Shown here: in pieces, positions 1-26,571 of the stretch | Numbering within the stretch: the stretch's first letter is position 1 | Layout of the letters: the number at the start of each line of letters is the position of its first letter | IMG/VR virus record: IMGVR_UViG_2623620496_000002 | Location: 1 to 26,571 of that record | Reading direction: 5' to 3' (one strand) | DNA length: 26,571 nt | Origin: a virus | Taxonomy: Duplodnaviria > Heunggongvirae > Uroviricota > Caudoviricetes | Position numbers and translations under genes: made by a program | The notes under the pieces: generated by a model | What the model was told of the DNA's origin: nothing | Seen by the model: only the letters and a program-made list of their open reading frames with translations | Database searches by the model: none

Positions 1-411
1 CAGCGGCTGATCACCTCCTGCTCCGGATCGGCGTCGCTGTTTCCGTTGACGAAGTTCACCGCATCCAGAAAACGGGCATAAACCTTACGCCTGACCACCG
101 TTCCGCCGACCAGACTCTGCAGATCTTCCGCCATCCCGGTGACCATGCCATACAGGTTAGAAACCGTCAGCGTGGGGCGCGTACTGGTGCCTTTGCCATT
201 CAGTTCGAAACCACTCCCCTGAATGGGATACGCCTGATACTGTCGCCCCTGCCAGGTGACCGGCTCACCTTTTTCGTTCTGCTCATTACAGAAAAAATAA
301 CGTTCTCCACCAACCTCTGTCAGATCGATTTCCCAGAGCACCACGCTGGCAGACTGCTCCGCACGGGTACATTCATTCAGTGTTTCCTGTCGGATATCCT
401 GCATCAGTTCA
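1..411 (-). CDS. L: tail tip assembly protein gpL (partial, C-terminus beyond window edge)
   Basis: Minus-strand reading frame from ATG at 409..411 translates MQDIRQETLNECTRAEQSASVVLWEIDLTEVGGERYFFCNEQNEKGEPVTWQGRQYQAYPIQ..., matching the recalled lambda gpL N-terminus. Overlaps the M stop as in lambda. Absent from the ORF track because it runs off the window. Confidence 0.85.
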
Positions 412-733
412 CCACCTGTTCAAACTCTGCGCTGAACTCAACACGCAACATACTGACCCGCGACGACCATTTTGCGCAGGTCACCTTTATCTGCCGGTAG
501 CCATAAGGCGGCGTCCACAGAAAGGCCTTCCAGCCCCCATGCTCAGCCAGAAACGACTCCAGCGCCGCGGCCTCCCAACGGGGAACAGAAAGCGTCACGC
601 TGTACGTTTTCAGGTCGGCATTCAGCCCGGCAGGCGCTCGCTGGGAATAGCCATCACCAAAGCGCACCTTCCTGACGGAAGGGGCCGAAGCCACATCCAT
701 ACCGGGTTTCACTTTCCAGCGGAAGGTTTTCAT
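404..733 (-). CDS. M: tail tip protein gpM
   Basis: 109 aa ORF MKTFRWKVKPGMDV...EFEQVVN, near-identical to recalled lambda gpM (109 aa); start overlaps the H stop. Confidence 0.95.
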   Translation of the reverse strand: MKTFRWKVKPGMDVASAPSVRKVRFGDGYSQRAPAGLNADLKTYSVTLSVPRWEAAALESFLAEHGGWKAFLWTPPYGYRQIKVTCAKWSSRVSMLRVEFSAEFEQVVN

Positions 734-3291
734 CGTCCACCTCCGGAGAACAGGCCACCATCACGCATCTGTGTCTGAATTTCATCACGGGCACCCTTGC
801 GGGCCATGTCATACACCGCCTTCAGAGCAGCCGGACCTATCTGACCGTTCGTGCCGTCGTTATTAATCACCACATGGTTATTCTGCTCAAACTTCCCGGA
901 CGCCTGCGACCGGCTGTCCGCCAGGCTGCCCGGTGTACCGACATAACCACCGGTGGCATAGCCGCGCATCAGCCGGTAGAGATTCCCCACGCCAATCCGG
1001 CTGGTTGCCTCCTTCGTGAAGACAAATTCACCACGGTGAACAATCCCCGCTGGCTCATATTTGCCGCCGGTTCCCGTAAATCCTCCGGTCGCAAAATGGA
1101 ATTTCGCCGCAGCTGCCTGAATGGCTGTATCACCTGACGCTGATGCGCCGCCACCAACAGCCCCGCCAATGGCGCTGCCGATACTCCCGACAATCCCCAC
1201 CATTGCCTGCTTAAGCAGAATTTCTGTCATCATGGACAGCACGGAACGGGTGAAGCTGCGCCAGTTCTGCTCACTGCCGGTCAGCATCGCCGCCATATTC
1301 TGTGCAATACCATCAAAGGTCTGCGTGGCAGCACTTTTAACCTGCGACATACTGTCCGTGGCGCTCTCTTCCCACTCACTCCAGCCGGACTTGAGGCCTG
1401 CCATCCAGCTCCCACGAAGCTGGTCTTCAGCCGCCCAGGTCTTTTTCTGCTCTGACATGACGTTATTCAGCGCCAGCGAATTATCGCCATACTGTTCCTT
1501 CAGGCGCTGTTCTGTGGCTTCCCGCGCTGCCTGCCGGTCAGTCAGCCCCCGGTTTTTCGCATCAATGGCTGTCCGTTTTGCCCGTTGTTGCTGTGCGAAC
1601 TTATCCGCCTGCTGCGCCAGCGCATTCAGGTGCTCCTGATACGTGACCTTATCGCCAAGTGCAGCCAGCTGGCGTTTGTACTCCAGCGTCTCATCTTTAT
1701 GCGCCAGCAGGGATTTCTCCTGTGCGGACAGCTGGCGACGTTGTGCCGCCTCCTCCAGTACCGCGAACTGACTTTCTGCCTTCCACAAATCCCGGCGCTG
1801 CTGGCTGATTTTCTCATTCGCTCCGGCATGCTTCTCCAGTGTCCGGAGTTCTGCCTGAAGCGTCAGCAGGGCAGCATGAGCATTGTCTTCCTGACGATCG
1901 CCCGCAGACACCTTCACGCCGGACTGTTTCGGCTTTTTCAGCGTCGCTTCATAATCCTTTTTCGCCGCCGCCATCAGCGTGTTGTAATCTGCCTGCAGGA
2001 TTTTCCCGTCTTTCAGTGCCTTGTTCAGTTCTTCCTGACGGGCGGTATATTTCTCCAGCGGCGTCTGCAGCCGTTCGTAAGCCTTCTGCGCCTCTTCGGT
2101 ATATTTCAGCCGTGACGCTTCGGTATCGCTCTGCTGCTGCGCATTTTTGTCCTGTTGACTCTGCTGTTCAGCCTTCTTTCGGGCGGCTTCAAGCGCAAGA
2201 CGGGCCTTTTCACGATCATCCCAGTAACGCGCCCGCGCTTCATCGTTAACAAAATAATCATCCTTGCGCAGATTCCAGATGTCGTCCGCTTTCTTAAACG
2301 CAGCCTCTGCCTTAATCAGCATCTCCTGAGCGGTATCAGGACGACCAATATCCAGCACAGCATCCCACATGGATTTGAATGCCCGTGCTGTCCTGCCTGC
2401 CCAGGTCTCCAGCGTGCCCATGTTCTCTTTCAGGCGTCGGGTCTGGTCATCAAACCCTTTCGTTGCGGCCTCGTTCGCCGCCTGCAATGCCCCGGCTTCA
2501 TCGCCGGAACGCTGCAACTGAGCAACATACGCAATCTGCACCGCCGTCACGTTATGGAACTGGCGCGCCATCGCTGTCAGCCCCGACGTCGGGTCAGTGG
2601 TCAGCTTCCCGAAGGCTTCAGCGACCTTGTCCACCTCCACACCGGATGCAGAGGAGAAACGCGCCACACTCTGGCTGATGGACGCAATCTGAGCCTCGCC
2701 GCTTACCCCCGCCTTAACCAGTGCGCTGAGTGACTCGCTGGTCTGGTTAAACGTCAGCCCTGCGGCCTGCCCGGCTCTGGACAGGACCAGCATACGATCT
2801 GCCGTCAGACCCGACTGATTACCGGAAAGGACCAGCGTTTTGTTGAAATCGGACAGGGTTGAGTTGCCCTGATACCAGGCATACGCCAGCGCACCGGTCG
2901 CCACCGCCAGCGAGGTGGCCCCGACCATCGGCAGGGTGATCGCACCGGCAAGCCCCCTGAACATGGGGATCATCCCGCCGAAGGAGTCCTTCACCTGACC
3001 ACCCTGTTGCAGCAGGATCAGCCACGGACTTTGCCCGCCTGCAAGCTGCGTGGCCACGTCGGTGAACTGTGCAGGCAGCATACGCATGGCGGCTTTATAC
3101 TGCCCGACGGAAATCCCCGCTTTCTGTGCAGCCAGCGCCTGCCGGTTCATTGACTGTTCAACGACTGCCGCTGTTTTTTTCGCATCACTTTCCGTACCGG
3201 AAAAATGACGCCTGACTCTGGCCATCTGCTCGTCAAATCTGGCCGCATCCAGACTTAAATCAACGACCAGATCGCCTACCGGTTCAGCCAT
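730..3291 (-). CDS. H: tail tape measure protein gpH
   Basis: 853 aa ORF, same length as lambda gpH, in the conserved G/T-H-M-L order; coiled-coil-rich middle and glycine-rich C-terminal part. Confidence 0.95.
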   Translation of the reverse strand: MAEPVGDLVVDLSLDAARFDEQMARVRRHFSGTESDAKKTAAVVEQSMNRQALAAQKAGISVGQYKAAMRMLPAQFTDVATQLAGGQSPWLILLQQGGQVKDSFGGMIPMFRGLAGAITLPMVGATSLAVATGALAYAWYQGNSTLSDFNKTLVLSGNQSGLTADRMLVLSRAGQAAGLTFNQTSESLSALVKAGVSGEAQIASISQSVARFSSASGVEVDKVAEAFGKLTTDPTSGLTAMARQFHNVTAVQIAYVAQLQRSGDEAGALQAANEAATKGFDDQTRRLKENMGTLETWAGRTARAFKSMWDAVLDIGRPDTAQEMLIKAEAAFKKADDIWNLRKDDYFVNDEARARYWDDREKARLALEAARKKAEQQSQQDKNAQQQSDTEASRLKYTEEAQKAYERLQTPLEKYTARQEELNKALKDGKILQADYNTLMAAAKKDYEATLKKPKQSGVKVSAGDRQEDNAHAALLTLQAELRTLEKHAGANEKISQQRRDLWKAESQFAVLEEAAQRRQLSAQEKSLLAHKDETLEYKRQLAALGDKVTYQEHLNALAQQADKFAQQQRAKRTAIDAKNRGLTDRQAAREATEQRLKEQYGDNSLALNNVMSEQKKTWAAEDQLRGSWMAGLKSGWSEWEESATDSMSQVKSAATQTFDGIAQNMAAMLTGSEQNWRSFTRSVLSMMTEILLKQAMVGIVGSIGSAIGGAVGGGASASGDTAIQAAAAKFHFATGGFTGTGGKYEPAGIVHRGEFVFTKEATSRIGVGNLYRLMRGYATGGYVGTPGSLADSRSQASGKFEQNNHVVINNDGTNGQIGPAALKAVYDMARKGARDEIQTQMRDGGLFSGGGR

Positions 3292-3718
3292 ACCGGACTC
3301 CTCCTGCGATCCCTTCTGATACTGTCATCAGCATTACGTCATCCTCCGTCATGTCCGCCACATCCGGGGAGGCGGGGATAACTTCATTCCCGTCCGGACC
3401 AAAACGAACACCTCCGGCAAGCCCTGCCGCTTTCTGCATCAGCACATCACCTTCAGGCTCTTCGTCAGCCTCACACCGGTTCAGCAGACTGAAATCCAGC
3501 GGATGCATATCCGGATCGCTGATAAACAGGCTGAGCACGGTGTACGTCAGCCCGGAAAAGTGCATATCCAGCAGAACATCATGAAAATAATGGGTACTGT
3601 AAAAGCGGTGCCAGTCGGCATACTCCGTGGATGACATCCCGGCAAGCATGGCGCGCCAGTCGGGTCGCCCCATCTCACGCGCCAGTTTCAGGGCAAAACT
3701 CAGCTCACCGTCGAACAC
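3284..3718 (-). CDS. T: tail assembly chaperone GT, T-frame extension reached by programmed -1 frameshift from G
   Basis: 144 aa ORF in the -1 frame overlapping the 3-prime end of G, ending 8 nt inside the H start; slippery heptamer GGGAAAG lies in the overlap. Confidence 0.85.
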   Translation of the reverse strand: MFDGELSFALKLAREMGRPDWRAMLAGMSSTEYADWHRFYSTHYFHDVLLDMHFSGLTYTVLSLFISDPDMHPLDFSLLNRCEADEEPEGDVLMQKAAGLAGGVRFGPDGNEVIPASPDVADMTEDDVMLMTVSEGIAGGVRYG

Positions 3719-4122
3719 TTTCCCGCAGAAACAGGCTCTGCAGGCCCGGCGTCCTCTGCCTGTTCGGGGGCATTATTCACCACAAACTCATACATACCGG
3801 ACAGCCGGTACACCACGTTTTCAGCATGAGAAATTGCCTCTGTGGGCCAGGTGGTAAGCACTTCCTGCTCAATCTGTTTAACGGCTTCATTCATGGACGG
3901 CATCTGCGTCTTCTTCGGATGGTTATGCCACAGGGACATCGCCACCAGAAACGCGCCGGTTCTGATGACGTCTTCCACAGTAACCTGCCGGTTGCTGTCG
4001 GATCCCGCCTGTTCTGCCTGCCGTTTCATCAGGGCAAGATGCTCAATACGCTGCAGGGCTGACAGTTCAGAAAGCGTGACGGTCACGCCGTTATATTCAA
4101 ATGATTCGGTTTTCAGGAACAT
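3700..4122 (-). CDS. G: tail assembly chaperone gpG
   Basis: 140 aa ORF MFLKTESFEYNGVTVTLSELSALQRIEHLALMKRQAEQ..., near-identical to recalled lambda gpG. Confidence 0.95.
   Translation of the reverse strand: MFLKTESFEYNGVTVTLSELSALQRIEHLALMKRQAEQAGSDSNRQVTVEDVIRTGAFLVAMSLWHNHPKKTQMPSMNEAVKQIEQEVLTTWPTEAISHAENVVYRLSGMYEFVVNNAPEQAEDAGPAEPVSAGKCSTVS
3718..3724 (-). other. programmed -1 ribosomal frameshift slippery site GGGAAAG (G to GT)
   Basis: Plus-strand CTTTCCC at 3718..3724 is GGGAAAG on the coding strand, located in the G/T overlap just upstream of the G stop. Confidence 0.8.
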
Positions 4123-4137
4123 CGCTGACTCTCCGGA

Positions 4138-4878
4138 TTAGCTGGCGGTGACGGTGATTTCTGCAACCGCAGCAAACTCACCATTACCGGATACAACCGG
4201 AATGTTGACCTTGCCTGCAGCAACGCCGTTCACGGTGATGGTCATACCACTGACCGACACGGTGGCTTTTGTTTTATCCGAAGACACCGCACGGAAGCTC
4301 TTGTCGGTTACGCCTTCCGGCTGGAATGCCACGGTCAGCGTGGTGCTCTGCCCTTTCACTACGGAAGCACTGGCTGGCGTTACCGTCATGCCGGTGGCCG
4401 CTGTTACCGTGCTGCGATCTTCTGCCATCGACGGGCGTCCCACATTGGTGACCTTCACCGTGCGGGTGATCACTTCCTTCGCCGTCACCGCCTTACCGAT
4501 ACTGCTGACCCAGCCACGGAACACATCGACCGTGCCGTTAGGGAAGCGGATTTTATAGGCACGGGTATCACCTTCATTAAACCACGCCAGCAGCGCCTGC
4601 TGCCCCTGCTCTCCGGGCATCCACGCCAGCGTGAAGCTGGTATCTCCGGCAGATTTCTGCCCCTGCCCGGTCGCAGTCCAGTCCGCATCTTCATCATCGA
4701 GATAGCTGTCGTCATAGGACTCAGCGGTCAGTTCGCCGGGCGTCAGGTCTTTAACTTTTGCCAGACGCGACCAGTCAACGTCTGAAAGCGGGTTCGCATA
4801 AGGGTCACCGTTCCCCTTATAAACCCACAGTGTGGTCCCGGCCCCTTTCACCGGCATTGTAGGATTTGGTACAGGCAT
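4138..4878 (-). CDS. V: major tail protein gpV (with C-terminal Ig-like domain)
   Basis: ORF 4138..4908 contains [22 protein letters not shown]... matching the recalled lambda gpV N-terminus from the internal Met; start therefore placed at ATG 4876..4878 (246 aa). Confidence 0.9.
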
Positions 4879-4885
4879 AGCGTCC

Positions 4886-5281
4886 TCACATTTCATAGGT
4901 AATGACATAAGTCAGATCGGCTGAACTCCACAGGCCCGCATCATCGTCGCGCCGGTAGTCATAGCCGCTGGCCACCATATTGGTGATCAAATCTGACAGT
5001 GCCGGGATATCGCTCATCACCGGATAAATCCGGGACTCCATCCACGAATCCAGCTCTGAATCCGGCACCTGAGCAGGCAGGAAAACTTCAATATGCAGCT
5101 CCGCCTGCCAGGTATCGCTGTCCAGCTCTTCGCCCGTGTATTCAGCGCCGGTGAGATAAACGGCAATTGCCGGAAAATCTTCCTCATCAAAAACAGCGGG
5201 GCGACCATCAAAAAGCGTCGCCCCGGTGTCATGCTTCTCCAGTGCATCCAGTACGGCTGCACGGAGTTCAGTATGTTTCAT
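4886..5281 (-). CDS. U: tail terminator protein gpU
   Basis: 131 aa [23 protein letters not shown]..., same length and sequence pattern as lambda gpU. Confidence 0.95.
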
Positions 5282-5856
5282 CGCTTTATTACCATTCTCA
5301 GTTGATGCTGCAGCGCATAGCCCAGCTCTTTCGGAAGACGTTCACGCCGTATCCGTTCAATATTCTGTTTAAACGCCGTGGTCAGCGGCACCGACATCGG
5401 AATTTTCACCACATCAATGGGGTAACGGTTTTTCCCGGCCACACGCTGCATGACATGCCACCGGCCATTTTTCAGTTGCTGAATAAACGCGCCGGGAATA
5501 CGACGGTTACCCACCACAAGCACGCTGCCGCCACCTTTCAGGGATGAACGCTGCCCCTTTTTACGACGCCTGCGGCGGGACAGGACAACCCGCGCATTAC
5601 CCAGCTTGATTACGGGCAAATCCCCCCGGTTAACTTTGATTCTGGCCTGCGGATTTTTGACCGTGGCCCTTTTCAGCCTGGCCCTTTCCTTTACCAGTTT
5701 CCGGCGTACCTTTGTCTCACGGGCAACCTGTGACGCCGACTGCGATATCGCGGATGAAGCAACGCGGTTAATGGCCATTGCGGCGGCACCAGGCACCGCC
5801 GTTTTGCTGATACGGCTGAGGTTTTCAACGGCCTGCTCAAGACCTTTTATGGCCAT
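5278..5856 (-). CDS. Z: tail completion protein gpZ
   Basis: 192 aa ORF, lambda gpZ length, arginine-rich central segment; stop overlaps U start. Confidence 0.95.
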   Translation of the reverse strand: MAIKGLEQAVENLSRISKTAVPGAAAMAINRVASSAISQSASQVARETKVRRKLVKERARLKRATVKNPQARIKVNRGDLPVIKLGNARVVLSRRRRRKKGQRSSLKGGGSVLVVGNRRIPGAFIQQLKNGRWHVMQRVAGKNRYPIDVVKIPMSVPLTTAFKQNIERIRRERLPKELGYALQHQLRMVIKR

Positions 5857-5867
5857 ACATCCCCCTT

Positions 5868-6221
5868 TCAGCGGCGACGGTTAACGGCAGGCGGTACGCC
5901 CCGACCAAGCCAGAGATGACAGCTTCCGCCATCATCCGGCGAAACCCGATCTACCCAGAAGTTTTCCTCACCGATGGTCAGCGTGTCTCCACGCCGCAGC
6001 TGCCGCACATCATCAGTCCGGACAAACAGGGACGGGCTGGAGCCTTCAACGCGCACGCCAGGACCGGCATAGCTGATATTTTCAGGATCATCAAAAACAC
6101 CACGTATCACAGCACCGGACTGCTCACCGGATGTAATGGTGGCTGACGTTCCCATGTACCCGCGTATCGTTTCATCGGCGCGGGCAATGGCAGCATCGAA
6201 CAGGTTATCGAAATCAGCCAC
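5868..6221 (-). CDS. FII: head-tail joining protein gpFII
   Basis: 117 aa ORF MADFDNLFDAAIARADETIRGYMGTSATITSG..., matches recalled lambda gpFII. Confidence 0.95.
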   Translation of the reverse strand: MADFDNLFDAAIARADETIRGYMGTSATITSGEQSGAVIRGVFDDPENISYAGPGVRVEGSSPSLFVRTDDVRQLRRGDTLTIGEENFWVDRVSPDDGGSCHLWLGRGVPPAVNRRR

Positions 6222-6232
6222 AGCGCCTCCCG

Positions 6233-6631
6233 TTATTGCATTCTGGCCAGGCCGCGCTCTGTCATTTCAGCTGCCACACCGGCAGAGACACGGAACGCCG
6301 TTCCCGGCAGCACAAATGCAACAGGTTCATCCCGGATGGCGTGAAGTGCATCAGTATGCAGCGTCACCAGTGCCACGACCGTGACCAGATCAGCCGCATC
6401 CTGAATCACGGTATCCGGCTGCGCTGATACAGCCTCATTTTCATGCCCGGTCAGCACATTTTCCGGGCTGAGAGGGGTGTCCTGACCGGCAGTGTCATCC
6501 GTGTCATCAAGCTCTTCTTCCAGCTCTGCCACACGGAGCGCCAGTTCTTCTTTCGTCCCCGTCAGGCTGACATCACGGTTCAGTTGCTCACCCAGCGACC
6601 GGAGACGGGCAATCAGTTCATCTTTCGTCAT
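6233..6631 (-). CDS. FI: DNA packaging protein gpFI
   Basis: ORF 6233..6670 contains MTKDELIARLRSLGEQLNRDVSLTGTKEELALRVAEL... which matches lambda gpFI from the internal Met; start placed at ATG 6629..6631 (132 aa). Confidence 0.9.
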   Translation of the reverse strand: MTKDELIARLRSLGEQLNRDVSLTGTKEELALRVAELEEELDDTDDTAGQDTPLSPENVLTGHENEAVSAQPDTVIQDAADLVTVVALVTLHTDALHAIRDEPVAFVLPGTAFRVSAGVAAEMTERGLARMQ

Positions 6632-6672
6632 GGACTCCTCCACAGAGAGAAAATGGCCCCGAAGGGCCACGA

Positions 6673-7698
6673 TTACGCCAGTTGTACGGACACGAACGCA
6701 TCAGGGTCAGCCAGCAGCATCAGCGGTGCTGACTGAATCATGGTGAACTCACGCGCCGGATCGCCGGTGGTCACCCAGTTTTTCGGGTAGCGGGCAGAGG
6801 CGTTAATGCCTTCGCGCTGTGCGTCCGCATCCTGAATGCAGCCATAGGTGCGCAGACCACGTGCCTGAGTGTTCCCCAGCAACATCGTGTTGTCCGGCAG
6901 GAAGTTCTTTTTGACGTCGTTTTCCACGTACTGTCCGGAATACACGACGATCGCCATATCGCCATACATCCCCTTATAGGACACCGCTTCGCCCAGGTCT
7001 TTTACCGCTGTCTCCAGCTCGGAATGAGAGCCGCGACGGGTATCCAGCTTCTCCTTGACGGCTTTGAAGGAACGGAACAGCGCCCAGCCTTTCGGATCGA
7101 ACACGATGATATTCACCACACCGCTGGCGTTCAGCGCGTAGGCTTCGATATCGTCGGTCGGGTCATACGTGGACTTGTCACGCTTGCTCCACTCCGTGCC
7201 GCCGGACTGCGTGATGTTATTCGCCGCACTGCGGCCCATATCCACCTCAACCGGATCGAAGGCTTCACCGGTCATGGTGTATTTGCCTTTAAGCACGGCA
7301 GAAACGGCCTGCATCTCTTCGACCTGGGCAATGGCCAGCTCTTCGTCACGCATGTTCTGCATAATGATGCGACGGCGACGGTAAGCCGGGTCCGCCAGAT
7401 TCTGCGGATCTTCATCCGGCAGGCGACGCAGGGTCATCTGCGGATTCACTTCATGCTTCGGCTTGACATATCCCGGCGTAAATTCAGAGGTGGAGCCGCC
7501 ACGGGAACGGATAACCTCACCGGAAACAATCGGCGAAACGTACAGCGCCATGTTTACCAGTCCCGGAATTTGTGAGAGATAGACTTTCTCCGTGGTGAAG
7601 GGATAGCTCTCACGGAAAAAGAGACGCAGAAACAGCGGTTCAAACTTAAATTTCTGCTCATTTGCCGCCAGCAGCTGGGCGGTTGTGTACATCGACAT
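6673..7698 (-). CDS. E: major capsid protein gpE
   Basis: ORF 6673..7725 contains MSMYTTAQLLAANEQKFKF... to ...FVSVQLA, near-identical to recalled lambda gpE (341 aa); start placed at ATG 7696..7698. Confidence 0.95.
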   Translation of the reverse strand: MSMYTTAQLLAANEQKFKFEPLFLRLFFRESYPFTTEKVYLSQIPGLVNMALYVSPIVSGEVIRSRGGSTSEFTPGYVKPKHEVNPQMTLRRLPDEDPQNLADPAYRRRRIIMQNMRDEELAIAQVEEMQAVSAVLKGKYTMTGEAFDPVEVDMGRSAANNITQSGGTEWSKRDKSTYDPTDDIEAYALNASGVVNIIVFDPKGWALFRSFKAVKEKLDTRRGSHSELETAVKDLGEAVSYKGMYGDMAIVVYSGQYVENDVKKNFLPDNTMLLGNTQARGLRTYGCIQDADAQREGINASARYPKNWVTTGDPAREFTMIQSAPLMLLADPDAFVSVQLA

Positions 7699-7753
7699 AA
7701 AAAAATCCCGTAAAAAAAGCCGCACAGGCGGCCTTTAGTGATGAAGGGTAAAG

Positions 7754-8086
7754 TTAAACGATGCTGATTGCCGTTCCGGCAAACGCGGTCCGTTTTTTCG
7801 TCTCGTCGCTGGCAGCCTCCGGCCAGAGCACATCCTCATAACGGAACGTGCCGGACTTGTAGAACGTCAGCGTGGTGCTGGTCTGGTCAGCAGCAACAGC
7901 AAGAATGCCGACAGCAGCACCGTCGGTGGTGCCATCCCACGCAACCAGCTTACGGGTGGAGGTGTCCAGCATCAGCGGGGTCATTGCAGGCGCTTTCGCA
8001 CTCAATCCGCCTGGCGCGGTTGCGGTATGAGCCGGGTCACTGTTGCCCAGCGGCTGGTAATGGGTAAAGGTTTCTTTGCTCGTCAT
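7754..8086 (-). CDS. D: head decoration protein gpD
   Basis: ORF contains [43 protein letters not shown]...AGTAISIV, near-identical to recalled lambda gpD (110 aa); start at ATG 8084..8086. Confidence 0.95.
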
Positions 8087-8095
8087 AAACATCCC

Positions 8096-8701
8096 TTACA
8101 CTGGTGTGTTCAGCAAATCGTTAACGGCATCAGATGCCGGGTTACCTGCAGCCAGCGGTGCCGGTGCACCCTGCATCAGACGATCCAGCGCAGTGTCACT
8201 GCGCGCTTGTGCACTCTGTGGCGCTGCGGCCAGAATGCGGCGGGCCGTTTCCACGGTCATACCGGGGGTTTCTGCCAGCACGCGTGCCTGTTCTTCGCGT
8301 CCGTGCGCCTCCTCACAGTTGAGGATCCCCATAATGCGGCTGTTTTCTGCCGCAACCGCTGCGGTGATCTGCGCGTTCACGTCCGGTTGCGCCGCGCTGG
8401 CGTTTTCGCCCTCCGTCGCTGGCACCATGTCAGTAACGTCAGCCTGCGAAGCAGTGGCTGAAACAGTTGTTGATTGAGTCTCTTTGGTCATTCGCCCTCC
8501 TGAGAGACGGGATTTACGTGCATCCAGTGCATCACGCATGACGGTGATCGCATCGGTGCTGTTAACAAGTTCATCAGCCAGTCCGGCATCAATGGCCTCC
8601 TGACCGCTGTACACTGCAGCCTCGGTATCCAGCACAGCCTGCACAGACAGGCCGGTATATGCCGACACCTTCTGCGCAAACATCTGGCGGGTTGCGTCCA
8701 T
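8096..8701 (-). CDS. Nu3: capsid scaffolding protein Nu3 (in-frame internal start within C)
   Basis: In-frame ATG at 8699..8701 (MDATRQMFAQKVSAYTG...), 714 nt downstream of the C start as in lambda, sharing the C stop. Confidence 0.75.
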   Translation of the reverse strand: MDATRQMFAQKVSAYTGLSVQAVLDTEAAVYSGQEAIDAGLADELVNSTDAITVMRDALDARKSRLSGGRMTKETQSTTVSATASQADVTDMVPATEGENASAAQPDVNAQITAAVAAENSRIMGILNCEEAHGREEQARVLAETPGMTVETARRILAAAPQSAQARSDTALDRLMQGAPAPLAAGNPASDAVNDLLNTPV

Positions 8702-9415
8702 CCGGGACTGCAGTGTCTCCCGGACGTCATCCGGAAGATGGCTGTAGGGGTTGCCATCCACCTTATGGCTGCCGCTGTAAATCAGCGTGATTTCCACACC
8801 CTGTTTCTCCAGCGCAGCACCGTAATTACTGTGAGCCATCATGACGCCGATGGAGCCTGTCCGGGCGGTCTGCGTGACCAGACGCCGGGAGGCAGCACTG
8901 GCAAGCAGCTGACCTGCACTGCAGTTCATGTCGTTGGCCAGCGCCCATACCGGTTTTATGTCACGCACACGGGCGATGATGTCAGCGCAGTCAAATGCTC
9001 CCGCCACCATTCCGCCTGGCGTGTCCATATCGAGCAGAATGCCGTCCACCATCGGATCGCTGGCAGCCTGTTGCAGACGGGCGATAATGCCGTTGTAACC
9101 GGTCATCCCCGAATACGGCTGCAGCGCCCGCGTCCGGCTGACCAGCGTGCCGGACACCGGCAGCACGGCGATGCCATTCATGACCTGATAACTGCGGGCC
9201 TGTCGTGGCCCGTCATCATCACCGGATAACGCCAGCGTCGCGGGTGACTCTCCGGCAGTCAGGCTGTCACCTGACACCGCATCCGTCAGGCGGCTTATCC
9301 CAAGCTGGCCTGCAAGCGCACAAAAGAAAACCCGCGCATAGGCGGGTTCAAGCATCAGCGGCTCATTAAAGGCCATGCTGGCAATATGCGGGAGATTACG
9401 CAGCTCTGCTGTCAC
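8096..9415 (-). CDS. C: capsid assembly protease gpC (GTG start)
   Basis: Long ORF 8096..9550; lambda-like C sequence begins at VTAELRNLPHIASMAFNEPLMLEPAYARVFF..., coded from GTG at 9413..9415. This gives 439 aa and a 20-nt overlap with the B stop, the same arrangement as recalled for lambda. Confidence 0.85.
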   Translation of the reverse strand: MTAELRNLPHIASMAFNEPLMLEPAYARVFFCALAGQLGISRLTDAVSGDSLTAGESPATLALSGDDDGPRQARSYQVMNGIAVLPVSGTLVSRTRALQPYSGMTGYNGIIARLQQAASDPMVDGILLDMDTPGGMVAGAFDCADIIARVRDIKPVWALANDMNCSAGQLLASAASRRLVTQTARTGSIGVMMAHSNYGAALEKQGVEITLIYSGSHKVDGNPYSHLPDDVRETLQSRMDATRQMFAQKVSAYTGLSVQAVLDTEAAVYSGQEAIDAGLADELVNSTDAITVMRDALDARKSRLSGGRMTKETQSTTVSATASQADVTDMVPATEGENASAAQPDVNAQITAAVAAENSRIMGILNCEEAHGREEQARVLAETPGMTVETARRILAAAPQSAQARSDTALDRLMQGAPAPLAAGNPASDAVNDLLNTPV

Positions 9416-10169
9416 TCTTCTCCTCCTCTGTTGATTGTCGCAGTCCGGATTCAAATGCCGCAGCCGCCCAGGCTGGCGGTTTAAGACCGGCTGCGCGGCG
9501 CTCCATCGTTTCACGGACCTGCTGGGCAAAAATTTCCTGATAGTCGTCACCGCGTTTTGCGCACTCTTTCTCGTAGGTACTCAATCCGGCTTCTATCAGC
9601 ATCACCGCTTCCTGAACTTCTTTCAGACCATCGATGGCCATACGACCGGAGCCTATCCAGTCGCAGTTCCCCCAGGCACTGCGTGCTTCCTGAAAGCTGA
9701 AGCGCGCTTTTGAAGGTAACGTCACCACGCGGCGAACGATGGCCTCTTCCAGCCAGCACAGAAACATCTGGCTCGCCTGACGGGATGCGACGAATTTTCG
9801 CCGCCCCATAAAGTGCGCCCACGACTCGTTCGCGCTGGCCCGTGCCGTGGAGTAGCTCATCTGGGCGTAATTCCGGGAAAGCTGCTCATACGAGACACCC
9901 AGCCCGGCAGCGATATACCGCAGCAGTGACTGCTCAAACACGGAGTAGCCGTTATCCGTGTCCTGAGCCGTCTGCAGGTTCAGTGAGTCACCCGGCATCA
10001 GGTGCGGTACTTTTGCGCCTCCCAGCCGGACCGGCGCTGCGGCGTAATACGCGGCAATTTCACCAATCCAGCCGGTCAGCCTTTCCCGCTGCTCCTGACT
10101 GTTCGCGCCCAGAATAAAATCCATCGCTGACTGCGTATCCAGCTCACTCTCAATGGTGGCGGCATACAT
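9396..10169 (-). CDS. B: portal protein gpB, C-terminal segment (gene split by inserted element)
   Basis: 257 aa ORF MYAATIESELDTQSAMDFILGANSQEQRERLTGWIGEIAAYYAAAP...EEEKSDSRAA corresponds to the C-terminal part of recalled lambda gpB (about residues 277-533); lambda-like sequence stops abruptly at 10175. Confidence 0.9.
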   Translation of the reverse strand: MYAATIESELDTQSAMDFILGANSQEQRERLTGWIGEIAAYYAAAPVRLGGAKVPHLMPGDSLNLQTAQDTDNGYSVFEQSLLRYIAAGLGVSYEQLSRNYAQMSYSTARASANESWAHFMGRRKFVASRQASQMFLCWLEEAIVRRVVTLPSKARFSFQEARSAWGNCDWIGSGRMAIDGLKEVQEAVMLIEAGLSTYEKECAKRGDDYQEIFAQQVRETMERRAAGLKPPAWAAAAFESGLRQSTEEEKSDSRAA

Positions 10170-10175
10170 CGCCTT
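10163..10175. repeat. 13-bp direct repeat at left junction of inserted element (putative att core, CATACATCGCCTT)
   Basis: CATACATCGCCTT at 10163..10175 matches CATAAATCGCCTT at 20562..20574 (12/13), the points where lambda-like B sequence ends and resumes. Confidence 0.7.
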
Positions 10176-10250
10176 TATGAAAAGACAGGAAAAAATAAAA
10201 TTTAAAAACAGTACATTACGAATGCTCAGACCTATCGTTTAAAGGAGTCG

Positions 10251-10271
10251 CAATACACACTGCAATACACG
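10251..10271. repeat. two direct copies of GCAATACAC near the left end of the element (candidate integrase or regulator binding sites)
   Basis: GCAATACAC at 10251..10259 and 10263..10271; the same motif occurs three times at the right end (20386..20438). Confidence 0.5.
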
Positions 10272-10612
10272 ATTATTTATAAGATGAGCGGCATCCGTCA
10301 TAAAGCTGGTGGATGCTTTTTCTATGCATATATGCACAGTTTTAGTGGGCGTTAATGTCGATATAGGGATCCCCATATCGAGATTGGATACCTGGCTTTT
10401 TTCCGGTTAACCTTTAATCAGGCTGGTGGGCTTTACCTGTTTTGTATGAGTGGTCATCATGACCATGTCATAACAAAAACCCCATATTCGTGGTTTTTCT
10501 GTGTCGGGCTATTCTGTCGTTGCTGTGCTGATTTGGCTGGTGGGCTGAATCATCATTACGGCGATGCAGCTATGTAGACGTTCCGGCCTCCTCAAATTGA
10601 GGATTGTGGAAG

Positions 10613-10720
10613 AATCAATGGGTTAGTCTTACTTTCCCGACATCCCCCAATGGGGGTTTTCGAAACAATCAATAGCTTAGGCTTACTTCCCCGATTTCCT
10701 GCATTGCAGGTTTTCGAAAT
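10613..10720 (+). repeat. tandem ~54-bp repeat units, each with a GC hairpin followed by TTTTCGAAA (candidate small RNA or terminator elements)
   Basis: Unit A 10613..10666 and unit B 10667..10720 both start AATCAAT and end GGTTTTCGAAA. Hairpins CCCCCAATGGGGG (10644..10656) and CCTGCATTGCAGG (10699..10711) differ by paired changes that keep the stem. A third partial unit and further hairpins follow at 10721..10828. Confidence 0.6.
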
Positions 10721-10984
10721 AATCAATGGGTTAGGCCATCGTGCAATTTTGCACTTTGCCAGCCAGCGCAATGTCGCGTTATCAGTCCTCAGATGTGAGG
10801 GATGTAGCCAGCTTTTCCCCCAGTGGGGGATATCCAGCACCGACGGCTTAACTGTGCGTGCCAGCACAAGGTAGCCTTGAACTACTTACTGCATCCCATC
10901 TTACAGGCCGTGCCTTCCTGCTTAACTTTTTGCAATGCAACAAGTCAGCCAGCGCAATTTTGCGTTATCGGGAATATCAGCAAG

Positions 10985-11266
10985 TTACCGCCGCAATCGT
11001 TCCGGCTTCTTCCACTGGTAAGTATTTTTCGCGCTCTCCCTCCGTTGTTGAGAACGGCGACGATATGCCAGCAACTCAAGGACTCTTGTTCGTATGTTGC
11101 GCATATCCACGCCGTTAAGCTCAATACCGTCACGGCGCATCACCTCAGCCACTACACGCACATAATTATCTGCGGTCACGCTGTCCGGCTGCGTGGCCTG
11201 TTCGTCATGCTGCTTGCTGATTCCACAAGCACGGCGGATTAATCGCAGTATTTCGGATTCAGTCAT
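10985..11266 (-). CDS. hypothetical protein (93 aa) downstream of satellite small-terminase homolog
   Basis: ORF MTESEILRLIRRACGISKQHDEQ... directly downstream of the TerS-like gene; no recognisable motif; weak RBS. Confidence 0.45.
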   Translation of the reverse strand: MTESEILRLIRRACGISKQHDEQATQPDSVTADNYVRVVAEVMRRDGIELNGVDMRNIRTRVLELLAYRRRSQQRRESAKNTYQWKKPERLRR

Positions 11267-11277
11267 AGCGTACTACG

Positions 11278-11820
11278 TTACTTATCTTTATTCGGCTGCA
11301 ACTTATCCGGTACGTTTCCGGCAGTTTCCATCAGATAATCGGACAGCATCAGCGGTATGTTTTCGTCAAGTTTTGCGCATGCGTTACGGGCTCTGATAAC
11401 TTCTTTTTTCAGTCCATCCAGCATAGACGGCTTCATGTCGGGAAACTTCCTTGTCATGGCAAGCGGCAGGCTGTCCATGATTGAAGAAATCTGACTCGCT
11501 AGTTTTGAAATCGCGTAGATGCAAAACTTTGTATCAATCACCTCGCCGCGTTCGCGCTCGTTTTTAAGTTCCTGCGCTTCCGCCTGGGCCGTCATTAATC
11601 TGATTCTTACGCGTAAAAGTTCATCATCATCAATCTCGCCTTTGTCGTCTGTAATCTGGTTAATTGCATTGCTAACCCGATTGTCTATTACGCTGGCAAC
11701 ATCATAAAACGCCTCGCGGCCTTTACGTTCAACGGGAGTCACTCCCCACTTGTCGAACGCTGTCGCACTTACACGGCAGCTTTGCGCCATGTTTTTTTTG
11801 TTCATCAGGTGCGATTTCAT
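11278..11820 (-). CDS. terminase small subunit homolog (Nu1-like; candidate packaging-redirection protein)
   Basis: C-terminal half aligns with the prophage Nu1 in this same window (LMTAQAEAQELKNERERGEVIDTKFCIYAISKLASQISSIMDSLPLAMTRKFPDM versus LTRAQADAQELKNARDSAEVVETAFCTFVLSRIAGEIASILDGIPLSVQRRFPEL); N-terminal region divergent. Start taken at ATG 11818..11820 (MKSHLMNKK) with GGGG RBS; the track ORF begins at an upstream GTG. Confidence 0.8.
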   Translation of the reverse strand: MKSHLMNKKNMAQSCRVSATAFDKWGVTPVERKGREAFYDVASVIDNRVSNAINQITDDKGEIDDDELLRVRIRLMTAQAEAQELKNERERGEVIDTKFCIYAISKLASQISSIMDSLPLAMTRKFPDMKPSMLDGLKKEVIRARNACAKLDENIPLMLSDYLMETAGNVPDKLQPNKDK

Positions 11821-11932
11821 CAATATCCCCACTTAAGTAATGTTTCAGGTTGGTGTATTGGCTTTATCTTTTCCTTTTTATTCATAGAGATAGAGCGAAC
11901 AACAAAACCACCACCAGCACCCGAAAAAGGCT

Positions 11933-11996
11933 CATAAATAGCGAAAACCCGCGAGGTCGCCGCCCCGTAGCCTACCGGATCGCCGGAAAGGACCCG
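11933..11996. other. satellite cos site (cohesive-end region AGGTCGCCGCCC at 11954..11965)
   Basis: CATAAATAGCGAAAACCCGCG-AGGTCGCCGCCC-CGTAGCCTACCGGATCGCCGGAAAGGACCCG closely matches the prophage cos block at 24198..24261 except inside the 12-nt core; the core is the reverse complement of the recalled lambda cohesive end GGGCGGCGACCT. Lies just upstream of the TerS-like gene, as cos lies upstream of Nu1. Confidence 0.75.
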
Positions 11997-12021
11997 CCAG
12001 CCAGAACGGGCCCTAATTTCA

Positions 12022-12405
12022 TCAACCAATCAACTTATAGCGACCATCCCGTGCATTGCGACGTACACGCTCAATCTTGAGGCATAGCGCCGCATCTGGC
12101 TTTTTTGGGACAGGTACGCGGCAATATTCAGAAGATCGAGGAATATTGTTTATCCAGTCGATCACTTCACTTAAATACCAGGCCTTACGCCCTTCCGTAA
12201 CCTGTACGCGTTCGGGGAACTCTCCGCGAGCCTCAAGGTTTAGCAATGTGCGACGGCTAAGGGTAGTAAGTTCCATCACCTGATTCATATCAACAAGGCG
12301 TTCACTTAAACGCATTTTGTCAGCAATAGCCTTTAATTCCTCTACTGCTGGATCCGGATACATCATTTCGGCAATTGGCTTAAGGTCATTGTAATGATTC
12401 TGCAT
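12022..12405 (-). CDS. putative AlpA/MerR-like helix-turn-helix DNA-binding protein
   Basis: Segment MELTTLSRRTLLNLEARGEFPERVQVTEGRKAWYLSEVIDWI resembles AlpA-family HTH; start placed at ATG 12403..12405 (MQNHYNDL) preceded by AAAGGGGGA RBS; the track ORF starts at an upstream TTG. Confidence 0.6.
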   Translation of the reverse strand: MQNHYNDLKPIAEMMYPDPAVEELKAIADKMRLSERLVDMNQVMELTTLSRRTLLNLEARGEFPERVQVTEGRKAWYLSEVIDWINNIPRSSEYCRVPVPKKPDAALCLKIERVRRNARDGRYKLIG

Positions 12406-12416
12406 TGTATCCCCCT

Positions 12417-12758
12417 TTACACACAAGCCAGCGGCTGAACAGAAATACCTGAGCCAACAAACGCGGCAACCTTTGCCGACAGTTCTTTTACAGACTCAGG
12501 CCAGTTCAGAGCATCAACATTTAAAACACCTGTCTTATAAACCTGTGCCTGTGTTTTTTTCGCTGTGTCGATTTGTACAGCGGAAACATAAACCGCTTTA
12601 CCTACGCTCGAACCATCCCATACCACCAGTGCACCTGTTGCATCTTCCTGCATCAGTGGCGTAAATGCAGGAATTACCCCTTTATTAGCTGAAAATATCC
12701 CCAGCGTAGTCACCAGTGCTTCAGTGCCAGCCATGAGTTCAGTGTAATGAGTAGCCAT
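12417..12758 (-). CDS. head decoration protein homolog (gpD-like) encoded by the satellite
   Basis: 113 aa; central region GALVVWDGSSVGKAVYVSAVQID...VYKTGVLNVDALNWPE parallels prophage gp[24 protein letters not shown]...[16 protein letters not shown]; strong RBS GGGGGAG before the ATG. Confidence 0.75.
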   Translation of the reverse strand: MATHYTELMAGTEALVTTLGIFSANKGVIPAFTPLMQEDATGALVVWDGSSVGKAVYVSAVQIDTAKKTQAQVYKTGVLNVDALNWPESVKELSAKVAAFVGSGISVQPLACV

Positions 12759-12767
12759 TGCTCCCCC

Positions 12768-13808
12768 TTAGCCAATGCGAACGGTAACAAAACGATTGAT
12801 GCGGGCCGGTATTGGCTGTGGTGCTGAATGTGTCTGCACATATTCAATAGCCGGATCACCAGGCACAATATAGTTTTTCGGTGCAAGTTCGGCTTTAGTC
12901 AGCCCCATTCGGATTAGCTCCGGATCCTGAATACCGCCATAGGCGACAATCCCCTGAAGAGCCGTATTGCCAAGCACCATCAAATCAGGATCAAGGAAAT
13001 GTTTTTCTGTTCCGTCCTCGTCGGTATAACGCCCGCTGTAAACAACAATCGCAACATCGCCCATATACCCTTTAAAACTCACCGAATCACCAAGGTCTTT
13101 AAGGGCCGTTTCCAGTTCGGAATTAGAACCACGACGGGTATCCAAAGCCTCTTTTATCGCTCTGAATGAACGGTATTTCTTCCATACATTACCACCCATA
13201 ATGATGATATTAGTGACGCCCTCACTAAATTCTGCGTAGCTCTCAATATCATCATTTGGATCAAAAGTTTCTTTATCCTTACCTGACCACTCAGTACCGC
13301 CAGACTGAGTGATGATATTTTGTGGTTTTATATTCCAGTCCAGCTCATAACGTTCAATACCATCGCCCTCAATGATATTTTTCCCCGTTGTGATTGCCTG
13401 AACAGCAAGCCATTCAATACGTGCACGAATAGCTTTAGCCTGATTTACAATCGCCTGTTTAACTTTAATATTACGCGCCCCAAAAGCATTGTATTGCTCA
13501 GGTGACACACCAGCAGGGCGCACAGCTAACTTATTTGGATCAATGCTGCTTTTCGGCTTCATATAACCTGGACGAATTGTTTTTGATTCGTATCCCTCAT
13601 CTCGTGAAACTTTACTGCCCACCATAGGAGAGCAAAACGCCGCGATCGGGATATTTGGATCGTCGATCGTATCAAGAATAATGTCTCTCGATTCAAACAT
13701 TACCGAGCGAGTGAAAAACAAACTGGTAAACAACGCATTTAATTTTTTTTGCACATCTTCAGCATTAGCCACCTGCACAAGCTGTGTAGGCGAATATAAA
13801 TCAACCAT
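12768..13808 (-). CDS. major capsid protein homolog (gpE-like) encoded by the satellite
   Basis: Aligns along its length with the prophage gpE in this window (for example QSGGTEWSGKDKETFDPNDDIESYA versus QSGGTEWSKRDKSTYDPTDDIEAYA; RSFRAIKEALDTRRGSNSELETALKDLG versus RSFKAVKEKLDTRRGSHSELETAVKDLG). Start placed at ATG 13806..13808 (MVDLYSPTQLVQVA, aligning to gpE MSMYTTAQLLAANE) with AAAGAGGA RBS; the upstream extension in the ORF track is rejected. Confidence 0.85.
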   Translation of the reverse strand: MVDLYSPTQLVQVANAEDVQKKLNALFTSLFFTRSVMFESRDIILDTIDDPNIPIAAFCSPMVGSKVSRDEGYESKTIRPGYMKPKSSIDPNKLAVRPAGVSPEQYNAFGARNIKVKQAIVNQAKAIRARIEWLAVQAITTGKNIIEGDGIERYELDWNIKPQNIITQSGGTEWSGKDKETFDPNDDIESYAEFSEGVTNIIIMGGNVWKKYRSFRAIKEALDTRRGSNSELETALKDLGDSVSFKGYMGDVAIVVYSGRYTDEDGTEKHFLDPDLMVLGNTALQGIVAYGGIQDPELIRMGLTKAELAPKNYIVPGDPAIEYVQTHSAPQPIPARINRFVTVRIG

Positions 13809-13982
13809 ACGCATCCTCTTTGCATTCATTAAAAATAATTGTGGATATATGCTATCACCGATATTTGTCATGCGAATACATGCAACCGAGTGCAATGTTG
13901 TATAAAGTTTTGGGATAACAACTTCAGCGCGGATAATTAGTGTTAATATCTTCACTCCCTTTGGTCGGGATTTATGTAGCAT

Positions 13983-14014
13983 GCCGGAAAATTTATTTTT
14001 TTCCGGCCTTTTTT
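13983..14014 (+). terminator. rho-independent terminator-like hairpin between ssb and capsid-homolog genes
   Basis: GCCGGAAAA-TTTATTT-TTTTCCGGC (9-bp stem, 13983..14007) followed by CTTTTTT on the plus strand and flanked by an A-run on the other side; may act bidirectionally. Confidence 0.45.
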
Positions 14015-14025
14015 ATTGGCAATAT

Positions 14026-14475
14026 TTAAAACGGAATATCATCTCCCCATTGCTCATTTTCTCCCACTGGTGGATGGCTTCCTTGCTGATCTGCCTGTTG
14101 TTTTGCTCTGTTCAGTGCGTCAGTAGCCTGACCCTGTTGACCTTTTTTGCCGCCCGGTCGCACCGTTCGCGCACTGATTACGCTGTCTGCGATAACCTGC
14201 CAGCCCTGCCGCGTTTCACCGTTCTGGCCTGTCCACTGTCTTACCTGCATGTTACCCGCCACGCTCACCAGTTCGCCTTTGTGGTGTTTTGCCAGTGCGT
14301 CGGCCTGTCTGCCAAACGCCAGGACGGATAACCACATCGTCGCCGTTCCGTCATCTGCCTGGCTGCACGGAAGGGGGACCGCCATACTAGCCATCGTCAT
14401 TTGTGTACCCTTGCTGGTGGTCTTTAACTGCGGGTCAGCCACCAGCCGCCCGTAAGCCGCTATCTGTGCTGTCAT
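14026..14475 (-). CDS. ssb: single-stranded DNA-binding protein
   Basis: 149 aa, glycine/glutamine-rich linker and acidic C-terminal tail ending DDIPF, the characteristic SSB tip. Confidence 0.85.
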   Translation of the reverse strand: MTAQIAAYGRLVADPQLKTTSKGTQMTMASMAVPLPCSQADDGTATMWLSVLAFGRQADALAKHHKGELVSVAGNMQVRQWTGQNGETRQGWQVIADSVISARTVRPGGKKGQQGQATDALNRAKQQADQQGSHPPVGENEQWGDDIPF

Positions 14476-14723
14476 GCTGTCTGCTCTCCAGTTTTAACGT
14501 TGATGGTTGTCACCTGTTCCGCTTCGGCAATCTCCCGTTCTGTCAGCGTGGCAAAGTTTGCCGCCGTCGTGGTCATGAATGCGCTTATCAGTTCGGGGTG
14601 TGCTTTCGCGTATCCTTCCCCAGCGTGGCGGTCTATCGTTCTGATTGCCACCTTTAAGGCGTGCTCTGTCATGTCTAACGCTTTATATTTTGGCGCTGTC
14701 TTATCTCTGGTTTTTCTGGTCAT
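14472..14723 (-). CDS. hypothetical protein (83 aa)
   Basis: ORF between the iteron cluster and ssb; stop overlaps the ssb start; no recognisable motif. Confidence 0.5.
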   Translation of the reverse strand: MTRKTRDKTAPKYKALDMTEHALKVAIRTIDRHAGEGYAKAHPELISAFMTTTAANFATLTEREIAEAEQVTTINVKTGEQTA

Positions 14724-14732
14724 TCCTCACTG

Positions 14733-14926
14733 CTCCCCACTTTTACTACCCACTTTTTGAAATTACCCAACGTCTCCCCACTTCTTTTTTTTGTGATTCT
14801 AACGTGATGTTTTTCAATGTGTTTTTTATTCCCCACTTTTTGGGGTATATACAGGTGGGAAAGTGGGGAATCACGTTTCAATTTTGTTAAATTCCCCACA
14901 CTCCCCACTTTTACTACCCACTTTTT
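14733..14926. repeat. iteron cluster, putative satellite replication origin
   Basis: Perfect 26-bp direct repeat CTCCCCACTTTTACTACCCACTTTTT at 14733..14758 and 14901..14926, plus additional CCCCAC(T)TTT copies (14774, 14831, 14893) and an inverted copy AAGTGGGG (14861..14868), immediately downstream of the replicase gene. Confidence 0.65.
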
Positions 14927-16340
14927 ACAGTGGGCGCACGTCATCACCGTCAATAGCAATAACGCCATCACCTTCCAGCTTGTACAGCCAGCGCCGGAAG
15001 TGTTTCATCTCATACCCCAGCTTTTTCATATCATCGCGCAACAACGGAATAGTGCATTTATCTCCGCGCTGTGTGCGTGAACGGATACAGCCCCATAGCG
15101 CGGCATGATTCTCCGTCTTGTTCCCGGCTTCCTCGATGCGCTCCAGTTCAACGGGTGGGCGCGGCTTATCCACAACAACCAGCGACGTGATTAACTCCCC
15201 GTCAGTGTCGGTAAAAAGCTCCACCACACGTAAATCGTATGCGGCCTCTTTCAGTTCCTCCGCGTCCTTCATTTTTGTGCAGGAGATAACCAGGGCTTCA
15301 CTGTCTGCACCTTCACGGCGAATACGGTATTCAGCGTCCAGAGATGCACGAAATGCACTGGAACCACGCGCCCCCTTTGTTTCATCCTTGCCGGAATGGT
15401 GAACCACCAGCACCGTGGCCCCTGTGCGGCGTTTCAGTTCGTCACATCCACGGATAAACGCCCCCATATCCCGCGCGTCATTTTCATCATTACCGCCAAA
15501 GCAACGCGCCAGCGTATCAAGAATAATCATGCGTACCGGTTTACCCGTTTCCCGTTCAACCTGGCGGGAAGCGATGACCATTTCATCAACATCAAGCGGG
15601 ACTGCCGGAAAAATCGGGCGGTTTACCAGGTACAGATTTTCCACCCGTTCATCATTAACGATTTCCCATGCCTTGATACGGCGGGGGACACCAATGCCAC
15701 CTTCACCGACAACATACATCACCGAACCATGCGCCACCCTGCGGCCTCCCCAGTGACGGCCAGTGGCAACATGACACGCCCAGGAACACGCGAGGAACGA
15801 TTTATAGGAACCGCTCGCGCCGTATGTGCTGCACAATGAATTAGCCGGAATCACGCCCTTAACGACATAATCAAGCTGTGTGTCGTACCCTGCAGATCCA
15901 ATGCTCATTGGTAGCGTGGTTTTTCGCTGGCTGTATTGCTCGTCAGTAAGTATTTCCCCGCGCTCTGCCTGTTCGCGGATCCGTTGCAGGTAGTCGTGCC
16001 AGTTCTCCAGCTTCTGGCTGTGCATTCCATCAGGGTAATAATTCGCATCCCGTACACCTGCCGCCGCCAGCTTTTGCCCGATAGCATTAATATTTGACGG
16101 CTTGATGTGGCCTGCCTTGTACAGCCGGACACAATAGCGACCATCGTCGATAATTTTCAGGTCTGCCAGTTCGTCAAGCTGGCTGTCTCCCAGCCATACA
16201 GGCGGGACGTTATCACCAGCAAGTCGCCCGTCCTGTTCCTGCCACTGTTTCGCGTGCGCCCAGGCATCACTACCCGCAAAAATAATGACTTCGGTCATTT
16301 TGTCGTGTGGCTGTTTTTTTAAGTTCGGTGCCAGTTTCAT
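14925..16340 (-). CDS. replication initiation protein (primase/helicase-like, RecA-like ATPase domain)
   Basis: 471 aa; Walker A-like YGASGSYKSF and Walker B-like RMIILDTLARCF, then VLVVHHSGKDETKGARGSSAF typical of RepA/DnaB-like ATPases; start overlaps upstream ORF stop (ATGA). Confidence 0.8.
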   Translation of the reverse strand: MKLAPNLKKQPHDKMTEVIIFAGSDAWAHAKQWQEQDGRLAGDNVPPVWLGDSQLDELADLKIIDDGRYCVRLYKAGHIKPSNINAIGQKLAAAGVRDANYYPDGMHSQKLENWHDYLQRIREQAERGEILTDEQYSQRKTTLPMSIGSAGYDTQLDYVVKGVIPANSLCSTYGASGSYKSFLACSWACHVATGRHWGGRRVAHGSVMYVVGEGGIGVPRRIKAWEIVNDERVENLYLVNRPIFPAVPLDVDEMVIASRQVERETGKPVRMIILDTLARCFGGNDENDARDMGAFIRGCDELKRRTGATVLVVHHSGKDETKGARGSSAFRASLDAEYRIRREGADSEALVISCTKMKDAEELKEAAYDLRVVELFTDTDGELITSLVVVDKPRPPVELERIEEAGNKTENHAALWGCIRSRTQRGDKCTIPLLRDDMKKLGYEMKHFRRWLYKLEGDGVIAIDGDDVRPL

Positions 16341-16636
16341 TTTTTGCCCCTGAATGCGTTAATCATGTTTTTCATTTTCTGAATATTTGCCCGTGCCTTT
16401 GCGTTGCTGGTGGGCTGTTTGCGTGGTGTGGCCTGTATCAGTGAAAAATCACGCCGGAACTGATAAGCAGGCATCACGCAGTCATAGCCGTACCCATCAC
16501 GGCGGTAAGTAACGCACCGCCCCGCCACGCTTTTAATCGTTACCGTGCCACCGTAGTTATCCCGGAAAATATCGCCGGGGCGGATTTCAGGCCGAGGGAG
16601 ACCACTGGCAGTAAAGCCAGAATTTTTCTGTTTCAT
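16337..16636 (-). CDS. hypothetical protein (99 aa)
   Basis: ORF whose stop overlaps the replicase start, suggesting translational coupling; no recognisable motif. Confidence 0.55.
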   Translation of the reverse strand: MKQKNSGFTASGLPRPEIRPGDIFRDNYGGTVTIKSVAGRCVTYRRDGYGYDCVMPAYQFRRDFSLIQATPRKQPTSNAKARANIQKMKNMINAFRGKK

Positions 16637-16642
16637 GTTTTT

Positions 16643-16861
16643 TTACTCCAGAGGCAGATTTTTAGCGGCGAGTTCAATATCAGATGTCAGAGAAACCTGT
16701 GTATTTGCCAGGTCTAACAACAAAGAAATAAGAATTTCCTCTCTGCTATCGGATTCATCGGTGCTAAGGCTGTTCATCCACATATTGACGACTTCCCTGA
16801 TTTTTTTCGCAGAGTGCAGGGCTTCAAATGCCAGGTCTTCAATATCATGTTTATTTCGCAT
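16643..16861 (-). CDS. hypothetical protein (start uncertain)
   Basis: Track ORF 16643..16927; internal ATG at 16859..16861 (MRNKHDIE) chosen to limit overlap with the upstream gene. Confidence 0.4.
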   Translation of the reverse strand: MRNKHDIEDLAFEALHSAKKIREVVNMWMNSLSTDESDSREEILISLLLDLANTQVSLTSDIELAAKNLPLE

Positions 16862-17063
16862 AATCGCCCCCGCGTAACTGGTCTGCACTAACACCCGATT
16901 TAGTGAGCATTTCAGAAAATCCCGCAAGAGTGCTGATAAATTCGTTTTCCATTAAACGGCACTGGCATTTAACCCGGCCTTTTTCCAGATACACCAGTAC
17001 GCGCCACGTATAATCTGACGGCACATTCAGCACTACAGATAAGTGCGCTTCATTATTATTCAT
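16851..17063 (-). CDS. hypothetical protein (70 aa)
   Basis: Compact ORF in the small-gene cluster between the regulatory region and the replicase. Confidence 0.45.
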   Translation of the reverse strand: MNNNEAHLSVVLNVPSDYTWRVLVYLEKGRVKCQCRLMENEFISTLAGFSEMLTKSGVSADQLRGGDYAK

Positions 17064-17292
17064 GGCTCACCACCTCCATATCAGCCATGATAATTTTGCT
17101 GGCCTCATTCAGTGCCATATCAGCACTAAGTTGCATTACAGCCAGTGAATGAGGAACGAAAGCCCCGGCATATTCTGTTTCACTGGTAGCGTGCTTATGC
17201 GCCCTGTCCGCGATAACAGAAATATCAATCAGCGCATCAATCAGTGTTTTGATTGCTTCGGCGGCTGCGTCCGGACGGGTGTTATTGCACAT
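17056..17292 (-). CDS. hypothetical protein (78 aa)
   Basis: Compact ORF overlapping neighbours by a few nt, same orientation as the cluster. Confidence 0.45.
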   Translation of the reverse strand: MCNNTRPDAAAEAIKTLIDALIDISVIADRAHKHATSETEYAGAFVPHSLAVMQLSADMALNEASKIIMADMEVVSHE

Positions 17293-17488
17293 GGTGCACC
17301 CCCTGACGAATACGGGCGGCGAATACCATCACGCAGCCAGCCGGTGATTGCTGACGGGCTTCCTGTTCGCTGGTGGCCTCAATGGTAATCACGCGCGGTT
17401 GTGCCGTACTCAGGGCGATAAAACGCCAGATGTATTTATTCAGGTTGTGCGAGCCCCGCCCTTGCGGGTGTGTGGTATGATTTCTCAT
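17282..17488 (-). CDS. hypothetical small protein (68 aa), possibly Icd-like
   Basis: C-terminal 68 codons of track ORF 17282..18274, starting ATG 17486..17488 (MRNHTTHPQGRG...); first gene downstream of the divergent operator region. The Icd-like label is a weak recollection, not verified. Confidence 0.4.
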   Translation of the reverse strand: MRNHTTHPQGRGSHNLNKYIWRFIALSTAQPRVITIEATSEQEARQQSPAGCVMVFAARIRQGVHHVQ

Positions 17489-17585
17489 AGCTACCTCGAT
17501 ACTGTTGCTATCGTTGGTGGTTAGAAGCCCGGTTAGTGTTAGCGCACTGCCGGGTTTCGTCGTTTCTGCACCTTGCACCAACAAG

Positions 17586-17637
17586 GTGTTGAACACCAAT
17601 TTAAACCCAGGTGTTGAACACGTCAAGTGTTGAACAC
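17586..17637. promoter_or_regulatory. three copies of palindromic operator GTGTTGAACAC in a divergent promoter region
   Basis: GTGTTGAACAC at 17586..17596, 17611..17621 and 17627..17637, between the minus-strand start at 17488 and the plus-strand start at 17688. Confidence 0.6.
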
Positions 17638-17687
17638 TTGTTTTTTTTCCTGCATACTGCATTTGTTTTTTGTGAGGGGTACACAAC

Positions 17688-17867
17688 ATGGCGACAAAAG
17701 CAGTAAACGCAAAATCACAAACAGTTGCGGCAAGGGTTCCGCATGAAGTTATGAACAATGTTGAGGCGGTAAAAATGCCTGGTGAAAGTACAGGGCAGTT
17801 TGTAACAGCAGCATTAAAGCGAGAAGTTGAATACCGCCAGCGACGCAAGGCTAAAGAGCAAGAATAA
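17688..17867 (+). CDS. putative ribbon-helix-helix type small DNA-binding regulator (59 aa)
   Basis: ATG 17688 preceded by GAGGGG RBS; translation MATKAVNAKSQTVAARVPHEVMNNVEAVKMPGESTGQFVTAALKREVEYRQRRKAKEQE; below the 60-aa cutoff of the ORF track; directly downstream of the operator repeats. Confidence 0.55.
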   Translation: MATKAVNAKSQTVAARVPHEVMNNVEAVKMPGESTGQFVTAALKREVEYRQRRKAKEQE

Positions 17868-17924
17868 TCACTATCAGCGCTGTGGTGTGAGGTACTCCGG
17901 CGCATTGCTTTACAGGTCGGCACT

Positions 17925-18134
17925 ATGAGCAAAAAATACCTATCCACTGAAGAGATTTTCGCAGAACAACGAAGATTGCTTTTACAGAGCATTGTTGCAC
18001 GCCAGAAAGAAAAGGCACACGCTAAACAAATGCCACCAAATACAGAACCAGCGCCTACAAAATTTGCGCTTGATGAGTTTCTCAATAAACAGCCCCGGGT
18101 AATGAAAGCTAACAGGAACCGCCCACCAGGCTGA
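17925..18134 (+). CDS. hypothetical protein (69 aa), second gene of plus-strand regulatory operon
   Basis: ORF MSKKYLSTEEIFAEQRRLLLQSIVARQKEKAH... between the RHH gene and the plus-strand terminator. Confidence 0.5.
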   Translation: MSKKYLSTEEIFAEQRRLLLQSIVARQKEKAHAKQMPPNTEPAPTKFALDEFLNKQPRVMKANRNRPPG

Positions 18135-18200
18135 TCACATTGCCCACCAGCCGCAAATGTGGCATTGTTGGTGATGCTTTTGTTTTCCCTTGTTCCCACT

Positions 18201-18229
18201 GGCGACCCTTTTGCGGTCGCCTTTGTTTT
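18201..18229 (+). terminator. rho-independent terminator
   Basis: GGCGACC-CTTTTGC-GGTCGCC stem-loop (18201..18221) followed by TTTGTTTTG. Confidence 0.6.
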
Positions 18230-18230
18230 G

Positions 18231-18809
18231 TCACTGAATGCGGTTACCAAAGTAAAACTCAGGCTGATATTCACGTATCAGCGTTTTTTCTTCTTCCTCC
18301 AGCTCACGCTTTTTGCGCTTACATGCCTGTAGCTCCCTCCCCTTCTCGCTGGCACTTATTTGATATTGCTCTTTACGGCGGGAAAAATCCTGTAATGCAC
18401 CCCACGGGATACCATAAGCCCCCGTTTTTCTGATACCCGGTATCACATTTCTGAATACCCAGTTACTGAAACGATGAGCAAATGTGCCAGGCGTCGTTGC
18501 TTTGCGGCTGCGGGCTATTAGTTTGTAGAAACCTGACTCAGAGATAATTCTCATATTCTGATTTCCTCCTGGGGTGTAAGTTAAATTTACTCCCTTTTCA
18601 TCATCATCAAGCATCTGCAACGCCGTACGCGAATTGGTTAGTTCCAGCACAGCACAAACATCTTTTGCAACAAACCACGGATCGCCGTTCAGATACACCA
18701 CACGAACGTTCACACTATCAAAGCGCAGAACGACGAGATCACGAATATCGCAGAATTTTTTCACTGGACGAGCGTACCCCTTGCCCGTCACGGCAATATT
18801 TTTATTCAT
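18231..18809 (-). CDS. Bro-N domain protein (phage antirepressor-like)
   Basis: N-terminal VRVVYLNGDPWFVAKDVCAVLELTNSRTALQMLDDDEKG matches the Bro-N motif; C-terminal part charged and coiled-coil-like. Confidence 0.75.
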   Translation of the reverse strand: MNKNIAVTGKGYARPVKKFCDIRDLVVLRFDSVNVRVVYLNGDPWFVAKDVCAVLELTNSRTALQMLDDDEKGVNLTYTPGGNQNMRIISESGFYKLIARSRKATTPGTFAHRFSNWVFRNVIPGIRKTGAYGIPWGALQDFSRRKEQYQISASEKGRELQACKRKKRELEEEEKTLIREYQPEFYFGNRIQ

Positions 18810-18865
18810 CGCGTTTTTACCTTATAGACAAAAAACCCCTCGTGATGAGGGGCATTATTTACTGG

Positions 18866-19123
18866 TTATTGCTGTTTTGTTTTTCCAGGTTTCCATCCAG
18901 GATGCCACTCACCACGGATCCATGCCTGAACCTCTGAAAGTCGATACCCTGCAGCACGTTCACCGATCTTGATACGTCGCGGGAATTTACCTGCCTGCTC
19001 CATTTTCCAGCGTGTTGAGTTTGCCAGCGTGGTAAGTGCTATGCACTCTTTTTCACGAATGAACCGATCAATGTCCTTCATTGTGCGCAAATCGTTTTCA
19101 TCAACAAGAGAATAAATTGCCAT
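18866..19123 (-). CDS. alpA: AlpA-family transcriptional regulator / excisionase-like protein
   Basis: 85 aa, HTH segment with WKMEQAGKFPRRIKIGERAAGYRLSEVQAWI typical of AlpA; immediately downstream of the integrase gene. Confidence 0.85.
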   Translation of the reverse strand: MAIYSLVDENDLRTMKDIDRFIREKECIALTTLANSTRWKMEQAGKFPRRIKIGERAAGYRLSEVQAWIRGEWHPGWKPGKTKQQ

Positions 19124-19124
19124 A

Positions 19125-20366
19125 TCACACCACCTCTTTATTAAGCTCGATAACGTTGTTGTTAAATCCTGCTATCGTATTAAGGTAATTAACCCATATA
19201 TTAAGCACCTCAAGTTTTTTCTTTATATGCCTGCTTTTATTGTAAACACCAGCAACCCCTTTCACTTTATGACCTAAAAGAAGTTCGACAATATAAGGAT
19301 CCGCCCCCATATCATTAAGCGTAGTGGAAAATGTGCGCCTGAAATCATGTATGCACCACAAGCCATTAGTATCATGACCAAGACGCCTGCATATTCTGTT
19401 TGCAGCCCCTGTTATTGTCGCCCTTTGCAAAGCACAACCGACAACATAACCGCGATTTTTTGTTTCTGCGTAAAGATTAACGATCCATTGTTTTATTCCG
19501 TCAGGAACAGGCCTTACTATAGCCTCCTTGTTTTTGCTGTGCTCTTTTGGGACTGTCCATACCCAGTTTTTTAAATCCCATTCGTCCCAGGTGGATAGCC
19601 TCGCCTCCTGCTGTCGGCAACCAAACACCAGGCAGATAACCATTATTCTTCGGTTATATATTGATGACAGAGTTAGCAAATTATTACCGTAAGCATAAGA
19701 CCATACATCAGCGGTTTCATTGATATTAAGAACGCGATCCCTTATACCGGATGAGCGCCCGACATAACTTACGTTAATATCTCCAAAGGGATCGCACGCG
19801 ATGTATTGCCTGACGCGACAAAAACGCAACGCCTGTTTGATATCAAGAAAAATTGCACCAGACATAACAGGCGCATTTTTTTTGATCCTGTCAAAGACGG
19901 TAAGCCATGTGTGTAATTTGCACTGTTCTATAGCCATATCACCGATATAGGGGAAGATATGCTTTTCAAATCGTTTTATTAAATATTCATGCTCTTTTCT
20001 GGCTGTTGTGGCGTGATTGTCGTACCAGTAAAACAGCGCATCCCTTACGGTCACTGGTTGCATAGTTTTTTCGGCAGCAAGTTTTATTTGCCTGCGGGGG
20101 TCCAGATTTTCAGCCAGCCATTCACGGCACTGATCACGCATGCGCCTGGCCGTTGCAAGAGACATGTCAGGATAGCGACCAAGTGTAAGCCATACCGGAG
20201 GGGATTCCCTGCCACCAAGACGATAGTAAAAAACAAAGCTGATCCCCCCAACCATGCTTACACGCACAGACAACCCGCGCCCATCCGCTATTGTTTTTTG
20301 TTTGTCCTGCCGTTTTCCGACAAGACTCTTTAACAGTTTGTCACTGAGTTTGTTTTCAATAGCCAT
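19125..20366 (-). CDS. int: tyrosine-type site-specific integrase (P4-like)
   Basis: 413 aa; N-terminal arm-binding-like region, C-terminal catalytic residues HDFRRTF...LLGHKVKGVAGVYNKS with the conserved tyrosine. Confidence 0.95.
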   Translation of the reverse strand: MAIENKLSDKLLKSLVGKRQDKQKTIADGRGLSVRVSMVGGISFVFYYRLGGRESPPVWLTLGRYPDMSLATARRMRDQCREWLAENLDPRRQIKLAAEKTMQPVTVRDALFYWYDNHATTARKEHEYLIKRFEKHIFPYIGDMAIEQCKLHTWLTVFDRIKKNAPVMSGAIFLDIKQALRFCRVRQYIACDPFGDINVSYVGRSSGIRDRVLNINETADVWSYAYGNNLLTLSSIYNRRIMVICLVFGCRQQEARLSTWDEWDLKNWVWTVPKEHSKNKEAIVRPVPDGIKQWIVNLYAETKNRGYVVGCALQRATITGAANRICRRLGHDTNGLWCIHDFRRTFSTTLNDMGADPYIVELLLGHKVKGVAGVYNKSRHIKKKLEVLNIWVNYLNTIAGFNNNVIELNKEVV

Positions 20367-20385
20367 TAAAAGCCCTCAAGAGATT

Positions 20386-20438
20386 TGCAATACACACCCA
20401 TCCCGATCGCCAATTTGCAATACACATTGCAATACACA
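20386..20438. repeat. three direct copies of TGCAATACACA upstream of int (candidate arm-type or regulatory sites)
   Basis: TGCAATACACA at 20386..20396, 20416..20426 and 20428..20438; same core as the left-end copies at 10251..10271. Confidence 0.55.
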
Positions 20439-20514
20439 AAACCGCGAAAAACTGGAAGGGTGATGAACGGTCATCAAAAGCATGGAAAACGACATTCCAG
20501 ACGCAGCAAGGGTT

Positions 20515-23495
<2,981 letters not shown>

Positions 23496-23521
<26 letters not shown>

Positions 23522-24041
23522 TCAGCAACCCCGGTATCAGTTCATCCAGCGCGGCTGCTTTGTTCATGGCTTTGATGATATCCCGTTTCAGGAAATCAAC
23601 ATGTCGGTTTTCCAATTCCGGAAAACGCCGCTGCACCGACAGGGGGATCCCGTCGAGAATACTGGCAATTTCACCTGCGATCCGCGACAGCACGAAAGTA
23701 CAGAATGCAGTTTCCACCACTTCAGCGGAGTCTCTGGCATTTTTCAGCTCCTGTGCGTCGGCCTGCGCACGCGTAAGTCGATGGCGTTCGTACTCAATAG
23801 TCCCTGGCTGGAGATCTGTCTCGCTGGCCTGCCGCAGTTCTTCAACTTCCCGGCGCAGCTTTTCGTTCTCAATTTCAGCATCCCTTTCGGCATACCATTT
23901 TATGGCGGCGGCAGAGTCATAAAGCACCTCATTACCCTTGCCACCACCCCGCAGAACGGGCATTCCCTGCTCCTGCCAGTTCTGAATGGTACGGATACTC
24001 GCGCCGAAAATGTCAGCCAGCTGCTTTTTGTTGACTTCCAT
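23496..24041 (-). CDS. Nu1: terminase small subunit Nu1
   Basis: 181 aa ORF MEVNKKQLADIFGASIRTIQNWQEQGMPVLRGGGKGNEVLYDS..., near-identical to recalled lambda Nu1. Confidence 0.95.
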
Positions 24042-24197
24042 TGTTCATTCCACGGACAAAAACAGAGAAAGGAAACGACAGAGGCCAAAAAGCCCGTTTT
24101 CAGCACCTGTCGTTTCCTTTCTTTTCAGGGGGTGTTTTAAATAAAAACATTAAGTTACGGCGAAGAAGAACGGAAACGCCTTAAACCGGAAAATTTT

Positions 24198-24261
24198 CAT
24201 AAATAGCGAAAACCCGCGCGCCTTCCGCCCCGTAACGCTCCGGATCGCCGGAAAGGACCCG
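24198..24261. other. prophage cos region (cohesive-end core at 24219..24230 differs from the canonical lambda-type core)
   Basis: CATAAATAGCGAAAACCCGCG-CGCCTTCCGCCC-CGTAACGCTCCGGATCGCCGGAAAGGACCCG, upstream of Nu1; flanks match the recalled lambda cos region but the 12-nt core reads CGCCTTCCGCCC rather than AGGTCGCCGCCC. Confidence 0.7.
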
Positions 24262-24405
24262 AAAATGATAATACATATCAATTACACTTAGAGGGGGGGT
24301 AATTTGTTCACATCAACACTCCGGACCCAATGGCCTTCTACTCTGGTTTTGCCATAAAATAGTCCTGATACATATTCATATCAGTTAGTCATATACGGAA
24401 AAAAT

Positions 24406-24732
24406 ATGGGCATTACTATTTTCAGCAGTGAAATACAGGATGTTGATAGCGAAGCGATGTACAAGAGTTGGCTAGCGACCCATTCCGATGGATTCGTTAT
24501 TAATCTGCTTAAGTCGGCCAGCGGGAAAGGCAGAAAAAGTGATGCCAGATTTACGCGGATTCATCGAGCCTCATGCAAATCAATCAACCCGTTAATCAGT
24601 CCTAAAAATCACGCCAGCTTTACTACTGGCCGATACCAAAAAGTATGTGTTCTTACGCTTGACGAGGCCGAGTCCACCGCAGGCCAACTAACAGGACTGC
24701 CAACCATCCAGAGATGTCATTGGTGTATATAA
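24406..24732 (+). CDS. hypothetical protein (108 aa), AT-rich moron between lysis genes and cos
   Basis: Plus-strand ORF in an AT-rich block opposite in orientation to the late operon; contains Cys/His residues (HRASC...CHWC); no recognisable family. Confidence 0.45.
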   Translation: MGITIFSSEIQDVDSEAMYKSWLATHSDGFVINLLKSASGKGRKSDARFTRIHRASCKSINPLISPKNHASFTTGRYQKVCVLTLDEAESTAGQLTGLPTIQRCHWCI

Positions 24733-24759
24733 GATACTGCCGTTACGATGGGCCTGCCC

Positions 24760-24786
24760 ATTGTGATGGCAATAAAAAAACCGCCA
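24760..24786 (-). terminator. rho-independent terminator downstream of the membrane moron
   Basis: Minus strand reads AACCGCC-TTTT-GGCGGTT followed by TTTTTTTATT. Confidence 0.6.
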
Positions 24787-24799
24787 AAAGGCGGTTAAT

Positions 24800-25288
24800 C
24801 TAACCGAGTGGATTATTTAACTTTTTCTGAGTCTGCTCATACTGACTTAGCGGAAAGTGTATCACTTTATTCGCTTCCAATGTATCAACTTTACCTAACA
24901 ACAGTTTTCTTACTTTAATTAAATATACCCTCACATCTGGTGCACCGGGGGTTTTCGAAAGAATATCTGAAAGCTCACTAGCCAACTCTGGAGGTAACCA
25001 CAGAAATGCTTCATAGGTTAACTGTCTTAATCTAACTCTGTCATCAGGATGGCTAATCCATAAGGCAAGCAACTCAGCAATCAGAGCTGACTTAAGCCTG
25101 ATTTCTCTTAAGTTTTTTTCGCTCTCTAACTGTCGCTGATGAGATAACTTAATTGACTCAAGAAGTTCATTGTACTCATGTTGAACCGATGAAGTTATTC
25201 TCGCAGCCACTAACCTTGGGACTACAAACATCACACCGACACACAGAATAACCCAAATGACTCTTTCTAAATTAATGATATTATCCAT
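24800..25288 (-). CDS. hypothetical membrane protein (162 aa), AT-rich moron
   Basis: N-terminal hydrophobic helix VIWVILCVGVMFVVPRLVAA; AT-rich composition unlike flanking phage genes; has its own terminator. Confidence 0.55.
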   Translation of the reverse strand: MDNIINLERVIWVILCVGVMFVVPRLVAARITSSVQHEYNELLESIKLSHQRQLESEKNLREIRLKSALIAELLALWISHPDDRVRLRQLTYEAFLWLPPELASELSDILSKTPGAPDVRVYLIKVRKLLLGKVDTLEANKVIHFPLSQYEQTQKKLNNPLG

Positions 25289-25364
25289 AATAATGTCTCA
25301 AAGCCATTAAAAACATGATGAGAATAACCTATATTTTCCTTAACTTATATAGAGAAATAGCTAT

Positions 25365-25901
25365 CTATAATCTGCTATTCTCTATGTCCCTGATACCCGC
25401 CAACTGACTATTCGCCTTCTCAATAGCTGCCAGCAGCGGGCTAATCCACAGAATGGCCTGACAATACGTTATTGAGCGGGTGGTAACGGCGCTATCACTG
25501 GCTGCGTCAACGTTCCTGGAATCGGTGTGCATTGCGCTGGCACGTAAACGGTTCGCGTAGTTGAGCAGCCCACCAGCGACATCAGCAGGAACAGGCATAT
25601 CACAGGTTTTTTCACGACGGAGAATCTCTCGGTATTCGATAACAGTTTTCTCGGTGCCGGTATCAATCAGCGAGTTAAGACGGTTGGTGTTCTCTGCTAC
25701 CAGGTTAAACCGGTTGAAGTTGAAGGCTTGGGTAGCTATGACGGTCGCCTGTAGCGCGTTGTCGCTGCGCAGTACCCGGATGTCACTTTCAGATATGGTC
25801 AGTGCTGCATTGCTGCGTGCCAGCAGAACACAGAGCACCGCGATGATAATTACGACAACCACCAGCAGAACCGCAATAATCGCAATTTTGTTGGGTTTCA
25901 T
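25365..25901 (-). CDS. Rz: i-spanin (Rz-like inner-membrane spanin)
   Basis: 178 aa, N-terminal transmembrane segment IAIIAVLLVVVVIIIAVLCVLL then a charged periplasmic domain; start overlaps endolysin stop (ATGA); immediately downstream of the endolysin. Confidence 0.7.
   Translation of the reverse strand: MKPNKIAIIAVLLVVVVIIIAVLCVLLARSNAALTISESDIRVLRSDNALQATVIATQAFNFNRFNLVAENTNRLNSLIDTGTEKTVIEYREILRREKTCDMPVPADVAGGLLNYANRLRASAMHTDSRNVDAASDSAVTTRSITYCQAILWISPLLAAIEKANSQLAGIRDIENSRL
25469..25666 (-). CDS. Rz1: o-spanin (Rz1-like lipoprotein) embedded in the +1 frame of the i-spanin gene (start uncertain)
   Basis: Embedded ORF with lipobox-like LVGC followed by proline-rich PIPGTLTQPVIAPLPP, the typical embedded Rz1 architecture. 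Confidence 0.5.
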   Translation of the reverse strand: MIPAPRKLLSNTERFSVVKKPVICLFLLMSLVGCSTTRTVYVPAQCTPIPGTLTQPVIAPLPPAQ

Positions 25902-26467
25902 CAGAACACTCCCGGCGTTGTTGCAGGCGTTCCAGGGTTAAGTGGCCCAAATCCATCGTTGAGATTTTGCGGATTCTCACCCCACAGGCAAACTTCGCGC
26001 TCAATCTCGCGGCGGGTGATCAGTCCTTTCCACTGCTTACCGCCAGCGTATGTCCAGCGACGTAGCTGGTCACATGCGCCTTTGATATCACCCTGGTTTA
26101 TTTTGCGAAGAAGCGTCGATGTTCTGAAATTGCCAGCACCCACGTTGTAAACGAACGAGTAAAGAGCGCCGCGCGTTGTTTCCGGTATATCGACTTTGAT
26201 GTACGGGTTAATTTGTCTGGCGACAGTGGCAAGGTCTTTATTCAGGAGGGCTTTGCATTCTGCTTCGGTATACGTTTTACCGAGCATAATGTCTTTTCCG
26301 GTGTGCCCGTAACATACAGTCCATACGCCAACGATATCTTTATATGGTATGTAGCTGACACCTTCCAGACCATCGTCACCACTCGGACCAGTGATGAGCA
26401 CAGACGCTATGGCAACAGCCCCACCACCAATAGCAGCTGCAACAGCCTTGCGTAATGATGGCGACAT
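25901..26467 (-). CDS. R: SAR endolysin (phage lysozyme with N-terminal signal-anchor-release domain)
   Basis: 188 aa; N-terminal weakly hydrophobic Gly/Ala-rich segment [18 protein letters not shown] followed by lysozyme-like domain ([19 protein letters not shown]...[13 protein letters not shown]), resembling the phage 21-type endolysin as recalled. Confidence 0.9.
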
Positions 26468-26571
26468 TATTCACCTCTCGCAGCCTTACGCTTATCTTCT
26501 TTAATCTTGAAATAAAGGTTTGTCAGGTACGTCAGCAGGCCAAATACCAGGCTACCCAGCACACCTATTGC
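26467..26571 (-). CDS. S: holin, C-terminal part (pinholin S21-like; N-terminus beyond window edge)
   Basis: Minus-strand frame ends ...[34 protein letters not shown] with TAA overlapping the endolysin ATG (TAATG); resembles the recalled C-terminus of the phage 21 pinholin. Confidence 0.8.

Follow-up and report, generated by a model that had tools for sequence, protein, structure and literature searches.

What are the short tandem repeats at one edge of this phage satellite, and is it as RNA or as DNA that they matter? The initial annotation had seen two hairpins whose arms differ in sequence and still pair, and had proposed small RNAs, tandem terminators or an immunity RNA of the P4 type. 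We asked what the repeats consist of, what they resemble, how they vary among related elements and which reading accounts for them best.

The repeat array and its setting

The window, by which we mean the whole stretch of 26,571 nucleotides that was analysed, is a lambdoid prophage that on the minus strand reads through tail genes, head genes and terminase, and whose portal gene is split by an insert of ~10.4 kb lying at roughly 10170-20560. In minus-strand order the inserted element encodes an integrase, a small HTH protein, a Bro-N protein and an Icd-like protein in its early part, a RepA-type helicase/primase and an SSB in its middle part, and lambda E-like capsid and D-like decoration proteins, an AlpA-like protein, TerS and a 93-aa protein in its late part. 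The satellite TerS matches lambda Nu1 in its C-terminal half only and had no match in a comparison with PDB. The element is a PICI-type E. coli phage satellite with the helper-embedded organisation described by Tommasini, Mageeney and Williams 2023 (PMC10111431). As in other members of that class, the element interrupts a lambdoid late gene (portal), runs in its direction and comprises Integration, Bro, Replication and Late zones; it differs in that a distal palindrome/IHF array is not described in PMC10111431.

The array occupies part of the 815 bp of non-coding DNA that separate the 93-aa gene from the left junction. This is the distal end of the satellite, bounded by the last late gene and the att junction, so that the position near the left end given in the initial annotation was correct. 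The array is oriented on the plus strand and the satellite genes lie on the minus strand. The 301-bp array region has matches in 723 of 5,426 complete E. coli genomes. The features of the region are as follows.

10305..10543, plus strand: three Chi sites (10305, 10422, 10536) on the att side of the array, given as context only
10583..10636, plus strand: unit 1, with palindrome CCTCAAATTGAGG at 10590-10602, spacer ATTGTGGAAG and IHF consensus AATCAATGGGTTA at 10613-10625
10637..10690, plus strand: unit 2, with palindrome CCCCCAATGGGGG at 10644-10656, spacer TTTTCGAAAC and IHF consensus AATCAATAGCTTA at 10667-10679
10691..10744, plus strand: unit 3, with palindrome CCTGCATTGCAGG at 10698-10710, spacer TTTTCGAAAT and IHF consensus AATCAATGGGTTA at 10721-10733
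10741..10754, no strand assigned: even-centred palindrome GTGCAATTTTGCAC, with no IHF box at the standard distance
10760..10783, plus strand: degenerate motif copy CAGCCAGCGCAATnTnGCGTTATC, with an imperfect palindrome and no intact IHF box
10817..10829, no strand assigned: lone palindrome CCCCCAGTGGGGG, with the arms of unit 2 and no IHF box
10946..10987, plus strand: even-centred module, with GCGCAATTTTGCG at 10952-10964, spacer TTATCGGGAA and IHF-like box TATCAGCAAGTTA at 10975-10987 (one mismatch)
10985..11266, minus strand: gene for the conserved 93-aa satellite protein (phrog_1561), which adjoins the array in every case
11932..11996, minus strand: satellite cosQ-cosN, with cohesive end GGGCGGCGACCT (as in lambda) at 11965-11954

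The tandem repeat of ~54 bp was confirmed by Tandem Repeats Finder (period 54, 2.3 copies, 80% matches, 10613-10736). A repeat search gave three copies in register (10583-10636, 10637-10690 and 10691-10744), the first of which had been overlooked together with its palindrome CCTCAAATTGAGG. Each unit consists of a CCG-N3-T flank, a perfect 13-bp palindrome, a 10-nt spacer and a perfect IHF consensus, WATCAANNNNTTR. At a spacing of 54 bp, about five helical turns, successive sites would fall on the same face of the helix. The two hairpins compared in the initial annotation do differ at positions 3 and 4 of one arm, where the opposite arm has changed to match, and the palindrome it had placed at 10741..10754 is present (GTGCAATTTTGCAC); the further hairpin given as 10816..10828 is also present (CCCCCAGTGGGGG), one base away at 10817-10829. 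The module at 10946..10987 overlaps the stop codon of the 93-aa gene, and other satellites have an intact TATCAAC..GTTA box where this one has the mismatched TATCAGCAAGTTA. No promoter or regulated gene adjoining the array was identified. The arrangement of Chi sites beside the array is also seen in L166.

Chance gives little of this pattern: five perfect palindromes of the form 6+(1-2)+6 lie in 10583-10830 against 0.13 expected, at least five were reached in 0 of 5000 simulations, and three of the four perfect IHF consensus matches in the 26.5-kb window are those of units 1-3. Across 17 distinct module instances from satellites and phages, among which the satellite instances were chosen as palindromes and the phage alleles were not, 98% of cells are paired and five of the six arm pairs have changed on both sides; 0 of 500 shuffles reach the observed level, and slid controls give 30-49%. 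The paired arm changes seen in the initial annotation thus extend to homologous instances. What they bear out is selection on symmetry; the further step of that annotation, to structure at the RNA level, is not supported (see below).

Likeness of the units to a site inside phage roi genes

Each unit is closely similar to a segment in the interior of phage roi genes. Unit 1 is 96% identical to a segment of ~50 bp at nt ~122-171 of roi/antirepressor genes (class D'; in JLK-2012 the match lies at nt 122-171 of roi), unit 2 is 90.6% identical to a segment in phage KilAC antirepressor genes (class C), and unit 3 is ~90% identical to the class B roi site and has the palindrome core CTGCATTGCAG and the spacing in common with HK022 roi. 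In the latter gene CCTGCATTGCAG is followed, after 10 nt, by AATCAATGATTTA at the same roi position, and this IHF box is the sole perfect IHF consensus in 8 kb.

Roi has a weak Rha-type N-domain (HTH) and a KilAC/ANT C-domain. The HK022 and JLK-2012 proteins are near-identical outside residues ~18-63, and this variable cassette is the DNA-binding (HTH) region, inside which the palindrome, the 10-nt spacer and the IHF box all lie. Allele classes were drawn from 138 roi loci in IMG/VR, a sample that shares three genomes with that used for module types. Classes A to D/D' each have a palindrome of their own at the same position, followed by 10 nt and the IHF consensus.

Class D / D': HTH KRHDNVKRTIE, palindrome CCTCAAATTGAGG, corresponding to satellite unit 1
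Class C: HTH SRHDKVKQSIE, palindrome CCCCCAATGGTGG (imperfect), corresponding to satellite unit 2
Class B: HTH SRPDNVKISIE, palindrome CCTGCATTGCAGG, corresponding to satellite unit 3
Class A (HK022): HTH SRHSNVKVSID, palindrome CCTGCATTGCAGC, which shares the unit 3 core
Class E: HTH SQHGNVRISIE, no palindrome, no IHF box and no satellite unit

With classes A and B combined, the HTH sequence NVK(I/V)SI(E/D) goes with CCTGCATTGCAG(G/C). This association of HTH with palindrome is seen over about five allele classes only and, with no more than 60 bp between the two, could be due to linkage alone. Within the IHF box the codons ATC, AAT and TTA show no synonymous variation across roi classes while the next codon, for Gly, occurs as GGT, GGA, GGG and GGC, which argues for a constraint at the DNA level inside the roi gene. 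The class C palindrome is perfect in the satellite (CCCCCAATGGGGG) and imperfect in the coding phage copy (CCCCCAATGGTGG).

Clerget and Boccard (J Bacteriol 1996) reportedly found that HK022 Roi binds within its own gene beside an IHF site and that IHF stabilises this binding. The palindrome-N10-IHF feature of HK022 roi is the obvious candidate for that site. Unit 3 of the satellite has its core CTGCATTGCAG, its flank and its 10-nt spacing to a perfect WATCAANNNNTTR, and the other roi allele classes provide the counterparts of units 1 and 2. The satellite modules differ in being non-coding, tandem and of three specificities in an element with no roi gene, and their palindromes are perfect whereas the coding copies are constrained; their binding by Roi is predicted from sequence. 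Most likely, then, the array was copied from, or is common to, the interior of lambdoid roi genes.

The satellite copies are not themselves coding. As the initial annotation had held, no credible ORF covers the array: neither of the two mechanical ORFs over it (minus strand, 10592..10867; plus strand, 10650..10874) matches a Pfam or PHROG family, is annotated in RefSeq or has a coding signature. Within-class differences fall at codon positions 1, 2 and 3 in the numbers 286, 533 and 309, with the peak at position 2, and 77 changes are synonymous against 331 non-synonymous. No roi N-terminal coding sequence lies upstream, and a TAG stands ahead of the array at 10575. A protein-coding gene made of a tandem 18-residue repeat and a roi pseudogene are ruled out by this codon pattern, by the family searches and by the upstream sequence. 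In the roi reading frame none of the 41 distinct satellite modules has a stop, which fits recent descent from coding DNA.

Modules in related PICIs

For comparison we used 80 related satellite loci, collected with the 93-aa protein as anchor, and examined three further PICIs at ordinary chromosomal att sites. In related PICIs the array comprises 0 to 4 modules, whose place and strand are unchanged and whose palindromes are reshuffled. The module takes the form of a palindrome, 9-10 nt and WATCA(A/G)NNNNTTA, on the strand opposite to the satellite genes, and the place and orientation of the array are constant in PICIs at different att sites.

The strand bias is pronounced. The 47 unique arrays contain 106 IHF-like boxes that share the strand of the array and 17 that do not, and the adjacent coding DNA contains 10 in 193 kb; in a second sample the corresponding counts for the two strands were 63 and 2. 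IHF boxes are thus enriched at least 50-fold in the arrays. When contexts were anchored on the palindrome only, a box was found 9-10 nt downstream in 12 of 29, and the mirror geometry in 0 of 29.

Modules also turn over. Palindromes and spacers reassort between modules, and units are lost or fused in steps of 54 bp between otherwise similar elements; in one lineage (L086/L105) unit 1 has decayed, with both palindrome and IHF box mutated. In modules of one palindrome class it is the spacer and the NNNN positions that vary; arms and IHF core stay constant. Satellites have additional palindromes as well (CAGCCGTTGGCTG, TTCGCCGCTGGCGAA, GCGCATTTTTGCGC, ACCCATTTTTGGGT), and for CAGCCGTTGGCTG, TTCGCCGCTGGCGAA and the even-centred types no counterpart was found in phage genes of the collections searched. 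Some modules are chimeric, such as a CCCCC palindrome joined to the spacer ATTGTGGAA. Neither these nor the satellite-only palindromes have a contiguous match to known roi, and both keep the palindrome and IHF geometry. The roi sequence that flanks the site segment of ~50 bp in phages is never present in satellites.

Readings of the array

A perfect IHF box 10 nt from each unit palindrome, always on one side, together with the homology to roi sites, points to protein-binding DNA. On balance we consider it probable that the 54-bp units are composite modules of this kind, each a predicted Roi-type operator with an IHF site, that would act at the DNA level. We infer the binding of Roi and IHF to the units, and its physiological role, from sequence.

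The same architecture could serve a different protein. In an unlikely alternative, a protein of the host or the satellite with no relation to Roi would bind the dyads, the array would be an IHF-organised element for the DNA transactions of the satellite itself (e.g. end insulation, packaging or recombination), and the similarity to roi would reflect ancestry only. Several observations are in keeping with this: the position and strand of the array are conserved whatever the integration site of the PICI, phage counterparts are lacking for many palindromes, Chi sites cluster by the array together with terminator-like hairpins on the plus strand, and the conserved 93-aa protein is always its neighbour, with the last module overlapping its stop codon. 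So is the content of the resident prophage. Strain CFSAN064035 has an identical 1.1-kb stretch around the array in the same setting, and its host prophage has no roi gene in the nin region; neither the window nor the early region of the CFSAN064035 prophage encodes a Rha/Roi N-domain, so that another phage would have to supply a Roi ligand. The cos type of the satellite also occurs in phages with a unit-1-type roi site, and roi-encoding helpers therefore plausibly exist. Against a non-Roi protein stands the number of sites, since 3 to 6 different palindromes per satellite exceed the specificities that its few DNA-binding genes could cover, and no satellite protein has likeness to the Rha-type HTH. 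The 93-aa protein itself had no PDB sequence match, its AF2 model (helical, of low confidence, pLDDT 67) gave no fold match, DNA-binding folds included, and a scan of genome contigs with it returned no match. Identity of 90-96% to three distinct roi alleles also suggests recent exchange and not ancient ancestry.

A role at the RNA level is more doubtful still, and we regard it as quite improbable. It would take one of two forms, either minus-strand read-through of the terS/93-aa operon giving RNA antisense to roi mRNAs of three classes, or weak terminators or small RNAs on the plus strand. The first has in its favour that the plus-strand units are roi-sense, so that the read-through RNA would be complementary to roi along ~50 nt (90-96% identity), and that no strong minus-strand terminator lies between the 93-aa gene and the array. 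The second draws on the hairpin followed by TTTT, which the initial annotation had given for the hairpins of its two units and which occurs in units 2 and 3 but not in unit 1. The T-run is missing from many homologous modules as well, the terminator scan made no call at the units, and the hairpins as RNA are weak (5 bp and a triloop, -5 to -9 kcal/mol), so that Rho-independent terminators are not supported. Predicted folding z-scores for the two strands are -4.7 and -5.0, and a fold strength that is equal on both strands indicates dyad symmetry of the DNA, not a strand-specific RNA. Rfam gave no match at gathering thresholds in the whole window, and at E<=10 in 10100-11100 the sole match was STnc310 at E=5.2, with none for C4 or isrK, the families by which P4-type immunity RNAs are recognised. 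Small RNAs are therefore not borne out, and a P4-type immunity RNA (C4, isrK or CI-seqA) is ruled out. Nor would antisense pairing explain why palindromes are perfected, why the IHF core is fixed while NNNN drifts, or why chimeric and satellite-only modules with no contiguous roi match keep the geometry. The repeats are probably not small RNAs or terminators.

Least probable of all, at a level we would call very unlikely, is that the units are inert debris, roi fragments left by phage recombination and amplified by unequal crossing-over with palindromes and IHF boxes inherited from a functional phage site, a reading that suits the open roi frame in 41 of 41 distinct modules, the 90-96% identity to phage alleles, the gain and loss of whole 54-bp units and the decayed unit 1 of L086/L105, but not the presence of just the ~50-bp site segment with no flanking roi sequence, palindromes perfect or improved over the phage copy, IHF boxes enriched at least 50-fold and nearly all on one strand, a position and orientation conserved across divergent PICIs at different att sites, or variation that spares the palindrome arms and the IHF core.

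We also compared the array with known elements of phages, satellites and E. coli. BIMEs (RIB/RIP elements) of E. coli consist of REP palindromes flanking an IHF site and lie at the 3' ends of operons. The array resembles them in coupling repeated palindromes to IHF sites after the last gene of a transcription unit; it differs in having no REP consensus, with just 7-8-nt chance matches to it, in its diversified palindromes of 13-14 bp and in its homology to a phage gene segment, and this identity is ruled out.

Lambda cosB, in which TerS R sites surround the IHF site I1, likewise has repeated sites for an HTH protein and an IHF site near terS. In the satellite, cosQ-cosN, which we located by comparing the cos region of the resident prophage with the satellite (blastn), lies directly upstream of terS and 1.2 kb from the array, and its cohesive end is that at which lambda genome records start (GGGCGGCGACCT). 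The array lies downstream of terS in the opposite orientation, and R sites are not palindromes. A cos or cosB site of the lambda type is thus ruled out. The role of attP arm-type integrase sites is filled by TGCAATACACA repeats at 10249-10272 and 20386-20438, and the array is more than 400 bp from the att junction, so this candidate is also rejected.

A replication origin is ruled out by position. Origins of Gram-negative PICIs lie immediately 3' of rep (PMC6092414), and by the criterion of iterons flanking an AT-rich stretch at that place the array is 4 kb away from the 13-mer repeats at 14900-14925 by the rep stop codon. According to PMC10111431, the Bro zones of certain Gram-negative PICIs contain P4-type RNA immunity (CI RNA / seqA). 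It shares with the array an occurrence in phage satellites, short hairpins and a location in, or derivation from, a gene of the Bro network. The array differs in having no covariance-model match, in lying at the distal end and not in the Bro zone, in a structure signal that is symmetric between strands and in the IHF box that is integral to every unit.

If the units are indeed Roi-type operators with IHF sites, the array would hold operators for three Roi specificity classes (D', C and B), all facing one direction, against the satellite genes. The trigger would be a Roi-making lambdoid phage active in the cell. Roi dimers and IHF would assemble on the matching unit or units, bend the DNA and form a compact complex at the edge of the element, which might sense or titrate the phage regulator, block transcription at the satellite boundary, or do both. 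The repeats hint that the satellite may bind regulators from several phage types. As a tentative extension, for which we claim rather less than for the operators themselves, Gram-negative PICIs may keep an evolving distal repertoire of roi-derived operator-plus-IHF modules as regulator traps for the Roi proteins of several phages, with units gained, lost and reshuffled along with the local phages. A single satellite would in this way recognise Roi proteins from several helpers or competitors, titrate them or be switched by them.

The Roi/IHF intragenic site was already known, as was the class of host element, described in 2023. In the literature searched, PMC10111431 included, we found no description of a distal PICI array that is tandem, non-coding and of several specificities. 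Should the ligand be a protein other than Roi, the conserved and strand-biased palindrome/IHF architecture is still an undescribed cis element of these satellites. An array that mirrors the autoregulatory site of a phage regulator in at least three specificities would give a concrete, testable contact between satellite and phage, and as a set of Roi sites it would assign a function both to the Roi/Rha proteins, which are poorly understood, and to the distal end of PICIs, which is unannotated.

Chi sites and recurrent structures beside the array

The non-coding end of the satellite that holds the array of 54-bp units also contains Chi sites (GCTGGTGG) and several other structures:

10305-10312, 10422-10429 and 10536-10543, plus strand: three Chi sites clustered directly left of the array
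10290-10317, plus strand: terminator-like hairpin whose loop contains a Chi site
10354-10385: inverted repeat of 16+16, followed by CTGGCTTTTTTCCGG
10452-10464: palindrome GGTCATCATGACC

The three clustered Chi sites are oriented such that they can be read by RecBCD coming from the terS-side cos end. Chi sites number 10 in the 10.4-kb satellite (10170-20560) as against 2 in the remaining 16.2 kb of the window, and an O157 PICI (L166) has Chi and the array in the same arrangement as the window satellite. The hairpin with the Chi loop, the 16+16 inverted repeat and the GGTCATCATGACC palindrome are all recurrent structures; the palindrome is found again, with no IHF box beside it, in related satellites.

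The packaging region and the gene adjoining the array

Two genes lie between the array and the satellite's packaging site, and are listed here with the features of that site:

10985-11266, minus strand: 93-aa protein (phrog_1561), adjoining the array
11278-11820, minus strand: satellite TerS gene, with a match to Pfam Phage_Nu1
11918-11911: Chi site within the satellite's short cosB region
11932-11996, minus strand: satellite cosQ-cosN, directly upstream of terS

The stop codon of the 93-aa gene is overlapped by the IHF-like box of the last array module. The protein has 977 homologues at E <= 0.001; all 120 matches listed are 82-99% identical to it and are named only 'hypothetical' or 'prophage protein'. 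Its predicted structure, a low-confidence model, has three helices and a C-terminus that is basic; a fold comparison with this model gave no match.

The satellite cohesive end (11965-11954) is exactly that of lambda and differs from the end of the resident prophage, GGGCGGAAGGCG; the satellite cosQ-cosN is 86% identical to the prophage cos over 65 bp. The Phage_Nu1 match of the satellite TerS is confined to profile positions 80-162, the TerL-contacting half, while its N-terminal DNA-binding part is unlike Phage_Nu1, which suggests that a cosB particular to the satellite is recognized by a hybrid small terminase.

Putative integration, replication and RNA elements

Two sets of repeats and one RNA match lie elsewhere in the satellite:

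10249-10272 and 20386-20438: TGCAATACACA repeats close to both satellite junctions
14900-14925: two tandem copies of ACTACCCACTTTT directly past the RepA-type helicase stop codon
17489-17561, plus strand: Rfam match, below the gathering threshold, to SymR antitoxin RNA

The TGCAATACACA repeats are probably attP arm-type sites for the integrase. The ACTACCCACTTTT copies, located where the origins of Gram-negative PICIs are reported, are likely ori iterons. The SymR match (32.9 bits against a gathering score of 61; E 0.0015) sits in the divergent region separating the Icd-like and ylcI-like genes, which might be the expected place for an immunity-type RNA in such satellites.

An identical satellite and roi alleles lacking the module

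Strain CFSAN064035 (L001, NZ_CP031134.1) carries an identical satellite copy, in a helper prophage whose major capsid gene is split as well, by an IS621 element (locus 11195-13499). The capsid ORF of the window (6673..7725) is uninterrupted, and the window therefore comes from a different strain.

One allele class of roi, the lambdoid phage regulator gene, contains SQHGNVRISIERLAKRGVIQLPSMQKVENKQ and has neither the intragenic palindrome nor the IHF consensus (approximately 24 contigs; IMG/VR loci L169, L176, L207, L209 and L220). The joint absence of both features in this class indicates that the palindrome and the IHF consensus are gained or lost together in the phage genes.

Follow-up and report, generated by a model that had tools for sequence, protein, structure and literature searches.

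A lambda-type cos site and a predicted N15-type small terminase in a satellite embedded in the portal gene of a lambda-like Escherichia coli prophage

Introduction

How does a satellite that lies inside a late gene of another phage, and that carries a cos site and a small terminase gene of its own, bring its DNA into phage particles? The question is raised by a stretch of 26,571 nucleotides (the window, meaning the whole DNA analysed here), in which an insert of 10,399 bp, a satellite of ~10.4 kb, splits the portal gene B of a lambda-like E. coli prophage. The concept of a satellite-encoded small terminase (TerS) with a private recognition site is already established. In the pac islands of Staphylococcus aureus (SaPIs), the island's own TerS recognises satellite DNA and pairs with the large terminase (TerL) of the helper. 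SaPIs and the element described here share this logic of a satellite-supplied TerS, although SaPIs use headful (pac) packaging, an unrelated TerS family and Gram-positive hosts, and their Ppi blocks the helper TerS.

Also already described are helper-embedded PICIs (HE-PICIs), reported in 2023 by Tommasini, Mageeney and Williams (PMC10111431 and a preprint), PICI cos sites that join a lambda cosN and cosQ to a foreign cosB, and the idea of packaging redirected by a satellite TerS. For the cos PICIs of E. coli, redirection of the Rpp type is the only mechanism proven, and the experimental proof concerns RppA and the cos of EcCICFT073 (Fillol-Salom 2019, PMC6739421). Rpps lack the TerL-binding C-terminal region and consequently rely on the helper TerS for a bridge (PMC6739421, PMC9026076). 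A TerS is encoded by some Gram-negative PICIs, among them those of E. coli IHE3034 and 18098 (Fillol-Salom et al. 2018, PMC6092414).

The satellite and its helper prophage

The satellite and the genes that frame its packaging region are the following:

10163-20574, minus strand: whole satellite, a helper-embedded PICI (lambda B alignment and gene content)
10985-11266, minus strand: conserved 93-aa gene directly downstream of terS (PHROG 1561 match)
12022-12405, minus strand: AlpA-family HTH gene directly upstream of cos, the last before the packaging module (Pfam Phage_AlpA)
21596-23521, minus strand: gpA, large terminase of the resident prophage (annotation; N-terminus lambda/N15-like)
23496-24041, minus strand: Nu1, small terminase of the resident prophage (3 residues differ from lambda Nu1)

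A 13-bp core, AAGGCGAT(G/T)TATG, bounds the satellite at 10163-10175 and 20562-20574 and corresponds to nucleotides 823-835 of lambda B. Nucleotides 1-835 of lambda B aligned to window positions 21396-20562 and nucleotides 823-1602 to 10175-9396; the N-terminal 278 codons of the portal gene are found upstream of the insert, the remainder of B resumes at 10175, and the two halves match positions 2-242 and 238-354 of Pfam's Phage_portal_2 profile. A pair of GCAATACAC repeats lying 10,167 bp apart was also considered as the att core and was ruled out by the lambda B mapping, which places the true core copies 10,399 bp apart. The late operon of the prophage runs leftwards from 24261 with cos, Nu1, gpA, W and the N-terminal part of portal gene B, and continues after the insert with the rest of B, then C, D, E and the tail genes. 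Over positions 10200-20500, identity to E. coli strains CFSAN064035 and 22AR0322 is 100%. The prophage flanking the satellite is ~98% identical to the prophage of these two strains, so that the window derives from neither but from a third strain.

The satellite genes are arranged in the order integrase, AlpA, Bro-N protein, small ORFs, RepA-type helicase, SSB, E-like capsid protein, D-like decoration protein, second AlpA-family HTH protein, cos, TerS-like gene and 93-aa gene, and all core genes are on the same (minus) strand as the helper late operon. All core components of the PICI set of SatelliteFinder (int, an alpA-type regulator, a primase/replicase, a capsid-related gene and terS, but otherwise neither structural nor lysis genes) were present, and profile searches and annotation revealed no portal, TerL, tail or lysis genes within 10176-20561. 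With a portal gene split at nucleotides 823-835 of lambda B and genes co-oriented with the late operon, the satellite is a helper-embedded PICI. Its integrase was recognised by Pfam domains. We presume that the resident gpA is the enzyme that the satellite borrows. The HE-PICI catalogue includes a portal site at Phage_portal_2 positions 240-243, and the insertion studied here matches this published group (B:Phage_portal_2:240-243; PMC10111431). Like the catalogued elements, our satellite is a co-oriented insertion in a lambdoid late gene and has integration, Bro, replication and late zones (PMC10111431). The satellite terS is not discussed in that paper, and the model element of its authors, 11capE, is devoid of terS and matches the cos region of its helper over 258 bp with 90% identity (PMC10111431), whereas the satellite of the window shares only ~64 bp with its helper cos and has a foreign cosB.

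No Rfam family was detected in the satellite at gathering thresholds, and NCBIfam lacked models for TerS and for the 93-aa, capsid and decoration proteins. The 93-aa protein was also considered as a mimic of the gpA N-terminus, an idea that was dropped when a similarity search of this protein against gpA gave no match.

The cos site of the satellite

Directly downstream of the second AlpA-family gene, positions 11932-11996 have the sequence characters of a lambda-type cos, with a cosN core, its flanks and an upstream cosQ:

11966-11996, minus strand: left flank of cosN and cosQ-containing block, GGGTCCTTTCCGG (27/31 vs prophage)
11954-11965, minus strand: 12-nt core of cosN, the predicted cohesive end GGGCGGCGACCT (same as lambda bp 1-12)
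11932-11953, minus strand: cos bp 13-34, conserved cosN-proximal segment (22/22 vs lambda and vs resident prophage)
24197-24261, minus strand: cosQ and cosN of the resident prophage cos (variant core GGGCGGAAGGCG, 24219-24230)

The earlier note had matched the flanks of 11933-11996 to those of 24198-24261 and had recognised in the 12-nt core the reverse complement of the lambda cohesive end, and both observations were borne out. Positions 11932-11953 are identical to 24197-24218 at 22 of 22 positions, and 11966-11996 agree with 24231-24261 in 27 of 31, an unbroken stretch of 22 nt, CCGGATCGCCGGAAAGGACCCG, among them. In the whole window, the pattern CATAAATAGCGAAAACCCGCG-N12-CGTA was found at these two sites only, with 0 occurrences expected from shuffles. 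The satellite core equals bases 1-12 of the lambda genome (NC_001416) at 12 of 12 positions, an identity that continues through the 22 bases that follow. When both cos regions were aligned to lambda, the flanks and the satellite core proved to be of lambda type, and cosB was lambda-like only in the prophage. Lambda and the satellite have in common the cohesive end, bp 13-34, the cosQ block and a small terminase of the family PF07471. The cohesive end of N15 is GGGCGGCGTCCG. The segment GGGTCCTT is kept in lambda, N15, EcCICFT073 and every satellite locus examined. A second cos, which EcCICFT073 possesses, was not found in the satellite at one mismatch or fewer.

The prophage core is identical to the lambda and satellite core at 7 of 12 positions. 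In the sister strains, the same prophage carries the lambda core and its gpA differs at only 5 residues, which suggests that both cosN cores are tolerated. With a difference at 5 of 12 positions in its own cosN core, the resident prophage is perhaps not the satellite's natural helper, or not its optimal one. Cutting at the satellite cos would be expected at 11954-11965.

Such a site might need nothing from the satellite: the unmodified helper enzyme, Nu1 with gpA, could cut the satellite cos, and TerS could mainly interfere with the helper or have another role. The satellite agrees with the helper in its cosQ block, cosN flanks and bp 13-34, with the 12-nt core differing at 5/12, and lambda and phi80 still transferred, with reduced efficiency, plasmids that carried the cos sites of EcCICFT073, in which cosB is foreign (PMC6092414). 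The region that follows the core bears on this explanation.

The cosB region

The interval from the core to the terS gene is 133 bp with the most likely start, the ATG at 11820 (cos bp 146), which has GGGGA in front of it and is also the start given in RefSeq. Within it we distinguish two features:

11896-11921, minus strand: proposed TerS-binding site (R3 equivalent), cos bp 45-70, GGTGCTGGTGGTGGTTTTGTTGTTCG (position and register of the N15 R3)
11821-11895, minus strand: leader from the R3-like element to the terS start (RBS GGGGA 6 nt before ATG)

In the prophage, the cosB at about 24042-24196 is of lambda type: bp 35-145 are identical to lambda at 102 of 111 positions, and R3, I1, R2 and R1 are kept. 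The satellite has no such array of R3, IHF site, R2 and R1. Its bp 35-145 nevertheless match lambda at 49 of 111 positions (44%) without gaps, where shuffles average 29.6 (p about 2e-4); the identity is highest at offset 0. Since the identity exceeds that of shuffles and peaks at zero offset, the satellite cosB is, as judged by alignment, a diverged homologue of lambda cosB and not unrelated DNA. The earlier note's view that these ~130 bp bear no resemblance to the prophage region was therefore right for the R3-I1-R2-R1 layout, which is absent, and slightly too strong for the bases themselves.

The satellite cosB contains instead a single element, (GGT)3-TTTT-GTTGTT, at the place where the single R3 of N15 falls. 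The (GGT)3 part, GGTGGTGGT, occupies cos bp 51-59 and is followed by TTGTTGTTCG at bp 61-70, with TTGTTGTT at bp 61-68. The cosB of N15 consists of one R3, mapped to bp 48-60 by linker scanning, with no IHF site, in the work of Feiss and co-workers (2015) on R3 and gp1, reviewed by Murialdo and Feiss (PMC9026076). N15 bp 48-60 read GAGGTTGTTGTTT; the mapped R3 and the satellite have 8 of 13 positions in common, and the satellite GGTGGTGGT is in the same triplet register as N15 GTTGTTGTT. Both phage and satellite therefore show one R3-type element of G-K-T triplets, at or near bp 48-60, no IHF consensus and no R2 or R1, with the terS gene near cos. The gene starts are at bp 89 in N15 (gene 1), bp 146 in the satellite and bp 191 in lambda. 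A remote rR2 site has reportedly been proposed for N15; no counterpart, and no second R-like copy in or near terS, was found in the satellite. We also found no sigma-70 consensus promoter or terminator between cos and terS, and a promoter and terminator scan of 10900-12500 returned no promoter consensus.

The 18-mer GGTGGTGGTTTTGTTGTT occurs once in the window. Of 10 E. coli satellite loci, 9 have it unchanged, while the neighbouring bases vary. We infer that TerS binds the DNA at bp 45-70. Lambda is unable to package the DNA of N15, with its R3-only cosB (PMC9026076), which speaks against cutting by the unmodified helper enzyme.

The small terminase encoded by the satellite

Downstream of this region lies the gene of the presumed cosB-binding protein:

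11278-11820, minus strand: satellite small terminase gene, 180 aa (Pfam Phage_Nu1, PHROG 57, N15 gp1 similarity)

Its product, named 'terminase small subunit' in RefSeq, begins with a DNA-binding domain of the winged-HTH kind at about residues 6-52, continues with central helices and has a C-terminal region like that of Nu1. It matches Pfam Phage_Nu1 (PF07471) with 82.3 bits against a cut-off of 30, over profile positions 80-162 only, while PHROG 57 'terminase small subunit' matches residues 5-180, the full length. TerS aligns end to end with the resident Nu1 at 35% identity (E = 3e-34), and its closest phage homologue is N15 gp1, with 46% identity overall. From these alignments, we classify the product of 11278-11820 as a full-length small terminase of the Nu1 family.

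The similarity is unevenly distributed. In the DNA-binding domain, TerS is 60% identical to N15 gp1 and 34% to the resident Nu1; the domain, a winged HTH, is in register with those of both proteins and shares with N15 gp1 an AFDKWGV stretch and a short wing. Relative to lambda, the recognition helix differs and the wing and linker are shorter. Identity in the C-terminal half (residues 72-167) is 46% to N15 gp1 and 46% to the resident Nu1, to which N15 gp1 itself is ~79% identical over this half. The central part, aligned to Nu1 residues 85-140, is ~49-50% identical to the resident Nu1. The claim that TerS shares the C-terminal region with Nu1 and diverges at the N-terminus thus held up (34% in the domain, 49% in the central part), with the addition that the N-terminus is still homologous, a winged HTH. 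Given a domain identity of 60% to N15 gp1 and a GKT-triplet element at the position of the N15 R3, the DNA-binding domain and cosB can be assigned to the N15 type and are not merely different from those of the helper.

The last 37-41 residues of TerS are 39-41% identical to the resident Nu1 and retain the C-terminal motif ..LDE.IP..LS.Y..; over the last 41 (Nu1 141-181), identity is 39% to both N15 gp1 and the resident Nu1. These 41 residues align to the gpA (TerL)-binding region of lambda Nu1. Over that region, the 21-type TerS is 32% identical to lambda Nu1, and the satellite TerS is about as distant from the resident Nu1 (39%). The 21-type TerS and lambda Nu1 are not known to be interchangeable for TerL binding. 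We assume that the diverged C-terminus of TerS can pair with the helper gpA, to which TerS would bind; this assumption is weakened by the identity of only 39% to the resident Nu1 in the TerL-binding region.

An AlphaFold2 model showed a helix, a turn, a helix, a beta-hairpin and a helix (residues 8-58), followed by four long helices, in an extended arrangement of moderate confidence (mean pLDDT 67.5, pTM 0.32). In a Foldseek search of the model against the PDB, nothing was found at E <= 0.001, the best match being the MerR-like CbpM (E = 0.26), and a sequence search of TerS against PDB chains gave no relative.

Conservation and spread of the cos and terS unit

The relatives of TerS formed 183 clusters, all named ones being annotated as small terminase, and were traced to genomes. 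The cos and terS unit is kept across three satellite backbones. Portal-embedded elements are represented by the window and locus L002; L021 and L022, fetched without flanks, have the portal-type upstream gene and C-terminal allele. Chromosomal PICIs adjacent to phoQ, with the EcCICFT073 backbone, include L014-L017 (phoQ confirmed); L023-L026, fetched without flanks, have an upstream gene of EcCICFT073 type. In other Enterobacteriaceae, the elements were embedded in capsid gene E (L010-L013).

In all 12 aligned loci, we observed cosQ, the conserved bp 13-34, a terS start at bp 140-149 and a (GGT)2-5 TTTT GTTGTT element, in the version GGTGGTGGTGTTGTT in the distant group. The lambda cosN core was present in 11 of the 12, the exception being GGGCGGAGACCT in the O26:H11 strain 11368. 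The DNA-binding domain is almost invariant within the E. coli loci, the terS ORF was intact in every locus examined, and its dN/dS of about 0.2 indicates purifying selection over the whole protein. That a conserved cosB element and the DNA-binding domain travel together in three backbones would be unexpected for an unused site, and selection acts on the entire TerS protein. Together with the N15 and lambda results, these observations make it improbable that the unmodified helper terminase cuts the satellite cos while TerS serves another purpose.

A further explanation is that cos and terS are an inert remnant of captured phage late genes, now without function. Capture of late-gene clusters from helpers is known for both HE-PICIs and PICIs (PMC10111431), and PICI capsid genes have been reported to be dispensable for transfer. 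A decayed remnant would not be expected to keep the ORF intact in every locus examined with a dN/dS about 0.2, the cosN core exact in 11/12 loci and the terS start only at bp 140-149. Moreover, the cosB and terS unit was detected in 731 of 5426 complete E. coli genomes at megablast sensitivity, O157, O26 and O145 strains included, and no phage among the 50,697 records of our collection holds a close source copy. We consider an inert remnant very improbable. Since no homologue above 60% identity was found among these phage records, the TerS family is, at that level, satellite-specific as far as the collection can tell.

The C-terminal tip is the most variable part of the TerS family and has two alleles, KLDENIP.MLSDYL in the window, L002, L021 and L022, and RVADNLPQILADYL in L014 and L023-L026. 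The former is nearer to the Nu1 tip than the latter, which in this small sample is only a lead.

Comparison with RppA of EcCICFT073

The start of locus L007 holds the late end of EcCICFT073, in which capsid, decoration and 137-aa genes are followed by cos, RppA (144 aa), a 93-aa gene and then phoQ. The backbone and gene order are those of the window satellite, and the 93-aa proteins are 76% identical. This synteny places the satellite TerS gene in the slot of rppA. In both satellites, cosQ and cosN are of lambda type, the foreign cosB contains one short element near bp 50-65, and a gene for a protein with an N-terminal winged HTH lies just downstream of cos. The cosB elements themselves differ: in EcCICFT073, ACCACCACC at bp 55-63 is the segment proposed as R3 equivalent, whereas in the window satellite GGTGGTGGT, the complement, lies in the opposite orientation at bp 51-59. 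The genes start at bp 102 (rppA) and bp 146 (terS), and the 180-aa TerS has a Nu1-like C-terminal region that the Rpps (144-153 aa) lack. TerS would accordingly be predicted to depend on the helper TerL only and not, like an Rpp, on the helper TerS.

The shared slot raises the possibility that TerS acts as an Rpp does, forming mixed complexes with Nu1 that block the helper cosB and steer to the satellite cosB, with Nu1 as the link to gpA. In addition to the position of its gene in a syntenic backbone, the 50% identity of the TerS central region to Nu1 residues 85-140 makes mixed oligomers conceivable, and no other mechanism has been proven for the cos PICIs of E. coli (PMC6739421). The proteins themselves give a different picture. 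No BLASTP alignment was obtained between TerS and RppA; hhalign of the TerS family against Rpp gave probabilities of 0.4% and 2.5%, non-significant and confined to the HTH, and a search of profile against sequence was also negative. RppA fails the Phage_Nu1 profile (14.7 bits), which TerS passes, and the Nu1-like C-terminus kept in TerS is missing in the Rpps (PMC9026076). TerS was hence rejected as an Rpp both on sequence membership and on form, being a protein of 180 aa aligned to Nu1 to its end and not a short one without a C-terminus. The same comparisons lent no support to the idea that Rpps are truncated descendants of this TerS family. Overall, an Rpp-like action through Nu1 appears unlikely, though less so than the two explanations weighed above.

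A packaging model for the satellite

The anatomy, homologies, conservation and synteny observed at this locus lead us to favour, with a probability of about 60%, a packaging module in which the TerS of the satellite would attach to the satellite cosB and bring in the helper large terminase. This reading is supported by the lambda-identical core and bp 13-34, the Phage_Nu1 match and the end-to-end alignment with N15 gp1 and Nu1, as well as by conservation, the rppA slot, a satellite-specific family and a satellite that has no TerL, portal or tail genes. N15, in comparison, encodes a TerL itself, as a complete phage. The earlier note had seen here the architecture expected for a satellite that redirects a helper terminase to its own DNA, and the surroundings agree: the element is a PICI in the portal gene of its helper, and the unit sits in the rppA slot, has a dN/dS of ~0.2 and is found in three backbones.

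After excision and replication, each 10.4-kb satellite unit would contain one cos. Its lambda-type cosQ and cosN would allow the helper gpA to nick and to terminate there. TerS would read the single N15-like R3 element through its winged-HTH domain of N15 gp1 type, and its central and C-terminal Nu1-like regions would assemble with the helper gpA and place it on the satellite cosN, so that satellite concatemers could be packaged into helper-built particles. Unlike in the case of the EcCICFT073 Rpp, the helper small terminase would not be needed as a bridge. The size of the unit would imply packaging of multimers into full-size heads, four units amounting to 41.6 kb. Given their co-orientation, the satellite late genes could possibly be expressed by read-through of helper late transcription, as proposed for HE-PICIs (PMC10111431).

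Several observations count against this model. In 2018, the TerS-encoding E. coli PICIs of IHE3034 and 18098 showed no transfer after induction of the resident prophage (PMC6092414), and the structural model of TerS is of moderate confidence and has no significant fold match. The redirection need not be exclusive, as lambda DNA is reportedly packaged by the terminase of N15 (PMC9026076); the N15-type domain may recognise the helper R3 too, without discriminating against the helper genome. The module might also interfere with helper packaging.

Significance

In the searchable literature, we found no account of the N15-type nature of this TerS and cosB, no report of this TerS replacing rppA in the same slot and no functional test of this TerS. 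From its sequence and distribution, the cos and terS module appears to be a common variant of a known satellite packaging route. In complete E. coli genomes, it is several times more common than the RppA unit, which was found by megablast in 97 of 5426, a number that is a lower bound for Rpps because RppC-like genes are too diverged for megablast. We raise, tentatively and as the less probable alternative, the possibility that a full-length N15-type satellite TerS, and not an Rpp, is the main route of E. coli cos satellites, bypassing the helper TerS to reach TerL. The predicted dependency would then differ from that of the Rpps in involving the helper large terminase only. If this is true, the variable C-terminal tip, set against a nearly invariant DNA-binding domain and cosB, would be a record of matching to different helper TerLs. 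The module would also offer a natural system to study how a single R3-type site positions a lambda-type TerL and which residues set the specificity of TerS-TerL pairing.

Sequence variation in the cos sites and the helper prophage

The 12-nt cosN core of the resident prophage (24219-24230) reads GGGCGGAAGGCG and differs at 5 of its 12 positions from the core shared by lambda and the embedded satellite. All five changes lie within bp 7-12, and the sequence on either side resembles that of lambda. Phage YDC107_1 has an identical core. In sister strains, the prophage core is that of lambda, and the terminase subunits also differ, by only five residues in gpA and three in Nu1. One related satellite, from E. 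coli O26:H11 11368 (L026), presented another cohesive-end variant, GGGCGGAGACCT, with a single change at bp 7.

Variation was also observed in the cosB element (cos bp 45-59) of the phoQ-adjacent PICIs with the EcCICFT073 backbone. L014 carries three GGT units vs five in L015-L017, these PICIs being otherwise near-identical; the GTTGTT element and the start of terS are therefore displaced by 6 bp relative to cosN.

Positions 24280-25980, from the prophage cos to the lysozyme gene, also differ from the sister strains. This region, which may be a variable cargo spot, contains three ORFs, each without a Pfam match:

24406-24732, plus strand, ORF
24800-25288, minus strand, ORF
25365-25901, minus strand, ORF

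Of note, the helper major capsid gene E of the sister strain CFSAN064035 is broken by IS621 (7195-9499 of its locus, L001). The satellite embedded there has an E-like capsid gene of its own and does not differ from that analyzed here.

Gene content, repeats and ends of the satellite

The remaining features of the satellite are as follows:

10163-10175 and 20562-20574, copies of a 13-bp core repeat, with one mismatch between them
10250-10270 and 20387-20437, copies of a GCAATACAC motif close to each end of the satellite, on the inner side
10583-10744, tandem array of three 54-nt units, 65-72% identical, toward the terS-side end
10985-11266, gene for a 93-aa basic protein (PHROG 1561)
14733-14927, direct repeats next to the downstream end of the RepA-type helicase gene

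The packaging-specificity gene, whether terS or rppA, is always followed by the gene for the 93-aa protein, of which the EcCICFT073 counterpart is 76% identical. Each 54-nt repeat includes a short palindrome (e.g., CCTCAAATTGAGG) with AATCAATGGGTTAG after it. Of the loci compared, only those with this portal-embedded satellite had these repeats, for which there was no Rfam match. The direct repeats comprise two copies of CTCCCCACTTTTACTACCCACTTTTT and three of a 19-nt unit spaced by 83-85 bp, at a position matching that of the replication origins reported downstream of the helicase gene in PICIs.

The GCAATACAC repeats are not the crossover core, which is the 13-bp repeat; probably, they are either arm-type sites of the integrase or the "doubled motif" described in the attP regions of HE-PICIs. 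Portal gene B is interrupted by the satellite at nt 823-835 of lambda B, which corresponds to the published HE-PICI portal site, and precise excision of the satellite would make the portal gene whole again.

Follow-up and report, generated by a model that had tools for sequence, protein, structure and literature searches.

An iteron array 3' of a RepA-type helicase gene as the putative replication origin of a satellite embedded in an Escherichia coli prophage

The replication origins of Gram-negative PICIs are located immediately 3' of pri-rep and consist of two iteron sets which flank an A/T-rich region (PMC6092414, Fillol-Salom et al. 2018), and for EcCICFT073 it was found that a pri-rep-ori clone replicates while rep or ori deletions do not (PMC6092414). 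The Rep proteins of SaPIs are self-loading helicases which recognize, by means of a C-terminal winged helix, 6-12 iterons of five or six nucleotides located directly downstream of the rep ORF, and SaPI origins exhibit oppositely oriented iterons around an A/T-rich centre (PMC9371898). Helper-embedded PICIs (HE-PICIs) were reported to be replicated passively as part of a helper composite, and replication of HE-PICI 11capE after excision was weak or undetectable in two out of three repeats (PMC10111431). Finally, the genes of GN-PICIs have been described as one unidirectional transcription unit (PMC10111431, PMC6092414).

Judging from its sequence, the 201-nt gap that separates the stop of rep from the next gene start (14723) in the satellite described here, and that is filled by repeats, very probably represents the vegetative replication origin of an HE-PICI. 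A preliminary description of this DNA had proposed such a role for the iteron cluster, and the proposal gains support from sequence analysis, that is, from the synteny with EcCICFT073, from about 70 loci with an array at the rep stop, and from the co-variation of the iterons with residue 447 of Rep. The origin would thereby be located for a widespread satellite replicon, since a search of 5,426 complete E. coli genomes revealed RepA-type PICIs and HE-PICIs in several hundred of them, and such elements occur in many genera of the Enterobacterales as well. Amplification of the satellite after its excision is plausible.

A satellite in the portal gene of a lambdoid prophage

The window, i.e., the whole stretch of DNA that was analysed (26,571 nucleotides; 26.6 kb), is the late region of an E. 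coli lambdoid prophage with lambda-type late genes on the minus strand (RefSeq annotation, Pfam), and 2 kb around the repeats (14400-16400) are identical to E. coli chromosomes. A satellite of ~10 kb (about 10170..20514), co-oriented with the prophage and having all of its genes on the minus strand as is characteristic of HE-PICIs, interrupts the portal gene at Pfam position ~240, and this insertion point is the published site B:Phage_portal_2:241 (PMC10111431). The satellite genes are arranged in the order tyrosine integrase, AlpA, Bro-N, Icd-like gene, DUF4222 and helicase RepA family (rep), followed by the gap under study, an 83-aa gene, SSB, a capsid-E homolog and a decoration protein, and, in the last part, by a second AlpA-like gene and a Nu1-like small terminase gene (terS). 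The features relevant for the present analysis are:

20515..21396, minus strand: one half of the lambda-family portal gene (profile positions 2-242; Pfam, RefSeq)
9396..10169, minus strand: the other half of the portal gene (profile positions 238-354; Pfam, RefSeq)
14925..16340, minus strand: rep, encoding a 471-aa initiator-helicase (Pfam AAA_25, E = 3e-44; RefSeq 'helicase RepA family protein')
14472..14723, minus strand: conserved 83-aa gene directly after the putative ori; in EcCICFT073, an 85-aa gene occupies the syntenic position behind the ori
14026..14475, minus strand: satellite-encoded SSB, replication module (Pfam SSB, E = 1e-16; RefSeq)
12768..13982, minus strand: lambda-E-type capsid homolog of 404 aa with a ~70-residue N-terminal extension ahead of the Pfam match
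12417..12758, minus strand: decoration protein of the satellite
12022..12426, minus strand: second AlpA-like gene of the satellite
11278..11832, minus strand: Nu1-like terS, of which only the C-terminal half of the profile is matched

The element is an HE-PICI residing inside the prophage portal gene. Because it is an HE-PICI located at a published insertion site, the labels 'satellite' and 'replicase' of the preliminary description are appropriate. A search of a phage collection with the complete satellite sequence as query matched nothing but the portal and terminase parts of the adjoining prophage, and the satellite was present in no phage record.

Three further observations concern the prophage and the ends of the satellite. 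In the otherwise matching strain CFSAN064035 (L001), the major capsid gene of the helper is broken by IS621; the capsid ORF (6673..7725) is intact in the window. Three copies of ATTTGCAATACACA are located in 20383..20438, between the integrase start and the portal junction, with one 86% match at the other satellite end (10246..10259), and they are probably arm-type binding sites of the integrase. At the far satellite end beyond the Nu1-like terS, region 10589..10734 comprises three 38-nt units with a spacing of exactly 54 nt, each consisting of a short hairpin (TCCTCAAATTGAGGA, TCCCCCAATGGGGG or TCCTGCATTGCAGG) followed by TTTTCGAAAYAATCAATRGSTTAG, and these units are a candidate terminase-binding (cosB-like) array.

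The repeats between rep and the next gene

A repeat search identified the perfect 26-nt direct repeat CTCCCCACTTTTACTACCCACTTTTT at 14733-14758 and 14901-14926, that is, at both positions for which the preliminary description had listed it. No exact direct repeat within 250 nt exceeds it in length in any part of the window; among 200 windows simulated under a Markov-1 model as a control, the longest repeat of this kind measured 11.2 nt on average and 14 nt at maximum. Each 26-mer turns out to be a pair of adjacent iterons, 13 nt apart. The shorter copies noted previously, including an inverted one, were likewise recovered: all six copies of CCCACTTT in the window (both strands) are located inside 14724-14930, and inverted copies are present at 14854-14871, where 14860-14871 forms a perfect 12-nt inverted repeat with 14828-14839 and is adjoined by a further copy at 14854-14859. 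The same segment contains 10 of the 45 CCCAC copies of the window (0.27 expected; Poisson P ~5e-13) and 6 of its 15 CCCCAC copies (Poisson P ~2e-10). The array begins, as had been claimed, just past the replicase gene, with the rep stop codon (14925-14927) overlapping the last 2 nt of the second 26-mer. One CCCAC (14930-14934) was rejected as an iteron; it resides within the last rep codons and remains unchanged across the iteron classes of the relatives, and is therefore coding sequence.

An Rfam scan of the whole window gave no match, leaving the gap without a known RNA, and single-strand folding of the gap yielded only the hairpins that are expected from the inverted iterons (z = -2.5), which is uninformative. 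The organization of the gap is as follows:

14724..14927, minus strand: putative ori, comprising the whole gap from rep to the next gene (60% A+T versus 48% for the window)
14892..14926, minus strand: proximal iteron set of three direct copies, including copy 2 of the 26-mer (14901..14926)
14830..14871: dyad core, composed of two inverted iterons (14854..14871), GTATATACA (14845..14853) and a direct iteron (14830..14842)
14783..14829: A/T-rich spacer between the iteron sets (47 nt, 76.6% A+T)
14725..14782, minus strand: distal iteron set of ~5 direct copies, including copy 1 of the 26-mer (14733..14758)

In gene orientation, the proximal iterons read AAAAAGTGGGTAGT, AAAAGTGGGGAGT and GTGGGGAAT (14926-14892), and in A-class relatives (see below) their base 4 switches from G to A in concert. 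About 20 nt separate this set from the two inverted iterons (14871-14854), which are followed by the conserved dyad element GTATATACA, reading TGTATATAC in gene orientation and being surrounded by the perfect 12-nt inverted repeat. Several positions of the dyad core are invariant in an alignment of E. coli origins, and the core, which sits on the rep side of the A/T-rich spacer and not across it, is a probable nucleation or melting point in view of this sequence arrangement. The cores of the distal set are located at 14776-81, 14766-70 (degenerate), 14749-53, 14735-40 and 14726-30, the last one being GTGAGG and serving also as the Shine-Dalgarno sequence of the next gene. Overall, this amounts to ~11 iterons with a unit of ~9-13 nt; six precede the spacer as seen from rep (three direct, two inverted and one direct) and ~5 lie beyond it. 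The gap exhibits what is expected of a PICI-type origin, namely (i) a site immediately 3' of the initiator gene, (ii) ~6-12 iterons in two sets which flank an A/T-rich region, and (iii) oppositely oriented iterons around a centre (14828-14839 / 14860-14871). No DnaA box was seen on reading through the gap.

An open reading frame extends across the same region:

14720..14971, minus strand: mechanically predicted ORF of 83 aa with a GTG start, spanning the putative ori

One might thus consider that the region encodes this 83-aa protein and that the repetitiveness of the DNA simply reflects that of the peptide, in which KKWVVKVGS occurs twice. The frame is open in the window and in one relative (L083), but it is broken by 1-7 stops in 9 of the 11 E. 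coli relatives, with the G to A change of the iterons itself creating TGA in this frame. Moreover, neither Pfam nor NCBIfam yielded a match, RefSeq left the ORF unannotated in all 12 genomes examined, and conservation tracks the DNA repeat units on both strands, inverted copies included, and not the reading frame. The only reason for the ORF being open is that the iterons happen to be stop-free in that frame. A coding origin of the repeats hence appears exceedingly improbable; comparison of the sequences indicates that the ORF is no gene, as the preliminary description had suspected, and a spurious entry is removed from the annotation.

In order to place the array in a wider context, 80 Rep-homolog loci of Enterobacterales were retrieved from a collection with one genome per species. 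Of 78 loci with enough flanking sequence, 70 contain 4-11 copies of one hexamer in the 300 nt after the rep stop; the rest of each locus (~6.7 kb, both strands) contains 0-7 copies. Most arrays share a common layout, starting on the rep side with 2-3 direct copies and an inverted copy ~55-60 nt past the rep stop, and continuing with usually exactly 24 nt that include TATATA, a direct copy, a spacer of 50-60 nt and 3-4 direct copies. The resulting dyad CCNCAC-N24-GTGNGG is present in most loci, and TATAYA is located between the copies in 55 of 65 pairs; the A/T-richness of the spacer is not constant in other genera. The iteron core is GTGGGG, GTGAGG or GTGCGG depending on the lineage, with GTGGGGA in the window, Kluyvera, Pantoea and others, GTGGGGG in Serratia, Pectobacterium, Erwinia and Morganella, GTGCGGC in Kosakonia, Enterobacter, Citrobacter and Leclercia, and GTGAGGA in Xenorhabdus and Rosenbergiella.

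Two peculiarities of individual loci deserve mention. In Xenorhabdus beddingii (L003), the 330 nt past the rep stop hold two tandem origin-like arrays, the first with GTGAGG and the second with GTGGGG, each having its own inverted copy and TATATA core. Furthermore, GCCATTACTGG is found in the ori spacers of five loci which belong to several iteron classes (L030, L041, L046, L075 and L095) and is absent from the window; it occurs also in the unrelated, D5-type origin of EcCICFT073 (L094, about 34190..34200), and may be a shared host-factor site.

The survey bears directly on the question of whether the repeats are instead an operator or promoter array for the downstream genes (83-aa gene, SSB and capsid), which is bound by Rep or another regulator and has no origin function. 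Plasmid iterons often also autoregulate, the last iteron of the window overlaps a Shine-Dalgarno sequence 3-10 nt from the next start codon, and TATATA in the dyad core could serve as a -10 element. However, a promoter and terminator scan of 14300-15300 revealed no sigma-70-like promoter and no terminator, and the description of GN-PICI genes as a single unidirectional transcription unit is likewise at odds with a promoter in the gap. The array stays at the rep stop although the downstream gene differs: ProQ follows in L091 as well as in L096, and in L095 the next gene is 455 nt away. This anchoring to rep, whatever follows, speaks against a promoter or operator that serves one specific downstream gene. 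In addition, the same gap in EcCICFT073 is needed for plasmid maintenance (PMC6092414). An exclusively regulatory role of the repeats is thus considered improbable.

Slightly less probable still is that the iterons bind Rep mainly for the purpose of copy-number control, handcuffing or incompatibility among satellites residing in the same cell, with initiation occurring elsewhere or passively via the helper. Such a role would be in line with the passive replication of HE-PICIs in the helper composite and the weak replication of 11capE after excision (PMC10111431), and the switching between G, A and C classes resembles a diversification into incompatibility groups. Yet, control of this kind is compatible with origin function, as iteron origins normally do both, and the dyad centred on TATATA together with the A/T-rich spacer represent origin-like features that are conserved across genera. 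Also, no other repeat cluster that could serve as an origin is found near rep.

The Rep protein and its relation to the iterons

Rep, for which >2,900 homologs exist, comprises an N-terminal part of ~135 aa, a RepA/AAA_25 core (residues ~152-320) and a predicted C-terminal winged helix (residues 410-471). A PDB sequence search with Rep returned only RSF1010 RepA (1g8y; E = 0.004), and since this protein is the sole sequence relative in the PDB and AAA_25 is matched, the core is assigned to the SF4/RecA-type helicases. NCBIfam provided only weak RadA/DnaG-like matches, and there is no Rep_3-type Pfam match in Rep. The C-terminal domain corresponds to:

14928..15113, minus strand: predicted winged-helix domain of Rep, residues 410-471 (AlphaFold2, Foldseek)

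In an AlphaFold2 model of residues 385-471, pLDDT exceeds 90 for residues 410-471, which form three helices (H-H-H) followed by a beta-hairpin. A Foldseek search of the PDB with this domain yielded as top matches mainly winged-helix DNA-binding domains, among them those of DtxR, LexA, MarR family, HrcA and the MCM WHD, with probabilities of 0.9-0.99; the E-values are weak (at least 0.12), as is expected for a domain of ~60 residues. According to the model, His447 (codon 15000..15002) immediately precedes the third helix, i.e., the recognition helix. Rep can hence be described as a helicase initiator, featuring the AAA_25 core, with a predicted C-terminal winged-helix origin-binding domain.

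Relatives of ~690 aa (L003, L038 and L049) contain Zn_Ribbon_Prim, Toprim and AAA_25 and share the same C-terminal domain and iteron arrays. Rep of the window exhibits neither zinc ribbon nor Toprim, and its N-terminal 135 aa are without a Pfam match. This N-domain (residues 1-140) was modelled as an alpha/beta fold (pLDDT 88), for which Foldseek gave no credible match against the PDB (probability <0.45, TM <0.35). Residues 1-135 (15936..16340) align with L094:32242-32643, that is, with the EcCICFT073 protein, at 63% identity over the N-terminal ~134 residues, so that the N-terminal domain appears as a swappable unit common to two different helicase classes (RepA-type in the window, D5-type in EcCICFT073). 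As the N-domain is shared and the iterons of the two elements are unrelated, it cannot be the iteron reader, and because the two Reps have only this domain in common, helicase, DNA-binding part and iterons must have been exchanged together as a cassette.

The class of the iterons is related to a single residue of the predicted winged helix. Eleven E. coli relatives with alignable origins (71-93% identity) fall into two iteron classes, in which base 4 is either G or A at six or more separate iteron copies (C or T on the inverted copy), switching together. His447 is found in all GTGGG and Asn447 in all GTGAG E. coli loci (10 of 10 intact proteins, with three C-terminal backgrounds), and the polymorphisms that flank this codon, before as well as after it, do not sort with iteron class; Rep of the window and that of L085 exhibit three differences in their last 85 residues. 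For 77 loci, residue 447 is the best class predictor of 335 residues tested, leaving a residual uncertainty of 0.066 bit versus 0.30 for the next column, a co-variation which is partly confounded by shared descent and by codon 447 being located only ~75 nt from the ori. His or Lys is associated with G, Asn with A, and Ser or Gly with C at base 4. L071, a single outlier and seeming exception, was rejected as such since it has no array at all.

When the rule was applied to loci fetched afterwards, three of four predictions came true. L097 (His447) has eight GTGGG, L098 (Asn447) six GTGAG and L099 (His447) 11 GTGGG copies, and the iterons of L095 (Gly447) are of the GTGCG type. A Salmonella contig (L096; Asn447) contains a mixed array of four GTGAG and three GTGGG copies, and the rule is therefore strong but not absolute: either L096 represents a recombinant origin, or something besides residue 447 contributes to specificity. 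From a chemical viewpoint, it makes sense that Asn pairs with adenine and His or Lys with guanine. Taken together, the co-variation, the predicted fold and the pairing chemistry suggest that the C-terminal winged helix of Rep is the iteron reader. We see about even chances that residue 447 constitutes a natural one-residue specificity switch which renders near-identical E. coli satellites orthogonal replicons. If this were true, all ~10 iterons would change with residue 447, and satellites could share a cell and a helper without cross-initiation. One would then be dealing with an initiator/origin code that is both compact and designable and that resides on an SF4 self-loading helicase; PICI initiators of this helicase class have not been described so far.

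The co-variation is also relevant for the view that the repeats are a packaging (cos/pac) recognition site of the Nu1-like small terminase. PICIs must be packaged, and the satellite encodes such a terS (11278..11832). On the other hand, the repeats co-vary with a residue of Rep and adjoin rep, 3 kb from terS; the array is kept in relatives without a terS nearby, and the repeat set at 10589..10734, near the terS end of the satellite, is the better packaging candidate. A role of the array in packaging is hence regarded as very improbable.

For the preferred reading of the gap as the replication origin, we infer the following course of events. The product of the adjacent rep gene would act as a self-loading initiator-helicase with an SF4 RepA-type ATPase core, the C-terminal winged helix of which would read ~11 short iterons, (A)AAGTGGGG in gene orientation. 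Rep oligomers assembled on the dyad and the flanking arrays would melt the TATATA and A/T-rich DNA and then load as a helicase. Since Rep of the window is devoid of a primase domain, priming would be accomplished by host DnaG, with elongation by a host polymerase and strand coating by the SSB of the satellite, and replication could proceed in this manner after excision. The principle of iterons located 3' of rep is already known, and it may be the details, that is, the fusion of an SF4 helicase with a winged helix and the single-residue iteron specificity, which are of specialist interest. The locus also provides an experimental handle, comprising an origin of ~200 bp, a predicted DNA-binding domain of 62 residues and one candidate specificity residue, which can be used for studying helper-independent satellite replication or for orthogonal PICI-based delivery vectors.

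Comparison with known replicons

The closest experimentally studied relative is EcCICFT073, which is located in the CFT073 chromosome and has its functional origin in the syntenic gap after rep. Both elements share the order int-alpA...DUF4222-rep-[ori]-small gene-SSB...capsid-decoration, with the ori (putative in the window) directly 3' of rep and composed of two iteron sets that flank a spacer. However, the EcCICFT073 iterons (TCTACC/GGTAGA) are unrelated to AAGTGGGG of the window, and the initiators differ past the N-domain, that of EcCICFT073 being of the D5_N/DUF5906/Pox_D5 (SF3-type) and that of the window of the AAA_25 RepA-type (SF4) with a winged helix. Like the published HE-PICIs (PMC10111431), the satellite possesses int, AlpA, Bro, and replication and late zones. 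The same paper gives the replication zone as Primase/SSB/DUF5906 with 'mapped origins' from the 2018 study, and mentions neither the present iteron array nor the RepA-type initiator; in a literature search of incomplete coverage, no description of RepA-type PICI replicons was found.

With SaPIs, the locus has in common (i) a helicase with a C-terminal winged helix, which is predicted in the present case, (ii) short iterons after the rep stop, and (iii) an A/T-rich region as well as oppositely oriented copies. SaPI Reps are SF3 or SF6 (MCM-like) proteins, and the PICI Reps that have been characterised also belong to one of these two classes; Rep of the window is of the SF4/RecA-type. Sequence homology to the SaPI system could not be detected, and the hosts are from different clades.

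The likeness to the IncQ plasmid RSF1010 lies in the RepA-type hexameric helicase core (AAA_25) acting at a putative iteron origin. RSF1010 divides the work between proteins, with RepC as the initiator that binds 20-bp iterons and RepB as the primase. In contrast, Rep of the window has a predicted DNA-binding domain fused to the helicase, the iterons measure ~8-9 bp, and no homolog of RepB or RepC is present. T7 gp4 combines zinc ribbon, Toprim and SF4 helicase as do the ~690-aa relatives, and differs in this respect from Rep of the window, which is devoid of zinc ribbon and Toprim. Finally, classical iteron plasmids (Rep_3 / RepA-pi-TrfA) rely on a non-helicase initiator with tandem winged helices, on iterons of 17-22 bp and on DnaA boxes, and the locus described here does not conform to this type. 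With its short iterons at the rep stop and its helicase fused to a predicted winged helix, it rather resembles the origins of PICIs and SaPIs.

Follow-up and report, generated by a model that had tools for sequence, protein, structure and literature searches.

The DNA analysed here, referred to as the window, is 26,571 nucleotides long and carries an island of a familiar type, namely a helper-embedded PICI within a lambdoid portal gene, fragments of which flank it on both sides. The layout is that described in PMC10111431, and the annotation of identical DNA shows int, alpA, a replication module and capsid/packaging genes, co-oriented and within a late gene of a lambdoid prophage, as in Gram-negative and helper-embedded PICIs. 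The ends of the island are marked by TGCAATACAC, a repeat distinct from GTGTTGAACAC, which is considered below. The window diverges from the DNA of strain CFSAN064035 to the right of 24280. A YlcI/YnfO paralogue was sought in the helper as a possible cross-talk partner and is annotated in that strain but absent from this window. The features of the module under study are collected in Table 1.

Table 1. Features of the control module; positions refer to the window except where an accession number is given.
Feature	Position	Strand	Description
Icd-like gene, 68 aa	17282..17488	-	First cistron of the early/replication operon; NF033153; RefSeq
Extended -10 promoter (TGgTATGAT) of the antisense RNA	17473..17481	+	Inside Icd-like codons 3-6; read from sequence
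SymR-like cis-antisense RNA (predicted)	17489..17566	+	Hairpin 1, 17489-17522; hairpin 2 (terminator), 17524-17558; then U-rich tail
Inverted repeat CACCTTG-N6-CAAGGTG	17569..17588		Overlaps O1; found in many, not all, operator types
Operator O1 (GTGTTGAACAC)	17586..17596		Over the predicted start of the minus-strand transcript; -102 from the RHH ATG in nearly all loci
Promoter P(-) of the Icd-like operon	17598..17626	-	-35 TTGACG 17626-17621; 17-nt spacer holding O2; -10 TAAATT 17603-17598
Operator O2 (GTGTTGAACAC)	17611..17621		In the P(-) spacer; -77 from the RHH ATG
Operator O3 (GTGTTGAACAC)	17627..17637		Covers the P(+) -35 (TTGAAC 17630-17635); -61 from the RHH ATG in this type
Promoter P(+) of the RHH operon	17630..17658	+	-35 TTGAAC; 17-nt spacer; -10 CATACT 17653-17658; SD GAGGGG 17674-17679
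Predicted repressor, 59-aa RHH protein	17688..17867	+	YlcI/YnfO family
G+C-rich stem	17877..17903	+	17877-17882 with 17898-17903, between the two plus-strand genes; recurs in other types
Second small gene, 69 aa	17925..18134	+	Variable family; C-terminal motif FAL[DE]xFL..PR..K..NRPPG
Intrinsic terminator of the plus-strand operon (predicted)	18201..18231	+	One-directional; abuts the stop of the convergent Bro-N gene
EcCICFT073 candidate antisense RNA counterpart, ~80 nt	NC_004431 1380772-1380854		Strand opposite the Icd-like gene

The first-pass annotation had proposed a minus-strand gene starting at 17488, and this gene is real. Its product matches NF033153, 'Icd-like', with 69.8 bits (cut-off 25) and a RefSeq CDS is present in identical DNA. 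The 330-codon minus-strand ORF 17282-18274, which had been thought spurious upstream of this ATG, is indeed so since plus-strand genes, promoters and a conserved plus-strand RNA occupy the stretch. The name 'Icd-like' is a weak label because tblastn against 50,697 phage records found one satellite-like record only and no P1 homologue, the PHROGs name for the family is 'transcriptional repressor' and the AF2 model is poor (pLDDT 64). No Pfam match was found for the protein. Reverse-complemented, positions 17494-17497 give the SD sequence of the gene, GAGG. The gene's stop codon overlaps the start of the next ORF at 17292, and stop and start codons overlap at each gene boundary in the operon, which runs from the Icd-like gene to the RepA replication helicase. 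The switch-like role suggested earlier for the module is plausible given that the operon it would control runs through these overlaps as far as the helicase.

The 59-codon plus-strand gene was also found to be genuine, with a match to NF041551 YlcI/YnfO of 59.7 bits (cut-off 30) and a RefSeq CDS in identical DNA. The suggestion that its product resembles ribbon-helix-helix (RHH) proteins agrees with an AF2 model of the monomer (pLDDT 85.5), in which an extended segment precedes two helices. A G-x-S/T turn between the helices is a feature of RHH proteins and the turn G32-E33-S34 was invariant in 48 sequences; thus the N-terminal strand, the two helices and the turn of the superfamily are all present. 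The protein matched no Pfam family, and a PDB sequence search with the RHH profile gave noise only, with nothing at E below 0.9. It contains almost nothing beyond the RHH domain and is without a C-terminal toxin-binding extension.

The second plus-strand ORF of the first-pass annotation is present as a RefSeq CDS for a hypothetical protein. The selection signal is weak, 11 synonymous versus 13 non-synonymous codon differences, and the protein matched no Pfam, NCBIfam or PHROG entry and no toxin family. Some loci (L003, L011 and L146) lack the gene altogether. The terminator expected downstream was found as a hairpin at 18201-18221 plus a T tract, its 7-bp stem having 6 G-C pairs, and is the best terminator-like site in the region. 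The hairpin recurs 3' of the RHH operon in several related loci.

Three exact copies of GTGTTGAACAC lie between the Icd-like gene and the YlcI/YnfO gene, precisely where the earlier annotation had placed three repeats, and at no other place in the window. A search of both strands with one mismatch allowed gave 6 matches when 0.45 were expected, and none of 100 shuffles reached 6. The repeated unit can be lengthened to 13 nt, A(G/A)GTGTTGAACAC, and the copies are spaced by 25 and 16. In about 160 related loci the general form of the site is GTG-N5-CAC with at least 11 type-specific centres. The earlier description of the operators as palindromic holds for the present specificity type only; the centre is asymmetric in most types. 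In the other types O3 is found at -32 from the RHH ATG and in most of them it lies over -10/+1 of P(+).

The sites overlap two divergent promoters, predicted from sequence, whose positions are conserved, and they are fixed relative to the promoter hexamers. For P(-), the edge of the -10 hexamer is at -90/-91 in 97 of 111 unique modules and CGTCAA comes after O2 in nearly every variant listed. The hexamers of P(+) match at 8 of 12 positions, and its -10 ends at -29/-30 in 67 of the 111 modules. In the Icd-like mRNA, the inverted repeat overlapping O1 would fold into a 5'-terminal hairpin with a putative function.

The same comparison of about 160 loci showed that each operator centre pairs one-to-one with residues 11-15 of the predicted beta strand. 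There were 17 strand/site combinations in 14 strand types and no centre was common to two strand types. Strand type QTVAA occurs with GTGTTGAACAC and type QSVTA with GTGTCTTACAC, and proteins just 61-72% identical but keeping QT[IFL]AAR retain GTGTTGAACAC or 1-nt variants of it. Residues N7 and S10 are invariant and K9 and R16 at least 90% conserved, while residues 11-15 vary, suggesting that the conserved residues match the invariant GTG/CAC flanks and the variable ones the variable centre. The covariation of residues 11-15 with the site centre also lends indirect support to a predicted RHH dimer with its two-stranded sheet in the major groove. Linkage alone is insufficient to explain the pairing of strand and centre because the adjacent RNA hairpin types are shuffled among the operator types; the AlpA allele is uncoupled from operator type as well. 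The earlier proposal that the three repeats are operators of the 59-aa protein is therefore well supported by comparison, with centres that track the beta-strand residues, neighbouring DNA that is shuffled and sites that lie on the cores of both divergent promoters, and binding of the protein to these sites is predicted. Apart from its bearing on this module, the one-to-one table of strand residues and operator centres is a natural data set on the reading of DNA by RHH proteins.

Short repeats are typical of replication origins and AlpA activates PICI genes (PMC6092414), so the repeats could instead have been origin iterons or sites for AlpA or the integrase. However, in PICIs the origin comes after the primase/helicase gene (PMC10111431, PMC6092414), the centres follow the RHH strand rather than the AlpA allele, the spacing from the promoter hexamers is constant and the ends of the island carry another repeat, TGCAATACAC. 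Because its alleles do not track site type, AlpA was rejected as the protein that reads the repeats, and position and covariation led to rejection of an iteron or origin role, leaving this explanation with scarcely any probability.

It might also be argued that the RHH protein works together with the second small protein as a toxin-antitoxin pair of type II, or an addiction pair, with operators that serve autoregulation only and exert no control over the Icd-like operon. Such a pair is highly unlikely given that the 59-aa protein has no C-terminal extension with which to bind a toxin, that the second gene is missing from the three loci named above and resembles no toxin family, and that two of the three sites fall on the core of the opposite promoter, P(-), and not on P(+).

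A further element, overlooked in the first-pass annotation, lies between the Icd-like start codon and O1. This is a candidate plus-strand RNA of about 78 nt which is fully complementary to the leader of the Icd-like mRNA from -1 to about -78, SD included. The extraction filter required that a TAnnnT hexamer precede the RNA 5' end by the same distance as here, and all loci but 5 passed it. The two hairpins covary, with 98.3% of cells paired and 8 compensatory pairs (0 of 500 shuffles). Termination of the RNA may be partial because the U tract is interrupted.

The candidate RNA matched the Rfam SymR model (RF01809) with 32.9 bits (E 4.7e-4), short of the gathering score of 61, and the same match was found on the antisense strand in 5 other related loci (28.7-36.7 bits). 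In the reciprocal search, a covariance model built from the module (R1) matched K-12 symR with 29.2 bits and had no other match in 118 kb. As Rfam at gathering thresholds gave no match in the window, the RNA is not a recognised member of an Rfam family; the cis-antisense position over the start codon and ribosome-binding site and the two hairpins are those of the SymR family, while the gathering score is not reached and the target is not symE. The antisense geometry known from type I toxin-antitoxin systems is present as well. The RNA is a predicted second layer of control.

The structure at 17489-17566 might alternatively act on the mRNA strand, as a leader, an attenuator or a processed same-strand immunity RNA like P1 C4 or P4 CI. 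RNAs of the C4/isrK type have been reported in some Gram-negative PICIs (PMC10111431) and shuffled sequence folds less well than the minus strand too (z -2.8); the z value for the plus strand is -4.9. However, the mean folding energy is -36.4 kcal/mol for the plus strand and -23.1 kcal/mol for the minus strand, a difference of about 13 kcal/mol, and the plus strand is the more stable in 83 of 83 variants because its G-U pairs become A-C on the minus strand. Furthermore, the U tract and the -10 hexamer are on the plus strand, both covariance models match that strand only, and no C4 or isrK RNA was found at the gathering threshold in the window or even at E <=5 in 17200-18500. An action on the mRNA strand thus has a very small probability, and the antisense reading is the one followed here.

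Given the parts of the module, their conservation, the RHH fold, the correspondence of operators and beta strand and the structure and strand of the RNA, all of which can be seen in sequence and comparison, the module probably controls, in two layers, the early (replication) operon of an E. coli phage satellite of the PICI type. Binding, repression, translational block and release would then operate as follows. In the first layer, the RHH protein made from P(+) would bind the three GTG-N5-CAC sites and shut off the operon from the Icd-like gene to the RepA helicase. Silencing of this operon would be expected because O2 lies in the P(-) spacer and O1 over the P(-) start site, and the protein should limit its own synthesis because O3 is on the -35 of P(+). 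In the second layer, a constitutive antisense RNA of about 78 nt, transcribed from the extended -10 promoter in the first Icd-like codons, would block translation of leaky transcripts. This block should spread downstream, by lost coupling and polarity, because of the overlapping stop and start codons at every operon junction.

Release would most likely be brought about by transcription arriving from upstream, either from alpA or from the late operon of the helper. There is no minus-strand terminator between the Bro-N gene and the module, and transcripts coming in would cross the repressor operon in antisense orientation before entering the Icd-like operon. Passive late transcription from the helper has also been proposed for helper-embedded islands (PMC10111431). 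It counts against the two-layer model that induction of EcCICFT073 was explained via AlpA without any repressor (PMC6092414).

Another route would be that of Stl, with the RHH protein as a master repressor that is lifted by direct binding of a helper-phage protein and the module as a sensor of helper induction. This is compatible with all of the repressor and operator findings, in its geometry the module is similar to Stl/Rpr, the divergent region of Gram-positive PICIs (PMC6092414), and an arms race would give many specificity types. However, overexpression of AlpA alone suffices for excision and replication of EcCICFT073, which carries the module (PMC6092414), the diversity is in the strand that reads DNA and not in a putative partner-binding surface, and the protein offers almost nothing outside the RHH domain. 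Release by a helper protein is thus unlikely, and release by incoming transcription is retained.

The module is common. At least 80% of the control region of this type is carried by 457 of 5426 complete E. coli genomes, and about 1640 of the 5426 match some part of a 1.2-kb query around the module. EcCICFT073 has the same module with another specificity type. No repressor has been described so far for this model satellite, and no description of the module, that is of the RHH gene, operators and antisense RNA, was found in the open-access literature. The module is a concrete candidate for control within the element that is used as the model. It could account for the quiescence of such satellites and for the possible coexistence of satellites that differ in type.

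The fold of the 59-aa protein matches those of Omega (pSM19035), Arc, CopG and AmrZ. These proteins bind short repeated sites, direct or inverted, and read DNA with the N-terminal beta strand. Pfam and PDB sequence searches showed no sequence similarity between them and the RHH protein. To our knowledge, neither the GTG-N5-CAC form of the site nor many interchangeable specificity types have been described for them.

The immI regions of P22 (the RHH repressors Mnt and Arc, sar antisense RNA and ant) and P1 (c4 RNA, icd and ant) also combine a small RHH repressor and operators at divergent promoters with a small antisense RNA acting on the first regulated gene, whose ribosome-binding site it blocks. 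In P1 that gene is icd, which has to be translated for the genes downstream to be expressed. The present module is alike in its small RHH repressor, its divergent-promoter operators and its antisense RNA on the first gene (predicted here). The module matches C4 neither by sequence nor by model, and P1 Icd was not found by tblastn. The RNA here is cis-encoded on the opposite strand rather than processed from the same transcript, and the downstream genes have replication functions in place of an antirepressor.

As in the SaPI Stl/Rpr systems, this phage satellite has a divergent gene for a predicted repressor that separates its integration module from its replication module (PMC6092414). However, Stl/Rpr proteins are large helix-turn-helix proteins whereas the protein here is RHH, with an antisense RNA layer added, and Gram-negative PICIs have been described as without a master repressor of this kind, a description with which the proposed module is at odds. 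The island shares with EcCICFT073 and the helper-embedded PICIs its int, alpA, Bro zone, replication genes, capsid genes and cos, and its insertion in a lambdoid late gene; the RHH gene, operators and antisense RNA are not described in the papers on these elements (Fillol-Salom 2018; Tommasini 2023), and induction of PICIs has been ascribed to the activator AlpA (PMC6092414).

The closest parallel to the RNA layer is SymE/SymR of E. coli K-12 (RF01809), where a cis-antisense RNA, some 77 nt long, begins at or beside the start codon of its target and is driven by a promoter inside the first codons. Both RNAs have two hairpins and cover the ribosome-binding site, in both cases repressor sites for the target promoter lie just past the 3' end of the RNA, and the covariance models show similarity in both directions. 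The module differs in scoring 29-37 bits against the Rfam threshold of 61, in having as target an Icd-like gene at the head of a long replication operon rather than SymE with its AbrB fold, and in having as repressor an island-encoded RHH protein with type-specific sites instead of LexA. It is possible, and we put this forward tentatively at rather below an even chance, that a large proportion of enterobacterial PICIs, including EcCICFT073, are silenced by an unrecognised immunity module made up of an RHH repressor of at least 11 interchangeable DNA-specificity types and a SymR-family antisense RNA gating the first gene of the replication operon. The chromosomal symE/symR would then be a relative of this cassette in which LexA has taken the place of the RHH protein. 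The link to SymR also suggests a broader family of such RNAs on mobile elements, of which this textbook chromosomal antisense RNA would be one member.

The repeat GTGTTGAACAC occurs at 17586, 17611 and 17627 (the predicted operators O1, O2 and O3), between the two divergent genes as the first-pass annotation had stated, and there is no further exact copy in the window. A search of both strands with one mismatch allowed gave 6 matches where 0.45 were expected, and the full repeat unit is 13 nt long. For comparison, 10 loci were found via the Icd-like protein and 160 via the predicted ribbon-helix-helix (RHH) protein. Nearly all share one layout, namely a leading gene (Icd-like or another), a structured region, O1, O2, O3 and the RHH gene, with O2 about 25 bp past O1 and CGTCAA after O2. 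Across loci the sites have the form GTG-N5-CAC and lie at -102, -77 and -32 relative to the RHH ATG, the third site being at -61 in the window's type.

The five central bases vary between loci, yet they change together at all sites within one locus, and each operator centre is paired with one sequence at beta-strand residues 11–15 of the RHH protein: QTVAA with GTGTTGAACAC, QSVTA with GTGTCTTACAC, KKLEA with GTGTCAGCCAC, QALKA with GTGTGGCCCAC, KRIDA with GTGTCGGACAC, QMTTV with GTGAAATACAC, KQVNV with GTGAATAGCAC, QQIVS with GTGAATGCCAC, RQKTA with GTGACTCCCAC, KKIDV with GTGTCAGACAC and ATKKI with GTGCGGCCACAC. The compared loci are related and sequence counts are therefore not counts of independent events, a kinship partly addressed by a shuffled-neighbour control and by cases of diverged proteins. 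Although the RNA hairpins are nearer to the operators than the codons of the RHH gene are, they are shuffled across the operator types, and hairpin 2 of one type was found with four different strand types; the AlpA allele is also uncoupled from operator type. Furthermore, GTGTTGAACAC or 1-nt variants of it were kept with QT[I/F/L]AA in proteins only 61–72% identical (L063, L064, L142 and L143). Residues N7 and S10 do not vary, K9 and R16 are conserved at 90% or more, and as predicted contacts all four fit the invariant GTG/CAC flanks. The pairing of centre and residues 11–15 suggests that the earlier reading of the small protein as a repressor, with the repeats as its operators, was largely right. 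The description of the operators as palindromic holds for the window's type only, since most types have an asymmetric centre, with O1 inverted relative to O2 and O3. Many operator types have an inverted repeat, CACCTTG-N6-CAAGGTG (17569–17588), that overlaps O1 and may form a 5' hairpin in the Icd-like mRNA or be bound by another protein.

O2 lies within the spacer of P(-), the predicted leftward promoter of the Icd-like operon; O1 covers the predicted start, near 17591, and O3 is immediately upstream of the promoter. The -10 edge of this promoter is at -90/-91 in 97 of the 111 unique modules. The -35 element of P(+), the predicted rightward promoter of the RHH operon, lies inside O3, and in other types O3 lies over the -10 and start site instead. 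Given these positions, binding of the RHH protein should repress both promoters.

The genes flanking the operators also agree with what had been proposed. The minus-strand gene starting at 17488 matched the NCBIfam family 'Icd-like' and the plus-strand 59-codon ORF matched 'YlcI/YnfO'; these two and the second plus-strand ORF, of 69 codons (17925–18134), are annotated in RefSeq. The terminator that ends the unit, at 18201, is stronger than any other terminator-like site of the region and would act on the plus strand only. The 330-codon minus-strand ORF had been suspected of being spurious, and its part upstream of the 17488 ATG is an artefact. As 'Icd-like' is a weak functional label, the first gene is not claimed as a toxin. 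An ORF closely similar to the window's 69-aa protein was present in no more than about 16 of 150 loci. At the corresponding position, 58–61 nt past the RHH stop, most of the others carry a different small ORF, and these ORFs have a common C-terminal motif (...FAL[DE]xFL.K.PR..K..NRPPG, or ERFAPCAFALEQFLKEY). The 69-aa protein gave no family match in Pfam, NCBIfam or PHROG searches, and the codon differences of its gene (11 synonymous, 13 non-synonymous) are only weak evidence of constraint. A G+C-rich stem with no T tract behind it (17877–17903) lies between the RHH gene and this second gene and recurs in other types.

The first-pass interpretation was incomplete because a probable antisense RNA had been missed. 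An Rfam scan of 17200–18500 gave one notable match, to SymR (RF01809) at 17489–17561 on the plus strand (32.9 bits, E 4.7e-4), which falls below the Rfam gathering score of 61, so that by Rfam's own criterion the RNA is not a SymR family member. Five further loci, from other genera, gave the same sub-threshold SymR match at the corresponding position and on the homologous strand. Folding of the plus strand gives two hairpins and, behind them, a tail rich in U (-39.5 kcal/mol, z -4.9), and this strand was always the more stable one among 83 unique variants (means -36.4 versus -23.1 kcal/mol), its G-U pairs being A-C mismatches on the opposite strand. The consensus structure of a 32-sequence alignment had 98.3% of cells paired and compensatory changes at 8 of 20 pairs; none of 500 shuffles attained these values, and in slid controls the pairing was about 40%. 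A reciprocal covariance model, built from module RNA sequences only, found the true symR of E. coli K-12 on the same strand (L012 1333–1417, annotated 1336–1412; 29.2 bits) and no other match at E <=10 in 118 kb. An extended -10 within Icd-like codons 3–6 puts the predicted RNA start at about 17489, one base off the start codon, and the Icd-like ribosome-binding site, GAGG, is the reverse complement of 17494–17497. A SymR-like cis-antisense RNA covering this ribosome-binding site is thus very probably made here.

Coordinates of satellite genes, predicted promoter elements and the corresponding module in EcCICFT073 (L175)
Feature	Position	Strand	Remark
Integrase	19125-20366	-	
AlpA	18866-19123	-	
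Bro-N protein	18231-18809	-	
Icd-like gene, then four small genes		-	three hypothetical ORFs and a DUF4222 gene
RepA-type helicase	14925-16340	-	
SSB, major capsid protein, decoration protein, helix-turn-helix protein, small terminase		-	other main satellite genes
P(-)	TTGACG 17626-17621; TAAATT 17603-17598	-	17-nt spacer
P(+)	TTGAAC 17630-17635; CATACT 17653-17658	+	17-nt spacer
Extended -10, antisense RNA	17473-17481	+	TGgTATGAT
EcCICFT073 YlcI/YnfO gene	L175 20474-20653		
EcCICFT073 second small gene	L175 20243-20416		
EcCICFT073 Icd-like gene	L175 20853-21053		
EcCICFT073 predicted antisense RNA	L175 20855-20773		76 bits

A lambdoid prophage fills the window and its portal gene is split into two fragments (9396–10169 and 20515–21396). 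The satellite of ~10 kb (about 10200–20450) lies between them, co-oriented with the helper late genes and with its main genes all on the minus strand; the same gene annotation is found on identical DNA in E. coli CFSAN064035. The satellite is a helper-embedded PICI as already described by Tommasini, Mageeney and Williams (PMC10111431), and thus the island itself is of a known kind. Copies of TGCAATACAC are grouped at the satellite ends, two left and three right (10246–10270 and 20385–20440), and are probably arm-type binding sites of integrase or AlpA near the attachment sites. The helper cos region is copied in the satellite (11932–11997 versus 24197–24262, 85% identical over 100 nt); the lambda cosN sequence AGGTCGCCGCCC is present in the satellite's version, and the helper copy deviates within that core. 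The window closely resembles CFSAN064035 (L001) but without IS621 in the helper capsid gene (6673–7725), and to the right of 24280 the DNA differs, a YlcI/YnfO paralogue being found there in CFSAN064035. The Rfam int-alpA RNA motif (RF02996) was above threshold in two related loci (L011 264–329 and L002 75–143); the Rfam scan gave no match to it in the window.

These features would fit control in two layers. The RHH protein would repress P(-) and its own promoter, and the antisense RNA would block Icd-like translation on transcripts escaping repression. Between the Icd-like gene and repA, stop and start codons overlap at each gene junction (17282/17292, 17056/17063, 16851/16861 and 16337/16340), which suggests chained translational coupling in the early operon (14925–17488), and a first-cistron block should therefore spread by lost coupling and polarity. 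In phage P1 c4/icd/ant a first-cistron block spreads by the same loss of coupling and polarity. A good minus-strand terminator lies behind alpA (18853–18835), and a terminator search of the region found none on that strand from the Bro-N gene to the module. This arrangement suggests release by read-through from upstream, in which transcription would continue past the alpA terminator, cross the repressor operon in antisense and enter the Icd-like operon. A possible source would be Q-modified helper late transcription, proposed by Tommasini et al. (PMC10111431) to enter helper-embedded islands. The first-pass annotation had put the module forward as a candidate sensor of helper induction, a less likely idea that found no support here; in EcCICFT073, AlpA overexpression alone induces the island (PMC6092414).

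The module is also present in EcCICFT073, the model Gram-negative PICI, with GTGTGGCCCAC as predicted operators. At least 80% of the control region of the window's type was found in 457 of 5426 complete E. coli genomes and part of it in 862. In some E. coli genomes (H25, NZ_OW967966.1 3267227–3267457) a control region 93% identical stands before an 'ash family protein' gene in place of Icd-like, and the control cassette may thus be joined to leading genes of different kinds. In a 2026 survey (PMC13612085) YlcI/YnfO and Icd-like appear as accessory genes only, and a search of open-access papers found no description of any EcCICFT073 repressor, of YlcI/YnfO function or of a SymR relative in satellites. 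RHH repressors and cis-antisense control are each of a known kind. Apparently undescribed are their combination here, the range of specificity types, the link with SymR and the occurrence of the module in the model PICI. The likeness to E. coli K-12 symE/symR (L012 1000–1460) extends to the layout, with the target gene on one strand, the RNA running from the target's start codon on the other and the repressor site of the target promoter just past the RNA 3' end. The difference is that the repressor site in K-12 is a LexA box whereas the satellite module has RHH operators.

Follow-up and report, generated by a model that had tools for sequence, protein, structure and literature searches.

The resident prophage in the DNA analysed here (the window, the whole stretch of 26,571 nucleotides, positions 1 to 26,571 of IMG/VR record IMGVR_UViG_2623620496_000002) appears, from sequence comparison, to have a working cos site of the lambda type, in which cosN is represented by GGGCGGAAGGCG, a naturally occurring allele of the lambda cohesive end. 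We give this reading a probability of roughly 85%. A second cos site in the same window belongs to a satellite embedded in the prophage and has the canonical lambda core. An initial annotation of the window had proposed two alternatives: an unusual cohesive end in the prophage, or a degenerate prophage cosN that would leave the satellite with the better packaging substrate.

Read from right to left along the minus strand, the window contains the lysis genes, the prophage cos, Nu1, A, W and the start of the portal gene B, followed by the satellite, the remainder of B and genes C through H. The satellite encodes an integrase, AlpA, a Bro-N protein, a primase/helicase, an SSB, homologues of lambda E and D and a further, AlpA-like regulator; it also has the second cos, as well as a homologue of TerS. 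On its sequence it can be assigned to the helper-embedded PICIs, whose arrangement was reported by Tommasini et al. 2023 (PMC10111431): it lies in a late gene of the helper and in the same orientation, and it shares with these elements the int, AlpA, Bro-N and primase genes and the captured capsid genes. It also resembles cos-type PICIs such as EcCICFT073, which acts with Rpp (Fillol-Salom 2019, as far as that work is recounted in PMC9026076), in having a helper-like cosQ and cosN with a cosB of its own. It differs from EcCICFT073 in that its TerS homologue is full length with a Nu1-like C-terminus, whereas Rpp is, in the same account, shorter; and it differs from cos-type and helper-embedded PICIs alike in that its cosN allele is unlike that of its helper. 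The same junction between satellite and B recurs in 64 of the 5,426 complete E. coli genomes searched. The coordinates of these features are collected in Table 1.

Table 1. Features of the prophage and satellite in the window
Feature	Coordinates	Strand	Basis or remark
Prophage cosN	24217..24232	-	Core 24219-24230 plus flanking CG pairs; aligned to the lambda (DE3) cos annotated in EU078592
Prophage cosQ-like heptamer GGGTCCT	24254..24260	-	Distance to the nick as in the lambda (DE3) record; identity with cosQ presumed
Prophage cosB region	24060..24181	-	Comparison with lambda cosB
Prophage Nu1 (TerS)	23496..24041	-	Pfam Phage_Nu1 over its full length, E=5.5e-101; 178/181 identical to lambda Nu1
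Prophage A (TerL)	21596..23521	-	640/641 identical to lambda gpA
B, N-terminal piece	20515-21396	-	First 278 codons of portal gene B
Putative helper-embedded satellite (PICI), ~10.4 kb	10168..20574	-	Splits portal gene B; same orientation as helper
Satellite cosN	11952..11967	-	Core 11954-11965, as lambda GGGCGGCGACCT, plus flanking CG pairs
Satellite cosQ-like heptamer	11989..11995	-	Sequence and lambda spacing
Satellite-specific cosB flank	about 11840-11951		Adjoins the satellite TerS homologue
Satellite TerS homologue	11278..11832	-	Pfam Phage_Nu1, C-terminal half only; PHROG 57 terminase small subunit
B, C-terminal piece	9396-10169	-	Rest of B, from codon 277

The satellite TerS homologue aligns with Nu1 from end to end at 35% identity. 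Conservation is highest towards the C-terminus, in the region responsible for TerL binding in lambda, and the N-terminal, DNA-binding region has diverged. Several other observations on the window can be recorded here. An 8-bp identity, ATCGCCTT, is present at both satellite junctions (10168-10175 and 20567-20574), where B is split at about codon 277. Two long stretches of the satellite, 10176-10980 and 16640-18280, have no convincing protein-coding ORF and may hold regulatory RNAs or an origin; a 330-aa ORF with a GTG start at 17282-18274 appears to be spurious, and related genomes have small Icd-like and YlcI-like genes annotated in this region. Beside the prophage cos, a 108-aa ORF on the plus strand (24406-24732) has no Pfam match; it occupies a variable slot for accessory genes between cos and the lysis genes, where related prophages have bor, iss, ylcI or DUF1398 genes. 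Three prophages in IMG/VR (loci L026, L081 and L093) combine a lambda-type gpA, 96-97% identical, with a third type of TerS and a cosB flank that resembles that of the satellite, which suggests a phage lineage as the origin of the satellite TerS/cosB module. The same satellite as in the window is found in a different helper context in E. coli CFSAN064035 (locus L125, NZ_CP031134.1 57579-98331), where IS621 interrupts the helper's own gene E for the major capsid protein and the satellite homologues of E and D are intact.

The two cos blocks of the window have the same orientation and are spaced 12,265 bp apart. The 21-mer CATAAATAGCGAAAACCCGCG occurs in exactly two copies, at 11933 and 24198, both on the plus strand, with none expected by chance (100 shuffles). 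The adjoining 12-base cores read, on this strand, AGGTCGCCGCCC in the satellite and CGCCTTCCGCCC in the prophage; CCGCCC is common to both and five of the first six bases are mismatched. The right flank of each copy runs from CGTA through a few variable bases to CCGGATCGCCGGAAAGGACCCG. The initial annotation had described two blocks with shared flanks, a common CCGCCC and a difference in the first half of the core, and the sequence agrees with that description. Each right flank also contains, at the lambda spacing, the heptamer AGGACCC, the reverse complement of GGGTCCT, which we take to be lambda cosQ. Expressed in the lambda convention (the minus strand of the window), the satellite core is GGGCGGCGACCT, the same as in lambda, and the prophage core is GGGCGGAAGGCG, which departs from it at bp 7, 8, 9, 10 and 12. 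A CG dinucleotide is kept on both sides of the core in prophage and satellite; in the prophage, bp 1-5 are GGGCG and a core of 12 bp lies between the conserved CG pairs. Bp 13-70 of the prophage cos are identical to lambda, and this interval includes R3 (lambda bp 50-65, PMC9026076; 24166-24181 in the window); the rest of cosB, the interval with I1, R2 and R1, has about 94% identity to lambda. The prophage site thus has the cosQ-cosN-cosB architecture and spacing of lambda, with the left half of the core (GGGCGG), the CG flanks, the cosQ-like heptamer and R3 all identical, and differs from it in a cohesive end altered at five positions of the right half.

The terminase encoded by the prophage is, on its sequence, a lambda terminase, as the initial annotation had correctly described Nu1 and A. 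In comparison with the proteins of EU078592, gpA has a single change, V459I (99.8% identity), and Nu1 has three changed residues (98.3% identity). Because both subunits are nearly identical to their lambda counterparts and bp 13-70 of cos are identical, experiments with lambda terminase should apply directly to the prophage.

The core GGGCGGAAGGCG is far from being confined to the window. An allele-specific 34-mer located it at 166 places in 155 of the 5,426 complete E. coli genomes, and the lambda 34-mer located the lambda core at 7,402 places in 4,096 genomes of the same set. Sixteen of the 166 places are on plasmid records, which are 46-68 kb among those listed. The allele is also present in 77 IMG/VR contigs, and an identical core is found in Escherichia phage YDC107_1 and in PhiR46_1. 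The latter, the only cultured-phage record with the allele, is an N15-like linear plasmid prophage with telL/telR, ParAB and a complete lambda-type structural module, recorded from the host E. coli ECOR13. The core occurs in N15-like phage-plasmids and in intact-looking lambdoid prophages of AVS0969 and Rb-50, and some sites are in decayed prophages (for example, locus L216). A scan of genome contigs gave 15 matches, 4 of them unrelated chance matches; it added Escherichia sp. E1V33, as well as several matches in non-enteric genomes with a lambda-identical flank, which are probably lambda vector contamination. The allele stands in at least three cosB contexts, a lambda type, a second type and a satellite type (L066, L135, L178 and L186), and at least six distinct flanks adjoin it on the cosQ side, satellites included; it has therefore been carried into many backgrounds. 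By this distribution we regard GGGCGGAAGGCG as a recurrent and common natural allele of the lambda cohesive end, and it is in this form that the unusual cohesive end of the initial annotation is upheld. The initial annotation had named, as a finding that would count against it, the same core in functional lambdoid phages with mapped cohesive ends; in database records the core is present in PhiR46_1 and in the intact-looking prophages, which are candidates for such phages.

The allele is also one of a series. IMG/VR was scanned for cos sites with the same flanks and a base other than T at bp 12, and seven alleles were found in lambda-like cos contexts: the 77 contigs with GGGCGGAAGGCG, 14 with GGGCGTCAGGCG, 4 with GGGCGGCAGGCG, 3 with GGGCGGCAGACG and a single contig each for GGGCGGCTGACG, GGGCGTCAGACG and GGGCGGCGACCG. 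Changes are confined to bp 6-12 throughout the series, with bp 1-5 and the flanking CG pairs invariant, and the G+C content is 9-11 of 12. Members of the series are found in phage-type as well as satellite-type cos sites. The right halves AAGGCG, CAGGCG, CAGACG and CTGACG, and T at bp 6, are common to phages and satellites (loci L222-L244, L066, L135, L178 and L186 in IMG/VR; L245 and L246 in E. coli). An eighth match to the pattern, L212, was rejected as an unrelated chance match.

Variation of this type has been described. In lambda, mutations at bp 7-12, the half of cosN on the cosB side, have minimal effect, while the symmetric changes in the left half are severe (Feiss et al. 2015, PMC4669245, section 14); for example, G2C has an approximately tenfold cost and the symmetric C11G has no phenotype. 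The same paper attributes this asymmetry to anchoring of TerL by cosB-bound TerS, notes that the flanking CG pairs are conserved, reports that the lambda and N15 terminases are without cosN specificity, and lists natural differences from lambda at bp 9 and 12 in N15 and phiD326 and at bp 8, 9 and 11 in Gifsy-1. Phages mEp213/LLS carry GGGCGGCGCGCT (PMC12315714). Conservation of the first 4 bp and the flanks is stated in PMC9303873, in the passage that cites Vahanian et al. 2017 (Virology 509:140). The window prophage fits among these natural right-half variants, with changes at bp 7-12 only and no matching change in terminase. As in N15, phiD326, Gifsy-1 and mEp213/LLS, variation is limited to the right half beside cosB, conservation extends over the left half and the CG pairs next to the nicks, and the terminases are not specific for cosN. 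It differs from these examples in the number of changes: the published tests deal with single changes or with two or three natural ones, and GGGCGGAAGGCG has five at once. Among the papers covered, a literature search with the 12-mer in either orientation returned unrelated plant and Streptomyces papers only.

These features can be accommodated in a simple scheme. TerS bound to cosB at R3 would anchor the lambda-type terminase and so place TerL to nick the bottom strand beside bp 12, a step that would depend little on the sequence of bp 7-12. Terminase would read the left half, bp 1-5/6, and the CG pairs at which it nicks, and these are the positions that are conserved. With the right half unread, drift would be unconstrained there and recombination could replace one right half by another; the two processes together could generate the allele series seen in phages and satellites. 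We infer that GGGCGGAAGGCG would be nicked at the usual positions with normal efficiency, and that the prophage terminase should cut the satellite cos as well as its own. Each element would then receive self-complementary 12-nt ends, and for this reason the core difference would be without consequence for either element alone. The winner in packaging would be set by the specificity of cosB and TerS rather than by the cosN core. As the satellite brings both a TerS homologue and a cosB of its own, any competition for packaging probably turns on cosB and the satellite TerS and not on cosN.

A different view is that the right-half alleles have been selected as compatibility labels that keep satellites apart from their helpers, or one phage lineage apart from another. 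A chromosome begun at one allele and ended at another would have 4-5 mismatches in its 12-nt ends and would not circularise; in the window, packaging from the satellite cos to the helper cos would give a chromosome of about phage size with five end mismatches, and the two sites are indeed co-oriented within one composite. A 2-bp end mismatch is known to lower the yield about fourfold (PMC4669245). The pairing of satellite and helper cores was compared in eight composites, a small and partly biased sample, in which 4 pairs are matched and 4 mismatched. Both cores are lambda in L125, L247, L249 and L250; a lambda satellite is paired with a GGGCGGAAGGCG helper in the window and in CFSAN018748 (L215); and an GGGCGTCAGGCG satellite is paired with a lambda helper in SCU-106 (portal site) and WP8-S17-ESBL-12 (capsid E site). 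Mismatched composites thus recur. However, they came from searches with the variant alleles, so that these pairing counts do not measure frequency, and the four composites with both sites visible that had been chosen on junction or satellite sequence regardless of allele were all lambda/lambda. Neither an obligatory match nor an obligatory mismatch between satellite and helper is compatible with the eight composites. Non-lambda alleles do look over-represented in satellite-type cos sites (about 17 of 101 contigs versus 3-7 of 115), but these counts are not dereplicated for clonal copies. Neutral drift and recombination would give the same pattern, and no clear selective benefit can be derived. 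We therefore consider selection for such labels unlikely, and equally doubt that the alleles are cohesive-end compatibility types in which satellite-helper divergence and the satellite excess of non-lambda cores are selected rather than neutral.

Less probable still is the second alternative of the initial annotation, that the prophage cosN is degenerate and poorly cut and that the satellite, with its canonical core, is packaged preferentially. In its favour, five of the 12 core bases depart from lambda, the right half has lost part of its rotational symmetry and the portal gene of the helper is interrupted. Yet all five changes are in the half of cosN that tolerates mutation (PMC4669245), while the cosQ-like heptamer, the flanking CG pairs and R3 are intact. 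The allele is carried by the 155 E. coli genomes, by phage-plasmids, by intact-looking prophages and by a phage isolate record, and a terminase identical to that of the window is found elsewhere with the canonical core. Embedded satellites and their helpers occur with matched and mismatched cores, the same satellite family is also present in helpers with canonical cores, and some satellites with non-lambda cores are inside helpers with the lambda core. This part of the initial annotation is not supported by these results, and we think it very improbable that the site is broken.

It is more improbable again that the terminase has co-evolved with the variant core and acquired an altered endonuclease specificity. 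Suppressors in gene A that extend the cosN specificity of lambda have reportedly been isolated by the Feiss laboratory, and they are a precedent for such a change. The gpA of the window, however, has only its one difference from lambda, and a gpA 100% identical to it is found at another locus (L073) with the lambda core. Co-variation was examined among 77 full-length lambda-type gpA sequences with a readable cos of their own, of which 40 accompany the variant core and 37 the lambda core. The two classes have four identical gpA proteins in common, and no residue discriminates between the cores among these 77 sequences; the best association was N9D, in 16 of 40 variant versus 3 of 37 lambda. As either core can accompany one and the same gpA protein, co-variation of gpA with the cosN core is rejected, and the co-evolution reading is refuted at the sequence level. 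Finally, the possibility that the core differences are sequencing or assembly errors is eliminated by the exact 27- and 34-mers, which independent projects have recovered in 155 complete genomes and 77 viral contigs.

The preferred reading, a natural allele in a functional lambda-type site, implies that the prophage cosN is ordinary and not broken, and is of low interest in itself, as the type of variation was already known. The result confirms over thousands of genomes the published rule that sequence constraint on the lambda cohesive end bears on its left half only, and has little consequence for new biology. For annotation, it means that prophages of the GGGCGGAAGGCG type should not be labelled packaging-defective, and tools that find cos sites should permit any sequence at bp 6-12. 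Compatibility between satellite and helper should be predicted from cosB and TerS, with the cosN core left out of account. The alleles listed here, together with the mismatched helper-satellite pairs, offers a test bed for the tolerance of cohesive-end mismatches in a lambda-type chromosome.
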